In this document: positions 1 to 64,000 of the stretch, piece by piece
Position numbering within the stretch: position 1 is the stretch's first letter
Layout of the letters: each line of letters opens with the position of its first letter
NCBI GenBank assembly: GCA_963758525.1
Contig: CAVWVQ010000003.1
Span: forward strand, 160,001-224,000
Direction: 5' to 3'
Length of the DNA stretch: 64,000 nucleotides
Source of the DNA: an uncultured Phycisphaerales bacterium
Lineage (GTDB): Bacteria > Planctomycetota > Phycisphaerae > Tepidisphaerales > Tepidisphaeraceae
Translations under genes and position numbers: made by a program
The notes under the pieces: model-generated
Seen by the model: the letters and a program-made list of their open reading frames with translations, nothing else
Databases searched by the model: none
Told to the model about the DNA's origin: nothing

Positions 1-138
1 CGTCGCCCCCGGTCTTCACTCTTTGGGGCCCGCGAAGGGCAAGCCACTCGCTGCGTTGGCAGGCGGAGGCGGAGGCTTTTTACTCGATAGTCGGATTCAT
101 CGCTCAGTTTGGCGGTCTTGGGTTCTTGCTTCCTCCCC

Positions 139-192
139 TTCGTGCCTCCGTGCCTTTCTCCCCCGTGCCTTTCTCCCCCGTGCCTTTCTCCC
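139..192. repeat. (T/C)CGTGCCT-type short tandem repeat tract
   Basis: cttcgtgcctccgtgcctttctcccccgtgcctttctcccccgtgcctttctccc; same core recurs at about 11269, 13526-13830 and 28360-28545. Confidence 0.8.
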
Positions 193-231
193 TCTTCTGC
201 ATTTCACCTCGACCGGGTAGGCTTACGAGTT

Positions 232-591
232 ATGGAAGGCGTAACCACCGCAATCATCGCGTTTGTTTTTGTGTGTGTCATCTATCCCCATCTGGTGAAG
301 AATCGTCCGCAGTTTTATGGCGGGTTTGCCGCGATACTGCTGGTGATCCTCATTGAAAGCAGCGCCAAGATCTTCGCGGCAAATCCTGACAAGCCGCCCG
401 GGGTGGTATTTGCCATCAGCGGGCTGCTGCAGGTGGCTTCGATCCTGCTGATCTATATGTCCTGCGGCGGTCTGAGCGTCATCGATCTGCTGGGAGACGT
501 GGGGAAAACGATCGAAGTCGTGCGGCGCGGCGGCGAAAAGGAAACGATCATCGTCCCTCTGCGCGGAGAGCAGCCGCGGGAGCGCGATTGA
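232..591 (+). CDS. Small membrane protein (about 3 TM helices)
   Basis: ATG at 232 (MEGVTTAIIAFVFVC...); hydrophobic segments; the upstream extension in the ORF track is repeat-derived. Confidence 0.75.
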   Translation: MEGVTTAIIAFVFVCVIYPHLVKNRPQFYGGFAAILLVILIESSAKIFAANPDKPPGVVFAISGLLQVASILLIYMSCGGLSVIDLLGDVGKTIEVVRRGGEKETIIVPLRGEQPRERD

Positions 592-665
592 ACGGGTTGC
601 GGGTCCAACTGTTCACGCAGTCGTCGGGTGACTAGAATTTCCCACATGGATTCGAGGAGCAGCGC

Positions 666-2351
666 ATGGCAGTGAGCGGGATGCTTGCCGACGTCAATGG
701 CGGCGGCTACATCAGCATCTACAAGATCATACCGGTGCTCCTGGTGCTGCTGGTCTGGGCTCGGCTGCTGACGTGGGTGGATAAGGACGCTCCCACGCTG
801 AACTTGCCGCGAGAGAAGCTCAATCTTCCGCTCTTCGGCGGACTGCTTCTGGGATTTGCGGCATTCTTCGCGCTGCCGAATTTTTTTCTGGCGTTCGCGG
901 TGCTGCTTCTGTGCGTTGGCGCCGAGGCGGGGATCTACCTCAACATCCGCAAGAAGGTCTCGGATTTTGACGACATCAAGAGGCAGTTCAAGGAATGGCT
1001 TGAATCCTTTCGCGGGAAGAAGCTCGATACCAAGCTGGAAGTGGCAGAAGGTCAGGTCGCGATTCTTTCCAAGGCGGGCCCGCCGATTCTGCCGCCCGAT
1101 CCGAAGCTGCCCGAGCGGGCGATTTACGATGCCATGCAGACGGCGCTGGTCGAGCCGTTGACCAAGCTTGCCGAGCAGATCGACCTGGCGCCCGAAGCAG
1201 AGGGTCTGGCGGCCAAGTACATCGTGGACGGCGTTGTCTATCGTGGCGCGGTCCTCCAACCGGCGCTGGGCGCGTCGCTCATCTCGCATCTGAAGGAAGC
1301 CGCCGGCCTGGTGGTCACCGAGGTGCGCAAGCCGCAGACCGGGTCGTTCAAAGTGACCCTCAATGGCAAGAAACGCGAGCTCAAGGCGCAGACCGCTGGA
1401 ACGCGCGCCGGCGAATACATGCGATTGTTCGTCGATCCCAAGAAAAAGGCCGACATCAATCTCGGGAACATGGGCCTCAGCGAGCGTCAGCTCGGCTACA
1501 TCAACGAACTGCTCGCCGACAAGAAGGGGATTGTCATCATCAGCGCGCCCAAGGGGCACGGGCTCACGACCGCGTTTTACTCGATGGTTCGCGGTCACGA
1601 TGTCTTCATCGAGCTGATTCACACCATCGAGCGTGATTCGGACGACGGCGTTGACGGCGCGACGATGAACCGCATCGCTCCGACGGCTCCGCCGGAGGAA
1701 GAGGCAAAGAAGCTGGATTGGATCGTGAGTCAGGAGCCGGACGTGATCGCGATCGCGCCGGTCGAATCGCAGGAGGCGGCGCGCGGGCTAATTGAGTTCG
1801 CCAAAACCGGCAAGCGTGTCTACATCGCAATGCGCGCCTCCAGCACGTTTGAGGCGCTGGATCAATGGCGCAAGCTGGTTGGCGATAATACGCTGGCAAT
1901 GCAGGAGCTTCGGCTGGTGATCAACGGCCGAATCCTTCGCAAGCTCTGCGAGGCATGCAAGGTGGGATACGCCCCCGATGCCCCCACGTTGCGAAAGCTG
2001 GGCATCAATCCCGAGCGCGTCACGGCGCTGTTCCAGGCGCGGACGACTCCAATGAAGGACCAGAAGGGCGAAGTGGTTCCCTGCATGTTCTGCAATGAAC
2101 TTCGTTTCAAGGGTCGCGTCGGAGTGTATGAGACGCTCATGATCGACGACGAAGTTCGTCAAGCGATAGCGGCCGGCAAGTCGCCCAGCACGGCGTTCCG
2201 GAAGCAGCGCGGCAAATACCTTCAGGAAGAGGCCCTTGCCCTGGTGGAAAAAGGACAGACCAGCGTTCAGGAAGTTCTGCGAGTGCTCAAGGCGGCCCCC
2301 GCGCCTCCGATCGGCACGACTCGCACTCCGGCGCGGAAAGCGGAGGCATAG
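666..2351 (+). CDS. GspE/PilB-family ATPase-like protein with N-terminal TM segments and degenerate Walker motifs
   Basis: GAGGAG SD; PilB-like core (RKPQTGSF, EPDVI, RKLCEAC...CMFC, FKGRVGVYETL, GQTSVQEVLRV); Walker A reads APKGHGLTT. Confidence 0.85.
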   Translation: MAVSGMLADVNGGGYISIYKIIPVLLVLLVWARLLTWVDKDAPTLNLPREKLNLPLFGGLLLGFAAFFALPNFFLAFAVLLLCVGAEAGIYLNIRKKVSDFDDIKRQFKEWLESFRGKKLDTKLEVAEGQVAILSKAGPPILPPDPKLPERAIYDAMQTALVEPLTKLAEQIDLAPEAEGLAAKYIVDGVVYRGAVLQPALGASLISHLKEAAGLVVTEVRKPQTGSFKVTLNGKKRELKAQTAGTRAGEYMRLFVDPKKKADINLGNMGLSERQLGYINELLADKKGIVIISAPKGHGLTTAFYSMVRGHDVFIELIHTIERDSDDGVDGATMNRIAPTAPPEEEAKKLDWIVSQEPDVIAIAPVESQEAARGLIEFAKTGKRVYIAMRASSTFEALDQWRKLVGDNTLAMQELRLVINGRILRKLCEACKVGYAPDAPTLRKLGINPERVTALFQARTTPMKDQKGEVVPCMFCNELRFKGRVGVYETLMIDDEVRQAIAAGKSPSTAFRKQRGKYLQEEALALVEKGQTSVQEVLRVLKAAPAPPIGTTRTPARKAEA

Positions 2352-2354
2352 CCA

Positions 2355-4304
2355 ATGATTCTGCTGATCATCATCGGCATTGTGGTCCTCGCGATCGCCT
2401 TCGTGCATTACCAGCAGGGATTGTTCAGCGCCACGCTGTCGGCCATTCTCGCGATCATCTGCGCCGCGTTTGCCGTCAGTTTTCACGAGACGCTTATCGA
2501 ATCGTTGCTGGGTGGCGCCGCCGCCAACATCGCGCATGGGATGATCCTGATGCTTCTTTTCGCCGGGAGCTACTCCATCCTGCGGGGGATCTTCGACAAG
2601 TGCATACCAGGCCAGACCCGCTTGCCCTTTCTGGTCGACAAGATCGGCGGGGCGGTGATGGGACTGGTCGCCGGGTCGTATGCGGCGGGCATCGTGCTGA
2701 TCGCGGCGCAGGAGCTTCCGTTCGGGCCCACTATCATGGGCTACGCCCGCTATGACACCGAATCGGATCGGACGGTGGTACTTCCGCAGCCGAATCACGC
2801 GATGAGCAAGACGGAACAAATCTTCGACGAGCTCAAGTCTGAGTCGCCTGGCGTCTTCGACGACAGCACGAAGCACACGCTTTATTTCGACGATCTGGTG
2901 GTCAATACGGTGGCCTATCTAAGCAACGGCGGCTCGCTCGCCGGGAGCCAGCCGCTGACCGCGATTCACCCCGATCTCCTGCAGGAAGTCATGGGCCAGC
3001 GCCTCGGCATCGAGCCGGGCGCCAAGCGCGTGGCGATGAATCTTCCCGCCAAGAAGCTTCAGGATGTCAAGGTTATTGGGCTATTTTCGCTGTCGTCGAT
3101 TCCGCAGGCGGACGCGGAGATTGACAAGTGGCGCCCATCGTTCACCAATGCAGTCAAAACACCGCGTAAGCCCGCGGCCGACAGCATCATGCTCGTGGTG
3201 CGAACCGTCTTTTCGCATACCGCCGCCGACCCCGACGGGTTGGTGCGCCTCAGTACCGGCGCCGTCCGTCTCGTCGCGCCGACCGATGCTGATGCGACGC
3301 ACTTTGCCGACTATTACCCGCTCGGCACGCTGCAGGGCGCCAGCATGCTGTATCTCAACAAGCTGGACGATCCGATCTTTGTCAATGTGCGCGAAGGCGA
3401 TGATCAGGCCGCGGATTTCGTCTTCATGGTGAAGAAGGAGGGGTTCGTCGACGCGAAGAAAAAAGTGGCCGCCGGCTCGTTTCTGGAAGTAAAGCGGCTT
3501 GCGCGCGTGGATCTGACGGGCCAGACGATCAAGAGCGAGTTCACGACTTCGCCCATCGTGGCGGTTCTGCGAAAGCCGCTGGTGGTGCCGGACGTTCCAC
3601 CGCCGCCGGCGGTCGCGGTGGCGCCGCCAGAACCTGTCGCGCCGGCGCCCACGCCGGCTCCGGTGCCAACTCCCACTCCCAGTCCAACTCCGACCCCCGC
3701 TCCCGCGCCGGCGCCGAACACCGGTCTGCATTCTCCGCAGGAGGCGATCAAGCCGGCAAGCAACGGCATCCTCGACATCACCGGCGCAACTTCGTCATCG
3801 TCCCTCCCGATTCCGATTGCCTGCGGTGACGACACCACGAAATTGTCGATCGTCCTACCGGGCGGCGATGCGATTTTGAAGAACGGGAAGTTCCTCTCCC
3901 TGAATCTCGATGTGCAGGAAACGCAGGAGAAGCTTTCCACCGGATCGCGGCTGACCAAGGATCTGCTGGCCAAGGACGGGGAAGGGCTGATTATCGTGAC
4001 TGGAACGGCAATCGACGGGAAATGGGATTGGGCGGAAAAAGCCGACCAGCTCAACATCGTCGATTCGGCCGGCAAGCAGTATCCCGCCAACGGATTGTGG
4101 GCCGACGTCGATCAGGACGGGCACAAGCGGTTCTTTGCCCGCTACTCCACCAATTACCCCGTCAGCGCCCTGACCGCCGGCCCCGGCAAGCCGGGAAAAG
4201 TCTGGCTCTGTTTCTCCATTCCCGCCGGCACCGAAGTCAATCAGGTCGTCCTCGGCAGCCAGGTGCTGGGCAATTTCCCGCCAGTCAAGGCTGAGGGGCA
4301 GTAG
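2355..4304 (+). CDS. CvpA-like membrane domain fused to a large extracytoplasmic region with a Pro/Thr linker
   Basis: N-terminal TM helices with QQGLFSA...DKIGGAVMGLVAG (CvpA-like); PAPTP linker; starts 3 nt after the upstream gene. Confidence 0.65.
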   Translation: MILLIIIGIVVLAIAFVHYQQGLFSATLSAILAIICAAFAVSFHETLIESLLGGAAANIAHGMILMLLFAGSYSILRGIFDKCIPGQTRLPFLVDKIGGAVMGLVAGSYAAGIVLIAAQELPFGPTIMGYARYDTESDRTVVLPQPNHAMSKTEQIFDELKSESPGVFDDSTKHTLYFDDLVVNTVAYLSNGGSLAGSQPLTAIHPDLLQEVMGQRLGIEPGAKRVAMNLPAKKLQDVKVIGLFSLSSIPQADAEIDKWRPSFTNAVKTPRKPAADSIMLVVRTVFSHTAADPDGLVRLSTGAVRLVAPTDADATHFADYYPLGTLQGASMLYLNKLDDPIFVNVREGDDQAADFVFMVKKEGFVDAKKKVAAGSFLEVKRLARVDLTGQTIKSEFTTSPIVAVLRKPLVVPDVPPPPAVAVAPPEPVAPAPTPAPVPTPTPSPTPTPAPAPAPNTGLHSPQEAIKPASNGILDITGATSSSSLPIPIACGDDTTKLSIVLPGGDAILKNGKFLSLNLDVQETQEKLSTGSRLTKDLLAKDGEGLIIVTGTAIDGKWDWAEKADQLNIVDSAGKQYPANGLWADVDQDGHKRFFARYSTNYPVSALTAGPGKPGKVWLCFSIPAGTEVNQVVLGSQVLGNFPPVKAEGQ

Positions 4305-4463
4305 AGGGAAGAACCCAATCGCAAGTCTGCCCACGCTGCGCAGGCCGCGGAAGGCGCGCCGAGCAGCATTTTCATGACGGTGCATGCTGAGATGAATTTC
4401 GGACCGTTCCTGCCGTTGATGGTCGCCTGAGCCTTCGATCCCGACCGGCGGCGGGAGAGCAAA

Positions 4464-4521
4464 GAATTGCAAATTACAAATTGAGGATTGCAAATTGCAA
4501 AATGAGATTGCAATTTGCAAA
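4464..4521. repeat. AT-rich heptamer repeat tract (TTGCAAA)
   Basis: gaattgcaaattacaaattgaggattgcaaattgcaaaatgagattgcaatttgcaaa. Confidence 0.75.
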
Positions 4522-4575
4522 CTTCGGGCAGGGGAATCGTATTGGGCGCATCGTTGCCGCGGAGGGCCGCTATGT

Positions 4576-4684
4576 GGGTTAGCCGCGGCGCGCAGCGGAG
4601 CGTGTATTCATGGGGATTGCGCAAGCGCTGACATCGCGTTGTTCTCGTTCGAATACGCGCTCCGCTGCGCGTCGCGGCTAACCC
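4576..4684. repeat. REP-like inverted repeat pair (GGGTTAGCCGCG...GTATTC)
   Basis: Arms 4576-4609 and 4651-4684 are near-perfect reverse complements; single arm also at about 54528-54558. Confidence 0.8.
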
Positions 4685-4713
4685 GCGGCGTTCAGTGTTG
4701 ACTATTCAAGTGT

Positions 4714-7263
4714 TTATTTTGGTGCCGGGGCGGTCGCCGTCGTCGGTTTGGGCGTCGGCGGCGGAGGCGGCGCGCTGAGCAGCACGATGTTGCGCATGAT
4801 CGCCGTCGCCGTGGGCGGCGCGTAGCCGACGATGCCGTCGGTGGGCTGACCGACGAGTCCGCCGCTGATGTCGTCCTTGCTGAAGTAGGCGGCGACGCGG
4901 CCCTTCTCCGGAATTCCGATCACGCGGCCCCAGTGGATATTCCCGACGACGGTATGTGCAAATGTGCGATACTCAACGGTCCTGATCGGCGCGGCCGCGA
5001 GCGTGTACAGCGGGCTGTCGGGCGGGAGAATATTGGCAAGCGCGTTCGGATCAGGAAACAGCTTTTTCAGCAGCATTTCGGCAGAAGCCGAGAATTCGCT
5101 GGAGCCGCCGCCGGCATCAATGACGAGCGTGCCGCCGTTGGTAATGAACTTGCGCAGCTCGCGAGTCTGTTCGTCGGTGAGCTGAAACTGAGCCGTCCCG
5201 GTGAGATGGGCGATCTTGTAACTCGCCGCGGCCGCCAGGCGTTTGGCTTCTTCAGCGGCAAGCTCGGCTTCGATCTCGGCGATCTTCGGCTTGAGCAGCG
5301 CGTCGAGCTTCGCCTGGTCACCTTCGGTGGCAAGCACCTGATCCGGCGGCACCCGCTTGAATGCGCGTTTGCGAATTTCTTCCGGCGACGGACGCGGCGC
5401 CGCGGCCGGCGGGGGAGCGGGGTTGAGCTCCCCCTTGCCCAGCGGAATCGTCTTCACCTCCACGTCGAGCTGGAACTCGTTGTGAAGGATGGCCGCCAGT
5501 CGCGGCCAGCCCCCCGGCTCGGGGTCCCAGTTGCCGTCATACTGCAGGCGGGCGACGCGCATCGACCGATTGCTCCTGATCGCGGGATTCAGTGTCACCA
5601 GGTTGCTCTGCCCGCGGTACAGAAGGTTTTTCTTGTCGACGGAATAGAGGAAGATATTCGCGCCCCATGCAAAGGCTTCCGGCTTGGGAATGTTCGGGGG
5701 ATTTTGCCAGACCTTACCGGCGTCCCCGCCTTCCAGCAGGATCATCAGCTCGCGGATGCCGTTGCTGAGCGCCACGGCCTTGATTCTGCCGCGCGTCAGG
5801 TGCCCCTGCTCGGTGAGGATTGGGCTGTTGCCTTCGAGTTCGCGGAATGGATAGCCGAAGAGTTTTGTTCCCAGCTCCTGAAAGCTTTTGCTGAACGCGG
5901 GGCTGTTGTAATCGGCATTGGCCAGGATGATGCCGCCCTCGGTCACGAAGGTTTTGAGTTTGATCTCCTCCGCGTCGGGCAAGTGCAGCGCCTGGTCGCC
6001 GGCGAGATAGAGGATCGGGGCATCGCGGAGTTCTTCGGGCGATACTTTCAGATTGACCAGTTGCCAGTTGAGATTGCCTTCAATCTGTTCGCCGGTCCAT
6101 TGGGTGAGGTTGGCCACATCGCGGGGACGCTCGTTCCAGTCCGAGTCCACCGGCTTGCCCGTCCGATCGATGATCTGGTAGTGAAGCTTATTCATCATGA
6201 CCGGCGCGCGGCCGCGCGAGAGAAAGAGCACGGCAAAGCAGGTGTTGGTCAGATCGGTTCCGGGGTACTGCGCGTCCCAATGGCCGTCGGACTTCTGGCC
6301 GGCAATGAGGTGATCCGCGCCTGCCTGAAACCAGTCGGTGGTTCCGAAATATTTCGTTCCGCTGGCGACACCGATCCGTTCCACGCCGTACCACGCATAA
6401 TTGGTATCCACTTCGGCGAAGTGTTTGGTCATCCAGCCCAGGCCATTCTCGATATTGCTGTTGAAAATGTTTCCCCGATGCTCTCCAAGGTCGCCGGAGG
6501 TGTTGTCCTGGGTGAGAAAAAGGGTTGCGATGCCGGCGGCGGTCATGGAAGGCGTGGGATTCGGCTGATCGTCGGTGTGGGTCGGAGTCGTGTTATAGGC
6601 CCAACCGCCATCACTGAACTGATCCTTGCGCCAGACCTGATCGAAGATGCGCCAGTAGCGAACGTCGATCTTCGCTCCCGACTCCTGTAGCGCCCACAGA
6701 CCGAGGATGCCGTACTGACTGACACTGTGGTCCACGCGACTTCCCCTGCCGTTCCCATAGTCCCACAAGCCGCGGCTGTCGCCTTCGGTGTTGACGCCCG
6801 CCAGAATGCGCTCGGCATCGATGGTCATGTATTTCTGCAGTTCCGCCCTGTCCTTCGGATTGGCAGCCAGAAGATGCCACACGAGCGCGCGCAAACCCAG
6901 CGAATAGATGCCGATCACGTCAGCTTTCTTGAGGAATTGAATCGAAGCGGCGACGCGTTTGTCCTGTGGCGATTCGCCCGCCGCGAGCAGGGCGTAGGTG
7001 CAGAGCGAGGAGAATCCGCCAAACGAATCCCCCTGCATATCGCCCCAGTTGTGATACGTCCCCACGCGTGTCTCGCTGGTCTCCCAATGGCCGCTCGGTT
7101 TCTGCTGCGAGTAGATGTAGGCGACGCCTTTGCTGATCGCCTTGTCGATATCTGTCGCAGTGGCGCCGCGAGCCGGCGCAGCGAGCAATGGCGCCAAAAG
7201 CGACATCAGCGTGGCAAGACGCTTCTGATGGATGTGCACGAGCCGCCTCTTGTTGATCGTCAC
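4714..7263 (-). CDS. Secreted DUF4159-domain protein with N-terminal prenyltransferase/squalene-oxidase-like repeats
   Basis: Signal peptide; KGVAYIYSQQ..GHW, DHSVSQYGILGLWA, DGGWAY, SMTAAG; two DUF4159-like segments (PILYLAG...GGIILA; HLTGT...GGTLVIDA). Confidence 0.8.
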   Translation of the reverse strand: MTINKRRLVHIHQKRLATLMSLLAPLLAAPARGATATDIDKAISKGVAYIYSQQKPSGHWETSETRVGTYHNWGDMQGDSFGGFSSLCTYALLAAGESPQDKRVAASIQFLKKADVIGIYSLGLRALVWHLLAANPKDRAELQKYMTIDAERILAGVNTEGDSRGLWDYGNGRGSRVDHSVSQYGILGLWALQESGAKIDVRYWRIFDQVWRKDQFSDGGWAYNTTPTHTDDQPNPTPSMTAAGIATLFLTQDNTSGDLGEHRGNIFNSNIENGLGWMTKHFAEVDTNYAWYGVERIGVASGTKYFGTTDWFQAGADHLIAGQKSDGHWDAQYPGTDLTNTCFAVLFLSRGRAPVMMNKLHYQIIDRTGKPVDSDWNERPRDVANLTQWTGEQIEGNLNWQLVNLKVSPEELRDAPILYLAGDQALHLPDAEEIKLKTFVTEGGIILANADYNSPAFSKSFQELGTKLFGYPFRELEGNSPILTEQGHLTRGRIKAVALSNGIRELMILLEGGDAGKVWQNPPNIPKPEAFAWGANIFLYSVDKKNLLYRGQSNLVTLNPAIRSNRSMRVARLQYDGNWDPEPGGWPRLAAILHNEFQLDVEVKTIPLGKGELNPAPPPAAAPRPSPEEIRKRAFKRVPPDQVLATEGDQAKLDALLKPKIAEIEAELAAEEAKRLAAAASYKIAHLTGTAQFQLTDEQTRELRKFITNGGTLVIDAGGGSSEFSASAEMLLKKLFPDPNALANILPPDSPLYTLAAAPIRTVEYRTFAHTVVGNIHWGRVIGIPEKGRVAAYFSKDDISGGLVGQPTDGIVGYAPPTATAIMRNIVLLSAPPPPPTPKPTTATAPAPK

Positions 7264-7397
7264 CGGATCCTATCCGCGCTCAACGGTGATTCCGGGGAAG
7301 CGAGTTCAATTATCCATGATGCGCAGCGCAGTCTTGGAAACAAGTCAGAGGGAATTTGCCTGAGGCGGGGCGTGCCCGATCTTCCGGGAGCGTGTAA

Positions 7398-8189
7398 CTA
7401 CGGATTGCTGCAACTCTTTCCCCCTCCCCTGGTACTCCGGGGGAGGGCCGGGGTGGGGGCTTGCTCGCGATCGCGCGGACTCGTTATCAAAAGCTCGTCA
7501 AAGCGCGCGATGCGCGGCACCGGCAACTCAGAGGAGATGGGAGCATTGCCTGGACGAACCGCCAGAGCGACGGCAAACCCGGATTGCCTTGCGGCGGTGA
7601 GTTCTTCGGCGACGTCAGAAAGAAAAAGAATGCGCGACGGAGCCAGTTGAAGCTCGACGGCGATCCTGGCGTAGCTGTCGGCAGATCGCTTCGGACCGAT
7701 CGTCGTGTCGAAGAAATGCGACAACAGAGGCGTTAAGTCCCCGGCGTCGGTATGGCGGAAGAAAACCCGTTGCGCGGCGATGCTGCCCGAGGAATAGATT
7801 GCCAGCGTCTTGCCTGATGCGTGCCATTGCCGCAGCGCGGGCGCCACGTCGGGAAACAGTTCGGACCGCAGACGACCAAGGCGATATCCCTCCTCCCAGA
7901 TGAGCCCCTGAAGCTGTTTCAGCCCTGTTCGCTTGGCGTCCGCCTCCATCAGACGAATGACCTCCGCCATTATCTGTTGCGGCGAATCTTCGATCGATCG
8001 CGCCGTGGATTGAGCGTCGGCAATGATCTGACGACGCGCCGCGATCACCGCCTCCTCATTCCAATGCGCCGCAAGAAAACCCGGCAACTGCTCGCGCGCA
8101 TATGGGAAGAGGACTTGGTAGACAAACGCAATCGGCGCAACGGTGCCCTCAATATCGAGCAGGACAGCGTCAACTGGGAATTGCTGCAT
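7398..8189 (-). CDS. mtnC: Enolase-phosphatase E1 (acireductone synthase), HAD family
   Basis: LLDIEGT, VLFPYARE, LKQLQGLIWEEGY, IYSSGS, LFLSD; C-terminus runs into a REP. Confidence 0.93.
   Translation of the reverse strand: MQQFPVDAVLLDIEGTVAPIAFVYQVLFPYAREQLPGFLAAHWNEEAVIAARRQIIADAQSTARSIEDSPQQIMAEVIRLMEADAKRTGLKQLQGLIWEEGYRLGRLRSELFPDVAPALRQWHASGKTLAIYSSGSIAAQRVFFRHTDAGDLTPLLSHFFDTTIGPKRSADSYARIAVELQLAPSRILFLSDVAEELTAARQSGFAVALAVRPGNAPISSELPVPRIARFDELLITSPRDREQAPTPALPRSTRGGGKSCSNP
7420..7459. repeat. REP (CCCTC-CCC-GGTAC-GGGAGGG family), single arm
   Basis: ccccctcccctggtactccgggggagggccggggtggggg. Confidence 0.8.
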
Positions 8190-8269
8190 CGATTCCGCCT
8201 TCGCGCCGACTTCACCGTATGGAGTGATCTAGATTCCCCATCTTGCGTCTTTAGCGCGGCATTGTGTTG

Positions 8270-8385
8270 CCCCTCTCCCGGTACTCCGGGGGAGGGTTGG
8301 GGTGAGGGTGATTTAGAGCATTGACGCCGTTCGACGGTCAGAATCACCCTCACCCCTGCCCTCTCCCGGAGTACCGGGAGAGGGG
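8270..8385. repeat. REP doublet (CCCTCTCCC...GGGAGAGGG family)
   Basis: Two inverted arms around a spacer of about 30 nt; close copies at 41883-42006 and 54651-54766. Confidence 0.85.
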
Positions 8386-8432
8386 TGACTCGTTCGAGGC
8401 TATAAGCCGGCCGTAAATCCGGACCAGAGCCG

Positions 8433-9011
8433 CTAGAGCTTCAGTGCCTCGATCCTCGCACCAGCAGGGATATACTTCGGTCCCCAGCAGACCGGCTGAA
8501 ACTTTTCGTGCAGGACGCCGGGAACATACTGCGGGGCCCAGCCGGCGGGGTCCTTAAACAATCGGATCGCCCGGATCGTCCGATCCTCGCAAAGGTCAAA
8601 CCAGTGCTGCGTCCCGGCAGGAACATTGATCAAATCACCAGCCGACAGCTCGATGGAAAAGACAGGGCCGCTGCCTGGATGAATGTGGAACACCCCGCGG
8701 CCCTTCACGATGAAACGAACTTCGTCCTCGGCGTGCGTGTGTTCCTTGTTGAAACGATTGAGCATCGACTGCAGGTTCGGCGTATGGGGCGTCACGTTGA
8801 TGACATCGGCGACAACATAACCGCCGTTGGTTTTGAGCGTTTCGATTTGAGCAGCGTAGCCGGCGAGAATTTGCTCGTCAGTCGGTTCGGCCGGGAGCGC
8901 GGCTTGCGCCGACCACCGCTCATAGGTGATTCCGAAGGGAGCGAGAAACTCCGCGATCTCCGTCGCGTGATCGATCCGCTTGCGATGCTCGGGAATAAGA
9001 ATATGAGCCAT
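8433..9011 (-). CDS. mtnD: Acireductone dioxygenase (cupin)
   Basis: EHTHAEDEVRF..GRGVF, GDLINVPAGTQHWF, IRAIRLF..PAGW. Confidence 0.95.
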   Translation of the reverse strand: MAHILIPEHRKRIDHATEIAEFLAPFGITYERWSAQAALPAEPTDEQILAGYAAQIETLKTNGGYVVADVINVTPHTPNLQSMLNRFNKEHTHAEDEVRFIVKGRGVFHIHPGSGPVFSIELSAGDLINVPAGTQHWFDLCEDRTIRAIRLFKDPAGWAPQYVPGVLHEKFQPVCWGPKYIPAGARIEALKL

Positions 9012-9028
9012 GGTTTTGCTTTTGCAGT

Positions 9029-9697
9029 CTATGGTGCCTGGGCGCCTTTGAGCATCCGCGTCCTGCCGATCACTTCGAAGAGGAATTCAAAGATTTCGAC
9101 GTGCCGGCGCGCCTCTGCAAGATCGCGGCCCCATGTGTAAAGGCCGTGCTTTCGGAGGAGAAAGCCGTATTTGAGCGCCGGATCATCGGCGTCAAACCGC
9201 CGTTCGAGCTGGCGCACCAAAGTGCTGATGTCCTGCGTGTTGTCGATAATTTCCAGTCGCTCGCGATGCTCGTGCGTCTTGATGCCGCTGAGCCCTTTGA
9301 GCATTTCATATCCTTCGATGAAGACGGCGCCGTCGGCGTGATGCAAATCAGAGAGCGTGGTCGCCCACACGGAGTGCGTGTGCAGAACCGCCCCGACGGA
9401 CGGTTGTCGCGCGGCCGCCACGTGCAGCATCGCCTCGGCAGAGGGCCTGGCGCCACCCTCTTGCGGGTCGGTGTGCTGGCCCTTCTCGTCGAGAATCACA
9501 AAATCGGAACTGGTCAGCCCGCTCTTGTCCATCCCGCTGGCGGTCACCAGCAGCCGAAAGGGTGTTCGCGACAGAACGACCGAATAGTTGCTGCTGGTGC
9601 CCAGCGACCAGCCGCGCTGATGAAACTCCGCCCCGACAGCGCACAGCGCCTCGGCGGCCTGAGCGGAGCGTCCATTGCGCGTGGCAACTGCAGTCAT
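9029..9697 (-). CDS. mtnB: Methylthioribulose-1-phosphate dehydratase
   Basis: GWSLGTSSNYS, TASGMDK, PSAEAMLH, VLHTHS, YEMLKGL, HGLYTWG. Confidence 0.95.
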   Translation of the reverse strand: MTAVATRNGRSAQAAEALCAVGAEFHQRGWSLGTSSNYSVVLSRTPFRLLVTASGMDKSGLTSSDFVILDEKGQHTDPQEGGARPSAEAMLHVAAARQPSVGAVLHTHSVWATTLSDLHHADGAVFIEGYEMLKGLSGIKTHEHRERLEIIDNTQDISTLVRQLERRFDADDPALKYGFLLRKHGLYTWGRDLAEARRHVEIFEFLFEVIGRTRMLKGAQAP

Positions 9698-9811
9698 GTC
9701 CTGTTCTTCGGACCGAACGCATTCGTTCTGCAGTGAGAAGTCGAGCTCCGATAAATCGCGGCCCGCAGCAGCTGCGAAACAAAAATCCGCGTCGTCGTAT
9801 ATACTCGAATC

Positions 9812-10162
9812 ATGGACACTCAGTTCACGGTTGAGCGGATCGAGCGCGTGACCGCCATCACCTTTGTGACCGAATCACTGATGAATCAATCGGAATTGGA
9901 GCGTATCGGCCAGGCGATCGAGAGCCAGGTGGACGACGGCGCGCGATCCATGGTTCTCGATTTTTCCAACGTGAAGTTTCTCTCCAGCCTCGGGATTCGC
10001 ATGATCCTGTCGCTGCAGCAGAAGCTGAAGAAAGCCGGCGGCAAGGGTCTGTGCGTCTGCGGCATTTCCCCGTCACTGGCCGATTTGCTGAAGATCACCC
10101 GGCTCGACAAGGTGCTCAAGGTCGGCAAGTCACGAGCCGAGGCGATCAAGCTGGCGCAGTGA
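9812..10162 (+). CDS. STAS-domain anti-sigma-factor antagonist
   Basis: MVLDFSNVKFLSSLGI...LKITRLDKVL. Confidence 0.9.
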   Translation: MDTQFTVERIERVTAITFVTESLMNQSELERIGQAIESQVDDGARSMVLDFSNVKFLSSLGIRMILSLQQKLKKAGGKGLCVCGISPSLADLLKITRLDKVLKVGKSRAEAIKLAQ

Positions 10163-10230
10163 TGGCTTCTGATTGCAATGTGGCTTCTGATTGCAATGGT
10201 GCCCGCTGACTTTGCGGAGTACCATCTCCG

Positions 10231-10692
10231 ATGGAGGCACACCTTATGCGCAGCATCTTCACGCTCGGCGGGCTCCTGATCACCGTTGCGGTCATCATGT
10301 ACGCGTTCACGAAGTACGAGATTCCCGTCGCCCAGCGCGGCCAGGACGCACGCAAGGATGCCGAGCAGATTTCCGGCCGCGACGGGGACGGAACGCCGGT
10401 GGCCGATACCATGTCTCTCGAAGGCCACTCCACCAACGGCAAGCTGGACTCAATTCATGTAAAGGACATCGCCGTCGGCGGGGCGATGCAGCGCTATTAC
10501 GGGTTGCAGAAGGACGATCAAATCGTTGAGATCGGCGAGATAGCCGTGAAAGATTACAACGACGCTGACCTGGCGATTTCACTGGTGCAACAGGCGTATC
10601 AGGAGAAAAAGCCACTCGTCGTATTGCGCGACGGTCAGCGAACGGTGCTGGCGGGAAATGCCGCTGGCACGCCCGGCGTCACCGTCCCGTGA
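10231..10692 (+). CDS. Membrane-anchored PDZ-like protein (start may be 10246)
   Basis: N-terminal TM; GLQKDDQIVEIG...LVVLRDG PDZ-like motif. Confidence 0.65.
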   Translation: MEAHLMRSIFTLGGLLITVAVIMYAFTKYEIPVAQRGQDARKDAEQISGRDGDGTPVADTMSLEGHSTNGKLDSIHVKDIAVGGAMQRYYGLQKDDQIVEIGEIAVKDYNDADLAISLVQQAYQEKKPLVVLRDGQRTVLAGNAAGTPGVTVP

Positions 10693-10934
10693 GGAAGCGT
10701 GAGAAGATTCTTTGACATGCAGCAGTCGACTATCCAGGTGCAGCCCGGAGCTCAGCGGCTGCGCTCGTGGGATAGCACTGCGTCGGACGCCGATTCTGCT
10801 GGCTACCGGGCGCCGGTTGGTGTATGATCCTTTTGGTAAGTTCGACGACTGAGCTCTCATCGGCGTGTCGCCACGTCATTTGACGCCGCCCTCCTCCCTC
10901 GCCCTTCCTACCGCCGATTTGCAGGTGATCCACG

Positions 10935-11240
10935 ATGAGCATTTATCGCCTTTACGTTCAAAACGGCAATAACGCCGGCTTCTGGATTCAACATCGGAGC
11001 TGGCAGAACAAGTGCGCACAGGTGGAAAGCATCGCCGGGATTCGGAAAGGTCCGCTGCCGGGCAGCGCGCCCACGCATGATGGCTCGGGCGTCCTCGTGC
11101 GATTTTTCGACGTGCGCAGCGGGCGTCCGGTTGGCGCAAGCGCTTTGGCCGATCGACCCGAAGACCGGGGCTACGTGTCGATTGCCGACCCGCCCTGGTA
11201 CACCCGCCCGGTTCAGCAAGAAGTCGCCGCAGAAGGGTAA
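10935..11240 (+). CDS. Hypothetical protein
   Basis: AGGTGA upstream of ATG; plausible protein composition. Confidence 0.6.
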   Translation: MSIYRLYVQNGNNAGFWIQHRSWQNKCAQVESIAGIRKGPLPGSAPTHDGSGVLVRFFDVRSGRPVGASALADRPEDRGYVSIADPPWYTRPVQQEVAAEG

Positions 11241-11264
11241 ACCATTTTTCCCTCCGTCCTTCCT

Positions 11265-11975
11265 TCACTTCGTGCCTTGGTGCCTTGGTGCCTTGGTGCC
11301 TTCCCCATCCCCTTCCCGCACGGCCGCGACGAAAGCTTCGATCTTCTCCGGCGACTTCTGCCGGCGCAATTCTTCCACTCCGCTGCTGACATCCACCGCG
11401 TACGGCCGCAGAGCGCGGACGATGCCGCCGACGCTTTGCGGCGTGAGCCCGCCGGCGGCGATCAGCGGCGGCAGGCCGTCGAAGAGCCTTGCGGATTGTG
11501 CTTTCAGCACGGTCTCCCAGTCATTCGCCAGCCCGGTGCCGCCGGGCTCCGGAGTGTTGCCGGTCTCCAATAGGAGACCGCGCAGGTTATCCAGTTCGCG
11601 AGTCGGGATTTCTCGTTTCCACATGGCCAGCGCATCCGCGAAGGTCGATTTTTCGACCTTCACCGCCTTGAGGACGACCAAGGGCTTCACACGCGCGACC
11701 AGTTCCGGGACTTCTTGGCCATGCAGTTGCACGGTGCCGATTCCCAGTGTTCGCGCAGTGTCGAGAATTCCATCGACCGATGCGTCAACAAACAGCGCAA
11801 CTGCCGTCACAAAGGGAGGAAGAACGCGCAAGATCGCCCGCGCCTGATCGATGGAGACGCTGCGCGGCGATGGCGAATGGAATACCATGCCGATCGCATC
11901 GGCGCCGCACTGAACGGCCCAGGCGGCGTCTTCAGGTCGGCAGATGCCGCAAATTTTGATCCGGGTGCGTCGCAT
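11265..11975 (-). CDS. trpF: Phosphoribosylanthranilate isomerase
   Basis: RIKICGI, GADAIGMVF, VQLHG, AGGLTP, PYAVDVSSGVE; last residues are repeat-encoded (GTKAPRH). Confidence 0.95.
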   Translation of the reverse strand: MRRTRIKICGICRPEDAAWAVQCGADAIGMVFHSPSPRSVSIDQARAILRVLPPFVTAVALFVDASVDGILDTARTLGIGTVQLHGQEVPELVARVKPLVVLKAVKVEKSTFADALAMWKREIPTRELDNLRGLLLETGNTPEPGGTGLANDWETVLKAQSARLFDGLPPLIAAGGLTPQSVGGIVRALRPYAVDVSSGVEELRRQKSPEKIEAFVAAVREGDGEGTKAPRHQGTK

Positions 11976-12022
11976 GAGGCCGTCCGCTAAGATAACGCCA
12001 TCTTTAGCGGAGAGGCAATCCT

Positions 12023-13522
12023 ATGGCGGCGAAGAGCTATCTGGCGTTTGATCTGGGTGCCGAAAGCGGCAGGGCGGTATTGGGAACGCTCGAGAACGGA
12101 AAGCTCTCGCTCGAAGTCAAACATCGCTTTGCCAATCCGATTGGTCGCCTGGGGGGCCATCTCTACTGGAATTTGCTTTCTCAATGGGAGGAACTCAAGA
12201 CCGGTTTGCGGAATGTTGCGGGCGTGAAACTCGACGGCATCGGCGTCGACACCTGGGGCGTGGATTTCGCCCTGCTCGGCGCGGACGGGTCGGTTCTCGG
12301 TAATCCGTTTCACTACCGCGATACGCGGACTGACGGCGCAATGGAACGCGCGTTTGCGATCGTGCCGCGCGAAAAAATCTTCGACGCCACCGGCGTGCAG
12401 TTCATGCAGATCAATTCGCTCTATCAACTCCTGGCGACCGATCCCACCCTCCTGGCCGCGGGGAAGACGCTGCTGTTCATTCCAGATCTGTTCAACTATC
12501 TCTTTACCGGCGTGGCAAAGAGCGAATTTTCGATCGCGTCGACGAGCCAGATGTACGACCCTCGCAAAAAGAAGTGGGCAACCGAGTTGCTGGAGAAGCT
12601 TGGCATCCCCAGCCACTTGCTCGCGGAAATTGTCCCGTCGGGAACGGTTTTGGGTCCGTTGCTGAAGGAAATTGCCGCCGAGTGCGGAACGCAGGGAACG
12701 CCGCCGGTGATCGCGCCGGCGTGCCACGACACCGCCAGCGCGGTCGCGGCAGTTCCCGCGGAGGGAAGGGATTGGTGTTACATCAGCTCCGGCACCTGGT
12801 CGTTGATGGGCGTCGAGCTCGACGAGCCGGTGATCAACGAAAAAACGCTGCGATACAACTACACCAACGAAGGGGGCGTTGGGGGAACAATCCGCTTTCT
12901 CCGCAACATCATGGGCCTCTGGCTGGTGCAGGAATGCCGGCGGCATTGGGTCAAGGAGGGCTATGACCACAGCTACGGCGAATTAACCGAGATGGCATCG
13001 CGCGCGAAGGGCCATCTGGCGCTGCTGGATCTGAGCTATCCGCCGCTGGCGTTTCCCGACGACATGCCGAAAAAGATCGAGCGCTATTGCCGCGAGACGC
13101 ACCAGACCGTTCCGCAATCCCGCGGCGAGATCATTCGCGTCTGTCTCGACGGTCTGGCCCTGAGCTACCGCCGGACGCTCGAAGGTCTCGAGGACGTGCT
13201 GGGCCGGAAGATCGCGACGATTCACATGGTCGGCGGCGGCGTGCAGAACCAGTTGCTCAATCAGATGACTGCCGACGCATGCAACCGCCCGGTCGTCGCC
13301 GGCCCTGTTGAAGCAACCGCGATCGGCAACGTCCTCGTGCAGGCGATCGCCACCGGCGACGTAAAGTCGCTGGCCGAAGCGCGGGGAATCGTGCGCGAGA
13401 GCTTCGAAGTGAAACGCTTCGAGCCGCGCGAGTCTGCAACATGGGATCGAGCCTATGCCAGACACATGGAGATCGTCGCCCGGCACGAAGAAGAGAGGCG
13501 CCAGCCCCAGGGAAATTACTAA
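12023..13522 (+). CDS. rhaB: Rhamnulokinase family FGGY sugar kinase
   Basis: FDLGAESGR, GVDTWGVDF, HDTASAV, ISSGTWSL, TNEGG, NIMGLWLVQECRR. Confidence 0.9.
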   Translation: MAAKSYLAFDLGAESGRAVLGTLENGKLSLEVKHRFANPIGRLGGHLYWNLLSQWEELKTGLRNVAGVKLDGIGVDTWGVDFALLGADGSVLGNPFHYRDTRTDGAMERAFAIVPREKIFDATGVQFMQINSLYQLLATDPTLLAAGKTLLFIPDLFNYLFTGVAKSEFSIASTSQMYDPRKKKWATELLEKLGIPSHLLAEIVPSGTVLGPLLKEIAAECGTQGTPPVIAPACHDTASAVAAVPAEGRDWCYISSGTWSLMGVELDEPVINEKTLRYNYTNEGGVGGTIRFLRNIMGLWLVQECRRHWVKEGYDHSYGELTEMASRAKGHLALLDLSYPPLAFPDDMPKKIERYCRETHQTVPQSRGEIIRVCLDGLALSYRRTLEGLEDVLGRKIATIHMVGGGVQNQLLNQMTADACNRPVVAGPVEATAIGNVLVQAIATGDVKSLAEARGIVRESFEVKRFEPRESATWDRAYARHMEIVARHEEERRQPQGNY

Positions 13523-13525
13523 GGA

Positions 13526-13830
13526 AGGCACGAGGCACGGAGGGTGAGGAAGTAAGAAGGGGGAACAAAGGCACGAAGGCACGGAGGCACGAAGGCACGA
13601 AGGCACGAGGCACGGAGGGTGAGGAAGTAAGAGACGGGAAGTAGGAAAAGACCGATGAACAGAAGCACTCCTCACAAAATCCCCTTCCTTCCCTTCGTGC
13701 CTTCGTGCCTCCGTGCCTTCGTGCCTTCGCGCCTTCTTTTGTGTCCCCCTTCCTTCCCTTCGTGCCTTCGTGCCTCCGTGCCTTCGTGCCTTCTTCTCTG
13801 CCCCCCTTCCCTCCCTCCGTGCCTTTCTCA
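13526..13830. repeat. Inverted arrangement of octamer tracts (GGCACGAA)n ... (TTCGTGCC)n
   Basis: Purine-rich tract 13526-13632 with an internal duplication of about 33 nt faces a pyrimidine-rich complementary tract at 13690-13830. Confidence 0.85.
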
Positions 13831-13835
13831 TTCCC

Positions 13836-14784
13836 ATGAAAATTGATTGCCACGTCCACATCTCCGCCTGCACGCCCGGCCATGGATCGATGTCGCAGCG
13901 GCTGCTCAAAAGCCTTCCGTTTCGCTTCATGCGCTGGCGGCTCGGGATCGAGGGGAACGACGAGAAATCTGAACGCCGGCTCGAATCGCTGCTTGCCCAG
14001 ACCATCGATCAGACACGCGAGCTCGACGCGGCGGTGGTGCTTGCGTTCGATGCGGTGCACGATCGCGACGGCCGGCTCGATGAAGCTAACACGCATCTGT
14101 ACGTCACCAACGACTATGTCATCGAACTGGCTCAGCGCCATCCGAAGATGCTTTTTGGCGCGTCGGTGCATCCGTATCGCAAGGACGCGGTGACGGAAAT
14201 CGAACGCTGCGTCGCGGCGGGCGCGGTCCTGCTCAAATGGCTGCCGATCGTGCAGAATTTCAACCCGGCAGATGAACGCTGCTTCCCGTTCTACGACGCG
14301 TTGGCACATCACCAATTGCCGCTCTTGAGTCACACTGGCGGCGAGAAGACGCTGCCGCGGCTCGACGAATCGGTAGCCGACCCGATGCTGCTCGTCCCGG
14401 CACTCGAGCGCGGAGTGACGGTGATTGCCGCGCATTGCGGCACACGCTCCTGGTGGGGCGAGCCGGATTATCTCCCTCAATTCATCCGCCTCGCGCGAGC
14501 ACGAGCACCTGTACGGCGACACCGCCGCGCTCAATGTGCCGTCGCGGTGGTACGCATGGGAGACATTGCTGAAGGATGCGGTCGTGCGGAACAAGCTCGT
14601 TCACGGCAGCGATTGGCCGATCATCTCACTGCCCCGGACGAACACGCTCGGGCTCGGCAAGTCGATCACGATGATGCGGGAGAAGAACTGGATGCGGCGC
14701 GACGTTTTAATCAAGCAGCAATTGGGCCTCGATGACGCATATTGGAATCGTGCCGCGAACGTGCTGCGGCTGCCGAACGCTTGA
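13836..14784 (+). CDS. Amidohydrolase_2 family metallohydrolase (frameshift near 14495)
   Basis: IDCHVH, GASVHPY, LSHTGGE, IAAHCG; continues in another frame as LYGDTAAL...HGSDWP. Confidence 0.85.
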
Positions 14785-15201
14785 AGGATGCGATCCGCGT
14801 CGCTTCAATAAATACGTTGCGCCCGACCGCAATTCGCATCAGCCCGCTTCTTCGGGGCGTGCCCGAAAATCCGGAAGCTCAGTATCCGCCCTACCGCGGC
14901 CAAGAACTAGCATCAGGTTGTTGCAATTCGTCAATTTGCCGTCTTACTGCACGGCGGATGTCAGCAACATCCGCGCCCTGATAGGGAGAACCCGAGAACC
15001 ATTACTGGCGCGAGGGGACCAGAGGCGTTCTCCACCAACAAAAGTTACACCTTCGTGAGGCGTGGCACTCAATTCCCGCTTTTCCGCTCCGGGAGAGAGA
15101 GCTGGGTGAGGAAACGACCCATTCCGCCGGCCTATCATCCTTCTACGGCAACGCGATCTTGACGGGGCGGCCGGTCCCGCGAGAATAATCGCACGTCTGG
15201 C

Positions 15202-15510
15202 GTGCAAATGACCTCGAACAGTCGACGAATCATGGCGGTGATGGTGGTGACGGCGGCGCTGTGCGCCGATCAGGTCGTGGTCGCTGCGCCAACATCCCCC
15301 CAGCCGACTGAATTTGGCAGCATCGCGCAACGCCTGGTCGGGAGACTGGCGGAAAACTTCCGCAATGTCATCCCGGCGACGCGCTGCTGGGCCGCGCGCA
15401 GGACGGTGGGTCAGATCGCACTGCCGGATTCGATCGGCGCGGCCCAAACCTTGACTGCCCGTCGACAGACGTCTCCCTTCCAGTTTCGGCTGCCTCCGCC
15501 GACGCTCTGA
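15202..15510 (+). CDS. secA upstream ORF; putative secretion-monitor (arrest) peptide
   Basis: Signal-peptide-like N-terminus (RRIMAVMVVTAALCA); C-terminal QFRLPPPTL; ends 104 nt before secA; start is GTG 15202 or ATG 15208. Confidence 0.7.
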   Translation: MQMTSNSRRIMAVMVVTAALCADQVVVAAPTSPQPTEFGSIAQRLVGRLAENFRNVIPATRCWAARRTVGQIALPDSIGAAQTLTARRQTSPFQFRLPPPTL

Positions 15511-15614
15511 CTCCCAATCCCGGGGCCGACCGGCTCTCTGAGCCGGAGCTGCGCCGCCCCTGTCGGTTCTGATTTCCCGTCTTTCTATTGGCATTTTGGT
15601 ATTGGAGTCGCGTC
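15501..15614 (+). promoter_or_regulatory. Predicted RNA stem sequestering the secA Shine-Dalgarno
   Basis: gacgc-tct-gactcccaat (15501-15518) pairs with attggagtcgcgtc (15601-15614); inner hairpin ccggctc/gagccgg. Confidence 0.6.
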
Positions 15615-19574
<3,960 letters not shown>

Positions 19575-19678
19575 GGCGCGGCATCCTCAGCGCGTGCCTC
19601 GCACTCGATCGCACTCGCCAGCGCGAACTGCATTTTTGAGCATACCGCCTGCCGGCATTGAATGATTGAGGAGCGATC

Positions 19679-19924
19679 ATGATGGCTTTTACAAAACAAG
19701 AAAAGGAAATCGTGGACCGGTTCCAGCAGTTGCCGCCGGAGCGGCAGCGGCATGTCATGCTCCTCATGTTTCGGACTGACACCGACCGTTGGCGGCGATA
19801 TCAGCAGGACGGCGAACAGCAGCTACGCAGGCTGGCAGCCGAACGCGGACAGGATTGGGACAAGCTGGATGACGAACAACGGCAGGACCTGGTGAGCGAT
19901 CTGCTTCATGAGGATCGTCCATGA
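19679..19924 (+). CDS. Small protein, probable antitoxin
   Basis: GAGGAG SD; overlaps (ATGA) the downstream PIN gene. Confidence 0.6.
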   Translation: MMAFTKQEKEIVDRFQQLPPERQRHVMLLMFRTDTDRWRRYQQDGEQQLRRLAAERGQDWDKLDDEQRQDLVSDLLHEDRP

Positions 19925-20352
19925 AGCTCGTGGTCGTATTCGACACGAGCGTTCTGTTCTCTGCGATCGGCTGGAGCGGGAAACCAAGCCAATGCGTTTA
20001 GTTGGCCCGCGACGGCCGTATCGAAGGCGTGACTTGCACGGAAATTCTGGATGAATTGGCTGACAAGCTTTCCATCAAACTCGCGTTCAGCAACCAGCAG
20101 CTCATTGAGGTCATAGGTTCACTGCAGATCTTCCTGAAACCGGTTGCAATCACCGGACAAATGACCGGTCTTTGCGCTGATCCGAAGGACGACATGGTTC
20201 TGGAATGTGCGCTGGTTGCGGGAGCGACCCATGTGGTGAGCAGCGACAAGAAGCATCTGTTGACTCTTCAGCAATTTCGTGGAATCGGTATCGTCTCCCC
20301 CGCGCAACTTATTGGACTAGTTACCGCGTTCGCGCCGCCAGCAGGCACGTGA
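19921..20352 (+). pseudogene. PIN-domain toxin with an in-frame TAG at 19999-20001
   Basis: MKLVVVFDTSVLFSA...QCV*LARDG...DPKDDMVLECA...VVSSDKKHLL. Confidence 0.8.
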
Positions 20353-20417
20353 ATCAGACCTTGTCTTCAGCGGCACGTCCGAAACTCCGATAACGAGCGT
20401 AGCTGTCCCTGGCTCGC

Positions 20418-21580
20418 ATGCTTGCGCTCAATCACCGTCAATTTTTTCCGATTGGCATCGACATCAGTTTCGATGTCGTGCGCATGGTGCAGCTCTGCCG
20501 CCATCCGCGCGGCGGACTGACGATTGGCGCGCGCTGCGCCGGCCGATCGTGGCGGCTGACAGCGCTTCCGCACGCGTTCGCGCGGCGGCGGAGGCGATTG
20601 CCGGCGTGCTGTCGATGGGTGAGTTCCATGGCCGCCGATCCGTCGTCTCGCTTCCCTCGGAAATGATTCATACGCGGACGGCGCGCCTGGCTGCCGTTCC
20701 CGCGAGCGACGCGGCGATCCCCGATGCACTTCGCGATGCTTTCGACATCGATCTCGCTTCGGCGACGGTCCGGCTGATCCATGCCGGCAGCGTGCGGCAT
20801 TCGCTGCCCGAAGGAGAGGAAGTGATCGCGCTGGCCGTGCGCAACGACGATCTCAACGAGTTCACCCAGCAGATTCACGACCGGGGTGTGCGTCCGATAT
20901 CGATGGAGATCCGCGCCCTCGCGCTGCACCGCGCGGCGCTGCGCTGCAGCGATGACGCCCCCGCGACGGCGCTGCTCGAGGTGGGCGGCGACTGGGCGCG
21001 GCTTCTGATCGCCCGGGACAGAAACGTCAGTTTTCTCAGGAGCATTCCCGTCAGCACCGCGGAGCTCACCAGTTCCCTGGCCAAGATGCTGTCGATCAGC
21101 CTTGATGAAGCCGGTGAGCTTCGCCGGCGAACGCTCAGCAGCAGCGCAAGCGTTCCGGAAGATCGCAATGATCCGGTGCGGCGGGCCGTCGCTGACGCCG
21201 GGCGGGCGCAGATGGAACTGCTTGCCTCGGAGGTTGCGCGATGTCTGCGCTATAACGCCGTCACGTTCCGCGGACGCCAGCCTGCGTCGCTGCTGCTGTG
21301 CGGGCCTGAGGCTCACGATCCGCAGCTCCATTCGCTGCTTTCCGCGCGCACCGGACTGGCGGTGACGCTGATGGACCCGTTTCGAAACATCGACACGACC
21401 GTGATGCGCGCCGCGGATCGCACCGGCAACCGCTCGGAATGGGGAGTTGCGCTGGGTTTGGCGCTGAAGAAGGTCGATCGCCACAGCAGTGCCGCCGCGC
21501 CATCCGCGGGCGTGCCCTTGGCCGAAACTCACGCCGCGGACGGGCCCGAGCCCCGGACAACGGAGGCTTCCGTTGCCTGA
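20418..21580 (+). CDS. pilM: PilM-like pilus assembly protein (frameshift near 20545)
   Basis: PIGIDISFDVVRMVQL N-terminus; LLEVGG, FLRSIP, ELLASEVARCLRY, WGVALGLALK. Confidence 0.75.
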
Positions 21581-22163
21581 CCTGGAATTCATTCCCGCGT
21601 GGTATCCGAAGCTGCAGCGCCAGGAACGCACCTTCTGCGGTTACATCGTCCTGACGCTCGCCGTCGTCGGCTATATCTGCTGGTGCTGCAATTTCACGCA
21701 CGTCCAATTGGCGTCCGCCGCGGCGGAGGCTTGGGCGCTGGACGCACAATTGAAGGCGGAAGACGCGACCACCCTGGACCCGGCCAAAGCCGCGGCGCAG
21801 GTCAGTCAACTGCTCAATGCGGCCCAGGGCATCGCAGAAATCCGCGGCCGAACCCCGCTTTCCCGCGATGTGGCTTCGATCACGGAAACCGTTCCGCCTG
21901 GAGTGCTGCTCACCGAGCTCACAGTGGAACCTTCAGATGCATCGGCTTCGTCCACGCAACCAGCGAAAGACGAACTTCTTGTCCATCTTCGCGGCCGGGC
22001 GCCGCGGGTTGCGGATGTCGCCAACTGCCAGGCGGCGATCAGCCGGCTGCGCTGCGTCACGCAATTGCGGCTCTCCGCCGCCCGCGATCTGCCGGGGCCT
22101 GGGAATGTGTCGCGCGAATTTGAAATGACCTTCGTGCTTGGCGCAGCCGGGGGAGGCAAATGA
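21573..22163 (+). CDS. pilN: PilN-like protein
   Basis: GGAGG + TTG (MPDLEFIPAWY); single TM; PPGVLLTEL...HLRGRA...REFEM. Confidence 0.65.
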   Translation: MPDLEFIPAWYPKLQRQERTFCGYIVLTLAVVGYICWCCNFTHVQLASAAAEAWALDAQLKAEDATTLDPAKAAAQVSQLLNAAQGIAEIRGRTPLSRDVASITETVPPGVLLTELTVEPSDASASSTQPAKDELLVHLRGRAPRVADVANCQAAISRLRCVTQLRLSAARDLPGPGNVSREFEMTFVLGAAGGGK

Positions 22164-22711
22164 AGATGGTGCAACTGGTTCGCCACCTTCAGCGTTTAAA
22201 CCGGGCGCAGAAGCTCCTGGGCGCCGCGGCACTGCTGGCGGCGGTTTCGATGTGCACGTTCGACCTGCGAACGTCGGCGCGTCAGGCCGCTTTTCTCGAC
22301 GCTCACGCAACTGATACCCGCGCCGACTGGGAAACAAGGCGATCCCGCAGCGCTGCCGCGCGCACAGCGCTCGATGAAGCTTCGCGCATTCATTCCACAA
22401 TCCGAAACATGGCTCCCGACATCAGTCAGGATCTGCTTGCCTCGGAGCTGACCGCTCTGGCTCGCAGCACCGGCGTCCGACGGCTCTCGGTTCAAAACTC
22501 ACTGGCAGGCAGCTTTCATTCGCTGAGCGACTGCCCGGTTGTCCTCGATTTCCAGGGCGATCTTCCCACGGTCATGCGATTCCTGCGCGACGCCGAGGCC
22601 GGCCCGCGTCCAGCGCGGCTGCAGAGCGTCAAGATGAAGGCGATCGACGCCAGGCAATCGCAGTTCGAGGTGCAGGCATCGCTCGATTTTTATGGATCGG
22701 TCGCGCCGTGA
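22160..22711 (+). CDS. PilO/GspM-like protein
   Basis: Single TM, coiled region, PVVLDFQGDLPTVMRFLRDAE; follows pilMN. Confidence 0.65.
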   Translation: MKMVQLVRHLQRLNRAQKLLGAAALLAAVSMCTFDLRTSARQAAFLDAHATDTRADWETRRSRSAAARTALDEASRIHSTIRNMAPDISQDLLASELTALARSTGVRRLSVQNSLAGSFHSLSDCPVVLDFQGDLPTVMRFLRDAEAGPRPARLQSVKMKAIDARQSQFEVQASLDFYGSVAP

Positions 22712-24248
22712 AGGGCAGGACAAGTCGATCGACGCGCGGACCGATGAATGCTGGACAGTTGTCTTCCGGAGGGAAGATGAAAGCGAGTTGGGTGTGGGCC
22801 GTACCAAGTTGGTCTTCGCCGGTTCGCTCGCCTCGCTGGCGAGCGGCGTCTTCGCGCTGACCTGGGCGGCGCTCCATTCGGACGGCACAGTCGCGGCTTC
22901 GCACGCGCAACTGGCCGGCGCGCTCTGCTGCCTGGTTTCGGCGATCTGCGGAGTCGCGATGATGGCGATCCTGCGCCGGGACTGCGATCGGCTCACCACG
23001 CGCCTCCGCCAGACCGACGCGCCCCTGCACAGCGCCGCCCTATCGATCCCGCAAGGGGGCTTCTCGTTTCTCCAGCGCGCTCTCTGTGAACTGGCCGAGT
23101 CCGCCGAGAGGGCCGTCAATGACGCCGCATTTCGCACCAAAGAGCTGGAAGTGCAGCTCAAAGTCGCCACCGCGGAGCGGCAACATGCCGAAGCGATTAT
23201 TTACAGCATTTCCGATGCGGTGCTGGTCACGGATGCGTTCGACGAGCTTGTGCTGGCCAACGAGTCGGCGGCGCGAACGTTCGGCTTCGAGCTGCGCGGC
23301 TGCTCTCGCAAGCCGCTCGACCAGGTGCTGCATGATCCGGCGATCATTGGCATGATCCGCCACGCGCGCCAGAGCAACAGCGGCGCTCTGCGCCGCGTGA
23401 TCGAGCACTCGCTCCGCACCAGCGCCGGCGAGCGCACGTTCAAGGTGACGCTGTCGTCCATCGCCGGCCCCAGGACGCTGGACGGAACCGACGGGGCGGC
23501 GGCGCCCGCCGGCGTCGTCGCCGTTCTCCACGACATGACCCGCGAGAAGGAAGTCGCGGAGATGAAAAACGATTTCGTCTCGATGGTCAGCCACGAGCTG
23601 CGCACGCCGCTGGCGAGCATCAAGGCGTATGTGGAAATGCTCATCGATGGAGAAGCCCGCGACGCCAAGGCGCAGCGCGAGTTCTATGAGGTGATCCAGA
23701 ACGAATCCAACCGTCTGGGTCGGCTGATCGACAACATCCTGAGCATCGCCCGCATCGAGTCGGGCCTGGTGCGGGTGACGCGCCAGCCGCAGAGCCTGAC
23801 GGTCATCCTGAAAGACGCGATTGAAGTGATTGCGCCCCAGGCCAGGCAGAAACAGATCACGCTCACCGAAAAGCTCACGCCGGTTTTTTATCAGACGTCC
23901 GCCGACCGCGACATGCTCCATCAGGCGGTTCTGAATCTCCTGTCCAACGCCGTGAAATACACGCCCGTCAACGGGTCGATTTCCGCCGAGGTGGACGTGG
24001 ATGAGGCTGCCCGGAAGGTGATCGTCCGGATAATCGACACCGGAGTGGGGATTCCGCCGAAGGACGTGCCGTTTGTGTTCGATAAGTTCTTCAGGGCCGA
24101 AGCCAACAACGGGATGGCTTCGGGCACCGGGCTTGGGCTCTCGCTGGTCAGGCACATCATCGAAACCGTGCATCACGGCCGAATGCTGCTGGAGAGCCAG
24201 GTGGGCAAAGGCAGCATGTTTGGCTTCGAGCTGGATTTGTGTGAATAG
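22692..24248 (+). CDS. Membrane PAS-HisKA-HATPase sensor histidine kinase
   Basis: SISDAVLVTD (PAS), VSHELRTPL, NLLSNAVKYT, DTGVGI, GTGLGL; exact start uncertain. Confidence 0.93.
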   Translation: MDRSRREGQDKSIDARTDECWTVVFRREDESELGVGRTKLVFAGSLASLASGVFALTWAALHSDGTVAASHAQLAGALCCLVSAICGVAMMAILRRDCDRLTTRLRQTDAPLHSAALSIPQGGFSFLQRALCELAESAERAVNDAAFRTKELEVQLKVATAERQHAEAIIYSISDAVLVTDAFDELVLANESAARTFGFELRGCSRKPLDQVLHDPAIIGMIRHARQSNSGALRRVIEHSLRTSAGERTFKVTLSSIAGPRTLDGTDGAAAPAGVVAVLHDMTREKEVAEMKNDFVSMVSHELRTPLASIKAYVEMLIDGEARDAKAQREFYEVIQNESNRLGRLIDNILSIARIESGLVRVTRQPQSLTVILKDAIEVIAPQARQKQITLTEKLTPVFYQTSADRDMLHQAVLNLLSNAVKYTPVNGSISAEVDVDEAARKVIVRIIDTGVGIPPKDVPFVFDKFFRAEANNGMASGTGLGLSLVRHIIETVHHGRMLLESQVGKGSMFGFELDLCE

Positions 24249-24268
24249 CAACTGTTTGCGGAGATACG

Positions 24269-24673
24269 ATGACGGACAAGACGATTCTGGTTGCCGACGA
24301 CGAAACGCATATTCTCAATGTGGTTGCCCTCAAGCTGCGCAATGCGGGCTTCAACGTGCTGACGGCTCAGGACGGGCAGGAGGCCCTTGAAATTGCGCTG
24401 GCCGAGCATCCCGACATGGTCATCACCGACTATCAGATGCCGCTGCTGTCGGGCCTGGAGTTGAGCCGGCGTCTGCGTGGCGAGCCGACGACCGCCGCGA
24501 TCCCGGTGATCATGCTGACCGCCCGCGGCTACCACCTCGAAGAGCACGACACGCGGGAGAGCGGAATCCTGCGCATGCTGAGCAAGCCGTTCAGCCCGCG
24601 ACACCTGCTGGCGACCGTGAACGAAGTGCTCGGCGGAGTTTTGGCGGGCTCGATTGCCAGCGGAGACCAATGA
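24269..24673 (+). CDS. Single-domain response regulator (CheY-like)
   Basis: ILVADDE, ITDYQMP, IMLTARG, KPFSP. Confidence 0.95.
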   Translation: MTDKTILVADDETHILNVVALKLRNAGFNVLTAQDGQEALEIALAEHPDMVITDYQMPLLSGLELSRRLRGEPTTAAIPVIMLTARGYHLEEHDTRESGILRMLSKPFSPRHLLATVNEVLGGVLAGSIASGDQ

Positions 24674-26331
24674 GGATGACGCCGCCCGATGACACCCGGA
24701 AAATGGCCTTTGCGCCCGCGGGCTTCGCCGCGCTGGCGGAACGTCTGCGCGCGTGCGGTTTGTTCCTGATCGCGATGCGGTCCGACGGAACGATCGCCGC
24801 ATATGATTCCTCTGCCAGCCCGCTGTTCACGAAATATTTTCTTCCCCTCTTCGAGAGCGATGCGGAGATCAACGGGTCGGCCGCTGAATCGGCCGGCGAG
24901 GTCTCCGTTGTTCCGTCGCCCGCGGCGCCGGGGATTCTGCTCGGCTCGATCCCCTGGCTCGAGCGGCGTCAGCGCATCGGTTTGCTGCTGATCGCAGGGA
25001 TCGACCCGGCGTTCCATCTCGACGACAACGCGCGACGGCTCTGTGCCGCCCTGGGAATTGATGCCGCCACGATCGCGAGCCTCGCCCTCTCGCTGTCGCG
25101 GCACGACACCGCCTCCATCACCGCTCATGCCCGCCTGCTCGTAGGCATGGCAGCGGACCAGCAGCGCATTGCCGCCGCCGACCGCGAACTGCGATCGCTC
25201 TCCGAGCAGCTTTCGGGAAGCTATGAAGAACTGAGCCTCGTGTATCAGGTCAGCGGCGGCATGCGGCTCGACCGACCCGCGGCCGATTTCTTTCAGCAAC
25301 TGTGCCTCGACCTGATGCCGGTGCTGCAGGTCCGCGGCCTGGGGTTCGCTTTGCACCGCGACGTTCCGATCAAACTTGCCCCCGCCGTCTACGGCGAGAT
25401 CGAGCTTGCCGCCGATGACCTCCGCACTCTCGGCGACATCCTGATGACGCGCCTGCGCGGACGGGTGCTCCCGTTTCTGCTGAGCGATTTGAAGAACGAC
25501 CCGGAATTGCGATGGCTCGAACATTCAGCCCGCTCGCTGCTGGCGGTTCCATTGGGACCGCAGGAGCGGCCTCTGGGCTGCCTCTACGCGCTCGATAAAA
25601 AGACCGGCGACTTCGACTCCTCCGACGCCAAGCTCGTGCGATCGCTCGCGGATGAATCGTCGATCTATTTGGAAAACGCGCGGCTCTTCGACGATCTCCA
25701 CGGCCTGCTCATGGGCCTGCTCCACAGCCTTACCAGCGCGGTCGACGCAAAGGACACCTACACCTGCGGCCACAGCCAGCGCGTCGCGCTGCTGAGCCGG
25801 CATCTGGCGCGAGCCGCCGGCCTGAGTGATGAAGATGTCGAGCAAATCTACGTCGCGGCATTGCTGCACGACGTTGGGAAAATTGGCGTCCCTGAAGGCG
25901 TGCTGCAAAAGGCCGGCAAGCTGACCGACGAGGAATTCGCGCAGATGAAGCGGCATCCGCTGATCGGCTCGCGCATCCTGCAGGACGTGCGCCAGCTTCG
26001 CCATGTTCTCCCGGGCGTGCTGCATCATCACGAGCGGTTCGACGGCCGCGGCTATCCCGACGGATTGGCCGACGACCACATTCCGCTCATGGGCCGGATC
26101 ATCTGCCTTGCCGATTCGTTTGACGCGATGACCTCCGACCGGACCTACCGCAAAGGGATGCCCGTTGAAGTTGCATTGGCGGAAATCAGGAAGTGCTCGG
26201 GCACGCACTTTGACCCGAAGCTCGCCGAGGCGTTTCTGCAAACCAGCGGCGAAGATTACCGCGAACTGCTCCGCGACCACGGCGACAAATCGCGGGCGCT
26301 GCTGCAGCGCCGCGAAGGGAAGGCCGCGTGA
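24670..26331 (+). CDS. GAF + HD-GYP cyclic-di-nucleotide phosphodiesterase
   Basis: KDTYTCGHSQRV, LHDVGKIG, HHERFDGRGYPDGL, ADSFDAMTSDRTYR. Confidence 0.93.
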   Translation: MRMTPPDDTRKMAFAPAGFAALAERLRACGLFLIAMRSDGTIAAYDSSASPLFTKYFLPLFESDAEINGSAAESAGEVSVVPSPAAPGILLGSIPWLERRQRIGLLLIAGIDPAFHLDDNARRLCAALGIDAATIASLALSLSRHDTASITAHARLLVGMAADQQRIAAADRELRSLSEQLSGSYEELSLVYQVSGGMRLDRPAADFFQQLCLDLMPVLQVRGLGFALHRDVPIKLAPAVYGEIELAADDLRTLGDILMTRLRGRVLPFLLSDLKNDPELRWLEHSARSLLAVPLGPQERPLGCLYALDKKTGDFDSSDAKLVRSLADESSIYLENARLFDDLHGLLMGLLHSLTSAVDAKDTYTCGHSQRVALLSRHLARAAGLSDEDVEQIYVAALLHDVGKIGVPEGVLQKAGKLTDEEFAQMKRHPLIGSRILQDVRQLRHVLPGVLHHHERFDGRGYPDGLADDHIPLMGRIICLADSFDAMTSDRTYRKGMPVEVALAEIRKCSGTHFDPKLAEAFLQTSGEDYRELLRDHGDKSRALLQRREGKAA

Positions 26332-26648
26332 AGTTCGAGGAATACAACAATCTCTCGGTCCTCCGACCCGAGGGAGATCTCGCCGGTCCTGAGGCCGACG
26401 CATTGCGCCGGGTCGCCGACGCGCAGGTGAGCCGCGGCGCAGCGGATCTGGTCATCGATTTCGAGGCCGTTCCCTTTGTCAGCGGAGCCGGGCTGGAAGC
26501 GTTGCTGTCCGTGAAGCGCCGGTGCGAATCCCGATCGGGGCGATTGCGGCTGGCGCGCCTGACCGACAATTGCCGCAAGATTCTGGAACTGACCCGGCTC
26601 GACGACACGTTCGATTGTCACGGCAGTCTTCCCGAGGCGATGAAGTGA
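26328..26648 (+). CDS. STAS-domain protein
   Basis: LVIDFEAVPFVSGAGL...ILELTRLD. Confidence 0.88.
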   Translation: MKFEEYNNLSVLRPEGDLAGPEADALRRVADAQVSRGAADLVIDFEAVPFVSGAGLEALLSVKRRCESRSGRLRLARLTDNCRKILELTRLDDTFDCHGSLPEAMK

Positions 26649-26655
26649 CGGGGAA

Positions 26656-28348
26656 ATGAGCACGACCGCTGAAATCAAACCTCTGGGGAAGCAGCTCCTC
26701 GAACGTGGAATCATCCAGTCGAGCCAGTTGGAAGCCGCGCTGCTGGAACAACGCAACAGCGGCTTTGCGCGTCTGCTCGGCGAAATCCTGCTGGAGCAGC
26801 ACGCCTGTTCTGATGAACAAGTCGCACTGGCCGTTGCCGAGTCGCACGGCGTTCCTTTTGCCCACGTCAGCCCGCGGCTGGCCGATCCGCTGGCGGTGGC
26901 ACTGCTGCCCAAGGATTTTCTCGAACATAACGTGATCCTCCCGCTGTTTCTGGTGGAAGGGATGCTGACGGTCGCGATCGCCGAGCCGGCAAACATGTAT
27001 CTTGCCGAGGAAATCGAACGGCGCACCGGATACCGCGTTCAGCTCGTGGCGTCTCCCGCGCGATATTCGCGCCACGCTCGACGCCTACCTCGCGGGCGAA
27101 AAAATGTTCGTGGTCGACGAAGTGCTCGAAGCCGGCGCCGGCGATTTTTCACTGCCGTCGCCCGCGCGCATGCCCCCCGCGGATGATCCGGCGCTGGACG
27201 CGCCCGTCGTGAAGCTGACCAATGCTGTTCTCTTCAACGCGGTCCGCGAAGGGGCGAGCGACGTGCACATCGAGCCGGGTGAAGCAGAGTTGCGCGTGCG
27301 CTATCGCGTGGACGGACGCCTCTTCGAGCGCATGCGTCCGCCCTTTCGGATGCGCGACGCGTTGACCGCCCGCCTCAAGCTGCTGGCCGGACTCGATGTC
27401 GCCCAGCGGCGCCTGCCGCAGGACGGCTCGATTCGCATGACCGCCAACGGCCAATCCGTCGCGCTGCGCATCAGCACCGTGCCAGGCCGGTACGGCGAAA
27501 CCGTCGTCGTTCATCTCTCCGAGGAAGAGCGCGGCACGCTGCGCCTCGAGAAGCTCGGCTTTGCATACGAAACGCTCAAGCAATGGAAGAAACTGATCTC
27601 CCGCCCCAGCGGACTGATCCTCGTCTGCGGCCCCTCCGGCAGCGGCAAGCGCGACACGCTCTGCGCCGCCCTTACCGAGCGCAGCAGCGCCGAGCTGAAT
27701 ATCTGCAGCGTCGAAGAGCCGATCGAGCGCACGCTGCCGGGCGTCAATCAGTTCCCTGTCGACGACCGCAGCGGCTTCACCTTCGCGTCAGCCGTGCGTT
27801 CGCTGCTCCGCCAGGAGCCGGATATTCTGATGATTTCCTGGCTGCGCGACTCCGACACCGCCAAGCTCGCCGCCCAGGCGGCCCTCACCGGCCGGCTCGT
27901 TTTCGCCGCGCTTCATGCGAACGACGCCCCCGCCGCGATCGCGCGGATGACCTATCTGGGAGTCGAGCCCTATGCCATCGGGGCCACGATCGCCGGCGTG
28001 CTCGCCCAGCGCCAAGTCAGAAAGCTCTGTTCTCATTGCAAGGAAATCTGCGAACCGACCGCGGCGCAAAGGCGGCAGATTGAGCCATTCGTCGGCTCCG
28101 TCGAGAAGCTCTTTCGCGCCAAAGGCTGCGACAAGTGCCACAACCTCGGCTACGCCGGCCGGCTCGGCATTCACGAGCTGCTGATCTGTGACGACGCTTT
28201 GTCCGAGCGCATCAGCCAGGGCGCGCCGCTCACCGAGCTGCGCGAATTGGCCGCAAAGACGAACATGAAGCCCCTGCGTGTCGACGGCCTGGAAAAGGTC
28301 AAATCCGGGCTAACGACGCTGGACGAGGTGTATCGGGTAACGGGGTAA
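26656..28348 (+). CDS. GspE/PilB-family protein with MshEN-like N-terminus and degenerate ATPase motifs (frameshift near 27050)
   Basis: PLGKQLLERGII...LEAALLEQ; ASDVHIEP, RYRVDG, RRLPQDG, GPSGSGKRDT, CSHC/CDKC, GYAGRLGIHE. Confidence 0.88.
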
Positions 28349-28359
28349 GGCTAGAGAGA

Positions 28360-28545
28360 GGCACGAAGGCACGAAGGCACAAAGGCACGAAGGGGATGAC
28401 GCTGCGCGACAAGAAGGGGAAGTCTTTATCCTGCGTCCTCTTTGTGCTTTCGTCCCTTCCTCCAGCCTTCGCCTCCGTCCTTCGTGCCTTCCCCGAGCCT
28501 TTCTTCCCCTCCGTGCCTTCGTGCCTACGTGCCTTCGTGCCTTCC
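28360..28545. repeat. Inverted octamer tracts GGCACGAA / TTCGTGCC
   Basis: ggcacgaaggcacgaaggcacaaaggcacgaagg ... ccgtgccttcgtgcctacgtgccttcgtgcctt. Confidence 0.8.
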
Positions 28546-28593
28546 CTGGTACCTTGTCAACTCCGCACGGTTTGCTATCTTCAACAGGACGTT

Positions 28594-28666
28594 GGCAGCG
28601 TAGCTCAGTTGGTAGAGCGCGGGATTCATAAGCCCAAGGTCACAGGTTCGACTCCTGTCGCTGCTA
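28594..28666 (+). tRNA. tRNA with CAT anticodon (elongator Met most likely; Ile2 not excluded)
   Basis: Acceptor GGCAGCG/CGCTGCT, D arm GCTC-AGTTGGTA-GAGC, loop TTCATAA, T arm ACAGG-TTCGACT-CCTGT; CCA not encoded; two mismatches in the anticodon stem. Confidence 0.92.
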
Positions 28667-28722
28667 TTCCGGCAAAGGCCCGACTCCGCGAGATTTCACG
28701 GTGTGGGAACCCAGACGGCATT

Positions 28723-28818
28723 ATGCCCTCCCCTTTCCCTGGCATGGATCCCTACCTCGGAGGCTCCTGCTGGGTTGCTTCCTCCACGAGTTCCCAATGC
28801 GTGACGGCGATTCGGTAG
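28723..28818 (+). pseudogene. DUF4058-family N-terminal remnant
   Basis: MPSPFPGMDPYL signature, followed by loss of frame. Confidence 0.6.
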
Positions 28819-29137
28819 ATCCGCGACGACGCGAAGCGACTGACAGGCCGCCTCGGCGAAGTTGCACCACATCCGATCGGTGATGCAGGATAAGCAAGAT
28901 CGAGAATTTAATGCCTTCGTTGGATTAGGTGCGTCACCCGATGCATAGCGTATTCGAGTTCGATGCGCCCGTTATCCGCCGTGGGGCAGCGGTTCCGCTT
29001 TGCGTCGTCGCGGATCGCTCGTTGCCGCGGACGGCCGGAAATCGCCGCACGCGGAGATGAAACCGTTCACCGATGCATGGTGAACATGACGAAAGCCTCA
29101 ACTCATATCGAACCGGGAAATAGCTTTGGATGCGCCG

Positions 29138-29890
29138 CTACGCCCATTCGGTCTTGACCACGACGCACCCGGCCATGAGGTCGTGCAGGCACTGGTTGTT
29201 GGGGGTGAAGACCATCATCACGTACCCGATCATGAGGATGAGCTGCGAGATGATTTTTCCGAAGTGCCGGCCGGTGGCTCGGCCGAAGGAGATTTGATTT
29301 CCGGAGAGATCGGTCACTTTCAGACCCAGCAGACGTTTGCCAATGGTCGATTGCTGCGAGCCGCTCTCGAGCATGCAGCAGTAGATCCACGCGACGGTGA
29401 TGAAGATGAGGCGGATGAAATTGCCGACGGTGTGCGCGTTGGACCGGACCGCGTCATGGCCGACATACCAGACGAAGGCGGTGGTCATTGCAAATCCGAT
29501 GGCGAGGATGATCAGGCCGTCGATGAAGCTCGCCATGAATCGCATCCAGAAGCCGGCATAGGTGAGCTGGGTTCGGCCGAACGCCGTGTAGTCGTTGGCA
29601 GATGTTTGCGTAACGCCGGCGGCGAGGGTTGCCAAAAGGGGTTGCGGCGCCGGGATGGATGCAATCTGGGGCGGTTGCGTTAATGATGCCGGGGACGCGT
29701 CGAACAAATCATTGACCGACGATGCCGGCACCCAGTCGGCGGCACCTTCGGTCCAGATCAGATCGTCGGGCTTCAGTTCATGGTCGGCGGCAAGTTTTTG
29801 CAGCACCGGCCAATCGAACGGACCTTCCTGCTGCCCGTCGCGGGCAACATACCATCCCTGACTCACGGAAGTCGCCTGGTTGGTTGTCAT
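29138..29890 (-). CDS. GYF_2 + RDD family membrane protein
   Basis: WYVARDGQQEGPF...DLIWTEGAADW; YAGFWMRFMASFID, TIGKRLLGLKV, LHDLMAGCVVV. Confidence 0.92.
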   Translation of the reverse strand: MTTNQATSVSQGWYVARDGQQEGPFDWPVLQKLAADHELKPDDLIWTEGAADWVPASSVNDLFDASPASLTQPPQIASIPAPQPLLATLAAGVTQTSANDYTAFGRTQLTYAGFWMRFMASFIDGLIILAIGFAMTTAFVWYVGHDAVRSNAHTVGNFIRLIFITVAWIYCCMLESGSQQSTIGKRLLGLKVTDLSGNQISFGRATGRHFGKIISQLILMIGYVMMVFTPNNQCLHDLMAGCVVVKTEWA

Positions 29891-30255
29891 TCTCGATCTC
29901 CGCCTCGAGTTATTACGCCAGAACGAATGGCCGTTAGCAGCGCGTGGTTAAAGTCGCGCGGCCTCCGCTTGGGAGACATTAACCATGGGCTGCGAGGTCC
30001 GAATATTTTGATCGCGTCAGAACCAGCCTGTGACGTTTCCATCGGCTGTCGCCAACTGCTGCTGAACCTGCTGAATAAATGCGTTGTCAGGAGTCACTCA
30101 CGCGTTCCGCGTGAAATCACCTGTTTGTCGCCCGAATTCAAGCACGCCCGCTGCCGAGTCTGCCCGATATATGAGCGGGCGCTTCCCTGGTTACGCTGCC
30201 ATGAAATCGTTGGCGCGTGGGAAGTCGCCAGTTTCGGGGCCACCAGCGGGATCCA

Positions 30256-31491
30256 ATGTCGGACTCATTCTCGTTTTTGAGTTGTGCCCCTGAAGCTTCC
30301 CGCGCTGAGTGGAGCTTTCTCACCCGATGCATCGCGATGCAGTTGGGAGGCGCGACCACCGCGGCAGCGGTCCCGCCCGACGCGAAGGGTCTGAACTGGA
30401 ATACGATCCTCCGACTGGCCGAGGCGCATCGTGTCGTGCCGCTGCTGTCGGCGGCGGTGCTGGCGAATCAGGCGAAGGGCGTCTCGCCGAAGGCCGCCGC
30501 TGATCTGAAGGGTCGCTTTCGCTACTACTCACAACGCGGAATGTCGTTCGTCATGGAGCTTCGCAATGTGCTGGGTTCGCTCCGCCAGGCAGGAATCCCG
30601 TGCATTCCCCTCAAGGGGCCGGTGCTGACGGTCGGCAGTTATCGGAAGCTGGGGCTTCGTGATTTTGATGACTTGGATCTGCTGGTGGCGCCCGCGGACG
30701 TCACGCGCGCGGTCGCGGCGCTGGCGAACATTGGATATGCGGGCTGGGACATTCCAGCGCAATGGGTCGCGACGCACCTCCGCACCGAATCCGAACACAA
30801 CCTGGTGTGCGACCAGCGGAAGGTCACCGTCGATCTGCATTGGGCCATCGGCCGCAGATACTTCACGATGCCGATGGATTTTGAATCGCTCTGGAACCGC
30901 TCGGCGCACACGAAGCTGATCGGATCGGCGGTGCCGGACCTCTGTGCCGAGGATACGGTTCTCTTCCTCTGCTACCACGGCGGCAAACATCTCTTCTCGC
31001 GGCTGACGTGGGTATGCGATGTCGCGGCCACCATCACGGCTCATCCGAATCTGGACTGGGATGCGCTGCTGGCGATGGCCGCCGGGATGAACGCGCGACG
31101 ATTGCTGCTTCTGGGGCTGCGCCTGGCCCGGGAGATGCTGGGATCTGAACTCCCCGTCCGAATCCGAGCGATGATTGAAGCGGAATCGGCCCTGGAGCCG
31201 CTGGTGGCGATGGTGTTGCGAGGCATCTTCGACGAAACAAATTCCAAGCCCGCGTTGCAGCAACAAATCGAGGCTTCGCTCTTTCATCTGCGAGCCCGCG
31301 AGCGGATGTCCGACCGGCTGCGATATCTGTTTTGGGCCGCCGCCCCAAACGCCCGCGACTGGCGCGACTCGCGTCTCCCGCAGTCGCTCAGCTTTCTGCT
31401 GGTGCTGACCCGACCACTTCGCCTGCTCAGGAAGAATACGTCCCCTGATCACGCCTCCTCCGTTCCCTCCACGATGAGTCTGCCGGGCTAG
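30256..31491 (+). CDS. Nucleotidyltransferase family protein (NTP_transf_5 type)
   Basis: HRVVPLL, IPLKGPVL...LRDFDDLDLLV, VDLHW, LCYHGGKH...LTWVCDV. Confidence 0.88.
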   Translation: MSDSFSFLSCAPEASRAEWSFLTRCIAMQLGGATTAAAVPPDAKGLNWNTILRLAEAHRVVPLLSAAVLANQAKGVSPKAAADLKGRFRYYSQRGMSFVMELRNVLGSLRQAGIPCIPLKGPVLTVGSYRKLGLRDFDDLDLLVAPADVTRAVAALANIGYAGWDIPAQWVATHLRTESEHNLVCDQRKVTVDLHWAIGRRYFTMPMDFESLWNRSAHTKLIGSAVPDLCAEDTVLFLCYHGGKHLFSRLTWVCDVAATITAHPNLDWDALLAMAAGMNARRLLLLGLRLAREMLGSELPVRIRAMIEAESALEPLVAMVLRGIFDETNSKPALQQQIEASLFHLRARERMSDRLRYLFWAAAPNARDWRDSRLPQSLSFLLVLTRPLRLLRKNTSPDHASSVPSTMSLPG

Positions 31492-31502
31492 CTGTATGCG
31501 GG

Positions 31503-32816
31503 TTATGTTGGAATTGATCGCAATCGCTTCTCACCCGCCCTGCGCAATCGAGCGGTCGCAGGGTCGTTGCTGTCCGGCTTTTGCATCCCGGTGGGCTTGC
31601 CAGATGGCACCTCTCGAACCGGGAAATACCGCTTTAATTGCAAGAACCACTTCTCGTAGCAATGGAAGCTGATGAACGCCGCGGCGACGCTGATCAGCGC
31701 TGCTATGCAGGAATAGAGGATGGTTGTCGGCGTAGGACCCAGGTGAGGCAGGCGTGTGCCGATGGATTCATAAATGACTCTATTGAGCAACTGATGGAAC
31801 ACATAGATCCCGTAACTGTATCGGCCGAGAGTGACGAACGGCGACCTCGCAAGCAGGGGCATCACGAAGGATCGTGCATTCATCAGCGCGCCTTCGGCAA
31901 CGAGCCAGCACGAGAACAGCGCCACGAGGGTGCATTCCATCACGGAAGCAACTTTATTCTGAAACAGCACGCCGTGCATGACTCGCTGGCAGACCAGAAA
32001 CATCGCCGCACAGACACCTACAGGACGCAGGATCCTGAGAATCTGACTCGCGGTATATGTTCTGCAGGCGAGGGCCAGCAAAGCTCCAATCGCCAGTTCA
32101 TCGGTTCTGCACGGCGTGAGCAAGCTCGCGGTGTCATGGTGGCTGTGCGGAAGCAACAGATAACGGCTCGTCAGGGCAGTGAGAACCAGCACAAGGGAGA
32201 TACCGACCAAGCCTCTTTTGGATGAAAGATAGATAACGAGCGGCCAGAGGAGGTAAAAGTGTTCCTCCACTGCCAATGACCAGAAGTGCGTGACCATGAA
32301 CGGATAGGGATTTAGAAAACCCCACCCGAACCGGTACACGGCGAGATTGGTTCCGTAGAGCCACAACCACGCCTGGTGCGGCCGGGCCGCTGCAAGCCCC
32401 GCGCGAGCGACCGGCGTGAATGGGAGCACGAGGAATACAACCGAAAGCACGCCATAGTAGATGGGACAGATGCGGAGGGTGCGCCGGACGTAGAAATTTC
32501 GGAAAAAGTGCGGGGATCCCTTTGAATCGAGAAGGATACCGGTGATGAGGAAGCCTGAGAGCACGAAGAACAGATCGACTCCCATCCAGCCATTGCCCGT
32601 GAGTTTGATGTAGATGCGGCCCACTGACGTGAGGGGAAGCGCACTGAGATACCAGTAGCTGAAGTGCATCGTCATGACCGCCAGGACCGCGATCCCCCGA
32701 AGCCCGTCCAATGCGGGCATATAGCGGCCAAATGCCGGAGGGTCATCCTGCGGCGGAATTCGAGATCGAGCCCCGGTGATTGGGGAGACTGCAGATGGAA
32801 TTCCAACCATAGACAA
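31503..32816 (-). CDS. Acyltransferase_3 (OafA-like) membrane O-acyltransferase
   Basis: PALDGLRGIAV, GVDLFFVLSGFLIT, FYVRRTLRI, HFWSLAVEEHFY, GRYSYGIYVFH. Confidence 0.93.
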   Translation of the reverse strand: MSMVGIPSAVSPITGARSRIPPQDDPPAFGRYMPALDGLRGIAVLAVMTMHFSYWYLSALPLTSVGRIYIKLTGNGWMGVDLFFVLSGFLITGILLDSKGSPHFFRNFYVRRTLRICPIYYGVLSVVFLVLPFTPVARAGLAAARPHQAWLWLYGTNLAVYRFGWGFLNPYPFMVTHFWSLAVEEHFYLLWPLVIYLSSKRGLVGISLVLVLTALTSRYLLLPHSHHDTASLLTPCRTDELAIGALLALACRTYTASQILRILRPVGVCAAMFLVCQRVMHGVLFQNKVASVMECTLVALFSCWLVAEGALMNARSFVMPLLARSPFVTLGRYSYGIYVFHQLLNRVIYESIGTRLPHLGPTPTTILYSCIAALISVAAAFISFHCYEKWFLQLKRYFPVREVPSGKPTGMQKPDSNDPATARLRRAGEKRLRSIPT

Positions 32817-33967
32817 TTACTCCCAACGCCCGGCCGCCCGATTGCTGTTCTTTCGCGCAGGAGTATCGGCCGCCGCGGAGCTGGCGATTGAAGCGCGATT
32901 TCGGCCGATCCATAATTGGCGAAACGGATAGATCCACTGCCGCAGGTTTGTTGCCAGCACTCCGCGAACCGAATGAGCCGATTCCGCTGGAAACGTCTCG
33001 TCATCGATTCCGGTTGCCGGATAGACGTCATACTCCCTGCACTGGGTGCCAAACAGACAGTCCCAGACGGTCAGAATCGCGCCATAGTTTTGGTCGAAAT
33101 GCTCCGGGTGCAGGGAGTGGTGAATGCGGTGTGACTGCGGCGTAACAACAAAGTAACAGAGCGGTCCGAAATTGCTCCTGATGTTTGCATGGCAAAGCCG
33201 GTTGTGCCAGGTCAGGATCAATATCCACCAGATGACCGCGGGCTCCTGGAGATTGAGCATCAGCATGGGAAGCACGAGCACGGTGTAGCGGAGGAATTGC
33301 TCCACAATGTGATTTCGGTAAGACGAAAACTGATTCAATTCTCGCTGCGCGTGATGGACGGCATGAAACGGCCAGAGAAAGGAGAGGCGATGGTGAAACC
33401 AGTGCTGCAACCACCGCGCAAAATCCATCGCCACGGCGCCGATCACCAGCCGCAGCGCCACGGGAAGCGAATGAGCCGTCCGCAGAGTGAGAAAGGCCAG
33501 ATGCCGGGAGTAGAAGTTGTAGAGCATCGCGCCGTACCACATGGCGATCACCAGCCAGACCGCGGCTTCGATCACCACCCACAGCGCATCGTGAACCAGG
33601 CCGGTGCTCAGCGTCCGTTGAGAAGGAATTGCAGGAAAGCGGCGTTCCAGCATGAAGATGCCAAGCATGCCGAAGGGGTAGAGCACCATCGATAGCAGTG
33701 ACCAGCCGGAGATCGCTTTCTTGAGGTGCGGCAGCAGGCCGTGCAGAAGCCACCTTGCGCATCGGCGCTGACAAAAGCGAATGGGTAGAGAAGCCTTATG
33801 ATCAGGCAGGCGATCGCCAGCAAGAGGAAGCAGCCTGCGAAAACGATGCGAACGCGTGATTCGGTTGCGGATTCGGAATCCGGATTTGCGCGGACGTAGC
33901 TCGGCCGCCGGGAGCGGGGAAATTGGCGAGACAGAGATGTCGGGCGATTATCCGTCTCCGCGAGCAT
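32817..33967 (-). CDS. Sterol desaturase/fatty-acid hydroxylase family (probable frameshift near 33750)
   Basis: His boxes HWFHH, HAVHH, HANI, HRIHH, NYG; a TM N-terminus lies in the adjacent frame. Confidence 0.8.
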
Positions 33968-34274
33968 GCTCACCGGCCTGTCAGCATGCACTTGGCACGC
34001 GAAGCTAATTCACAGAACGCTGCCCGCATCCCGAGGCATGCCAAGCGACACCGTCATCGATCATTCGTATCGTCCAGCATCGATCCTATGTTGAGCATGA
34101 ATGAGCGGGGACCACCGGTATTATGGGGAGCTAATTCGCCGGTGCTGGTCCAACCTTACGGCTTTTCCGCGGGATAGGGTCTTTTTCTTAATAATCTGTA
34201 CATGGTGCAGTGTTTTGCCGATTGAATCGATGTAACCCGTACGCTCTTTCGGCCACGTTTTGTGCAGGAAATGA

Positions 34275-34721
34275 ATGATGAACGACACGACCAGCCGATT
34301 CAGGATTAACGAAAAGCTCGTGACCTCGAAGATGATCGACGGGGAGGCGATTATCATCAACCTGGCCAATGGGATGTACTACAGCCTGGACAAAACCGGC
34401 GGCGTGGTATGGGTGCTGATTGGCGCGGGTCAGAGCCTGGGCGAAATCGCGAACGTGGTGTCTTCACGCTTTTCCGCACCACCGGAGCAGGTTCGCGAGG
34501 ATCTGGCCCTGCTGGTGAACGATCTGGTGAAGCAAAATCTGGTGCTGCCCGCCGAGGGCGACGCGCCGATCGTGCAGGTCAAGCTCGATCCGCCCACGGG
34601 CGATGCTTACGTGCAACCCGTGCTCAATAGTTACGACGACATGGGGGATGTGCTCGCGCTGGATCCGCCGCTGCCGCAGGTGGAAATCGAAAACGAATCC
34701 TGGGAGACCAGCGTCAAATGA
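34275..34721 (+). CDS. PqqD-family RiPP recognition element (RRE) with C-terminal leader-like extension
   Basis: IDGEAIIINLANGMYYSLDKTGGVVW...EQVREDL..LVNDLVKQNLV; tail YVQPVLNSYDDMGDVLALDPP. Confidence 0.88.
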   Translation: MMNDTTSRFRINEKLVTSKMIDGEAIIINLANGMYYSLDKTGGVVWVLIGAGQSLGEIANVVSSRFSAPPEQVREDLALLVNDLVKQNLVLPAEGDAPIVQVKLDPPTGDAYVQPVLNSYDDMGDVLALDPPLPQVEIENESWETSVK

Positions 34722-34736
34722 GGGGCGCGAGCAGAC

Positions 34737-36496
34737 ATGGAGCAAGCCGATCCGCTCATTTCGTGTCTGTGCGTCACGCGTGCGCGCGTGGCCTTGCTCC
34801 GTCGCGCCGTTCAATGTTTTTTTGAGCAAACCCATCGCCATCGCGAGCTGCTGATTCTCTTCGATTCCGATGATGCCGCCACGCGCCAGTACGTTGGCTC
34901 GCTCGACGACGATCGCATCCGCGGCATCGAGGTGCCGGACTCTCCGCGACAATCGCTGGGATCGCTGCGAAATCTTGCCGTCGGCGAGGCGCGCGGGCAA
35001 TACGTCTGCCAGTGGGACGACGACGACTGGTATCACCCTGATCGACTGACGGTGCAATTATCGGCGTTGCGCGGCAGCGGCCGCTGTGCATGCGTCCTTT
35101 CCCGCTGGACCTGCGTCGACACTGAGGCGCATCGCGCCTACATCTCCCCCCACCGCGCCTGGGAGGGAAGCATTCTGGCCGAGCGCGATCGAATGGCGGC
35201 CTACCCGGATCTGGCCCGCGGCGAGGACACGGTGGCAATCGAGACGCTGTCCCGTCAGCAACAACTGCACATGCTCGACCGGCCGGAACTTTACGTTTAC
35301 ACATTCCACGGCCGCAACACCTGGGATCGCAGCCATTGGGCTTATCTGCTTGGAAAATCGACGGTCGTTCCGTGGGATGAGTCGCAGGACATCCTGCGCC
35401 GCACGGGCTCCGATGCGATGGGTCCCAACGCGCTTCCGATGCGGGAGCACCTTGCACCCACGCGTTATTGGTTCGACCAGGCTTGCGAGCGCGGCCGCGA
35501 GCCGGCGCTGACCACATACTTCCGCTTCGCTGACGCGCCGGTCCGGATGCGTGTCGCGGGTAACGCGCTCAATGCTCACCTGAAGCGGAGCTACGAGCAG
35601 TTGCTGGCAGACGATGTCGACCCCGACGGCCCTTTCGCTTTGACGATAGACGCGTGGGACCGGGCCACGACCGGCTTGGGATGTCCCGGCGTCCCGATGC
35701 CGCCGGACCAGACGCAACTCCTCGATGAAGGATTGCTCAACTCATACGACGACGGACGCATCATCCGCTACGAACGAGGGCATTACGTCAACGCAATCGA
35801 CCGGATGGCGCCAAGATTTTCACCTGGCGGGCCGACGGAAACGATCAGGCGCTCTATGAACGGGCCAAGCCATTCCCCAACATGCTGGAGATCTGGTATC
35901 GCGATCAGGGCGTCCAGCAGTTGCATGCGGGCCTGGTGGCGCGCGACGGCAAGGGGGTGCTTTTTATCGGACAGAGCGGATCGGGAAAATCGACCTGCAC
36001 GCTCGCTTGCGCGCTGGACGGCTTCGACTACCTTGGCGACGACCACAACGGGCTGCAGATGACTCAGGACGGGCGTTGCATCGGACACAGCTACTACAAC
36101 GCCGCGCGAATCGGGCCCGGGCACCTGCGGCATTTCCCGGAACTGCGTCCGCACGAAGTGCCTCCGCACAACCAGTACGATCAGAAATCGCTGGTCTGGA
36201 TGACGCAGGTGACCGGCCGCGTCGCAAAAAAGTGCGACATCGTCGCGGTCGTCATGCCGCGGATCGTCGTCGGAGGCACGACGCGATTTCGCCGGGCATC
36301 CAAGGTGCAGACGCTGATTGCGCTCGCTCCCAGCACGCTTAAAGTGCCGATGGGCGCGGGGCTGGGCGGCTTCATGAACCTCACCGACTTCATCCCGAAG
36401 ATCCCCTGCTTTCTGCTCGAATGCGGCCCCGACGTGCGTCAGATTCCCGATTGCGTGCGGCGGATGATTGATGCGGCCGCGGGGAGCGGAGGGTAA
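34737..36496 (+). CDS. GT2 glycosyltransferase fused to an HPr-kinase-like P-loop domain (frameshift near 35808)
   Basis: PLISCLCVT...CQWDDDDWYHPDRL; after the shift YERAKPF...LHAGLV...GQSGSGKST...YLGDD. Confidence 0.8.
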
Positions 36497-37629
36497 TGCG
36501 CATCCTCTATTGGACAGAGTCATTCTGGCCGAGGATCGGCGGAAGTGAAGTGGCGGCGGCGGCGCTGATCGGCGAAATGCGGTGCCGGGGCCATCAATTC
36601 GAGGTGGTGACACGGCAGTGGTCGCCGGATCAACCGGCAACCGATCGATGGAACGGTATTGCCGTGCATCGCGTGCCATTCGATGACGGCACGTTTGACC
36701 GGCTCAACCTGGAAGAGATCCTCCCGCTGCGTCAGCGCGTGGCTGCGATCAAGCGACGATTCAAACCTGATCTGGTTCACGTCGGCCTCACAGGACCGAG
36801 CCTGTTCCTGCATAATTTCACCGCGGGGCAGTTTCCCGCGCCCACGCTCATCACCCTGCATGTCGTGCCTGTGGAAACCGAATACGGCCGGAACAAGCCG
36901 GTACGCGAGGCGCTTCGCGCCGCAGCCTGGCTGGCGCCGGTTTCAAACGCCGTGGCAGCGCGGATACAGCATCGGTTACCGGCCCTGGCGGAACGCTGCT
37001 CGGTGATCCATAACGGATTGCCCGAGCCGACGGCGGCGCTCCTGCCCGTCCCCTTTTCACCGCCAAGACTGCTCTGTGTTGGTCGCGTCACCGAACAGAA
37101 GGGCTTCGACACCGCCGTCGCGGCGATGCCTTTCGTACGCGAGATGTTTCCAGACGCGGAGTTGTTGATTGCAGGGGATGGCGATGCGACTGAATCGCTC
37201 CGGGAATTAGCGTGCACGTTGAATGTCTCCGATTGCGTGAAACAACTGGGGTGGACGCCGTCAGACCAGGTGCCGGGGCTGATCGACGCAGCGACGCTGG
37301 TGTTGATGCCTTCGCGATGGGAGCCGTTCGGATTGGTGGCGCTGCAGGCAGGTCAGCGAGGCCGCGCGTGCGTGGCGGCGGATGTCGATGGTTTGCCCGA
37401 GATCGTGCAGCACGAACGGACGGGGCTGCTGCTTCCCCCGGATCAACCGCGACAATGGGCCGACGCCATCTGCTTACTGCTCACCGACCGGCAACGCATC
37501 ATGATGATGGGCCGCGAGGCGCGGCGGTTTGTTTCGCGGCAATTCAGCCTTGCGAAGCACGTGGACGCGTACGAATCGCTCTATCAGCGCCTGGCCGCCC
37601 GCGCCTGCAGGGAAGAGGCGATGGCATGA
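36496..37629 (+). CDS. GT4 glycosyltransferase
   Basis: FWPRIGGSE, VIHNG, VGRVTEQKGF, PSRWEPFGLVALQA, GLPEIV. Confidence 0.93.
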   Translation: MRILYWTESFWPRIGGSEVAAAALIGEMRCRGHQFEVVTRQWSPDQPATDRWNGIAVHRVPFDDGTFDRLNLEEILPLRQRVAAIKRRFKPDLVHVGLTGPSLFLHNFTAGQFPAPTLITLHVVPVETEYGRNKPVREALRAAAWLAPVSNAVAARIQHRLPALAERCSVIHNGLPEPTAALLPVPFSPPRLLCVGRVTEQKGFDTAVAAMPFVREMFPDAELLIAGDGDATESLRELACTLNVSDCVKQLGWTPSDQVPGLIDAATLVLMPSRWEPFGLVALQAGQRGRACVAADVDGLPEIVQHERTGLLLPPDQPRQWADAICLLLTDRQRIMMMGREARRFVSRQFSLAKHVDAYESLYQRLAARACREEAMA

Positions 37630-38336
37630 GCAGGCCAACCGTCAGTTGCATTCTCGCCGTTTACAACGGCCGCCAATACTTGGCCGAGGCGCTGGACTCG
37701 ATCCGGCGTCAGTCGCGGCCGGTGGATGAGATCATTGTCGTGGACGACGGATCGACCGATGACACGGTCGAGATCGCCGAGAGATTCGGTGCGCCTCTCC
37801 GCTGCATCCGCCAGCAGAACGCCGGCCAGTCCGCGGCCCGCAATCATGGTGTCCGCGTCTCGCGCGGCGACATGCTGTCATTTCTCGACTGCGACGACCT
37901 CATTCATCCCAAAAAGATCGAGCGCCAACTGCGGCGCTTTGATGAGGCTCCGCAACTGGCGCTGATCGACGCCTACGCGCAGAACTTCTGGAGCCCAGAA
38001 GTTCCCCAGGAGCAGCGGCAATTGACCGGCTGGCAAGCCATGACCCATTCCGACCAACCGTGGCCGGAGTTCATCGCAACCTGGCTCTTCCGGCGCGAAG
38101 CATGGCAGTGCGCGGGACAGTTCGACGAGAACCGCCGATTTGCCGAGGACAGCGACTGGCATGACCGCGTGCGCTTCAGCGGCATGCCGATGGAGACGAT
38201 GCGGGCGGTGCTCGCCCGGCGCCGGCTGCATCAGACGAATCTCACTCGCAGCAACTACGTCGACCACATCGACGGCCTGCAACGTTTTTACAAGGAGAAA
38301 ATCGACCGCCTGCGCGCTCAGGAACGCGCCGGTTGA
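37626..38336 (+). CDS. GT2 glycosyltransferase
   Basis: VSCILAVYNG, VVDDGSTD, AARNHG, FLDCDD. Confidence 0.92.
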   Translation: MSRPTVSCILAVYNGRQYLAEALDSIRRQSRPVDEIIVVDDGSTDDTVEIAERFGAPLRCIRQQNAGQSAARNHGVRVSRGDMLSFLDCDDLIHPKKIERQLRRFDEAPQLALIDAYAQNFWSPEVPQEQRQLTGWQAMTHSDQPWPEFIATWLFRREAWQCAGQFDENRRFAEDSDWHDRVRFSGMPMETMRAVLARRRLHQTNLTRSNYVDHIDGLQRFYKEKIDRLRAQERAG

Positions 38337-38344
38337 TTTACGTC

Positions 38345-39034
38345 ATGACGTCACCCGGCATCAGCTTGATCATCCCGGCATACAACGCGAGCCGCTATCT
38401 GCGCGAAGCGATCGACTCCGCGCTGAGCCAGACGATCAAGCCGAGGCAGTTGATCGTTGTGGACGACGGGTCGACCGACGACACGCTGCAGATCGCCCGA
38501 AGTTACGGCGATATCCTCACGGCCATCACACAGCCCAATGGCGAAGGCTCGGCAGCGCGCAATCGCGGCCTGACGGAAGCGGACCAGCCATTGATCGCGT
38601 TCCTGGACGCGGATGATCGATATGCACCCAATAAACTCGAGCGGCAACTGCAGTCCCTCTCTGACCACCCGGGCGCGATGCTCTGCATCTGCCGAGCCTG
38701 CGACTTCTGGTCGCCAGACCTTCCCGCTGCCGTTCGCAAGGCCTCAAACTTCGAGCCGCAGTTCAGGCCGGGCCAGCCGGGCACCTGGCTGGCGCGACGA
38801 GAAGTCTTCGAGTGCGCCGGGAGGTTCAACACCTCGCCAGCATTTAATTTCAGCGAAGGATCGGAGCTGTATTCACGCATCGAGAACGCCAGACTCGCAG
38901 TGGTGCGAATTGACGATGTGCTGGTCGAACGACGGCTGCATTCCTCGAACAAGACCGCGAATTCCAAAGCGCATCTTGATGGAATCATGTCGTTGATGAA
39001 GCGGCGGCTGGAATTGCGGAGGGGATCGGCATGA
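38345..39034 (+). CDS. GT2 glycosyltransferase
   Basis: ISLIIPAYN, VVDDGSTD, AARNRG, FLDADD. Confidence 0.92.
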   Translation: MTSPGISLIIPAYNASRYLREAIDSALSQTIKPRQLIVVDDGSTDDTLQIARSYGDILTAITQPNGEGSAARNRGLTEADQPLIAFLDADDRYAPNKLERQLQSLSDHPGAMLCICRACDFWSPDLPAAVRKASNFEPQFRPGQPGTWLARREVFECAGRFNTSPAFNFSEGSELYSRIENARLAVVRIDDVLVERRLHSSNKTANSKAHLDGIMSLMKRRLELRRGSA

Positions 39035-39186
39035 GCCAGTACGAAGTGCGGGATCCAGCGGCTCACGGTGGCGAACGGCCAATCTTGCTCCCTCCCGCGG
39101 AGAGGGGACCGGAGGGAAATCGCCCGCCGGTAAATTGTGCCCCTGGGACAGCGAATGAACTACCTGCGCGGAGTAGGCGGGTTTGC

Positions 39187-39879
39187 ATGATGACCACACC
39201 AGGCATCAGCCTGATTATCCCCGTTTTCAATGCGAGTCTTTATCTGCGCGAAGCCATCGACTCGGTGTTGAGCCAGACCCGCAAGGCGCAACAGATCATC
39301 GTCGTGGACGACGGATCGACCGACGACAGCCGCGAGATTGCCCTGGGGTACGGCAGCGCGATCACGCTCATCTCGCAGGCGAACGGCGGCACTGCCGCGG
39401 CGCGCAATCGCGGCCTGGAAGAGGCAAACCAGCCGTTGATCGGGTTCCTCGACAACGACGACCGATTCACGCCCCAAAAGCTCGAGCGACAACTGCACGC
39501 GCTTCTGGAAAATGACGGCGCGATGCTATGCGTCTGCCGGGTGCGTGCCTTCTGGTCGCCCGAGGTGCCCGGGAGCGCCCGAAGAGCCGTTGATCTAACC
39601 CCGCAATTTCGTCCGGGGCAGCCCGGCGCGTGGCTGGCGCGGCGCGAACTGTTCGAGCGCGTTGGCGGCTTCAGCGATGAGCCGCAGTGTTATTACATCG
39701 AAGGCTCGGAATTGTTCGTGCGTATCGAGCACGCGGGATGCGCGGTGGCGCGAATCGATGACGCGCTGCTCGAGAGACGGCTCAGCCTGTCGAACAAAAC
39801 AGCCAACTCCAAAGCGCACCTCGACGGGATTATGACCCTTATGCAGCGGCGGCTGCATTTACGGCGGTGTTCCACATGA
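39187..39879 (+). CDS. GT2 glycosyltransferase (paralog of 38345-39034)
   Basis: ISLIIPVFN, FLDNDD; shares PQFRPGQPG and NKTANSKAHLDGIM with the upstream gene. Confidence 0.92.
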   Translation: MMTTPGISLIIPVFNASLYLREAIDSVLSQTRKAQQIIVVDDGSTDDSREIALGYGSAITLISQANGGTAAARNRGLEEANQPLIGFLDNDDRFTPQKLERQLHALLENDGAMLCVCRVRAFWSPEVPGSARRAVDLTPQFRPGQPGAWLARRELFERVGGFSDEPQCYYIEGSELFVRIEHAGCAVARIDDALLERRLSLSNKTANSKAHLDGIMTLMQRRLHLRRCST

Positions 39880-40592
39880 GCCAGTACGATCTCCCACTCG
39901 TGAGTTGCATCATCGCCGTGTACAACGGCCAAGCGTATTTGCGCGAAGCGATCGAATCACTGCTCGCCCAGGAATATCCGCTGTTGGAGATCGTGGTGGT
40001 CGATGACGGCTCGACCGACGGCACGGCCGGCGTAATCAGCGCGTATCGCGGTCGCGTCCACGCGATCAGCCAGACCAATTGCGGCGTATCCGTCGCCCGC
40101 AATCGCGGGGTGGAGATGTCATCGGGCCGACTGCTTTGCTTTTTGGACGCCGACGATCTGCTGGATCCGCGGAAGATTGCGGCGCAGGTGGCCGCGTTCG
40201 GCACCGATGAACGCCTCGATTTTTGCGACTGCCATACTTCGTACTTCTGGAGTCCGGAGATTTCGGCCGAGGCGCTCGAGCGGGATCCTCGCCATGCCCA
40301 GCCATTCTGGCACACGCCCCTGCCGCGTCACATCAGCACCTGGTTGTTTCGTTGCGAGCTATGGGATCGCGTCGGCACGTTTGCTGCCAGACTCCGCTAC
40401 GCCGAGGACGTGGACTGGTTCAGCCGGGCTCGCGATCTTCCCATGCGCAGCCTGACACTCCCCGATGTGCTGACACATCGGCGACTCCATACGGGCAACG
40501 TGACCGCGCAATGCCGCGACCGGCAGGTCGACGACCTCGCGAGCACACTCCGGGCGCACATGGTCCGCGCGCGAACAAGGAACGCGGGCTGA
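39876..40592 (+). CDS. GT2 glycosyltransferase
   Basis: LVSCIIAVYNG, VVDDGSTD, FLDADD, AEDVDW, RRLHTGN. Confidence 0.92.
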   Translation: MSQYDLPLVSCIIAVYNGQAYLREAIESLLAQEYPLLEIVVVDDGSTDGTAGVISAYRGRVHAISQTNCGVSVARNRGVEMSSGRLLCFLDADDLLDPRKIAAQVAAFGTDERLDFCDCHTSYFWSPEISAEALERDPRHAQPFWHTPLPRHISTWLFRCELWDRVGTFAARLRYAEDVDWFSRARDLPMRSLTLPDVLTHRRLHTGNVTAQCRDRQVDDLASTLRAHMVRARTRNAG

Positions 40593-42104
40593 TGCAACAC
40601 CAGTTGCCCATCTCCGCCTGCGATCCGCCGCTGGCCGATACCCTTCGGCTGATGATGCCATGCGCAACCACCACGCTGCTGCTGCAAGCGGCACTGCTTC
40701 AAAGCGGCGCGGCCGGCGAAGCGTGGTTGAAATGGAGGCAAACCATCGCAGATCCCAAGGCATTTCTCGCATCCGATCGCGTCGGCATCAAACGTCACTT
40801 GCCTTTGTTGTACCGCAACCTGACCGCGCACCAGGTGGACGTCGGCCGCGACCTTGAACCGTACTTCCGCGCGGCCCGCGCTCGTGAGGAGCTTCGCAGC
40901 GCGCGGTATCGCCGATTCCTCGGCGAAGCACTCGGCGCGCTGCAACGCAGCGGCGTTGAGTTTGTCGTGGGCAAGGGCGTGACCGTCGGCGAAACGATCC
41001 ACGCAGATCCGGTTGTGCGGCACAGCCACGACATCGATCTGCTGGTGCGACCTGGGGACCTGGCCACCGCGGCCGAGGCGTTGCAGAAAGCGCGATTCCC
41101 CTCGTCTGCGACACACAGCCCGCGCGGCGAGCCGCGATTCGTCCACGAATCGGGCTTGCCCGTGGAACTGCACCATCGGTTGTACCGCACGCCCTTCTAT
41201 GACGGCGACCTGACGGGCGTCTGGGACCGGGCACGCGCCGGCGAAGCCCTCGGCATGCCAGTGCGGCTGATCAGCGACGTCGACCTGCTCGTGCAAGCGC
41301 CGGTGCATGCGTCGGTCGTGCCGCAACGCTGCGGACTCAGTTGGATTGTCGATGTCGCAAGTCTTCTGCAACGACGCGATGCCGAAGGAACAGCGATTGA
41401 CTGGGCGTCGGTCATCTGGATCGCGGGCGAAGCGGGCGCGACGCTGCCGCTGTACGTGACGTATCATTATCTTGCGACCACATTCAAGGCCCCGATTCCC
41501 CGGCAGGTCATCGAAGAACTGGGCCGCTCGGCGCAGGGCAGGACCGCTGCAGCATCTGGCGGCCTTGGACGGCCTGCGCTGCGAAGCCCGATATCGGCGG
41601 ATCAAAGTGCTGCTCGACGCCAGCGGATGGCGCTCGCGCGCGGCGATCGCCAGAGCGATGCTGCTGCCGCCGCCGGCATATCTCAGGGCAACGCATCCGG
41701 GGATACGCCGGTTACCGCTGGCGCGAATTTATATCACACGACCGCTGCAGTTTGCCGGCAGGCAATTCAACCGATTCAAGTTCCGATTGCGGCAACGATG
41801 GCTGGGTCTGACGCAAACGCCGTTGGCACCTGTTGCGATAGCAGCAGCCGTCGCGTGCAACCGCGAATCATGGAAGCAGCTTCTTGCCTCCTCCCCTGGT
41901 ACTCCGGGGGAGGATCGAGGTGGGGGCCCTGTAAGTGCAACCGTGCCGCTATTACGCCCGGCCCCCACCCCAACCCTCCCCCGGAGTACCAGGGGAGGGG
42001 GCAAGAGCGCGTCAACTCAGGAGACCGGTGACATTCGAGCCGGTTCTGCGCGTAGTCCGGCGGCTTCGGCTCCACCCTCAATTGCACGGGAGTCCCTCGT
42101 ATGA
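40592..42104 (+). CDS. Nucleotidyltransferase family protein (NTP_transf_5 type; frameshift near 41535; REP in 3' end)
   Basis: LPLLYRNL, VGKG...RHSHDIDLLV, VELHHRL, SWIVDV. Confidence 0.8.
41883..42006. repeat. REP doublet (CCTCCCC-GGTAC-GGGGAGG family)
   Basis: Inverted arms resembling 8270-8385. Confidence 0.8.
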
Positions 42105-44103
42105 TCGGACGCATTCGCTCCAGCCGCGCCCGCTACCGCGAGTACTGCCGCCAAATGCGGCAGACGCGATACGACCCGGCGGCGCGGCGAATACTGCCGA
42201 AGGACGTTGCCGCGCACGATGCGCAGACCGGCCAAAGTCGTCACCGGCGAAGCACGCGCGAATTGATCGGCGCCTTCTGGCGTCAACTGCGCGCGCATCG
42301 CCTCGTGCTGTGGAATGTCCTTCTTACCTCGGGCATCGCGACCCTGGTGGGTTTGCTGCCGCCTTATGGGATGAAGGTCATCTTCGACAATGTCTTCACG
42401 GGCAAGCCACTGCCGAAGGCGATCGCATCATTGCGCTGGATGCCCTCCACGCCGTCGGGACTGCTCTGGACCGTGGTGATGGCGATGTTCGCGCTGTCGG
42501 TCCTCTCGGTGGTGACCAGGACGATCAGCAATTCCATCGCCTATCGGCTGCAACAGCACCTGATTCTGCGGGCGCAGCGGCGCCTCCTGCATCACACGCT
42601 GCGAATGCCGTTGCATCGGCTGCGTCAGATCACGTCCGGCGGTATGTCTTTCATCGTGCGTCACGATGCCAATGCGGTGGGCGATCTGGTGGTCTTCCTC
42701 GTGTACGAACCGTGGAAAGCGATCATTCAATTGCTGGGCTGCTTCGCGGTCCTCGCCTGGGTGGACTGGCGGCTGCTTGCCGGGTCGCTGGCGCTGCTGC
42801 CGCTCCTGTACATGGCACAGCGGACGCGCGTCGGGCGGATTCGCGACATGGCGGAGGATGCGTTGTCCCACGACCAGCAGCTTGACGGTCAAACCGCCGA
42901 ACTCTTCGGCGGCATCCGCGTCATCCGCGGCTTCGGCCGTGAATCCACCGTCGCGGCGCGGATGCTCCGCCGGCACCACTTCGTCTCGCGCCTGCAGTTG
43001 CTGTCCTGGTGGCTGTTCCGGAGCGTGGATGTCGGCTGGATGATTCTGATTCCGCTGGCGTCGGCCGTCCTCCTGGCGGTGGGCGGAGCACGCGTGCTTC
43101 ACGATGCGGCGGAAGTCGCCGCCGGGCGCCGGCGCCGGCGCATGCCTTTTCCGTCGGCAGCCTGGTCATGTTCATGGCGTATCTGGCATGGCTGCTCAAT
43201 CCGCTGGCGGCGCTGGCGCGCACCAGCACACACCTGCAGAACGCCCTGGCGGGTATGAACCGTGCATTAGACGTGTTGGAAGAGCCCGTCGAGGCCGCGA
43301 CGCAAGGCGCGATTTGCAATCTGCGGCCGTCGGGGGATGGAGCCGTCTCGCTGAGCGATGTGTGGTTCACCTATCCCGGCAGCGACGAACCCGTGCTGCG
43401 CGGCATCGATCTCGACGTGCCCGCCGGCCAGACTGTTGCGCTGGTCGGCCCCAGCGGCGCCGGAAAGTCCACGCTCACCAATCTCATCGCTCGCTTCTAC
43501 GACCCCGACCAGGGAACCGTCCGACTGGACGGCGCCGATGTGCGTCTGATCGACGTGAGGTTCTGCCGCAAAATGATGGCGCTCGTCGATCAGGACATCT
43601 TCCTCTTCGACGGCACGATCGGCGAGAATATCGCGTGCGGCAACCGCCGCGCGTCGGCCCGCGAGATCGTCGAGGCGGCCAAGGGCGCTCACGCCCACGA
43701 GTTCATCACGGAATTGCCCGAGGGTTACAACACTTCCGTGGGCGAGCGCGGCCTGCGCTTCTCCGGCGGACAACGCCAGCGCATCGCGATCGCGCGAGCA
43801 ATGCTCGCCGATCCAAAGATTCTCATTCTCGACGAGGCCACCAGCCATCTCGATCCGGAAAACGAGCGTCTCATCCAACAATCCCTTGCGTCGCTCATGG
43901 CCGGCCGCACATGCTTCGTCATCGCCCATCGTCTCAGCACGATCCGTCACGCCGACCAGATCGTGGTCCTCGAGGAGGGCCGAATCACCGAGCGCGGCCG
44001 GCACGAAGAATTGATGCTCAGCAGCAGCCGATACCGGCGGATGATTCAGCTGCAACTGGGCGTCGAGGAGTCGGCGTCGCAGCCGGAAGAAGCCGTGGTT
44101 TAG
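42101..44103 (+). CDS. ABC exporter, fused TMD-NBD (frameshift near 43130)
   Basis: TM helices followed by GPSGAGKST, FSGGQRQRIAIARA, ILDEATS, IAHRLST; no C39 peptidase domain seen. Confidence 0.9.
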
Positions 44104-44138
44104 AATCACGCATCAAGTTTGCGGATCAGATTCGAACC

Positions 44139-44534
44139 TCAACGCGAGACCTCAGGGTCCTCCGCCAATCCCTGCTCAACTAACATCCTCTTGAATTCCT
44201 TCGGCGTGCGAATGGAATCCATCGCACCCTTCCGAATTCGTTCGAGCAGATCGCCTGATACAGGTTCAAACATTTTCCGCAAACCCGCTTTCACCATCGC
44301 ATCGAGTTCGGCGTTCGACGCCTTCGCATTGCCACGGGAATAGGTGATACACGTGCGATTCGTAACCGTCGAGTGGGCTCCCGGCAGAAGCACGCAGGTG
44401 TGGTCCTCGCGTGCGTCCCAACTTGTCATGCCCACGAAAAGCACCTTATCGGGGTGCTGGTCTGGGTTGGAGATGATCACTTTCGCGTGTCGGTCCGCGG
44501 CTTTGACAAGCCGGAACACATCCCCTTGTTTCAC
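44139..44534 (-). CDS. Putative toxin, possibly PemK/MazF-like fold
   Basis: MKQGDVF...RHAKVIIS...VGMTS pattern; overlaps the Panacea gene by 4 nt. Confidence 0.55.
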   Translation of the reverse strand: MKQGDVFRLVKAADRHAKVIISNPDQHPDKVLFVGMTSWDAREDHTCVLLPGAHSTVTNRTCITYSRGNAKASNAELDAMVKAGLRKMFEPVSGDLLERIRKGAMDSIRTPKEFKRMLVEQGLAEDPEVSR

Positions 44535-45097
44535 GCGTCCCTCACGGCGCCCAGAGCATCTTCAAAAGCCGCCTCCGCCTGCTCGTCGGCAATAAGACGT
44601 TCTTCGTAATCCGTCATTCCGAGAGCCTCCAGCACATCATGGAGTGGTATGTCCTTCTTGCTTCCCTCCGGTGGCTGATTCTTGCTCCATTCGGGGAACT
44701 TGTGAGTCTCGTCGGCAATATCGTAATCGGTCATGCCCCGTCGCATTGCACTCACGGCTCGCAATTTCCTGATCTCGTACTCGGAGAGGGTGTCATCACC
44801 CGGTTGGCCGACCAACATATGACTGCGTTCGCCATCCTGAGCGATGTATTTGTCCCAGATGGCATTTCCGGGCTGCGATTCACGTCTGATCAGTTTATAG
44901 GTTTTTGACAAAACGGGGCCGTGATCCATCGCTACGACATCATCGCCGGTGATCGGCTGAAGAGTTTCCGCAATGCTCTCGCGATCAGCGATGTAGAGCA
45001 GCTTCAGCAACCGCAATCTGGTCATTTTCCCACCCTCCTGTTGCAAGAGGGTGGATGCCGCCTGTACGGCCTTGAGCGTGTTGAATGAAATGACCAT
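44531..45097 (-). CDS. Panacea (DUF4065/SocA-like) antitoxin
   Basis: LLKLLYIADR...PITGD...MDHGPV, ETH..PEW. Confidence 0.85.
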   Translation of the reverse strand: MVISFNTLKAVQAASTLLQQEGGKMTRLRLLKLLYIADRESIAETLQPITGDDVVAMDHGPVLSKTYKLIRRESQPGNAIWDKYIAQDGERSHMLVGQPGDDTLSEYEIRKLRAVSAMRRGMTDYDIADETHKFPEWSKNQPPEGSKKDIPLHDVLEALGMTDYEERLIADEQAEAAFEDALGAVRDA

Positions 45098-45378
45098 CGC
45101 CGAACCACCTGCTGCGTTATGCGTTAATTCGATATTGTATGTCGTGCGTCCCATTCGACAAACTCGGCGGCTTGGCCGAGCAGGGCTTCTGCGACATAGA
45201 CATTCATATCGAAGAATATCTTCATCGATCGCGAGGCCTTGCTACCGTCTGATCAATGCTTCGTGGTGGATTCCCGCATGGCGCGCGATCTCCCAAGCCG
45301 GACTCGATCTCCGTGATGATGTTGCCAACCGTCGCCTGGCTCATAGGTTACAAATGATAGACAAGACTTCGGCGAATC

Positions 45379-46182
45379 CTATAACAATTCGCTCTGCCGA
45401 TGCGCTGCCATCGACCTCAATTCACGCTCGGCCTGCAACCAGTCTCGCAACTCGGTTCCGTGGGGCCTGCCGTTCGTTTCCCAGAGATGATAGGCGGCTT
45501 GGGCAATTGACTTGTGCGTGATCTCCAACACGTTTGCTGCAGGTTCCGCCGCAGCCTGCGGAATTGCGGGCGGGTCGATCTCGGAAGCGACATCATCGAC
45601 GACTGCCGGGGAGTTTTGCGACTTGAGTTGTGTCAGTGCTTCGGCCGCGGCGGCGCGGACGACGGGGTGGAAAAAGCCGTCCGCGTCGTCCAGCACGGCA
45701 GTCAGCGGCTCGACGGCGCGCGCGTCGCCAAGGGCGGCCACGGCGCAGATGGCCTCGGCGCTGACTTCGGCCATCGGGTCGTTGATCGCACGAACCAGCG
45801 TCGGCGTGGCCGAGCGGTCTCCCAACTGACCGAGACTGACGCAAGCGGCAGCGCGAACCATGGCGTGGAAGTAGCCGCTGATATTCTCGACTGCTTCGAT
45901 CAGCGCAGAGACGGCCGAGCGATCGCCAAGTCGGCCCAGTTCGGCGGCCGCTGCGCACGCCGTGTCGGCTGACGAAGATTGCAGAGCCGCTATCAATTCC
46001 GCGGCGGGCGACACTGTGACTTGAGCCGCTACCCAGCGGCCCGTGCCGACGGGAGCAGGAGCGACCGGACTTTCATTCGGCTGCGCGGGCAGGTCAACGA
46101 ACACCGGAATTCCAGCCCTCTCACGTTCCGGGGACGCGACGACCGGCTGATTCGGCGCCGTGGTTTGTGGATCGCGTGACAT
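45379..46182 (-). CDS. HEAT-repeat protein with C-terminal DUF2934
   Basis: LGRLGDRSAV / LGQLGDRSAT / LGDARAVEPL repeats; IAQAAYHLWETNGRPHG...DWLQAEREL. Confidence 0.85.
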   Translation of the reverse strand: MSRDPQTTAPNQPVVASPERERAGIPVFVDLPAQPNESPVAPAPVGTGRWVAAQVTVSPAAELIAALQSSSADTACAAAAELGRLGDRSAVSALIEAVENISGYFHAMVRAAACVSLGQLGDRSATPTLVRAINDPMAEVSAEAICAVAALGDARAVEPLTAVLDDADGFFHPVVRAAAAEALTQLKSQNSPAVVDDVASEIDPPAIPQAAAEPAANVLEITHKSIAQAAYHLWETNGRPHGTELRDWLQAERELRSMAAHRQSELL

Positions 46183-46298
46183 CGAATTTCCTCCGTGTGA
46201 TATGCGGGCGGAACAGCCGGTTCAAAACAAAGGAACCTGCTGATGAGCCGCCGGCAGAGTTTCGAGCGCAGAAAGAATACCCGAGGGCTGCGCCGAAG

Positions 46299-46880
46299 CT
46301 ATCTCAGGCGGTCTTCTGAAGTGATATGGGCACGTCTGGCTTGGCGCATCCAGGTGAAGTGATGGAAGAAAAGCAGCGCGGCCCCGAGAGCGCCACCGCG
46401 GGCAAAATTGCTGCGGGAGGATATTGCGATCCACATCATGGCGAGCATTACCAGCACGATGTGATAGAGGGCAATCGTCAGAACGCGTTGCTGGGACATC
46501 GCGTCCTTCGCGGAACGATCGCCGGCATGCTGCGAGAGATACCAGAACGCCAGGAGGTTCGTGAGGTGATTCGCCACGAGAATGCCGAACATCACCAGGA
46601 GTGTCCCCAGCAGAAGCTGTTTGAACCCTTCCGGCAGACGGGCGGCTTCGACCAGCCATGTGAGAGCTAAACTCCATCCCAGCACCCATATTGCATATTG
46701 CGCGTCGAACCACTTCTTCTGGTCAATCGCGTTCTGCAAACGAGGATTGAGCGGGTACTGCCCCACCCTGAAATGCTGCGCGTATCGCTTCTCCTTGCCG
46801 ATCGTCCCAAGGAGGCTCAGGAAGTAGTCGGCGAACATCAGCAGCGGCAACAGGAGAACTTCAGGATGCTTCACGTTCAC
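46299..46880 (-). CDS. Hypothetical membrane protein
   Basis: About 5 hydrophobic helices; GGAGG before GTG. Confidence 0.7.
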   Translation of the reverse strand: MNVKHPEVLLLPLLMFADYFLSLLGTIGKEKRYAQHFRVGQYPLNPRLQNAIDQKKWFDAQYAIWVLGWSLALTWLVEAARLPEGFKQLLLGTLLVMFGILVANHLTNLLAFWYLSQHAGDRSAKDAMSQQRVLTIALYHIVLVMLAMMWIAISSRSNFARGGALGAALLFFHHFTWMRQARRAHITSEDRLR

Positions 46881-47366
46881 GCCTCCGAAACCCGCTTCAT
46901 CCTCCGATGGAACATCGAAGCAATCTTTACAGCCAGGCGCCTTTCCCGCAGCCCTGCGTGGATCATCTCACGGACTCGTTCGCTCGACGCTTAACGATTC
47001 ATTATTCCCTGCGTTGAGTCCAGCTTGCGACCATAAAGTCGTCAGCTTCCGTTTTTCCTTACCGAGTACACCGCCGGGCTTGGAGATTTGACGAATCAGG
47101 AAATGTTTAACTGATCGCGAGTGGCGCAGCTGAGATGTGCATCACCGCCGGCAGCGAAACCCCCTCTGTCTCAACGCTTTGCGCCGGAGATTGATTCGTG
47201 GAGATGGGCCTGATGCTCGCCGACCGGCGTTCCGCGACCCCGGCTACAGCGCGCACCCACAGCGGTCGAGATGCATCGCCTCTGAGAATGGAACCTGTAA
47301 CAGCGAAGGTGAAACGAATAGGGCCTTGCGCTGGCCGCGGCGGTCGAAGCCGCCCGGCTTCGCCGG

Positions 47367-47441
47367 CTATTTCTTGCCGGCTTTCTTATCCTGCTTGGGC
47401 TTCTTCACTTCCTTCTTTCGAACTTTGTTGCCCTTGCCCAT
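47367..47441 (-). CDS. 24-aa lysine-rich small protein
   Basis: AAGGAG SD; MGKGNKVRKKEVKKPKQDKKAGKK*; GC hairpin after the stop. Confidence 0.6.
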   Translation of the reverse strand: MGKGNKVRKKEVKKPKQDKKAGKK

Positions 47442-47773
47442 GATCTGACTCCTTTGATGGGTGTTTGCCGTCGTTGAAGGCTCGAGCGAGCCCGCACTTT
47501 GCTAACTGTTCATATTCTCATCCGTGTTGCAAATGGATATTCGGGAATTCCGACGCCGCCGACCGTCGCGCCTGCGCGGAGCGTGCTATGCTTGTCGAGT
47601 TATTCCTGAACGTCCAAGCGTTTTTGGAAGAGAATAATAATGTCCGCCGAAGCTACGCTCGGCTTTTCACCGCGAGAATCATCTTGAGTGCTGCTCTTCA
47701 TTGAACGCAAACTATCCGGCACTAATCTGCCGCGACGCGTAATCAAATCGTTCCCACTCTTCCGCGAGGCACG

Positions 47774-50316
47774 ATGAATCATCCGGCTCTCACTCCTGAT
47801 GGCGTCAAAACCCCCACTGCCCTGCTCCCCCTTCTCGGCAATGATGCCGCGGCTTTGCGGCTCGGGATGCTCTACCACCTTGAATTCACGCTGGCGGAAT
47901 TGCCGGGACATGTGGACAGCGTGTGGGAGCCGTACGTCAGCCTGGCGCTTTCCATGCGCGATCGGCTGCTGGAGCGATGGATCCGGACGCAGGAGGCGTA
48001 CTACGCGGCCGACGCGAAGCGCGTCTACTACATGTCGCTGGAGTTTCTGATGGGACGGACGCTGGGGAACGCGATGATCAATCTCGGTTTGCTCGAGCAG
48101 TGCGGCGCAGCCGCGCGCGATCTCGGCTATGAGCTGGAGGAACTTCGCGACGCTGAGTGGGACGCAGGCCTGGGCAACGGCGGGCTCGGGCGGCTGGCGG
48201 CGTGCTTCATGGATTCGCTGGCAACGCTGCAGATTCCCGCCTACGGATACGGGATCCGCTACGACTACGGAATCTTCCATCAGCGGATCGTCAACGGCGC
48301 GCAGGTCGAGGTGCCGGACGCGTGGCTTCGCTACGGCAACCCTTGGGAAGTTGCGCGGCCGCTCGATCGCATGCGCGTTCACTACCACGGTCGGGTAAAT
48401 CAGTTCGTCGACGACAAGGGCCGCTTCATCTCTCAATGGGTCGACACCGAAGACGTCTTTGCTGTCCCGTACGACACGCCGATTCCCGGATATCTCAATG
48501 GCACCGTCAATACCGTGCGGCTGTGGAGCGCCCGGGCGACCGACGAATTTGACTTTCGTCATTTCGACTCCGGAGACTACATCGGCGCGGTGCATGCGAA
48601 GGATTTGTCGGAGAACATTTCCAAAGTCCTCTACCCCAACGACAACGCCTTTGAAGGAAAAGAGCTTCGGCTCAAGCAGGAGTATTTTTTTGTCGCCGCC
48701 ACGCTGGCGGACGTTATCCGGCGATACAAGAAGCGGTATCGAATGTTCGACCAGAGCAAGGGGCTCAGAACATTTGACCGCTTTGCCGAGAAGACCGCCA
48801 TTCAGCTCAATGACACGCATCCGGCGCTGGCGATTCCCGAGCTGATGCGGATCCTGGTCGATCTCGAAGGGCTCGATTGGGAGGAGGCATGGGACATCAC
48901 CACGCGCACGTTCGGCTACACCAACCACACCGTCTTGCCCGAGGCGTTGGAGCGATGGCCCGTCGGTTTGTTTGGCTCGGTGCTGCCGCGACATCTGCAA
49001 ATCATCTACGAAATCAACGCCCGCTTTCTCGCCGGCGTCCGCGAGAAGCTTGGGCCGGACGACGATCGCGACCGGCGAATGTCGATCATCGAAGAAGGCG
49101 GAGAGAGGCGCGTCCGCATGGCGACGCTCGCGATCGTTGGCAGCCACAGCGTCAACGGAGTCGCGGCGCTGCACAGCGAGATTCTCAAGAATGAACTCTT
49201 TCGCGATTTCTCGCAGTTCTGGCCGGCCAAGTTCAATAACAAGACCAACGGCGTCACGCAGCGCCGCTGGCTGCTGAAGTGCAACCCCCCTCTCTCCAAG
49301 TTGATCACCGATGCCATCGGCGACGGGTGGATTACGGATTTGTTTCAACTGAAGAAGCTCGCCCCTCTTGCCGATGACGCGTCATTTCAGGGAAAGTGGA
49401 AAGAGTGCAAGCTCGCTAGCAAGAAGCGCCTGGCGGACCTCATCGAGCAGCAGTTCAAGAAGCGTGGCACGCCTGTACGCATCGATCCCAATTCCATTTT
49501 CGACTGTCAGGTGAAACGCCTGCACGAGTACAAACGGCAATTGCTGAATCTGCTGAACGTCATCACCCTCTACCACCGGATTCGCGGCGGAGACCAGGCG
49601 ATCGTGCCGCGCACGGTCATCTTTGGCGGAAAATCCGCGCCCGGCTACTTCATGGCCAAGCTGATCATCCGCCTGATCAATGCCGTGGGCGAAACCGTCA
49701 ACAACGACCCAGCCGTCCAGGACCGGCTCAAGGTGGCGTTTCTTGCCGACTACCGCGTCTCACTGGCGGAGCGCATCTTCCCCGCGGCCGATCTTTCCGA
49801 GCAGATTTCCACCGCCGGCACCGAAGCTTCCGGCACCAGCAACATGAAGCTCTCTCTCAACGGCGCGCTCACCATCGGCACGATGGACGGCGCCAATATC
49901 GAGATCCGCGAAGAAGTCGGCGCGGACAATTTCTTCATCTTCGGCATGAATGCCGCCGAGGTATCGGCGCTGAAATCTCATTACAACCCGTGGGATTTCT
50001 ACAACAGCAACGCCGAGTTGCGCCGCGCATTGGACGCGATCCGCGACGGCCAGTTCAGCCCCGCCGATCGCGGGCTGTTCGCCCCCATTTTTGACTCGCT
50101 GCTGGCCGGCGGCGACCGCTACATGGTGCTGGCGGACTACGCCTCATACATCGAATGTCAGCAGCAAGTCGGCCAGGCTTATGCCGACCCGGCGCGCTGG
50201 CGCGCATGTCCATCCTGAATGTCGCAGGAATGGGGAAGTTTTCCAGCGATCGGTCTATACAGCAATATTGTGATGAGATCTGGGATGCGAAACCGGTAAA
50301 GCCGGCGGTGGGATAG
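47774..50316 (+). CDS. glgP: Glycogen/starch phosphorylase (frameshift near 50200)
   Basis: [40 protein letters not shown]-terminal GKFSSDRSI lies in the next frame. Confidence 0.97.
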
Positions 50317-50327
50317 TGGCAGAAGCC

Positions 50328-50458
50328 CGAATGCGAAACCACAATCCCGAATCAAATAATCAAATCAGAATAACGAATGACTGAATTGGCAAGTTTCGCC
50401 ATTCGGTCATTCGTCATTCGGTCTTGATTCTGGTTTCTGGTTTCGTCATTCGGATTTT
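50328..50458. repeat. Inverted heptamer-type tracts (GAATGAC / GTCATTC)
   Basis: cgaatgcgaaacc...cgaatgactgaat ... attcggtcattcgtcattcgg...ggtttcgtcattcgg, between convergent glgP and ppk2. Confidence 0.7.
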
Positions 50459-50462
50459 GCCA

Positions 50463-51395
50463 TCAGTACACCTCCGGCACCATCATCTCCTTCGGCACCG
50501 GATGACGCGTGTACTCCGCATGATGCTCCCGCGGCGGCAGTGTGATCTCCGGGTGCTCCACCGGCTCATATTTCACCTGGCTGAGCAGATGGTGGATGCA
50601 ATTGAGCCGGGCCTTTTTCTTGTCGACGGCGTGAACCACCCACCACGGCGCCTCGGGAATGTGCGTGCGGTGCAGCATCACTTCCTTGGCCTTGGTGTAG
50701 TCTTCCCAGCGCCGCCGTGACTCCAGGTCCATCGGGCTGAGCTTCCACTGCTTCAGCGGATCGTGAGTCCGGCAGAGGAAGCGAAATTCCTGCTCGTCAT
50801 CGGTGATCGAGAACCAGTATTTGATCAACTGGATGCCGGAGCGAACCAGCATCTTTTCAAATTCCGGCACGGAGCGGAAGAACTCCTCGTATTGCTCGTC
50901 GTTGCAGAATCCCATCACCCGCTCGACGCCCGCGCGGTTGTACCAACTGCGGTCGAAGAGAACCATCTCGCCAGCTCCCGGGAGATGCGCGACGTAGCGC
51001 TGAAAATACCACTGGGTTTTTTCGCGGTCGCTGGGCGCGGGCAGGGCCGCCACGCGGCAGACCCGCGGATTCAGCCGTTGCGTGATCCGCTTGATGACGC
51101 CTCCCTTGCCGGCCGCGTCGCGCCCTTCAAAGAGGACGACGATTTTGTGCTGGGAGTGCTGCAGCCAATCCTGCAGCTTCACCAGCTCACGCTGCAGCCG
51201 GAAGATTTCGCTGAAATAAAACTTCCGCGCCAGGCGGGCCGCCGTCTTCTCGGCGTCGGTCGCCTTCATTTTTTCGTCGTGCGACTCCTCGGCGTCTTCA
51301 AGTTCCAGCTCGAGCTCTTCGTCAAAGTTGTCTACCACGTCACGATGAATTCGGCCGAATAATTCGCGCTCACTGGTGGAATGGTCTTGGGTCAT
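50463..51395 (-). CDS. ppk2: Polyphosphate kinase 2
   Basis: FEGRDAAGKGG, QWYFQRY, FDRSWYNRAGVERVMGF, WKLSPMD. Confidence 0.97.
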   Translation of the reverse strand: MTQDHSTSERELFGRIHRDVVDNFDEELELELEDAEESHDEKMKATDAEKTAARLARKFYFSEIFRLQRELVKLQDWLQHSQHKIVVLFEGRDAAGKGGVIKRITQRLNPRVCRVAALPAPSDREKTQWYFQRYVAHLPGAGEMVLFDRSWYNRAGVERVMGFCNDEQYEEFFRSVPEFEKMLVRSGIQLIKYWFSITDDEQEFRFLCRTHDPLKQWKLSPMDLESRRRWEDYTKAKEVMLHRTHIPEAPWWVVHAVDKKKARLNCIHHLLSQVKYEPVEHPEITLPPREHHAEYTRHPVPKEMMVPEVY

Positions 51396-51548
51396 TTTGA
51401 TATTGCTCGGTCTGGAGAATGAGAAAGCCGCGTCGCCGCGAACCGTCACCAGGATCGAGATGTTGCCCGGCGAATATTAAGAACGATTGAAGACGTGGAG
51501 CATATATCCGGAGTGGGTGTGGCGCTCGAAAGTGGCGATCGGCTCCGA

Positions 51549-51616
51549 GTAGGGCGGGATTCATCCCGCCGATTTGTTGGCCGGCTGAGAAAACGGCGGG
51601 ATGAATCCCGCCCTAC
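51549..51616. repeat. GTAG-class REP doublet
   Basis: GTAGGGCGGGATTCATCCCGCC ... GGCGGGATGAATCCCGCCCTAC (perfect 22-bp inverted pair). Confidence 0.9.
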
Positions 51617-51761
51617 GATCGCAAAATCTGCCATCGCCACAAATAAAAGTTACACCCTCCGGACTTTGTTTCTGGGCCCGTTTACCGCATACGCAGCCAC
51701 AACCTTCAATAACGCCGCGGCCACCACCGCGGCGCGCGTCAGGCCATGCCGGCGAGCATAT

Positions 51762-54583
51762 TCATGGTGCCCTCCCCAAAAGCTTCACCGGCCCCGCCAA
51801 TCCCGACGGAAACACCGGCCAATTGCTGGCGTCCAACGGGTGATAGTCCGGGCTGACGATGTTAATGTCGCCGAAGACCTTCCACTCGACGTGCCGGCGA
51901 TCCAAATCGCGAATCCGATTGGCGGACAGATTCGTCACTTCCACTTCCAGCATGTTCCCGCCGGCTTGCAGCGCGCCGGCGGGCAGCAAAAGCCGGTACG
52001 GGGGCATGATCGCTGCTCCGATGGCTTTCCCGTTGAGCCGCACCCGCGCGCTCTGATACACGTCGCCCAGATCAAGCATGAGATCATCGCGCCGGGCCGG
52101 CGCGTCGAATGTCGTTCGATAGACTGCCGTCCCAGCGAAACGCTCGGCATCGGGTTCAGGGGCGCTCGTCCACGGCGCCAGCGTCTCCTGGCGATAGCCC
52201 TTGGGTAGCACGGGTCCGCCTTCAGTGAATTGAACTTCCCAGGGACCTTTCAGCTCGGCGACAGTTTCCGCAGGCTTTGCAAACTCGTAGCTTGCCGCGA
52301 CGCTCAAGTCCGCTTCAACAGTTCGCAGAATGATCGAATCGCCCGGGTCCAGATACAGATATACCTCCGCGTTGCCGGAAACTGTTCGCTGATTCACACG
52401 ACCGACTTGCCCTGTCATTGGATTCATCGCGACTACGCCGGCGGCAGGCCGCGCCAGCGCGAACCATCCATCCACAGCTTTCGCTGAGCTATTGACGATA
52501 AAGTAGTGCCGGCTCGTCCCCTGCCGACGGCGGATCATCGTGACTCCAGCCTGATCTACGATCGGCTCGCGCGCGACCTGCGCCGCGGCCAGAGCAGCCT
52601 CCAAATCTCCGACTAGCACGCGCCCCTTGCCGATCCGCGCTTCACGCAATCCGTTGTTCGTCGGGGAGGAGAACTGTATCGCTGCCTCCGCGGCTTTCAT
52701 CGCTTCGCGCCGCTCTTGCGCTTCCGCGAATCCTGGCACATCCTGCGGCAGGTCGCTTTCGAAGATCACCGTCGCCCCGCCCTCCGCGAGTTTGAGCAAC
52801 TGCCGTAGGGTTTCGACGGGCATGTGCACAACGGGAGGCGCGACCACCACACGATACTCGGCCCCGGGCGTCTTTAGTTTGCCGTCAACGCAGTTCGTCG
52901 AGGCAAGCTCGCGATCAGACACGTAATCGAATCCGAAACCACGCTCCCAGAGATGCGCCGCGGTCTTCCCGATCGGTTGTTGAGCGAGCCATGCCGGCGG
53001 CGCGCCGACTTCCAGGCGCTCCCCGATCACGTCACTCGAATGCCATAAATCGTGAATCGGCCAATAGAGCAAAACGTCATTGTCCGGCTCACCCAACTGC
53101 AGGACCGACTGACAGCGGGCGACGTAGGCATTGAGGATCGACACATCGTGCCAGATGGAGTTGCGCGGATTCATTTCCGTCGAGGCATAGAAACACCAGC
53201 CCGGCCAGGCGACGTCGTCGGGGGAATAGCAGCAGCCGTGATAGAAAATGTGATTGACGCCGCTGACGAAGAACTGATCGTCGAGCTCTTTCATCGCGCC
53301 CAGCGTCCCCTGGAAATGTTGCGCCAGCCACGTGCCGGTTTCGGAAGAGGTTCGCCGGCGGCCCATGACGTGCGCCGCCGACGAGGCAAATTTGCTGGAC
53401 AGCGGCGAGCCTTTTCCGAAGGCTTCTGTCTCGGGCATGTCCGCGATGCCGTAGAAGTCCAGCAGATTCGCCGCGCGCCGTGCGCCTGATTGCGCGTGAG
53501 AATGCCGTGCTGATGACACCAGGCGACCCATCGCGGGAACACGGCATCGACGATCAGATCGGAGACGGTTTCATGGTAATCCGTGCGTATTCTGCGAACC
53601 GTCTCGTCAGGCCCGATCCCCGCCAGCGCCGCGAAATGCTCCTGTAATTTGTAGCCTCGCAATTTTTCAAACTGCTCCAGCAAGTCCGGCGACCATTCGC
53701 CCCAATCCTGCGTCACGCCGGTGTTGTACTCGTACGAATCGTGAAACATGGCCCGCGGCATCACCGCATCGGGAGCAGCGAACGCTTCATTGAACGGCGC
53801 GAGAAACTTCTGCATCGCCGCCGGAAAGATCGGATTCAGCATCGGGCCGGCGCCACCCGGCGCGGACCGCTTGACGGCCGGGCCCTTTCGCCCGATCACA
53901 ATCACAAGCTTCCATCCGCCGCCCGGCGGCTTCCATCGCACGTTCCACTTCGCATCCACTCTGGCGTTGTCGATTTGGGTTTCGCCGCCGGCGGGATCGA
54001 CGGCGATGACATTCAGCACGTCTCCCTTGGGAAAGCCATGCTTTGGCGCCGGGATTGTCCAAGTCTCCGCGGCACTCGCGGGGATGTCGGCCGTGACAAG
54101 TGTGACGAAATACGCGGCCTCGCGCCTGGAGATTTGCGGGCCGCCGAAACACCAGCCGGTGCCGGTCGTCATATCGATTCCCATATCCAGCTTGCCGGCC
54201 TCGTGGACGGCGAAGGAGAGCATCTGCATCCACCGGCCGGTGAAATACGGAATCGACCGCGCGTCCGCTCCCTTCATTCCGTAGATTGGAGTGATGCTCA
54301 CCCCGCCGAGGCCGCCGTCATGGTATCGCTGCAATTCCCGGGCGAGATTCCCCTCGTCCACCGCGGACCCGGGCCACCAATTGAACGCCCACGGCTTGCA
54401 ATCACGCGTGATCGCCGGCCAGGCGAGCGGATCGCCGGCGCTTTGATCGTCGGCGCGAACGGAGCAACAGATTGAAAGAAGAAACAACAGGACCAACAAG
54501 GCGCTGGGAAGCGCTCGCAAAGCCCAAGTTAGCCGCGACGCGCAGCGGAGCGCGTATTGACTTACCCCGCTAAAACGGCGCAT
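51762..54583 (-). CDS. Glycoside hydrolase family 106 (alpha-L-rhamnosidase-like), secreted (frameshift near 53480; start uncertain)
   Basis: KPWAFNWWPGSAVD, GLGGVSITPIYG, FHDSYEY, RNQAHG, GVNHIFYHG, LEVEVTNLSANRI, SGLAGPV. Confidence 0.88.
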
Positions 54584-54650
54584 TGCGCCGTTGCACCCGC
54601 TCCGCGACACGTCGCTGCTGAGACCTTGCGTCAGAACTTCGCGCGACTTG

Positions 54651-54766
54651 CCCCCTCTCCCGGTACTCCGGGAGAGGGCGGGGGTGAGGGTGATTCCGAA
54701 CGTCGGACGCCGCCGGTCCTCAAAATCACCCTCACCCCAACCCTCTCCCGGGGTACCGGGAGAGGG
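54651..54766. repeat. REP doublet (CCCTCTCCC family)
   Basis: Close copy of 8270-8385. Confidence 0.85.
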
Positions 54767-54972
54767 AGTAATGAGACGCGATCTTACTTGGACGCAAGAT
54801 GGTATTTGTGACCTGAAGCAACCGACGCGCAATCGCTGACAACTTCCGCACCGTTGAAGAATCATCGCACGCCTCTCGCTGCAAATCACAAAAGCTGCAT
54901 CCCCTGTTTCGCCGCGCTCCGCGGCCGGCACATTCAGTTGCGGCGCCCTCCGCTTCCAACGATCATACTCCC

Positions 54973-56220
54973 ATGCGGAACGGCTGGATTGCGCTGGGGA
55001 TGATCTTACTCTCCGCCTCGGCGCACGGCGAAGGCTCCGATTGGCCGCAGTTTCTCGGCCCCGAGCGCAACGGCGAATATCACGGCAACGATCTTGCGGA
55101 TACCTGGCCCCGCGGAGGTCCCGCCGTGCTGTGGCATCGCGACATCGGAAAGGGCTGGGCCGCGCCGGTGGAACGAGACGGGAAACTGCTCGTCTTCCAT
55201 CGCGTCGGCGATACCGAGAAACTCGAATGTCTCGATCCGCTCACCGGAAGACAGATCTGGGTCGCGGATTCCCCGACGGCATACCAGGATGATTTTGGCT
55301 TCGACGACGGCCCGCGCGGCACGCCGAGCATCTCGGGCAATCGCGTTTACACGTACGATCCGGAAGGTTTTCTGCGGTGCCGGGACTTTGCTGCCGGCAA
55401 AGAGATCTGGGCAGTCGATACGAAGTCGCGATTCAATCAGGATAAGGGTTTCTTCGGCATGGCATGTTCGCCATTGGTCGAGGGAGATGCGGTTGTCGTG
55501 AACATCGGGGCAACAGGCGCGGGGGTCGTGGCGTTCGACCGCGCAACCGGCAAAACGCTCTGGAAAGCGACCGACGACGAAGCCGGCTATGCTTCGCCCG
55601 TCGCCGCGACCATCGGCGGCAAGCGATACGTTCTTGCCTTCACCCGAGCCGGCCTCAATGCCTTGGATCCGGCAACGGGGAAAACGTATTTTCAGTATCC
55701 GTTTCGCTCCACCATGAACGCATCGGTCAATGCGGCAACGCCGCTGGTGATCGATGACACGATCTTCCTTTCCGCCAGCTACGAAACCGGCGCGACGCTG
55801 CTGCGGTTTCACGAGAACGGCCCTGAGAAAATCTGGGCCGACGACGGCGTCCTTTCCAACCATTACTCAACCAGCGTGGCTCACGACGGCTATCTCTACG
55901 GTTTCGACGGCCGCCAGGAACAGGGACAGCATCTGCGATGCATTGAGCTCAAGAGCGGGAAGGTGCAATGGAGCCGAGACGATTTCGGCGCGGGAACGCT
56001 GATTGTTGCGGACGGGCTGCCGACGCCGGAGCTGATTGTTCTGACGGAAAAGGGAGAGCTGGTGGCGGCAGTCGCGTCGCCGGATGGATACAAGGAGCTT
56101 GGGCGCAAGCAACTCGTTGGCTTTGAAACGCGGGCGAACGCGGCGCTGGCGAACGGGCTCTACTTCGCGCGGGGCAAGAAGGAGTTGGTCTGCGTGGATT
56201 TGAGGAAGCCGCAGAAGTGA
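54973..56220 (+). CDS. Secreted PQQ-like (BamB-like) beta-propeller protein
   Basis: Signal peptide, DWPQFLGPERNG, repeated D..TGK..W blades. Confidence 0.9.
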   Translation: MRNGWIALGMILLSASAHGEGSDWPQFLGPERNGEYHGNDLADTWPRGGPAVLWHRDIGKGWAAPVERDGKLLVFHRVGDTEKLECLDPLTGRQIWVADSPTAYQDDFGFDDGPRGTPSISGNRVYTYDPEGFLRCRDFAAGKEIWAVDTKSRFNQDKGFFGMACSPLVEGDAVVVNIGATGAGVVAFDRATGKTLWKATDDEAGYASPVAATIGGKRYVLAFTRAGLNALDPATGKTYFQYPFRSTMNASVNAATPLVIDDTIFLSASYETGATLLRFHENGPEKIWADDGVLSNHYSTSVAHDGYLYGFDGRQEQGQHLRCIELKSGKVQWSRDDFGAGTLIVADGLPTPELIVLTEKGELVAAVASPDGYKELGRKQLVGFETRANAALANGLYFARGKKELVCVDLRKPQK

Positions 56221-56307
56221 AACGCCCGCCTGCGTCCAACTGAAGGTGTTGAAGAAACGGGAAGAAACGGGAATCACAGCCGGGGCAGCCGTGCCACAAG
56301 GGTCGCC

Positions 56308-56848
56308 ATGTCGAATCTGATCGTTCGTCTGCTGTTGTCAATTTTGATGATTCCGCTTGCGATTATCCTGTACGTCGTCGTCGTGGTGAGCACGGATCGA
56401 CATTTCGGAAGTGGAAGCGCAATCGTGGCTGCCAGCGCGACCTGGATCTTCATCGCTATCTACTGGATCAGCCTGTGGCGCGAAGCGGTGCAATGGGATT
56501 CGTGGCGGACGAGCGCAACGCTGGTGGCGGCGGTTCTCTCAGCGTTGACCGCACTCATCGCCGGCGTTGTCCTGAACAATGTGGAGCGTGACCTTGGCAC
56601 TGTTATCGGAAGCCTGACGGCGCCGCTGCTGTGGCTGGTGAGCACACTGCTCATCTGGCGCGAAACGTCGACAGAGCGGGTCGAGCGCCTGCGCTGCCGG
56701 CTCGAAGGTGCTGGTATGCCCGGCATGCGGGTACAACCTTACCGGATTGCGGGAAGTGCGCTGTCCGGAATGCGGGATGCAGATGACTCTTGATGAATTG
56801 ATCGCGGCGCAACCGAGGGTGACTGGCGCGGAACTTGAAGACCCATGA
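56308..56848 (+). CDS. Membrane protein with C-terminal zinc ribbon (frameshift near 56695)
   Basis: 4 TM helices; the other frame gives VCPACGYNLTGLREVRCPECG. Confidence 0.75.
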
Positions 56849-56930
56849 GAGGAGAGGGGGAAACCGCGAGCAAGCTCGGCGACTACACAGGACAACTCGA
56901 CGGTGGAATAACTGCATTACAACGGCAGCC

Positions 56931-57374
56931 GTAGGGTCCGCTCGGCGGCGAAAGGTGGATGTGCTTGCAAAACGCTGCTCGTCGCGCGTGCGGACCAACT
57001 CGGGGGTTAAACGGCCGCTGCCGGTGCTACTCACGGGGCTTGGATGCGCGACGAATAACGATATGCGGCGCTGGTCTTCTACGCCTCGGAGGAATGGTCC
57101 GCACGGCGGCATGGCGTCCTTCGACTAGCCCAAGTGTTCGTTGCCGCCGAGCGGACCCTACGCGGCTAAAGGATGGGTATCCTTGCAAATGGCCCTCGCC
57201 GCCGTGCGGACCAATCCTCGGGGGTTAGTCGGCCGTGCGAGCGCATCTCGGGGTGGACGGCGCGACGAATAACGATATGCGGCGCTGGTACTCGACGATC
57301 GCGGAGGAATGGTCCGCGCGGCGGCATGCCGTCGTTCGGCTATAGTTCAACTGTCGTCGCCGCCGAGCGGACCC
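56931..57374. repeat. Expanded GTAG-class REP palindrome plus a degenerate tandem copy
   Basis: GTAGGGTCCGCTCGGCGGC (56931) ... GCCGCCGAGCGGACCCTAC (57161); inner GTGCGGACC/GGTCCGCAC; second copy about 57170-57374 shares gcgcgacgaataacgatatgcggcgctggt. Confidence 0.8.
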
Positions 57375-57593
57375 AGCGCCGAACCGTGATGGATTACATG
57401 AAATGACAAGACGGAATGCGAAATGGCTGGCGGTGTGGATCATAAGCGTGCTCGTCGCACACGCTATTCTTGTGGTGAGGCAGACGATATGCACCTACAG
57501 GAGGAAGCCTGCGGGCCAAAGATAAAAGCGTCTTGGTACTTGCAGCCTTCCTGGCATGGCGAAAAGTTTCCGACATCTTGCCACTTGTGATAG

Positions 57594-58871
57594 TTACCTT
57601 GGTCTGCGGTGCTGCAAGCGCCTCGATGGTGGCAGTACTATTCTTCGTTCTGCCGAGCGTGATCTTCGCTCCAGAGGCACCCTGAAACACATGGCCGCTG
57701 GTCCTAGAAGGGCAGTTTTAGTGCGAGGGAAATAGTTCTCGTAGTTGCCGCGGATTTCCGTCATCGAATCGCCGCCGAACTTTTCCAAAAATGCTCGGGC
57801 GATCTCGAAGGCAATCACGTTTTCCATCACCACCGACGCGGCGCTGATCGCGGAGATGTCCGATCGCTCCCAACCGGCTTCGGAGGGGGCTTTGGTGTTG
57901 AGATCGACGCTCTTGAGCGGTTTCCCGAGCGTGCTGATCGGCTTCATCGCGCCGCGGACCACAACGGGTTTCCCGTTGGTCATCCCGCCCTCGAGGCCGC
58001 CGGCGTTGTTGCTGCCGCGGGTGAAGCCGAGGGATGCGGTTTGCTTCGCAACGGGATCGAAGGCAATTTCGTCGTGCACTTTGGAGCCGGGGAGGCGCAC
58101 CGCTTCGAAACCAAGACCGATCTCCACGCCCTTAAACGCCTGGATGCCGACGACCGCGGCGGCGATGCGCGAATCGAGCCGGCCGTCCCACGTCATGCAG
58201 GACCCCAGGCCGATCGGGCAGCCGAAGACATGAGCTTCGACGATCCCGCCGGCGGTGTCCTTGGCCAGTTTCTGATCGTTGATGAAATCCCGCATCGCCT
58301 GCCCGGCGGTTTCGTCGGGGCAGTAAACATCCGATGCGTCGCGCTTGGCGAGCAATTCGCGCCAGTTGGATTCTGTGACAACGGTCGGGGCCAGCGCCAA
58401 GCCAACGGCGCGGACAAAGCCAAACACTTCGATGCCAAACTCGCGCAGCAGACAACGGGCCACGGCCCCCGCCGCCACGCGCACCGCGGTTTCGCGGGCG
58501 CTCGCGCGCTCCAGCGTTTCCCGGCAGTCTGTCGTGAGCCACTTGACGGACCCGGCCAGGTCCGCGTGACCGGGGCGCGGGCGGTGCAGCGCCGGAGTGG
58601 CGGACGGGTCGTCGAGCCGGGAATCTTTGTTGGGGATGAGCAGCGCGATCGGCGAGCCGATCGAATGCCCCAACCGAACGCCGGTGAGCAACTCGGCGTG
58701 GTCAGTCTCGATCTTTTGACGCCCGCCCCGGCCATAACCCCCCTGCCGACGGCGCAATTCGCCATCGACAAACGCCTGATCCAACGGAACGCCCGCGGGC
58801 ATTCCTTCGATGAGCGCGATCAGCGCTTTGCCGTGCGATTCACCGGCGGTGCGATAAGTCAGGTAGCCCAT
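57594..58871 (-). CDS. aroC: Chorismate synthase
   Basis: TAGESHG, RRQGGYGRG, RPGHADL, ERASARETA, NNAGGLEGG, MKPISTL; the last ~45 aa look atypical. Confidence 0.97.
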   Translation of the reverse strand: MGYLTYRTAGESHGKALIALIEGMPAGVPLDQAFVDGELRRRQGGYGRGGRQKIETDHAELLTGVRLGHSIGSPIALLIPNKDSRLDDPSATPALHRPRPGHADLAGSVKWLTTDCRETLERASARETAVRVAAGAVARCLLREFGIEVFGFVRAVGLALAPTVVTESNWRELLAKRDASDVYCPDETAGQAMRDFINDQKLAKDTAGGIVEAHVFGCPIGLGSCMTWDGRLDSRIAAAVVGIQAFKGVEIGLGFEAVRLPGSKVHDEIAFDPVAKQTASLGFTRGSNNAGGLEGGMTNGKPVVVRGAMKPISTLGKPLKSVDLNTKAPSEAGWERSDISAISAASVVMENVIAFEIARAFLEKFGGDSMTEIRGNYENYFPRTKTALLGPAAMCFRVPLERRSRSAERRIVLPPSRRLQHRRPR

Positions 58872-58969
58872 TCGTCACATCGTAACTGAAAAGCGGCCGG
58901 GATTCAGGGGAGCAGTGTTCAGACCGCACCCGATCCTGACAGCGCCAAATCCGCTACTGATGTTCAGGC

Positions 58970-59346
58970 TCAATATGCTTGTAGAGCTCGAAGCCTGGGG
59001 AATATCGCGAAGTGCTTCAAATTCTGAGTGACAACGACTGAGCAGCGGTCGCCGCGATCTGGCAATCCGGCCAGTTCACACCGTTCGACAGATGATACCG
59101 CCGGTAGAGATTAAGGGCTTGCAGCCCGTCGGATTCGTCGGGACATATGATTTGCATTGAGCCAAGAAACGAATCAATTATCCTTTGCTCACGCTTATCG
59201 CGCGCCCCGGCGAGGAGTTCGGCCGCCACCATAACGTGCGTCGCAAGCGACCCCTTTGTAGACTCAGAAACCAAGAATGCTGTTGCCTTCGTGTGACCTC
59301 GCAGCCAGTCAATGAGGATGGAGCTGTCGAGCAATCCGCTGCTCAT
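58970..59346 (-). CDS. VapC-like PIN toxin (frameshift near 59035)
   Basis: LLDSSILID, AELLAG, DCQIAATA; C-terminal VTQNLKHF lies in another frame. Confidence 0.8.
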
Positions 59347-59577
59347 CTACTCGTCCACCCGGCTCATCAATTTTCTGCGCAGCACTCTGGAGGCCTCCAC
59401 AGCATCATCCGGAAGATCGGTCCGATCTTTCCATATTCCTGCGGCAGGATGATCGGCCATGCTACTGCCGCCAGCAACGGATGACTCGACTGGCGTCACC
59501 AACACAATCGTTCCTTCTTCGGGCTTGATGCCATCAAGAACAACCACCCCATTGCTGACGATTCCACGGTAAGTCAT
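59347..59577 (-). CDS. Probable antitoxin
   Basis: MTYRGIVSNGVVVL...PEEGTIV; GIWKDRTD; abuts the PIN gene. Confidence 0.7.
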   Translation of the reverse strand: MTYRGIVSNGVVVLDGIKPEEGTIVLVTPVESSVAGGSSMADHPAAGIWKDRTDLPDDAVEASRVLRRKLMSRVDE

Positions 59578-59690
59578 GAAATACCACCACAACACTGACA
59601 CAACAGATCTATTATAACGGTGTACCGTTGTCGGTCCAACCGCGATTCAGGAGTGTGTCTTGCATCGCCACGCTGTGTTCCAGCGAAACT

Positions 59691-60237
59691 TTAAAACTGC
59701 TGCGTCGGGTCCGGCACCACCACGACTTTTTCCAGCAGCACGTAATTGCGGCCGCGGTACTCTGTCACCATTCCCGTGACGCGAAAGCGCAGATCGCGGT
59801 TGGCGCTGGTGACGGCGTTTTCCATGGCCATCAGCTTGAGATTCGGAAGAATCAGAACCGGCGGGTCTTTCATCGTCTTGCCGTCAGAATCAAACGTGAA
59901 TTCCGCTTGCGAGCCGTCGCTGGTGCGGTTCAGCCGGCCCACGCGATCGACCAGATACGACCCTTCGCGCAGCACGTTGAGGGTGGGAGCGCCGGGCGCT
60001 GACGGCGCCAGAGCCGCTGCGCGTGTCGACCGCGGGCCCGTCGGGCGTGGGTTGCAGCGGGCGCGCCGCCGAGGGACTGGGCCGGAGCATCCGGCTCAGC
60101 ATCTGCTCGGCCGTGAGCGAGCGAACCGCCGGCGCGGTGGTAGCCTGCGTTGCCGGCGCCGTGGAGGCAGGCCCGTCGTCACCGGCGGCATATGCACACA
60201 CACAACAAAGTGACGCGAAAATGACGGCGGTTTTCAT
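59691..60237 (-). CDS. Secreted hypothetical protein (frameshift near 60000)
   Basis: Signal peptide + PATQATTAP linker; continues as LREGSYLVDRVGRL...VTEYRGRNYVLL. Confidence 0.7.
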
Positions 60238-60324
60238 GAGGTCGCTCCAGCAAATGTCAGCCGGGTCTTCATCGGCATCGCAACGCCGCTGCACGCATTC
60301 CCAGGCCGCGGGTCCAATAAAAAA

Positions 60325-61209
60325 TCACTCGTGCTCATTGTACCGCGGACCGGCAGCCCAATTGAGCTTTTCCGCAAGACTTCGCCATTCCCGCGCATCG
60401 GGATCCTCAACCAGCAGAGCGTCGTACTTCCCCCGGCGAACCACGACGATGTCCCCCTTGCACAATTTCGCCATCGCCTGCCCATCGCAGAAAAGCGTCG
60501 TTCCTTCGTTCACCCGCGACGCGATGATGCGCACCGTCGTCTTGGATGAAACAACGACCGGCCGAAACGAAAGGCTGTGCGGGCAGATGGGCGTGATGCA
60601 GAACGCCTCCACATCGGCGTTAATGATCGGTCCGCCCGCCGACACGTTGTAGGCGGTCGATCCGCTGGAGGTGGAGACAATCACCCCGTCCCCGAAATAG
60701 CGGACGCCTCCCTCGCTGTCGGCGGAAATCTCCAGCTCAACCATATGAAACGGCGGGCCGGCCGTGATCACCGCGTCGTTCAGAGCCGTGGCGCTGAAGC
60801 TGGCACACCTGCAGGAAGCCTCGTGTTGATGCCGGTCATAATGCGAGCCGGGCGGAAGCACGGTGGCTTCAAGCATCTGCCGGCGCCGGACCGGCAACCC
60901 CTCGCGAAGATACCGCTCGAGGTACGAGCGGAAATTATCCGGCGTGAAGCTCGATAGAAATCCGAGCCGCCCGAAGTTGACGCCCATCAACGGAACCGGC
61001 TTGCCCGCCAATCGACGGGCGACGGAAAGCAGGGTCCCATCCCCTCCGAGAATCAGAATCAGATCGGCCGGGACCGCTGCGAGATCGAGCAGCCCGTCTT
61101 CCTCAACGCCGACCAGTTGGGCAACTTCCTTGAGGCGCGGAAGGAGTGCCTCCAGCGCAGGGCGCACCCGGGGCTTGTCCACATTGGCAACGACAAAGAC
61201 GCGTTTCAT
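60325..61209 (-). CDS. nadK: NAD(+) kinase
   Basis: LGGDGTLL, GVNFGRLGFL, LNDAVI, GDGVIVST..GSTAYNVSAGGP. Confidence 0.97.
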   Translation of the reverse strand: MKRVFVVANVDKPRVRPALEALLPRLKEVAQLVGVEEDGLLDLAAVPADLILILGGDGTLLSVARRLAGKPVPLMGVNFGRLGFLSSFTPDNFRSYLERYLREGLPVRRRQMLEATVLPPGSHYDRHQHEASCRCASFSATALNDAVITAGPPFHMVELEISADSEGGVRYFGDGVIVSTSSGSTAYNVSAGGPIINADVEAFCITPICPHSLSFRPVVVSSKTTVRIIASRVNEGTTLFCDGQAMAKLCKGDIVVVRRGKYDALLVEDPDAREWRSLAEKLNWAAGPRYNEHE

Positions 61210-61336
61210 TCCGGGCGGATTCTAAAATAAGCCGGAAGAAAGGGATATAGCCACGTCGGGAAGCGACGCAGGTTGCTGGTGACTGGTGACTGGAACGTGA
61301 GCTCCTTCTGCTTCGATCGAGGCAGCAATTGCAAAT

Positions 61337-61803
61337 TTGGGCGCGCTGGGCCAAAGCATCCAGTCTCAGGGCTCCCCGCCAACGGACGCACAGCTCGATC
61401 AGATCATCGCCGACGTGCAGAAGGCCTATCAGGCATACGATACTTATGCTGCGCAACAGGCGGCCACGCTCCACGCGGCGGGGGAATACATGCGTTCGGT
61501 GTATTTTACGACGGACGCCAAGGTTGAGGTGCTCAACGCGATCAATGCACTGCCGGTCCACCCATTCGGACTCCTTGGAAACAATGTGGAATACCTGACC
61601 CTGAACACGGCCCTCAACGATTTCGCGAATGGGGCCAGCGTGTTGGTTGGTCAGGCGAACAAGGTAGTCCGCGGCGCCGAAATCGCGCACACGACCGCCG
61701 AGGTTGCACTGTTCGCGGGCGGCGTCGCCTCGCTCGGCGCAACAACACTGGCCGCATACGCCGCCGACGGCGCGAACGTTGCGGCAGGAAAGCTGATTTC
61801 GGC
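61337..61803 (+). pseudogene. Ala/Gly-rich fragment of a larger protein, truncated by the transposase-end copy
   Basis: No clear SD or start; joins the duplicated transposase 3' end at GGTCGAG. Confidence 0.45.
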
Positions 61804-62088
61804 GGTCGAGCCTGGGCTGCCAGAAAGAGCTGGCGAGACAACTGCTCGACGATTGGCCGATCGACCGCCCGCGGAACTGGACGGCGCTGGTGAACGAGCC
61901 GATGGATCCGGCCGCCGTGAAACGGGTGGCATTTAGCTTCGAGCGTGGCCGGCCGTTGGGAAGCGATCCCTGGACCCTGAAAATGGCGGGCCGGATGGGG
62001 CTGCAGTACACTCTGAATCCGAGAGGCAGGCCGAAGATGCCGGAAAAAGGCAAATAAAAACGGTGGATGTCACCTTAACAGCTTCCCT
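61804..62088 (+). mobile_element. Partial copy of the Y1 transposase 3' end with its right inverted repeat
   Basis: Near-identical to 63423-63708. Confidence 0.9.
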
Positions 62089-62178
62089 TGCCCAGACACA
62101 AGAACCAAGTTGGACTTGGTACTGGGAAGCAGCATCATTTCAGAAGGTTACTAATTTCTGAATTCTGATGGCCCAGTT

Positions 62179-62874
62179 ATGATGAACCTGTTCACGTTGC
62201 GCATCCACCGAAGATTTGTCATTATGGCTTTGATCCACTGCGCACCCTTAGTGGGAATACTTAGCATTGGCGAAAAAAGCGACTTTTGTGTAATGAGGAT
62301 GCATTTTCGAGCCCTTGGCTTCTATGGTATAGAATGCGCCCACAAAGAAGTGCTAGTGTGTCGGGGTAGTAACGTGCCAATGAGTGTGGACGCGCCAGAG
62401 GCCGCCGGCTATGCAGAGATCCCATATGCGACGGGTCCTTCAAACTTCGATTGTATGGTAGCGCGGCACTTTTATAATCCATGGGAGTTGGAATATTCGG
62501 GACCAGAGATGGAGGGGCGGCGTTATCCGGTTCTCGCGACTTCGGTCAGCAGACAGAAGTTGCTCGCCACTATTACGCAGGCACAACGCCGCGAAATAAT
62601 TACTCAGTGCTGGCACGGCTTTGGGTTGCAACGCACCACGGACGGCACCGAGTCATGGTTGTGCGTTGTGACGCCGCTCTGGCCAATCACTACGTTGGCA
62701 GCGGTCGTGTCTGCCGGCGGGTGGGTGCCGCTCATCGCGCGCTATTCTTTACGCCGCCGGCGCGTCCGAGCGGGGCTTTGCCCTAGGTGTGGGTACGACC
62801 TTCGTGCAACACCATTTTGCTGTCCGGAGTGCGGGAAGCTGGGTGCCACTGCAGAGCCGAAACTGTTAACGTGA
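62179..62874 (+). CDS. Membrane protein with C-terminal zinc ribbon, lower GC
   Basis: PLWPITTLAAV...RRRRVRAGLCPRCGYDLRATPFCCPECG. Confidence 0.75.
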   Translation: MMNLFTLRIHRRFVIMALIHCAPLVGILSIGEKSDFCVMRMHFRALGFYGIECAHKEVLVCRGSNVPMSVDAPEAAGYAEIPYATGPSNFDCMVARHFYNPWELEYSGPEMEGRRYPVLATSVSRQKLLATITQAQRREIITQCWHGFGLQRTTDGTESWLCVVTPLWPITTLAAVVSAGGWVPLIARYSLRRRRVRAGLCPRCGYDLRATPFCCPECGKLGATAEPKLLT

Positions 62875-62945
62875 CAATGCTCGAAGCCGGCACGACGTAT
62901 TACTATCAGGTCGAGGCGACCAACGATGCCGGGAACTTGGAGAAG

Positions 62946-63702
62946 GCTGTTAAGGTGACATCCATCTTTGTTGACGCTGTCCTCGACCGGTATATCATGC
63001 AACTATGCCCCGCACGTCCCGCGCAGCTGTCGGCGGTCTTGTCTACCACGTTCTCAATCGCGGCAACGGCCGGCTGGAGATCTTCCGCAAGCCGGGAGAC
63101 TTCCTGGCGTTTTGCGATCTGATGGTCGACGCCAAGGAACGGGCCGAGGTCGAAGTGTTCGGCTTCTGCCTGATGTCCAACCACTGGCACATGGTGGTGC
63201 GGCCGCGTCGGGATCAGGATCTGGCGAGGTACTTCTCCTGGCTGACCAATACGCACGTGAAGCGGTACCGTGCTCATTATCGTCGGACCAGCGGCCATCT
63301 CTATCAGGGTCGCTACAAGAGCTTCGTTGTCCAGGAAGATGGGCATTTGCTGACACTGCTGCGTTATGTGGAAGCCAATCCATTGCGGGCGAAGATGGTG
63401 GAGCGGGCGCAGGACTGGCACTGGTCGAGCCTGGGCTGCCAGAAAGAGCTGGCGAGAACAACTGCTCGACGATTGGCCGATCGACCGCCCGCGGAACTGG
63501 ACGGCGCTGGTGAACGAGCCGATGGATCCGGCCGCCGTGAAACGGGTGGCACTCAGCTTCGAGCGTGGCCGGCCGTTGGGAAGCGATCCCTGGACCCTGA
63601 AAATGGCCGGCCGGATGGGGCTGCAGTACACTCTGAATCCGAGAGGCAGGCCGAAGATGCCGGGAAAAGGCAAATAAAAACGGTGGATGTCACCTTAACA
63701 GC
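62946..63702 (+). mobile_element. Y1 (HUH)/RAYT-like transposase element bounded by 19-bp inverted repeats; CDS 63005-63677 with +1 frameshift near 63457
   Basis: YHVLNRGN, CLMSNHWH, GHLYQGRYKS, YVEANPLRA, WHWSS; GCTGTTAAGGTGACATCCA 62946-62964 and its reverse complement 63684-63702. Confidence 0.88.
62971..62998 (+). promoter_or_regulatory. Sigma70-like promoter of the transposase, probably giving a leaderless mRNA
   Basis: TTGACG-N16-TATCAT-N6-ATG(63005); no SD. Confidence 0.55.
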
Positions 63703-64000
63703 TTCCCTGATGTCTATAAAGACTACATCCAACTCGCTGATCTGATCGAAAAGAACAAGCCGTTGGAGCCCATGGCGCTCTCAACTTCAGACACGCTATC
63801 AAAAGAGATACACTTTTTCTGGGATAGTCAATCCGGCGGAATTCCGATCAACAAACAGATTGGGTTGAAAGTTACGATCGATAAGCACCAGTACGACGCC
63901 ACCACCAGCTTCGGGGTAGCTTGGGGAACCACTATGCGAAAATGCAGATCTGTGCGGGTAGCTTTCATCGCGTTATCGGTGGCGCTCACTGCTTGCCTCG

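Follow-up and report, generated by a model that had tools for sequence, protein, structure and literature searches.

The window, that is, the whole stretch of 64,000 nucleotides that was analyzed, belongs to the genome of an uncultured Phycisphaerales bacterium. All genes that the original prediction had named in this region were recovered by Pfam and profile scans of the window, at or close to where it had placed them. A gene for a 148 aa PqqD/RRE protein (34275-34721, plus strand; PF05402 match at residues 24-90, 47 bits) that carries a fused leader-like tail is followed on the same strand by a fusion of a GT2 and an HPrK-like kinase (34737-36496) in which the motif H..GxxGxGKS..DD is complete, a GT4 glycosyltransferase of a family specific to the cassette (36496-37629), and four short soluble GT2s (37626-38336, 38333-39034, 39031-39879, and 39876-40592), the third of which is a recent paralog of the second and likely starts near 39190. 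These are followed by an NTP_transf_5 nucleotidyltransferase (NTase) of a cassette-specific clade (clade A; 40589-41800, end approximate, plus strand) with an R-H-x-H-D-x-D signature and by an MsbA-like ABC exporter that lacks a peptidase domain (42101-44103, plus strand). A second NTP_transf_5 gene, of the general group B, is located upstream (30256-31491, plus strand, 193 bits); both NTases belong to PF14907.

The tight operon proposed for 34275-44103 holds for the gene set as listed but not for the exporter, which is only loosely coupled because about 300 bp with a 47-bp inverted repeat (41882-42006, 91% complementary) separate it from the clade A NTase. The group-B NTase is probably a cassette member, judging from its position directly upstream of the RRE gene in the closest relatives (loci L110, L112, and L113). 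The acyltransferase and desaturase/hydroxylase noted upstream are present as an Acyl_transf_3 membrane protein (31503-32816) and a member of the fatty acid hydroxylase/sterol desaturase family (FA_hydroxylase, 32817-33689), but both are encoded on the minus strand and are optional, lineage-specific accessories that occur sporadically in homologous loci (a close ortholog of the former in L111 only, an ortholog of the latter in L114 only). Scans for promoters (2 vs 3.7) and terminators (14 vs 11.6) were at chance level, and the cassette is not set apart by its GC content (0.58-0.65).

Three genes are broken in frame: the GT2-kinase fusion at ~35810, the clade A NTase at ~41535-41644, and the ABC exporter at ~43100-43130. 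Close relatives are intact at all three breaks (586-aa fusion in L112, L113, and L114; NTase in L113; 664-aa ABC in L135), and a near-identical soil contig carries one extra base after 43130 (single contig, depth 3.3). Coverage from the sequencing run consisted of scattered pieces, and the breaks at 35810 and 41540 fall outside them. The three frameshifts are likely assembly indels.

The RRE protein and its fused tail

New classes of ribosomal peptides are mainly discovered by way of RRE domains. The closest solved relative of the window RRE is the lasso RRE TbiB1 (E 1e-16), the score against NF033536 is 44 bits with a cut-off of 80, and the protein, as judged from its sequence, is a discrete B1-type RRE. 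The RRE family comprises 261 clusters (50% identity) at E <= 1e-30 against the profile, and a search of the ESM Atlas returned PqqD-family clusters only.

The 55-residue leader-like tail of the protein did not feature in the original prediction. Residues 112-134 (34608-34676, plus strand) consist of a YxxPxLxxY part and a near-invariant D-M-x-D-L-L-A-L-D-P-P segment; the consensus, YxxPxLxxYxDMxDLLALDPP, is of the lasso-leader type. The tail aligns in register with 11 lasso leaders (mean score over 11 unselected positions, 2.98 vs -9.1 +/- 2.9; 1 of 5000 permutations) and runs on for 6-37 residues beyond the virtual cleavage site. Between 27 and 48 kb of the window it is the sole genic YxxPxL-type stretch with a leader-like continuation, and a search of the genome with the tail profile recovered only the protein itself (next best E 0.71).

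AlphaFold models residues 101-120 at a pLDDT of 88-96 with a strand at 118-120, and the D76-Y112 pair is the fourth strongest coupling in the covariation analysis, with M34-D121, D39-N118, and L79-Q114 also high. Residues 112-121 are thus predicted to fill the leader cleft of their own RRE in cis. The D76-Y112 coupling agrees with the crystal structure of LppB with its leader, where an Asp and a Tyr are hydrogen-bonded (PMC13381572). The second half of the tail (DMxDLLALDPP) is left unpacked in the model and contains no Ser or Thr where related kinases phosphorylate.

Conservation of the ALDPP motif among the 78 homologous loci surveyed is by construction, since these loci were picked with an ALDPP pattern, and a profile-based set of 134 tails provides the fairer count. 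The position of the lasso Thr(-2) is occupied by Leu or Phe, positions +1 to +3 are Leu-Asp-Pro, and six core residues are invariant while the residues that follow are variable or missing. Asp130 is kept in 323 of 327 sequences. Ser or Thr at +1 to +4 is found in none of the 134 tails, and a C-terminal Ser is found in 12 of them (5 of the 78 loci); the window tail ends in Lys. The Ser phosphorylation of the paeninodin/pseudomycoidin type that had been cited as known from lasso clusters is therefore not transferable to the cassette. Among other candidate acceptors, the C-terminal Ser was rejected based on its low frequency (12/134) and Tyr120 because 31 of 138 tails have Phe or His in its place; Ser37, located on the leader-binding strand, probably has a structural role and was not considered further.

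In three naturally occurring (RRE)3-kinase fusions (781-789 aa, one from an eight-member cluster) the complete tail belongs to the first repeat and is thereby some 640 residues away from the C-terminus, which argues against a released peptide. In tandem-RRE proteins the cleft-filling strand is present on each repeat and the DxxxLLxxDP segment once only. An AlphaFold model of an (RRE)3-kinase fusion, based on a shallow unpaired alignment, did not support a docked invariant segment (pLDDT 44-59, pTM 0.56).

Conservation of the cassette

The cassette was surveyed in 78 loci with 14 phylum labels, retrieved by the ALDPP pattern and representing the best 80 of 114 confirmed loci. Among the 45 loci with long flanks, GT2 genes are present in 45, NTP_transf_5 in 43, the kinase in 40 (it is missing from the fetched stretch in the other 5), GT4 in 34, and the ABC exporter in 14. 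The exporter had been listed as part of the system, but these numbers do not support it as a core member; its ortholog was found in the same-genus genome G052 only, and the ABC, the acyltransferase, and the hydroxylase were all rejected as core members. The GT2-kinase fusion is real but restricted to the closest clade and two Burkholderiales loci, and elsewhere the kinase mostly stands alone (~360 aa). Cassette enzymes group in clades of their own, with 62 rows at 100 for the NTase (clade A), 79 rows selected by motif at 95 for the kinase, and 142 rows at 95 for GT2, and distances co-vary among all five families (rho 0.39-0.69), as shared ancestry alone would also produce. About three quarters of the NTase clade A rows (25 and 24 of 33) retain the catalytic DxD, and a PDB sequence search with this clade returned nothing under E 0.6. 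Accessory genes in the loci include sulfotransferases, epimerases, WbqC, GT10, a pyruvyltransferase, flippases, and Wzm-type permeases; the 78 loci contain Wzm-like (4), Wzx-like (3), or MFS (4) exporters, whereas the window has the MsbA-like ABC instead.

The lasso cyclase and B2 protease had been reported as not visible in the window; no cyclase was found there and no B2 in the whole assembly (90.9% complete). The six Asn_synthase matches of the genome are located on a different contig or at a distance of 1.3 Mb or more. None of the tailed RREs of the 78 loci has its own B2, lasso cyclase, signal peptidase, precursor, or lipid-carrier initiating transferase. One locus contains a B2, which is part of a different cassette that has a short RRE of its own, and two loci contain Asn_synthase domains, of which the two of full length come with GATase domains and are of the AsnB type. 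Separate precursors with a YxxPxL...G.....T leader are absent from the 78 loci and the window, and the lasso-leader pattern matches no short ORF in the window's own genome; a looser precursor pattern did recover precursors in true lasso loci. The S24/S26 peptidase family is absent from the 254 neighbor proteins scanned, and tblastn with S26 pieces from the same genome, a weak query, gave no matches in the loci. The Pfam neighbor scans covered 38 cluster representatives and most of 247 representatives within 6.5 kb (those of up to 800 aa, apart from a few). A conserved substrate gene beside the cassette was not found in the loci. No tblastn matches to PF02397 or PF00953 were obtained in the 78 loci, the window, or L137, and the same queries do match the genome of the window, which carries two PF02397 and four PF00953 genes; a gene at some other place in the genome could thus provide the initiating transferase.

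Genome-wide searches for B2, PqqD, and cyclase covered the genomes behind 50 of the 78 loci (for one search, 150 of 220 matches). A PF13471 match is present somewhere in 22 of these 50 genomes. Strong B2 matches mostly adjoin short tail-less RREs of their own, often with separate precursors, and none is inside a fetched locus (nearest 12.5 kb off).

Homologous loci thus do not regularly contain a cyclase, B2, or separate precursor, and the proposal of a conserved system built from lasso-type parts without cyclase and B2 is borne out across the 78 loci. The conservation of this cyclase-free cassette in many loci indicates something other than a broken lasso-peptide cluster, and the system is widespread in bacteria and apparently undescribed. 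A full-length copy is present in 2 of 40 relatives, a patchy distribution that fits horizontal spread.

Comparison with known systems

The closest known family is the LPP clusters of the Bacillota (lppA-K-B-S-D-N, PMC13381572, 2026). Both systems are cyclase-free and share a lasso-type RRE, a YxxP leader that an Asp keeps in place, a kinase of the HprK-like type, an NTP transferase that is uncharacterized, an MsbA-like exporter, and glycosyltransferase-rich surroundings. However, three defining features of the LPP clusters (SpI peptidase, separate precursor, and Ser at core +3) fail in the cassette, where RRE and leader form one fused protein, the tail motif differs from the LPP leader (YxxPxVLxHQxIxFETxxS), dedicated GT2/GT4 clades are core, and hosts are labeled with other phyla (Bacillota 0/72 labeled loci). 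Asp130 follows the leader Tyr at a distance of 18 residues, an offset shared with the Ser that is phosphorylated in LppA (PMC13381572).

The paeninodin/pseudomycoidin set (PadeK/PsmK, PsmN; PMC8498205, PMC11912497) shares the RRE, HPrK-like kinase, nucleotidyltransferase, and ABC transporter and is a precedent for a sugar on a peptide-linked phosphate, but the cassette lacks its cyclase, B2, precursor, and conserved C-terminal Ser. Clade A is apart from the NTases of lasso loci in a comparison of sequences other than PsmN itself. The Bradymonas bsf lasso cluster (PMC10368454) resembles the cassette in its YxxPxL leader, non-Thr residue at -2, and kinase motif (H-G-G-G-K-S-D-D); the target of BsfK is Ser3 of a separate precursor, in contrast to the Leu-Asp-Pro of the cassette tail. 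Characterized kinases of the HPrK-like kind phosphorylate Ser or Thr and not Asp. Similar but uncharacterized pairs of PqqD-like proteins and HprK-like kinases are known as NCBIfam HPr-rel-A, HprK-related kinase B, and SynChlorMet (TIGR04352/04353, TIGR04355, TIGR04248/04249). Three full-length cassette kinases fall below these cut-offs (24-40 bits vs 125-200), and the window RRE does not match TIGR04353.

Possible functions of the cassette

We tentatively favor an explanation, with a probability a little short of even, in which the self-loaded RRE is a reusable scaffold or carrier platform for the assembly of a phosphate-linked glycan and not a released peptide. The leader register of the tail and the lack of a separate precursor are seen in the sequence, and the occupation of the cleft in cis by residues 112-121 is suggested by AlphaFold and covariation. 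The exposed DMxDLLALDPP segment would then be a docking or acceptor arm with the kinase as its first partner, a partnership suggested by the kinase gene being directly downstream of the RRE gene in 41 of 78 loci and by the stimulation of the kinase BsfK by the RRE protein BsfB1 (PMC10368454). By analogy to PsmK/PsmN, BsfK, and LppK, the kinase, which in the window retains the complete Ser-kinase motif (H, GxxGxGK[ST], DD), would install a phosphate as primer, either on Asp130 or on an acceptor next to this residue, and the first sugar would be added onto the phosphate by the NTase. The GT4 and one to five GT2s would lengthen the chain, variable tailoring genes would decorate it, and export would rely on whichever exporter a lineage has acquired. 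A glycan as output is suggested by the glycan-type accessory genes (sulfotransferases, epimerases, WbqC, GT10, and others). Several points count against this explanation: the fusion model does not support contact between tail and kinase, known kinases of this type do not target Asp, acyl phosphates are labile, the kinase is missing from 5 of the 45 long-flank loci, the DxD of clade A is incompletely conserved, LppN showed no activity in a heterologous host (PMC13381572), no in vitro activity of PsmN is on record, and an initiating transferase might come from another part of the genome. If the platform explanation is true, a self-loading RRE with its leader kept inside enzyme fusions would represent RiPP machinery that was redirected, most likely to glycan assembly. 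The cassette offers a handle on two questions posed in previous studies, what the PF14907 enzymes (PsmN, LppN, and BsfN) do and why lasso-type kinase/NTase sets occur in capsule loci.

A distinctly unlikely possibility is that the RRE is a glycan carrier protein that stands in for undecaprenyl phosphate: Asp130 would be phosphorylated by the kinase, the clade A NTase would load the first sugar there, the short GT2/GT4 enzymes would extend the chain on the tail, and the glycan would be handed off and the carrier recycled. This would explain the absence of a lipid-carrier initiating transferase, peptidase, and precursor from the cassette and, if true, would be a third route to start a bacterial glycan, made from lasso-peptide parts. 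LysW/AmCP, which have an invariant acidic residue, and acyl carrier proteins are a possible working analogy, with a small reusable protein that is sometimes enzyme-fused or repeated next to its enzyme and an invariant carboxylate carried by a flexible arm, although fold and enzymes are unrelated to the cassette.

Two unlikely alternatives to the platform explanation carry more weight. The tail could be a leader and core modified in cis, the product being either the glycosylated tail after clipping by a housekeeping protease or the small protein in its entirety. The lasso-leader register, the residues beyond the virtual cleavage site, the LppA-like offset of Asp130, and the MsbA-like exporter of the window agree with such a fused precursor, but no peptidase family accompanies the cassette among the 254 neighbor proteins scanned, the ABC exporter is missing from most of the long-flank loci, the tail is internal in the kinase fusions, and the Leu/Phe at -2, the six invariant residues with a variable or absent continuation, and the lack of Ser/Thr at +1 to +4 count against it as well. 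Alternatively, the tail might be a placeholder that keeps the RRE folded until displaced by substrates encoded elsewhere, which would make the cassette a trans-acting system for protein phospho-glycosylation. LppB is insoluble without its leader (PMC13381572), the kinase keeps its full Ser-kinase motif, and Asp130 could mimic a phospho-Ser; however, no conserved substrate gene accompanies the cassette, the tail-profile and lasso-leader searches of the genome revealed no candidate substrate, and a tethered, co-evolving leader would be hard to displace.

It is very unlikely that the enzymes constitute an ordinary surface-glycan side-chain pathway acting on a lipid-linked or polymeric glycan with the RRE as a dispensable relic. 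The glycan-type accessory genes, the Wzm-like, Wzx-like, and MFS exporters, and the location of LPP and paeninodin clusters in capsule loci are in line with such a pathway, but strong conservation of both RRE and tail under 14 phylum labels and their fusion to the kinase speak against it, with the caveat that sampling began from the RRE and cassette copies without it are outside the sample. A decayed lasso cluster that lost cyclase, B2, and precursor is largely refuted and retains a minimal probability: lasso B1 proteins are the closest relatives of the RRE by solved structure and by profile, the assembly has frameshifts in three genes, and PF13471 occurs in 22 of 50 host genomes, but strong B2 matches lie outside the fetched loci, mostly beside their own short RREs, the relatives are free of the frameshifts, and the cyclase-free organization is the normal state of the family. 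A sister cassette is present in a cultured host, the cyanobacterium Crinalium epipsammum PCC 9333, on plasmid pCRI9333.04.

Gene content of the cassette and quality of the assembly

All genes named in the original prediction, which had proposed a RiPP-like pathway building a phospho-linked glycan, were found in the window. The first nucleotidyltransferase gene (NTase, family NTP_transf_5; 30256-31491, plus strand) is followed by an acyltransferase-3 and a fatty-acid-hydroxylase gene on the minus strand (31503-33689), and the PqqD/RRE gene (34275-34721) opens a plus-strand run of a GT2-kinase gene, a GT4 gene, four short GT2 genes, a second NTase gene and an MsbA-like ABC transporter gene that ends at 44103. 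The GT2-kinase fusion noted in that prediction is real, since it forms single reading frames in homologous loci (586 aa in L112, L113, and L114; 582 aa in L013 and L034). The two minus-strand genes, each of which was found in only one close relative, are insertions, as the first NTase gene is located immediately upstream of the RRE gene in the homologous loci L110, L112, and L113.

Three of the window genes contain frame switches (near 35810, at 41535-41644 and at 43100-43130). These are likely assembly errors because relatives are uninterrupted at each of the three places, an extra base follows 43130 in one near-identical contig (a single contig), and a nearby gene pair unrelated to the cassette, whose MshEN and T2SSE ATPase pieces are out of frame with each other (26656-28348), also appears to be split. 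Together with a glycogen phosphorylase (47774-50218) that ends before the end of its profile, this pair suggests an indel-prone assembly. The cassette is flanked upstream by a tRNA-Met(CAT) gene (28593-28667) and downstream by a SocA/Panacea-type antitoxin gene with an unassigned 131-aa neighbor (44139-45154), which may mark an acquired island, although the GC content is the same. Two intergenic inverted repeats have a REP-like appearance, one at 41882-42006 (47 nt, 91%) and one at 28359-28542 (41 nt, 90%, made of short tandem units).

Distribution of the cassette and its dedicated enzymes

Homologous loci were collected from a scan of species genomes, where the best 80 of 114 confirmed matches yielded 78 loci under 14 phylum labels, most often Gemmatimonadota (29) and then Pseudomonadota (15), with six loci unlabelled. 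Gene neighborhoods were compared where the sequence extends at least 7 kb upstream and at least 5 kb downstream (45 loci). The RRE gene co-occurs with GT2 genes in all 45, with NTP_transf_5 in 43, with the kinase in 40 and with GT4 in 34, and an ABC transporter of the clustered family is present in 14. Of the 78 loci (from the best 80 of 114 matches), 41 have the kinase gene directly 3' of the RRE gene, 20 have a GT2 gene there and nine an NTase gene. Forty relatives of the host were searched, of which nine contain any match and two a full-length one. The host probably belongs to the class Phycisphaerae, since a genome of its class shares the locus with a record bearing that label. One locus (L014, genome G003) is flagged as unpublished and contributes one row to the counts of 78 loci, 50 host genomes and 45 long-flank loci as well as one flippase locus, and one relative with a short match (G054) is likewise flagged; no conclusion depends on either alone.

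The enzymes form dedicated clades. The second NTase of the window belongs to clade A (62 of 126 rows, support 100), which carries an R-H-x-H-D-x-D signature, and the first is placed in a mixed group with enzymes of lasso loci. Within the clade A alignment Arg151-His152 is invariant, His154 and His193 are near-invariant and the DxD motif is present in about three quarters of the rows, a conservation pattern that suggests a chemistry different from that of other PF14907 enzymes. The kinase clade comprises 79 rows and leaves eight kinases from lasso or other loci outside, and three full-length cassette kinases score far below the curated kinase-family cut-offs. The short GT2s form a clade of 142 rows that is separate from the other GT2s of the genome. 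Other kinase and NTase cassettes were encountered at L104 (G029:C10), which also has GT4-like genes and a pair of RREs lacking the tail, and at L109 (G048:C3), which has three tandem PqqD-domain ORFs; a B2 leader peptidase was reported in neither.

A lasso-type leader fused to the RRE

In the 148-aa protein the RRE domain stops at about residue 92, and the original prediction overlooked the extension. Homologs have the same length (119 matches), and the extension (Y-x-x-P-x-L-x-x-Y-x-D-M-x-D-L-L-A-L-D-P-P) is conserved to the same degree as the domain. RREs of true lasso loci, fetched from the same host genomes, are without the tail (most ORFs 88-115 aa) and adjoin separate precursors. The tail is in register with 11 lasso leaders from these loci, with a mean score of 2.98 versus -9.1 +/- 2.9 for column permutations (1/5000), based on 11 positions outside the leader selection and on 20 of 76 distinct tails; Gly(-8) and Thr(-2) of the lasso leader are not retained.

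AlphaFold assigned pLDDT values of 88-96 to residues 101-120, with a strand at 118-120, and values dropping to 64, 52, and 45 across residues 121-148. Mean-field covariation over 340 sequences ranks D76-Y112 fourth among all long-range pairs, and the top 22 also include M34-D121, D39-N118, L79-Q114, and Q87-S119. Of the 19 sequences that lack Tyr112, 11 have also lost Asp76, versus 10 of the 307 that retain Tyr112 (not corrected for kinship). This coupling matches an Asp-Tyr hydrogen bond described for the LppB-leader crystal structure (PMC13381572) from the linear polyphosphorylated peptide (LPP) clusters. Taken together, the model confidence, the covariation and the shared bond predict a tail whose first half occupies the cleft of its own RRE and whose invariant second half is exposed.

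Acceptor, mechanism and relation to known systems

RRE-associated kinases phosphorylate core Ser3, as reported for BsfK (PMC10368454) and LppK (PMC13381572), or a C-terminal Ser (PMC8498205). The tail pattern was matched by 138 of the top 150 profile matches; the 134 terminal tails all lack Ser and Thr over positions +1 to +4, and a C-terminal Ser occurs in 12 of them. Asp at +2 (Asp130) is retained in 323 of 327 sequences, and is located 18 residues C-terminal to the leader Tyr, as is the LppA phospho-Ser. A deep profile search revealed tandem proteins with two or three RRE units (P0120-P0124, P0128, P0129, and P0146), together with three natural fusions of the (RRE)3-kinase type (P0187, P0226, and P0250; 781-789 aa; one supported by eight cluster members), whose kinase is homologous to the cassette kinase (27% over 363 aa). 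The repeats retain the cleft-filling strand, and the DxxxLLxxDP segment is present once per chain. In the kinase fusions this segment is internal, a placement that links RRE and kinase and speaks against release of a peptide. At one locus (L028:2721-11191) three tailed RREs with identical tails are scattered among GT2 and GT4 genes.

The cassette is a real, widespread and new form of lasso-derived tailoring system with an unusual RRE that is predicted to be self-loaded. We tentatively favor, with slightly less than even confidence, a reading in which this RRE is a reusable platform for phosphate-primed glycan assembly. LysW and acyl carrier proteins may serve as an analogy for a carrier-type RRE. 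The exposed tail arm would engage the kinase, a phosphate primer would be formed, the clade A NTase would attach the first sugar by analogy to PsmN, the GT4 and GT2s would lengthen the chain and a lineage-specific exporter would take the product out. PsmN is proposed to add a sugar to a phosphate (PMC11912497). Self-loading is the only step of the platform reading with direct computational support, the rest being inferred, and the AlphaFold model of a fusion counts against the reading, as the DxxxLLxxDP segment is undocked (pLDDT 44-59, pTM 0.56). A glycan carried covalently on Asp130 is unlikely; the acceptor may instead be held near this residue.

A RiPP whose precursor is fused to the RRE would account for the leader-like tail but is doubtful, given that no hydroxyl acceptor is present at +1 to +4 and that the tail is internal in the kinase fusions. 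There is a similarly small chance that the tail is a placeholder and that substrates are supplied in trans. An ordinary glycan pathway with the RRE as a relic is improbable. The variable neighbors are of glycan type (sulfotransferases, epimerases, WbqC, GT10, and pyruvyltransferase), the exporters among the loci from the best 80 of 114 matches include Wzx-like flippases in three loci, Wzm-like permeases in four and MFS carriers in four, and the loci yielded no lipid-carrier initiating transferase.

That the cassette is a decayed lasso cluster is very improbable: homologous loci do not regularly contain a cyclase, B2 and precursor, as B2 is present in one of 78 (L048; best 80 of 114 matches), inside a separate kinase-short RRE-B2-NTase cassette, and Asn_synthase domains occur in two (L024 and L032), where the two full-length ones bear GATase domains; a separate precursor was found in none of the 78. 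The lack of a lasso cyclase and B2 noted from the window alone extends further. Neither PF13471 nor a locally built B2 profile matched the host assembly (90.9% complete, 6.1% contaminated), which contains one tailed RRE, and no Asn_synthase domain lies within 1.3 Mb on the window's contig. PF13471 matches are present in 22 of 50 host genomes, where the strong ones mostly adjoin their own short RRE and come no closer to a tailed RRE than 12.5 kb. At that distance, on the same contig as a tailed-RRE cassette, a lasso-type cluster carries two cyclase-like genes (L090, G013:C48:24000-38000). Two further lasso-type loci contain four tandem precursor ORFs with short, Asp-rich cores (L091:6780-7617, G033) and two tandem precursor ORFs (L092:1671-1998, G021).

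In its working the cassette resembles the tailoring arm of the LPP and pseudomycoidin clusters (related work also includes PMC7470986 and bioRxiv 2023.03.08.531785) but is a member of neither. It differs from LPP clusters in lacking SpI, a separate precursor and Ser+3, and from lasso clusters in lacking the cyclase, B2 and precursor; no signal-peptidase family was detected among 254 neighbor proteins scanned. No published account of the cassette was found in mostly non-subscription literature; it may be listed among the RRE-glycosyltransferase clusters of RRE-Finder Fig. S7 or in the daptide RRE family tables. The cassette is testable because a sister form exists in the cultured Crinalium epipsammum PCC 9333, on plasmid pCRI9333.04 (NC_019735.1; L137:5896-17248). 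It encodes a tailed RRE, an NTase, an HPr kinase, an FkbM methyltransferase, two GT2s, an epimerase-like oxidoreductase, a TPR protein, a second NTase and an ABC transporter, with a group II intron alongside, and its tail ends in L-L-L-D-P-I-H-E-V-D.

Follow-up and report, generated by a model that had tools for sequence, protein, structure and literature searches.

A widespread fusion of a lasso-type RRE to its own leader-like tail, and its possible role as a built-in substrate of neighboring kinase and glycosyltransferase enzymes

RREs serve as markers for peptide natural-product clusters, and clusters that combine a kinase, a nucleotidyltransferase and an RRE without a visible precursor are common and unexplained. 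Such a locus is present in the window analyzed here, a stretch of 64,000 nucleotides from an uncultured Phycisphaerales bacterium, and it raises the question of which molecule its enzymes modify. The gene of interest (P0001; 34275-34721, forward strand), supported by the ORF call, homologues and Pfam, encodes a protein of 148 amino acids. It is preceded by AGGA at 34266-34269, and a promoter and terminator scan of 33600-34800 returned matches at chance level only. Residues 8-92 (34296-34550) form a lasso-type RRE domain, as judged from Pfam, an AlphaFold2 model and structural matches. Assignment to the PqqD/RRE family follows from a match to PF05402 (PqqD) at residues 24-90, which scores 47.3 bits against a cut-off of 23.4, and from the three-strand, three-helix fold of the model. 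Matches to NCBIfam models are all below their cut-offs, the best being lasso PqqD-family chaperones. The top PDB matches of the model are the leader-bound lasso RREs TbiB1 (5V1V, 5V1U) and TfuB1 (6JX3), with an E value of 1e-5 and a TM score of 0.89 (by target length) for TbiB1.

The RRE is followed by a linker, residues 93-111 (34551-34607), that is variable in the alignment of homologues and sets the motif 18-29 residues from position 90 across the family. Next comes the leader-like segment YVQPVLNSY, residues 112-120 (34608-34634), beginning with the Tyr112 codon TAC at 34608 and predicted from the AlphaFold2 model and from residue coupling to lie in the RRE groove. Beyond it are a conserved, putatively free segment, DDMGDVLALDPPLP, residues 121-134 (34635-34676), recognized by its conservation in the tails and including the candidate acceptor or kinase-docking residue Asp130 (codon 34662), and a variable end of low model confidence with a partly conserved Trp, residues 135-148 (34677-34718). 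The C-terminal end of the protein reads YVQPVLNSYDDMGDVLALDPPLPQVEIENESWETSVK. A first-pass annotation had described this layout of RRE, linker and YxxPxL tail, and the ORF, the Pfam match and the Tyr codon at 34608 agree with it. The motif YxxPxL occurs 20 times in 183,003 residues of neighboring non-core predicted genes, or about 0.006 expected occurrences per 55 residues, so its presence in the tail is not a matter of chance.

Residues 112-120 very probably dock in the leader groove of the RRE, either within the same chain or between two copies. Docking of the tail had been proposed in the first-pass annotation, and is predicted here from AlphaFold2 confidence together with coupling between Asp76 and Tyr112. 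In an AlphaFold2 run on an alignment of 67 rows, residues 111-120 reach a pLDDT of 96, with a strand at 118-120; the linker block 101-110 stands at 85, and the blocks after residue 120 at 60, 55 and 46. Such a value behind a variable linker indicates that the segment is likely packed on the domain. A mean-field coupling analysis of 440 sequences (effective number 239) places Asp76-Tyr112 first among 2,349 RRE-tail pairs and second among all 6,005 pairs. Asp76 accompanies 211 of 224 Tyr-type tails and none of 203 Phe-type tails, and within the sister subfamily described below it is found in five of eight Tyr-type and none of 60 Phe-type members. Against the coupling stands the small number of independent changes: a tree-aware test of the pair counts two independent pairs on supported branches and six on all branches (sign test, p = 1). 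Asp76 (codon 34500) aligns with Asp70 of LppB, whose hydrogen bond to the leader Tyr is seen in the crystal structure of LppB with LppA (Popov et al., 2026; PMC13381572). In linear polyphosphorylated peptides (LPP) the segment beyond the groove is free and is thought to engage enzymes (PMC13381572), and low model confidence suggests that the corresponding part of the tail may be free here also.

The tail is a consistent property of the family. A word-indexed search gave 165 candidates, and among 119 homologues the strict full motif is found in 111; the motif guessed in the first-pass annotation, YxxPxLxxYxDMxDxLxLDP, is conserved almost exactly as written. Of the eight misses, six cover at most 48% of the query, in P0063 the tail is present but deviates once (by eye), and P0116 is a 99-amino-acid RRE without a tail (40% identity). 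Mean agreement with the commonest column residue over 74 genome-derived rows is 0.76 for residues 112-134, 0.54 for the RRE, 0.29 for residues 135-148 and 0.22 for the linker. The tail is therefore better conserved than the RRE, with figures that lean high because the tail contributed to the search by which every sequence set was gathered. A scan of GTDB genomes provided 78 loci from the best 80 of 106 confirmed matches, spanning Planctomycetota, Gemmatimonadota, Acidobacteriota, Proteobacteria, Bacteroidota, Chloroflexota, Actinomycetota and others. The strict pattern is present in 78 of the 81 RRE-tail proteins of these loci and the window, and the other three deviate at one position (by eye). 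The weakest full-length match, P0117, led to a sister subfamily of 679 proteins, the best 120 of which were inspected, and to metagenome loci represented by the best 80 of 396. Its tail reads FxxPxLEKFTDMQDLILLDPVHEVDxxGWP, and common to both subfamilies is [YF]xxPxLxx[YFH]xDMxD[LV]xxLDP with a later Trp.

Searching 1.84 billion representatives with a tail-only profile recovers 2,498 proteins at E <=0.001 (50%-identity clusters, many of them fragments). A full RRE stands ahead of the tail in 85 of the 150 best matches. Another 64 have a partial RRE, linker-like sequence or an unrelated N-terminal part and are read as probable fragments or frameshifts, and a few proteins of 47-62 amino acids among them may be free peptides. 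No stand-alone tail peptide was found among the shorter matches, two of two starting inside the last helix of the RRE or the linker. A separate tail ORF in locus L147 was rejected as a free peptide, as it follows the in-frame stop of a second gene copy; this copy (L147, 7034-7507) has its stop in the linker and is followed by a second kinase. P0241 was dropped as a family member: this protein of 3353 amino acids, the top profile match through repetition only, consists of 37 near-identical tandem 83-residue repeats with FSPPVLHSY and without Leu-Asp-Pro. Locus L016 (2721-11194) contains three copies of the RRE-tail gene, identical at 444-445 of 447 bases and each followed by a GT2 gene, with a degenerate tail remnant near 7786; the triplicate may be a recent duplication or an assembly error.

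Neither the fusion nor the motif is described in the full-text literature searched, which covers few subscription papers and includes PMC13381572, the work on RRE-Finder (PMC7470986) and that on daptides (PMC10036551). The RRE-tail fusion is real and widespread, and apparently no earlier description of it exists.

In the window the RRE-tail gene heads a cassette on the forward strand. A GT2 glycosyltransferase fused to an HprK-like kinase (34737-36496) contains one frameshift near 35805-35819; it is 51-57% identical to a protein of 582 amino acids in locus L002, and the fusion is intact at that length in both L002 and L020. A GT4 glycosyltransferase, recognized by profile match (36496-37629), is followed by four successive GT2 genes (37626-40592, first start approximate; ORF ends 38336, 39034, 39879, and 40592), a PsmN/LppN-like nucleotidyltransferase of the NTP_transf_5 family (40223-42031, true start probably near 40589), and an MsbA-like ABC exporter (42101-44103) whose membrane and ATPase parts occupy overlapping ORFs in different frames, with a frameshift at about 43200. 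Close relatives (L001, L163) have frameshifts at other places, and those of the kinase and exporter genes fit assembly error. Overlapping ORFs at 26656-28348 also resemble one split gene, probably through assembly indels. Upstream of the cassette are a second NTP_transf_5 nucleotidyltransferase (30217-31491, forward strand) and, on the reverse strand, acyltransferase-3 and fatty-acid-hydroxylase-family genes (31503-33689) that are accessory and do not recur in related loci. The tail is present in three of 61 related genomes, the source genome counted, and this patchy presence suggests transfer. The cassette is flanked by a tRNA-Met gene (28593-28667) on the left and, on the right (44139-45154), by a gene for a SocA/Panacea-domain antitoxin together with a small unnamed partner; along with the patchy spread these flanking genes suggest an acquired island. 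The G+C content is 0.573 at 31500-34200 and 0.635 in the cassette.

The cassette recurs with the tail. Full loci, those flanked by 5 kb or more in each direction, number 50, and encode GT2 (49), NTP_transf_5 (47), the HprK-like kinase (46), GT4 (36), and the MsbA-like exporter (18); kinase, NTP_transf_5 and GT2 occur together in 44. The kinase ORF directly follows the RRE-tail gene in 75 of 112 loci with downstream room, and the same cassette is found in the sister subfamily. Accessory genes are of polysaccharide type, including Wzm/Wzt, epimerases, sulfotransferases and, in 13 of 158 loci, a flippase family. No other recurring acceptor protein was seen in the cassette. Variant architectures include a different GT2-kinase fusion of 625 amino acids (L017, 7350-9227) and a 1122-amino-acid ORF with NTP_transf_5 at its C-terminal end (L022, 6614-9982). 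The His, Lys and second Asp of the kinase His-Lys-Asp-Asp motif are kept in 54 of 54 aligned sequences, and the kinase model (pLDDT 92) has PEP carboxykinases as its top structural matches. The arrangement resembles that of TIGR04352 (HprK-related kinase A), in which an uncharacterized HprK-like kinase stands beside a PqqD-like protein, and which we take to belong to the "HPr-rel-A system" with TIGR04353 as its PqqD model. Unlike in that system, the kinases here score 23-47 bits, below the TIGR04352 cut-off of 200 (40.3 for the C-terminal half of the window kinase, 47.1 for the intact protein of L002), and P0001 has no match to such a PqqD model (E 0.01).

The first-pass annotation had noted no other convincing precursor ORF in the vicinity, and none was found near the gene. 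The source genome has one RRE above the Pfam cut-off, and a strict genome-wide scan found 28 short ORFs with a loose form of the motif; all lie away from the cassette, and by eye not one resembles a leader or a tandem array. Among the 158 loci a convincing separate precursor is found in L031 only, in a neighboring second cluster (5713-8287). There, two tandem peptides of 33-34 amino acids both contain FVAPVLKAQASLASLTL, with Thr at the position of Asp130 here and of Ser in LPP. The cluster also encodes an HprK-like kinase, a lasso B2 protease and a discrete RRE, together with the beginning of a nucleotidyltransferase-like gene, and the contig ends without a cyclase having appeared. This B2 protease and this intact discrete RRE are the only ones in the 158 loci, and PF13471 has no match in the source genome (90.9% complete). 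No peptidase recurs in the genes scanned around related loci. Scans for Peptidase_S24/S26 at strict cut-offs, which took in cluster representatives and a portion of the 514 non-core genes predicted, gave no match in 23, 80 and 116 neighboring proteins (E 1e-4, 1e-10, and 1e-9). With no recurrent peptidase, nothing was seen that would release a core. A macrolactam cyclase, searched for with a lasso-cluster seed, is absent from 24000-47000 of the window; the seed matches three ORFs in two of the 158 loci, and one of these, when scanned, has a full glutamine amidotransferase domain.

The tail itself does not look like a core of the kind first proposed. In the first-pass annotation its acidic, Ser/Thr/Tyr-containing part was taken for the modified core, a claim that the alignments do not support. 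Across 192 non-redundant members, no column of the tail conserves Ser or Thr; Ser and Thr after Leu117 are absent in 14, Tyr120 is replaced by Phe or His in 54, and a C-terminal Ser is present in 19 only. What follows Pro131 is a variable end of 3-34 residues with no common modifiable residue and, in 36 of the 192, no Ser or Thr. The fixed residues of the tail are Asp122, Met123, Leu129, Asp130 and Pro131, the Asp130-Pro131 pair being nearly invariant. Asp130 is Asp in 78 of 78, 120 of 120 and 149 of 149 tails chosen by patterns that omit this position. Counted from the motif Tyr as 1, it is residue 19 (register read by eye), and the polyphosphorylated Ser of the LPP consensus YxxPxVLxHQxIxFETxxS is also residue 19 from the Tyr (PMC13381572). 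At position 37, in the RRE, 180 of the 192 members have Ser or Thr (Ser37 here); this residue may be an acceptor but was set aside as a family-specific one because the discrete RRE of L031 also has Ser or Thr there. We know of no case of Asp phosphorylation by the HprK-like peptide kinase family. All characterized relatives phosphorylate Ser, and LppK rejected Thr and Tyr in its place (PMC13381572), which would make an Asp acceptor a novelty. Provided that the protein is modified, an acyl-phosphate link at Asp130 is about as probable as modification elsewhere.

Among known systems, the locus comes closest to the tailoring half of LPP and pseudomycoidin clusters. According to Popov et al. (2026; PMC13381572), the LPP clusters of Bacillota comprise lppA, lppK, lppB, lppS, lppD and lppN. 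They share with the present loci an RRE of the same fold with a Tyr-binding Asp, a YxxPx[LV] leader motif, an HprK-like kinase, NTP_transf_5, an MsbA-like exporter, polysaccharide-type surroundings, and the lack of a cyclase (PMC13381572). They differ in having a discrete RRE and a separate precursor with a variable core, whereas here RRE and leader are one chain; in an archaeal-type signal peptidase (Signal-peptidase-I-like), of which none was found in the scanned neighbors here; and in a Ser+3 acceptor, where the present tails have Asp (PMC13381572). Here, unlike in LPP clusters, the core cassette includes GT2 and GT4, and hosts are drawn from many phyla. The tailoring systems of paeninodin and pseudomycoidin likewise combine a lasso-type RRE, a leader motif, a His-Lys-Asp-Asp kinase and a PsmN-like nucleotidyltransferase tied to sugar addition on the phosphate (PMC6993621; PMC9266682). 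In contrast to both, the loci described here lack a B2 protease, a macrolactam cyclase, Thr(-2), a ring residue, and a conserved C-terminal Ser. The lasso rules (Thr at -2, a small residue at +1, Asp or Glu at 7-9) fit none of the 192 non-redundant members, extending to the family what the first-pass annotation had remarked of this one protein, that the Gly and penultimate Thr of lasso leaders are missing. As judged from sequence, the RRE-tail protein is a member of neither the lasso nor the LPP group.

What, then, do the enzymes modify? The kinases PadeK, ThcoK, PsmK and LppK act on peptides, and PsmN is required for hexose addition to a phosphopeptide (PMC9266682; PMC6993621). With no other peptide on offer, an RRE that presents its own tail is the simplest reading, and with neither a recognizable protease nor a separate peptide the RRE-tail protein is likely its own substrate. 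We propose that the RRE presents its leader-like tail, folded back into its own groove, so that the protein would be a built-in substrate of the neighboring enzymes. Phosphorylation by the HprK-like kinase, for which the invariant Asp130 is the most likely site, would come first, and nucleotidyltransferases and glycosyltransferases would then build a sugar chain on the phosphate, an order borrowed from pseudomycoidin and LPP. The protein would stay uncut as a primer or carrier, with no proteolytic release of a core. That the RRE-tail protein is a substrate at all seems likely; the full proposal, in which a self-loaded primer or carrier is first phosphorylated and then receives sugars while staying uncleaved, falls a little short of an even chance. 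Several observations count against it. A nearly invariant tail that lacks a variable core would be equally typical of a protein interface, no Ser or Thr is conserved in it, the register match with LPP concerns a single position, the PEP carboxykinases that best match the kinase model act on small molecules, the accessory genes are of polysaccharide type, and the kinase gene is frameshifted in this assembly.

Part of this evidence favors the main rival explanation, which is possible though on balance doubtful. The protein may be an unmodified, permanently loaded RRE-leader unit that docks on the kinase and transferases and activates or scaffolds them, while these act on a sugar, a lipid-linked glycan or another surface acceptor; Asp130 would then be a fixed mimic of phospho-Ser. 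The absence of a conserved hydroxyl acceptor, a variable core and a peptidase is as this predicts, and so are the PEPCK-like fold of the kinase and the polysaccharide-type accessory genes. It is opposed by the action of the characterized kinases and PsmN on peptides, by the lack of another acceptor protein that recurs in the cassette, and by the three near-identical gene copies of L016, which are more like a dosage-limited substrate if they are not an assembly error. Rather unlikely, in our estimation, is a specific form of the carrier idea, in which an RRE would have captured its own leader and become a dedicated carrier for glycan synthesis: the kinase would make an acyl phosphate on the invariant Asp of Asp-Pro, the PsmN-like and GT2/GT4 enzymes would build a glycan upon it, and the labile link would let the glycan go or pass to an acceptor.

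A true fused RiPP precursor, the reading raised in the first-pass annotation, with the tail modified and released as a small peptide that the ABC transporter exports, is improbable. Asp-Pro bonds are labile and self-cleaving Asp-Pro motifs exist, and release could occur by breakage at the invariant Asp-Pro bond or through a housekeeping protease. The predicted docking of a leader-like motif on the RRE, the near-invariance of Asp130-Pro131, and an MsbA-like exporter in the window and 18 of the 50 full loci are all compatible with such a product, and two subfamilies with different ends could mean two product types. Yet no peptidase recurs, the exporter is absent from 32 of the 50 full loci, and the 3-34 residues after Pro131 share no modifiable residue and in 36 of 192 members contain no Ser or Thr. 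Least probable is a tail that acts as an auto-inhibitory placeholder until a true precursor from another part of the genome takes its place. Short ORFs are easily missed, and in L031 leader-bearing peptides are encoded as separate genes within a few kb, but those belong to a second cluster that supplies its own kinase, B2 protease and discrete RRE. The 28 loose-motif ORFs of the source genome are neither near the cassette nor leader-like by eye, and a placeholder could do without the conservation seen past the residues that bind the groove.

The family has a cultured host. A sister-subfamily member, WP_232229449.1, is carried by plasmid pCRI9333.04 of Crinalium epipsammum PCC 9333 (L159, 5896-14180), where its neighbors are a nucleotidyltransferase, the intact HPr kinase WP_015180011.1, an FkbM methyltransferase and glycosyltransferases, with a group II intron maturase adjoining. 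Should the tail of the RRE itself prove to be the missing peptide, about 2,500 clusters (50% identity, many of them fragments) would gain a defined substrate, and the role of PsmN/LppN-type enzymes would become directly testable with two or three soluble proteins. The tailoring enzymes of lasso peptides and LPP would also be tied to the polysaccharide loci that surround them. Were the dedicated-carrier reading correct, thousands of loci across many phyla would use a third mode of priming bacterial glycans, distinct from lipid carriers and from stable protein glycosylation.
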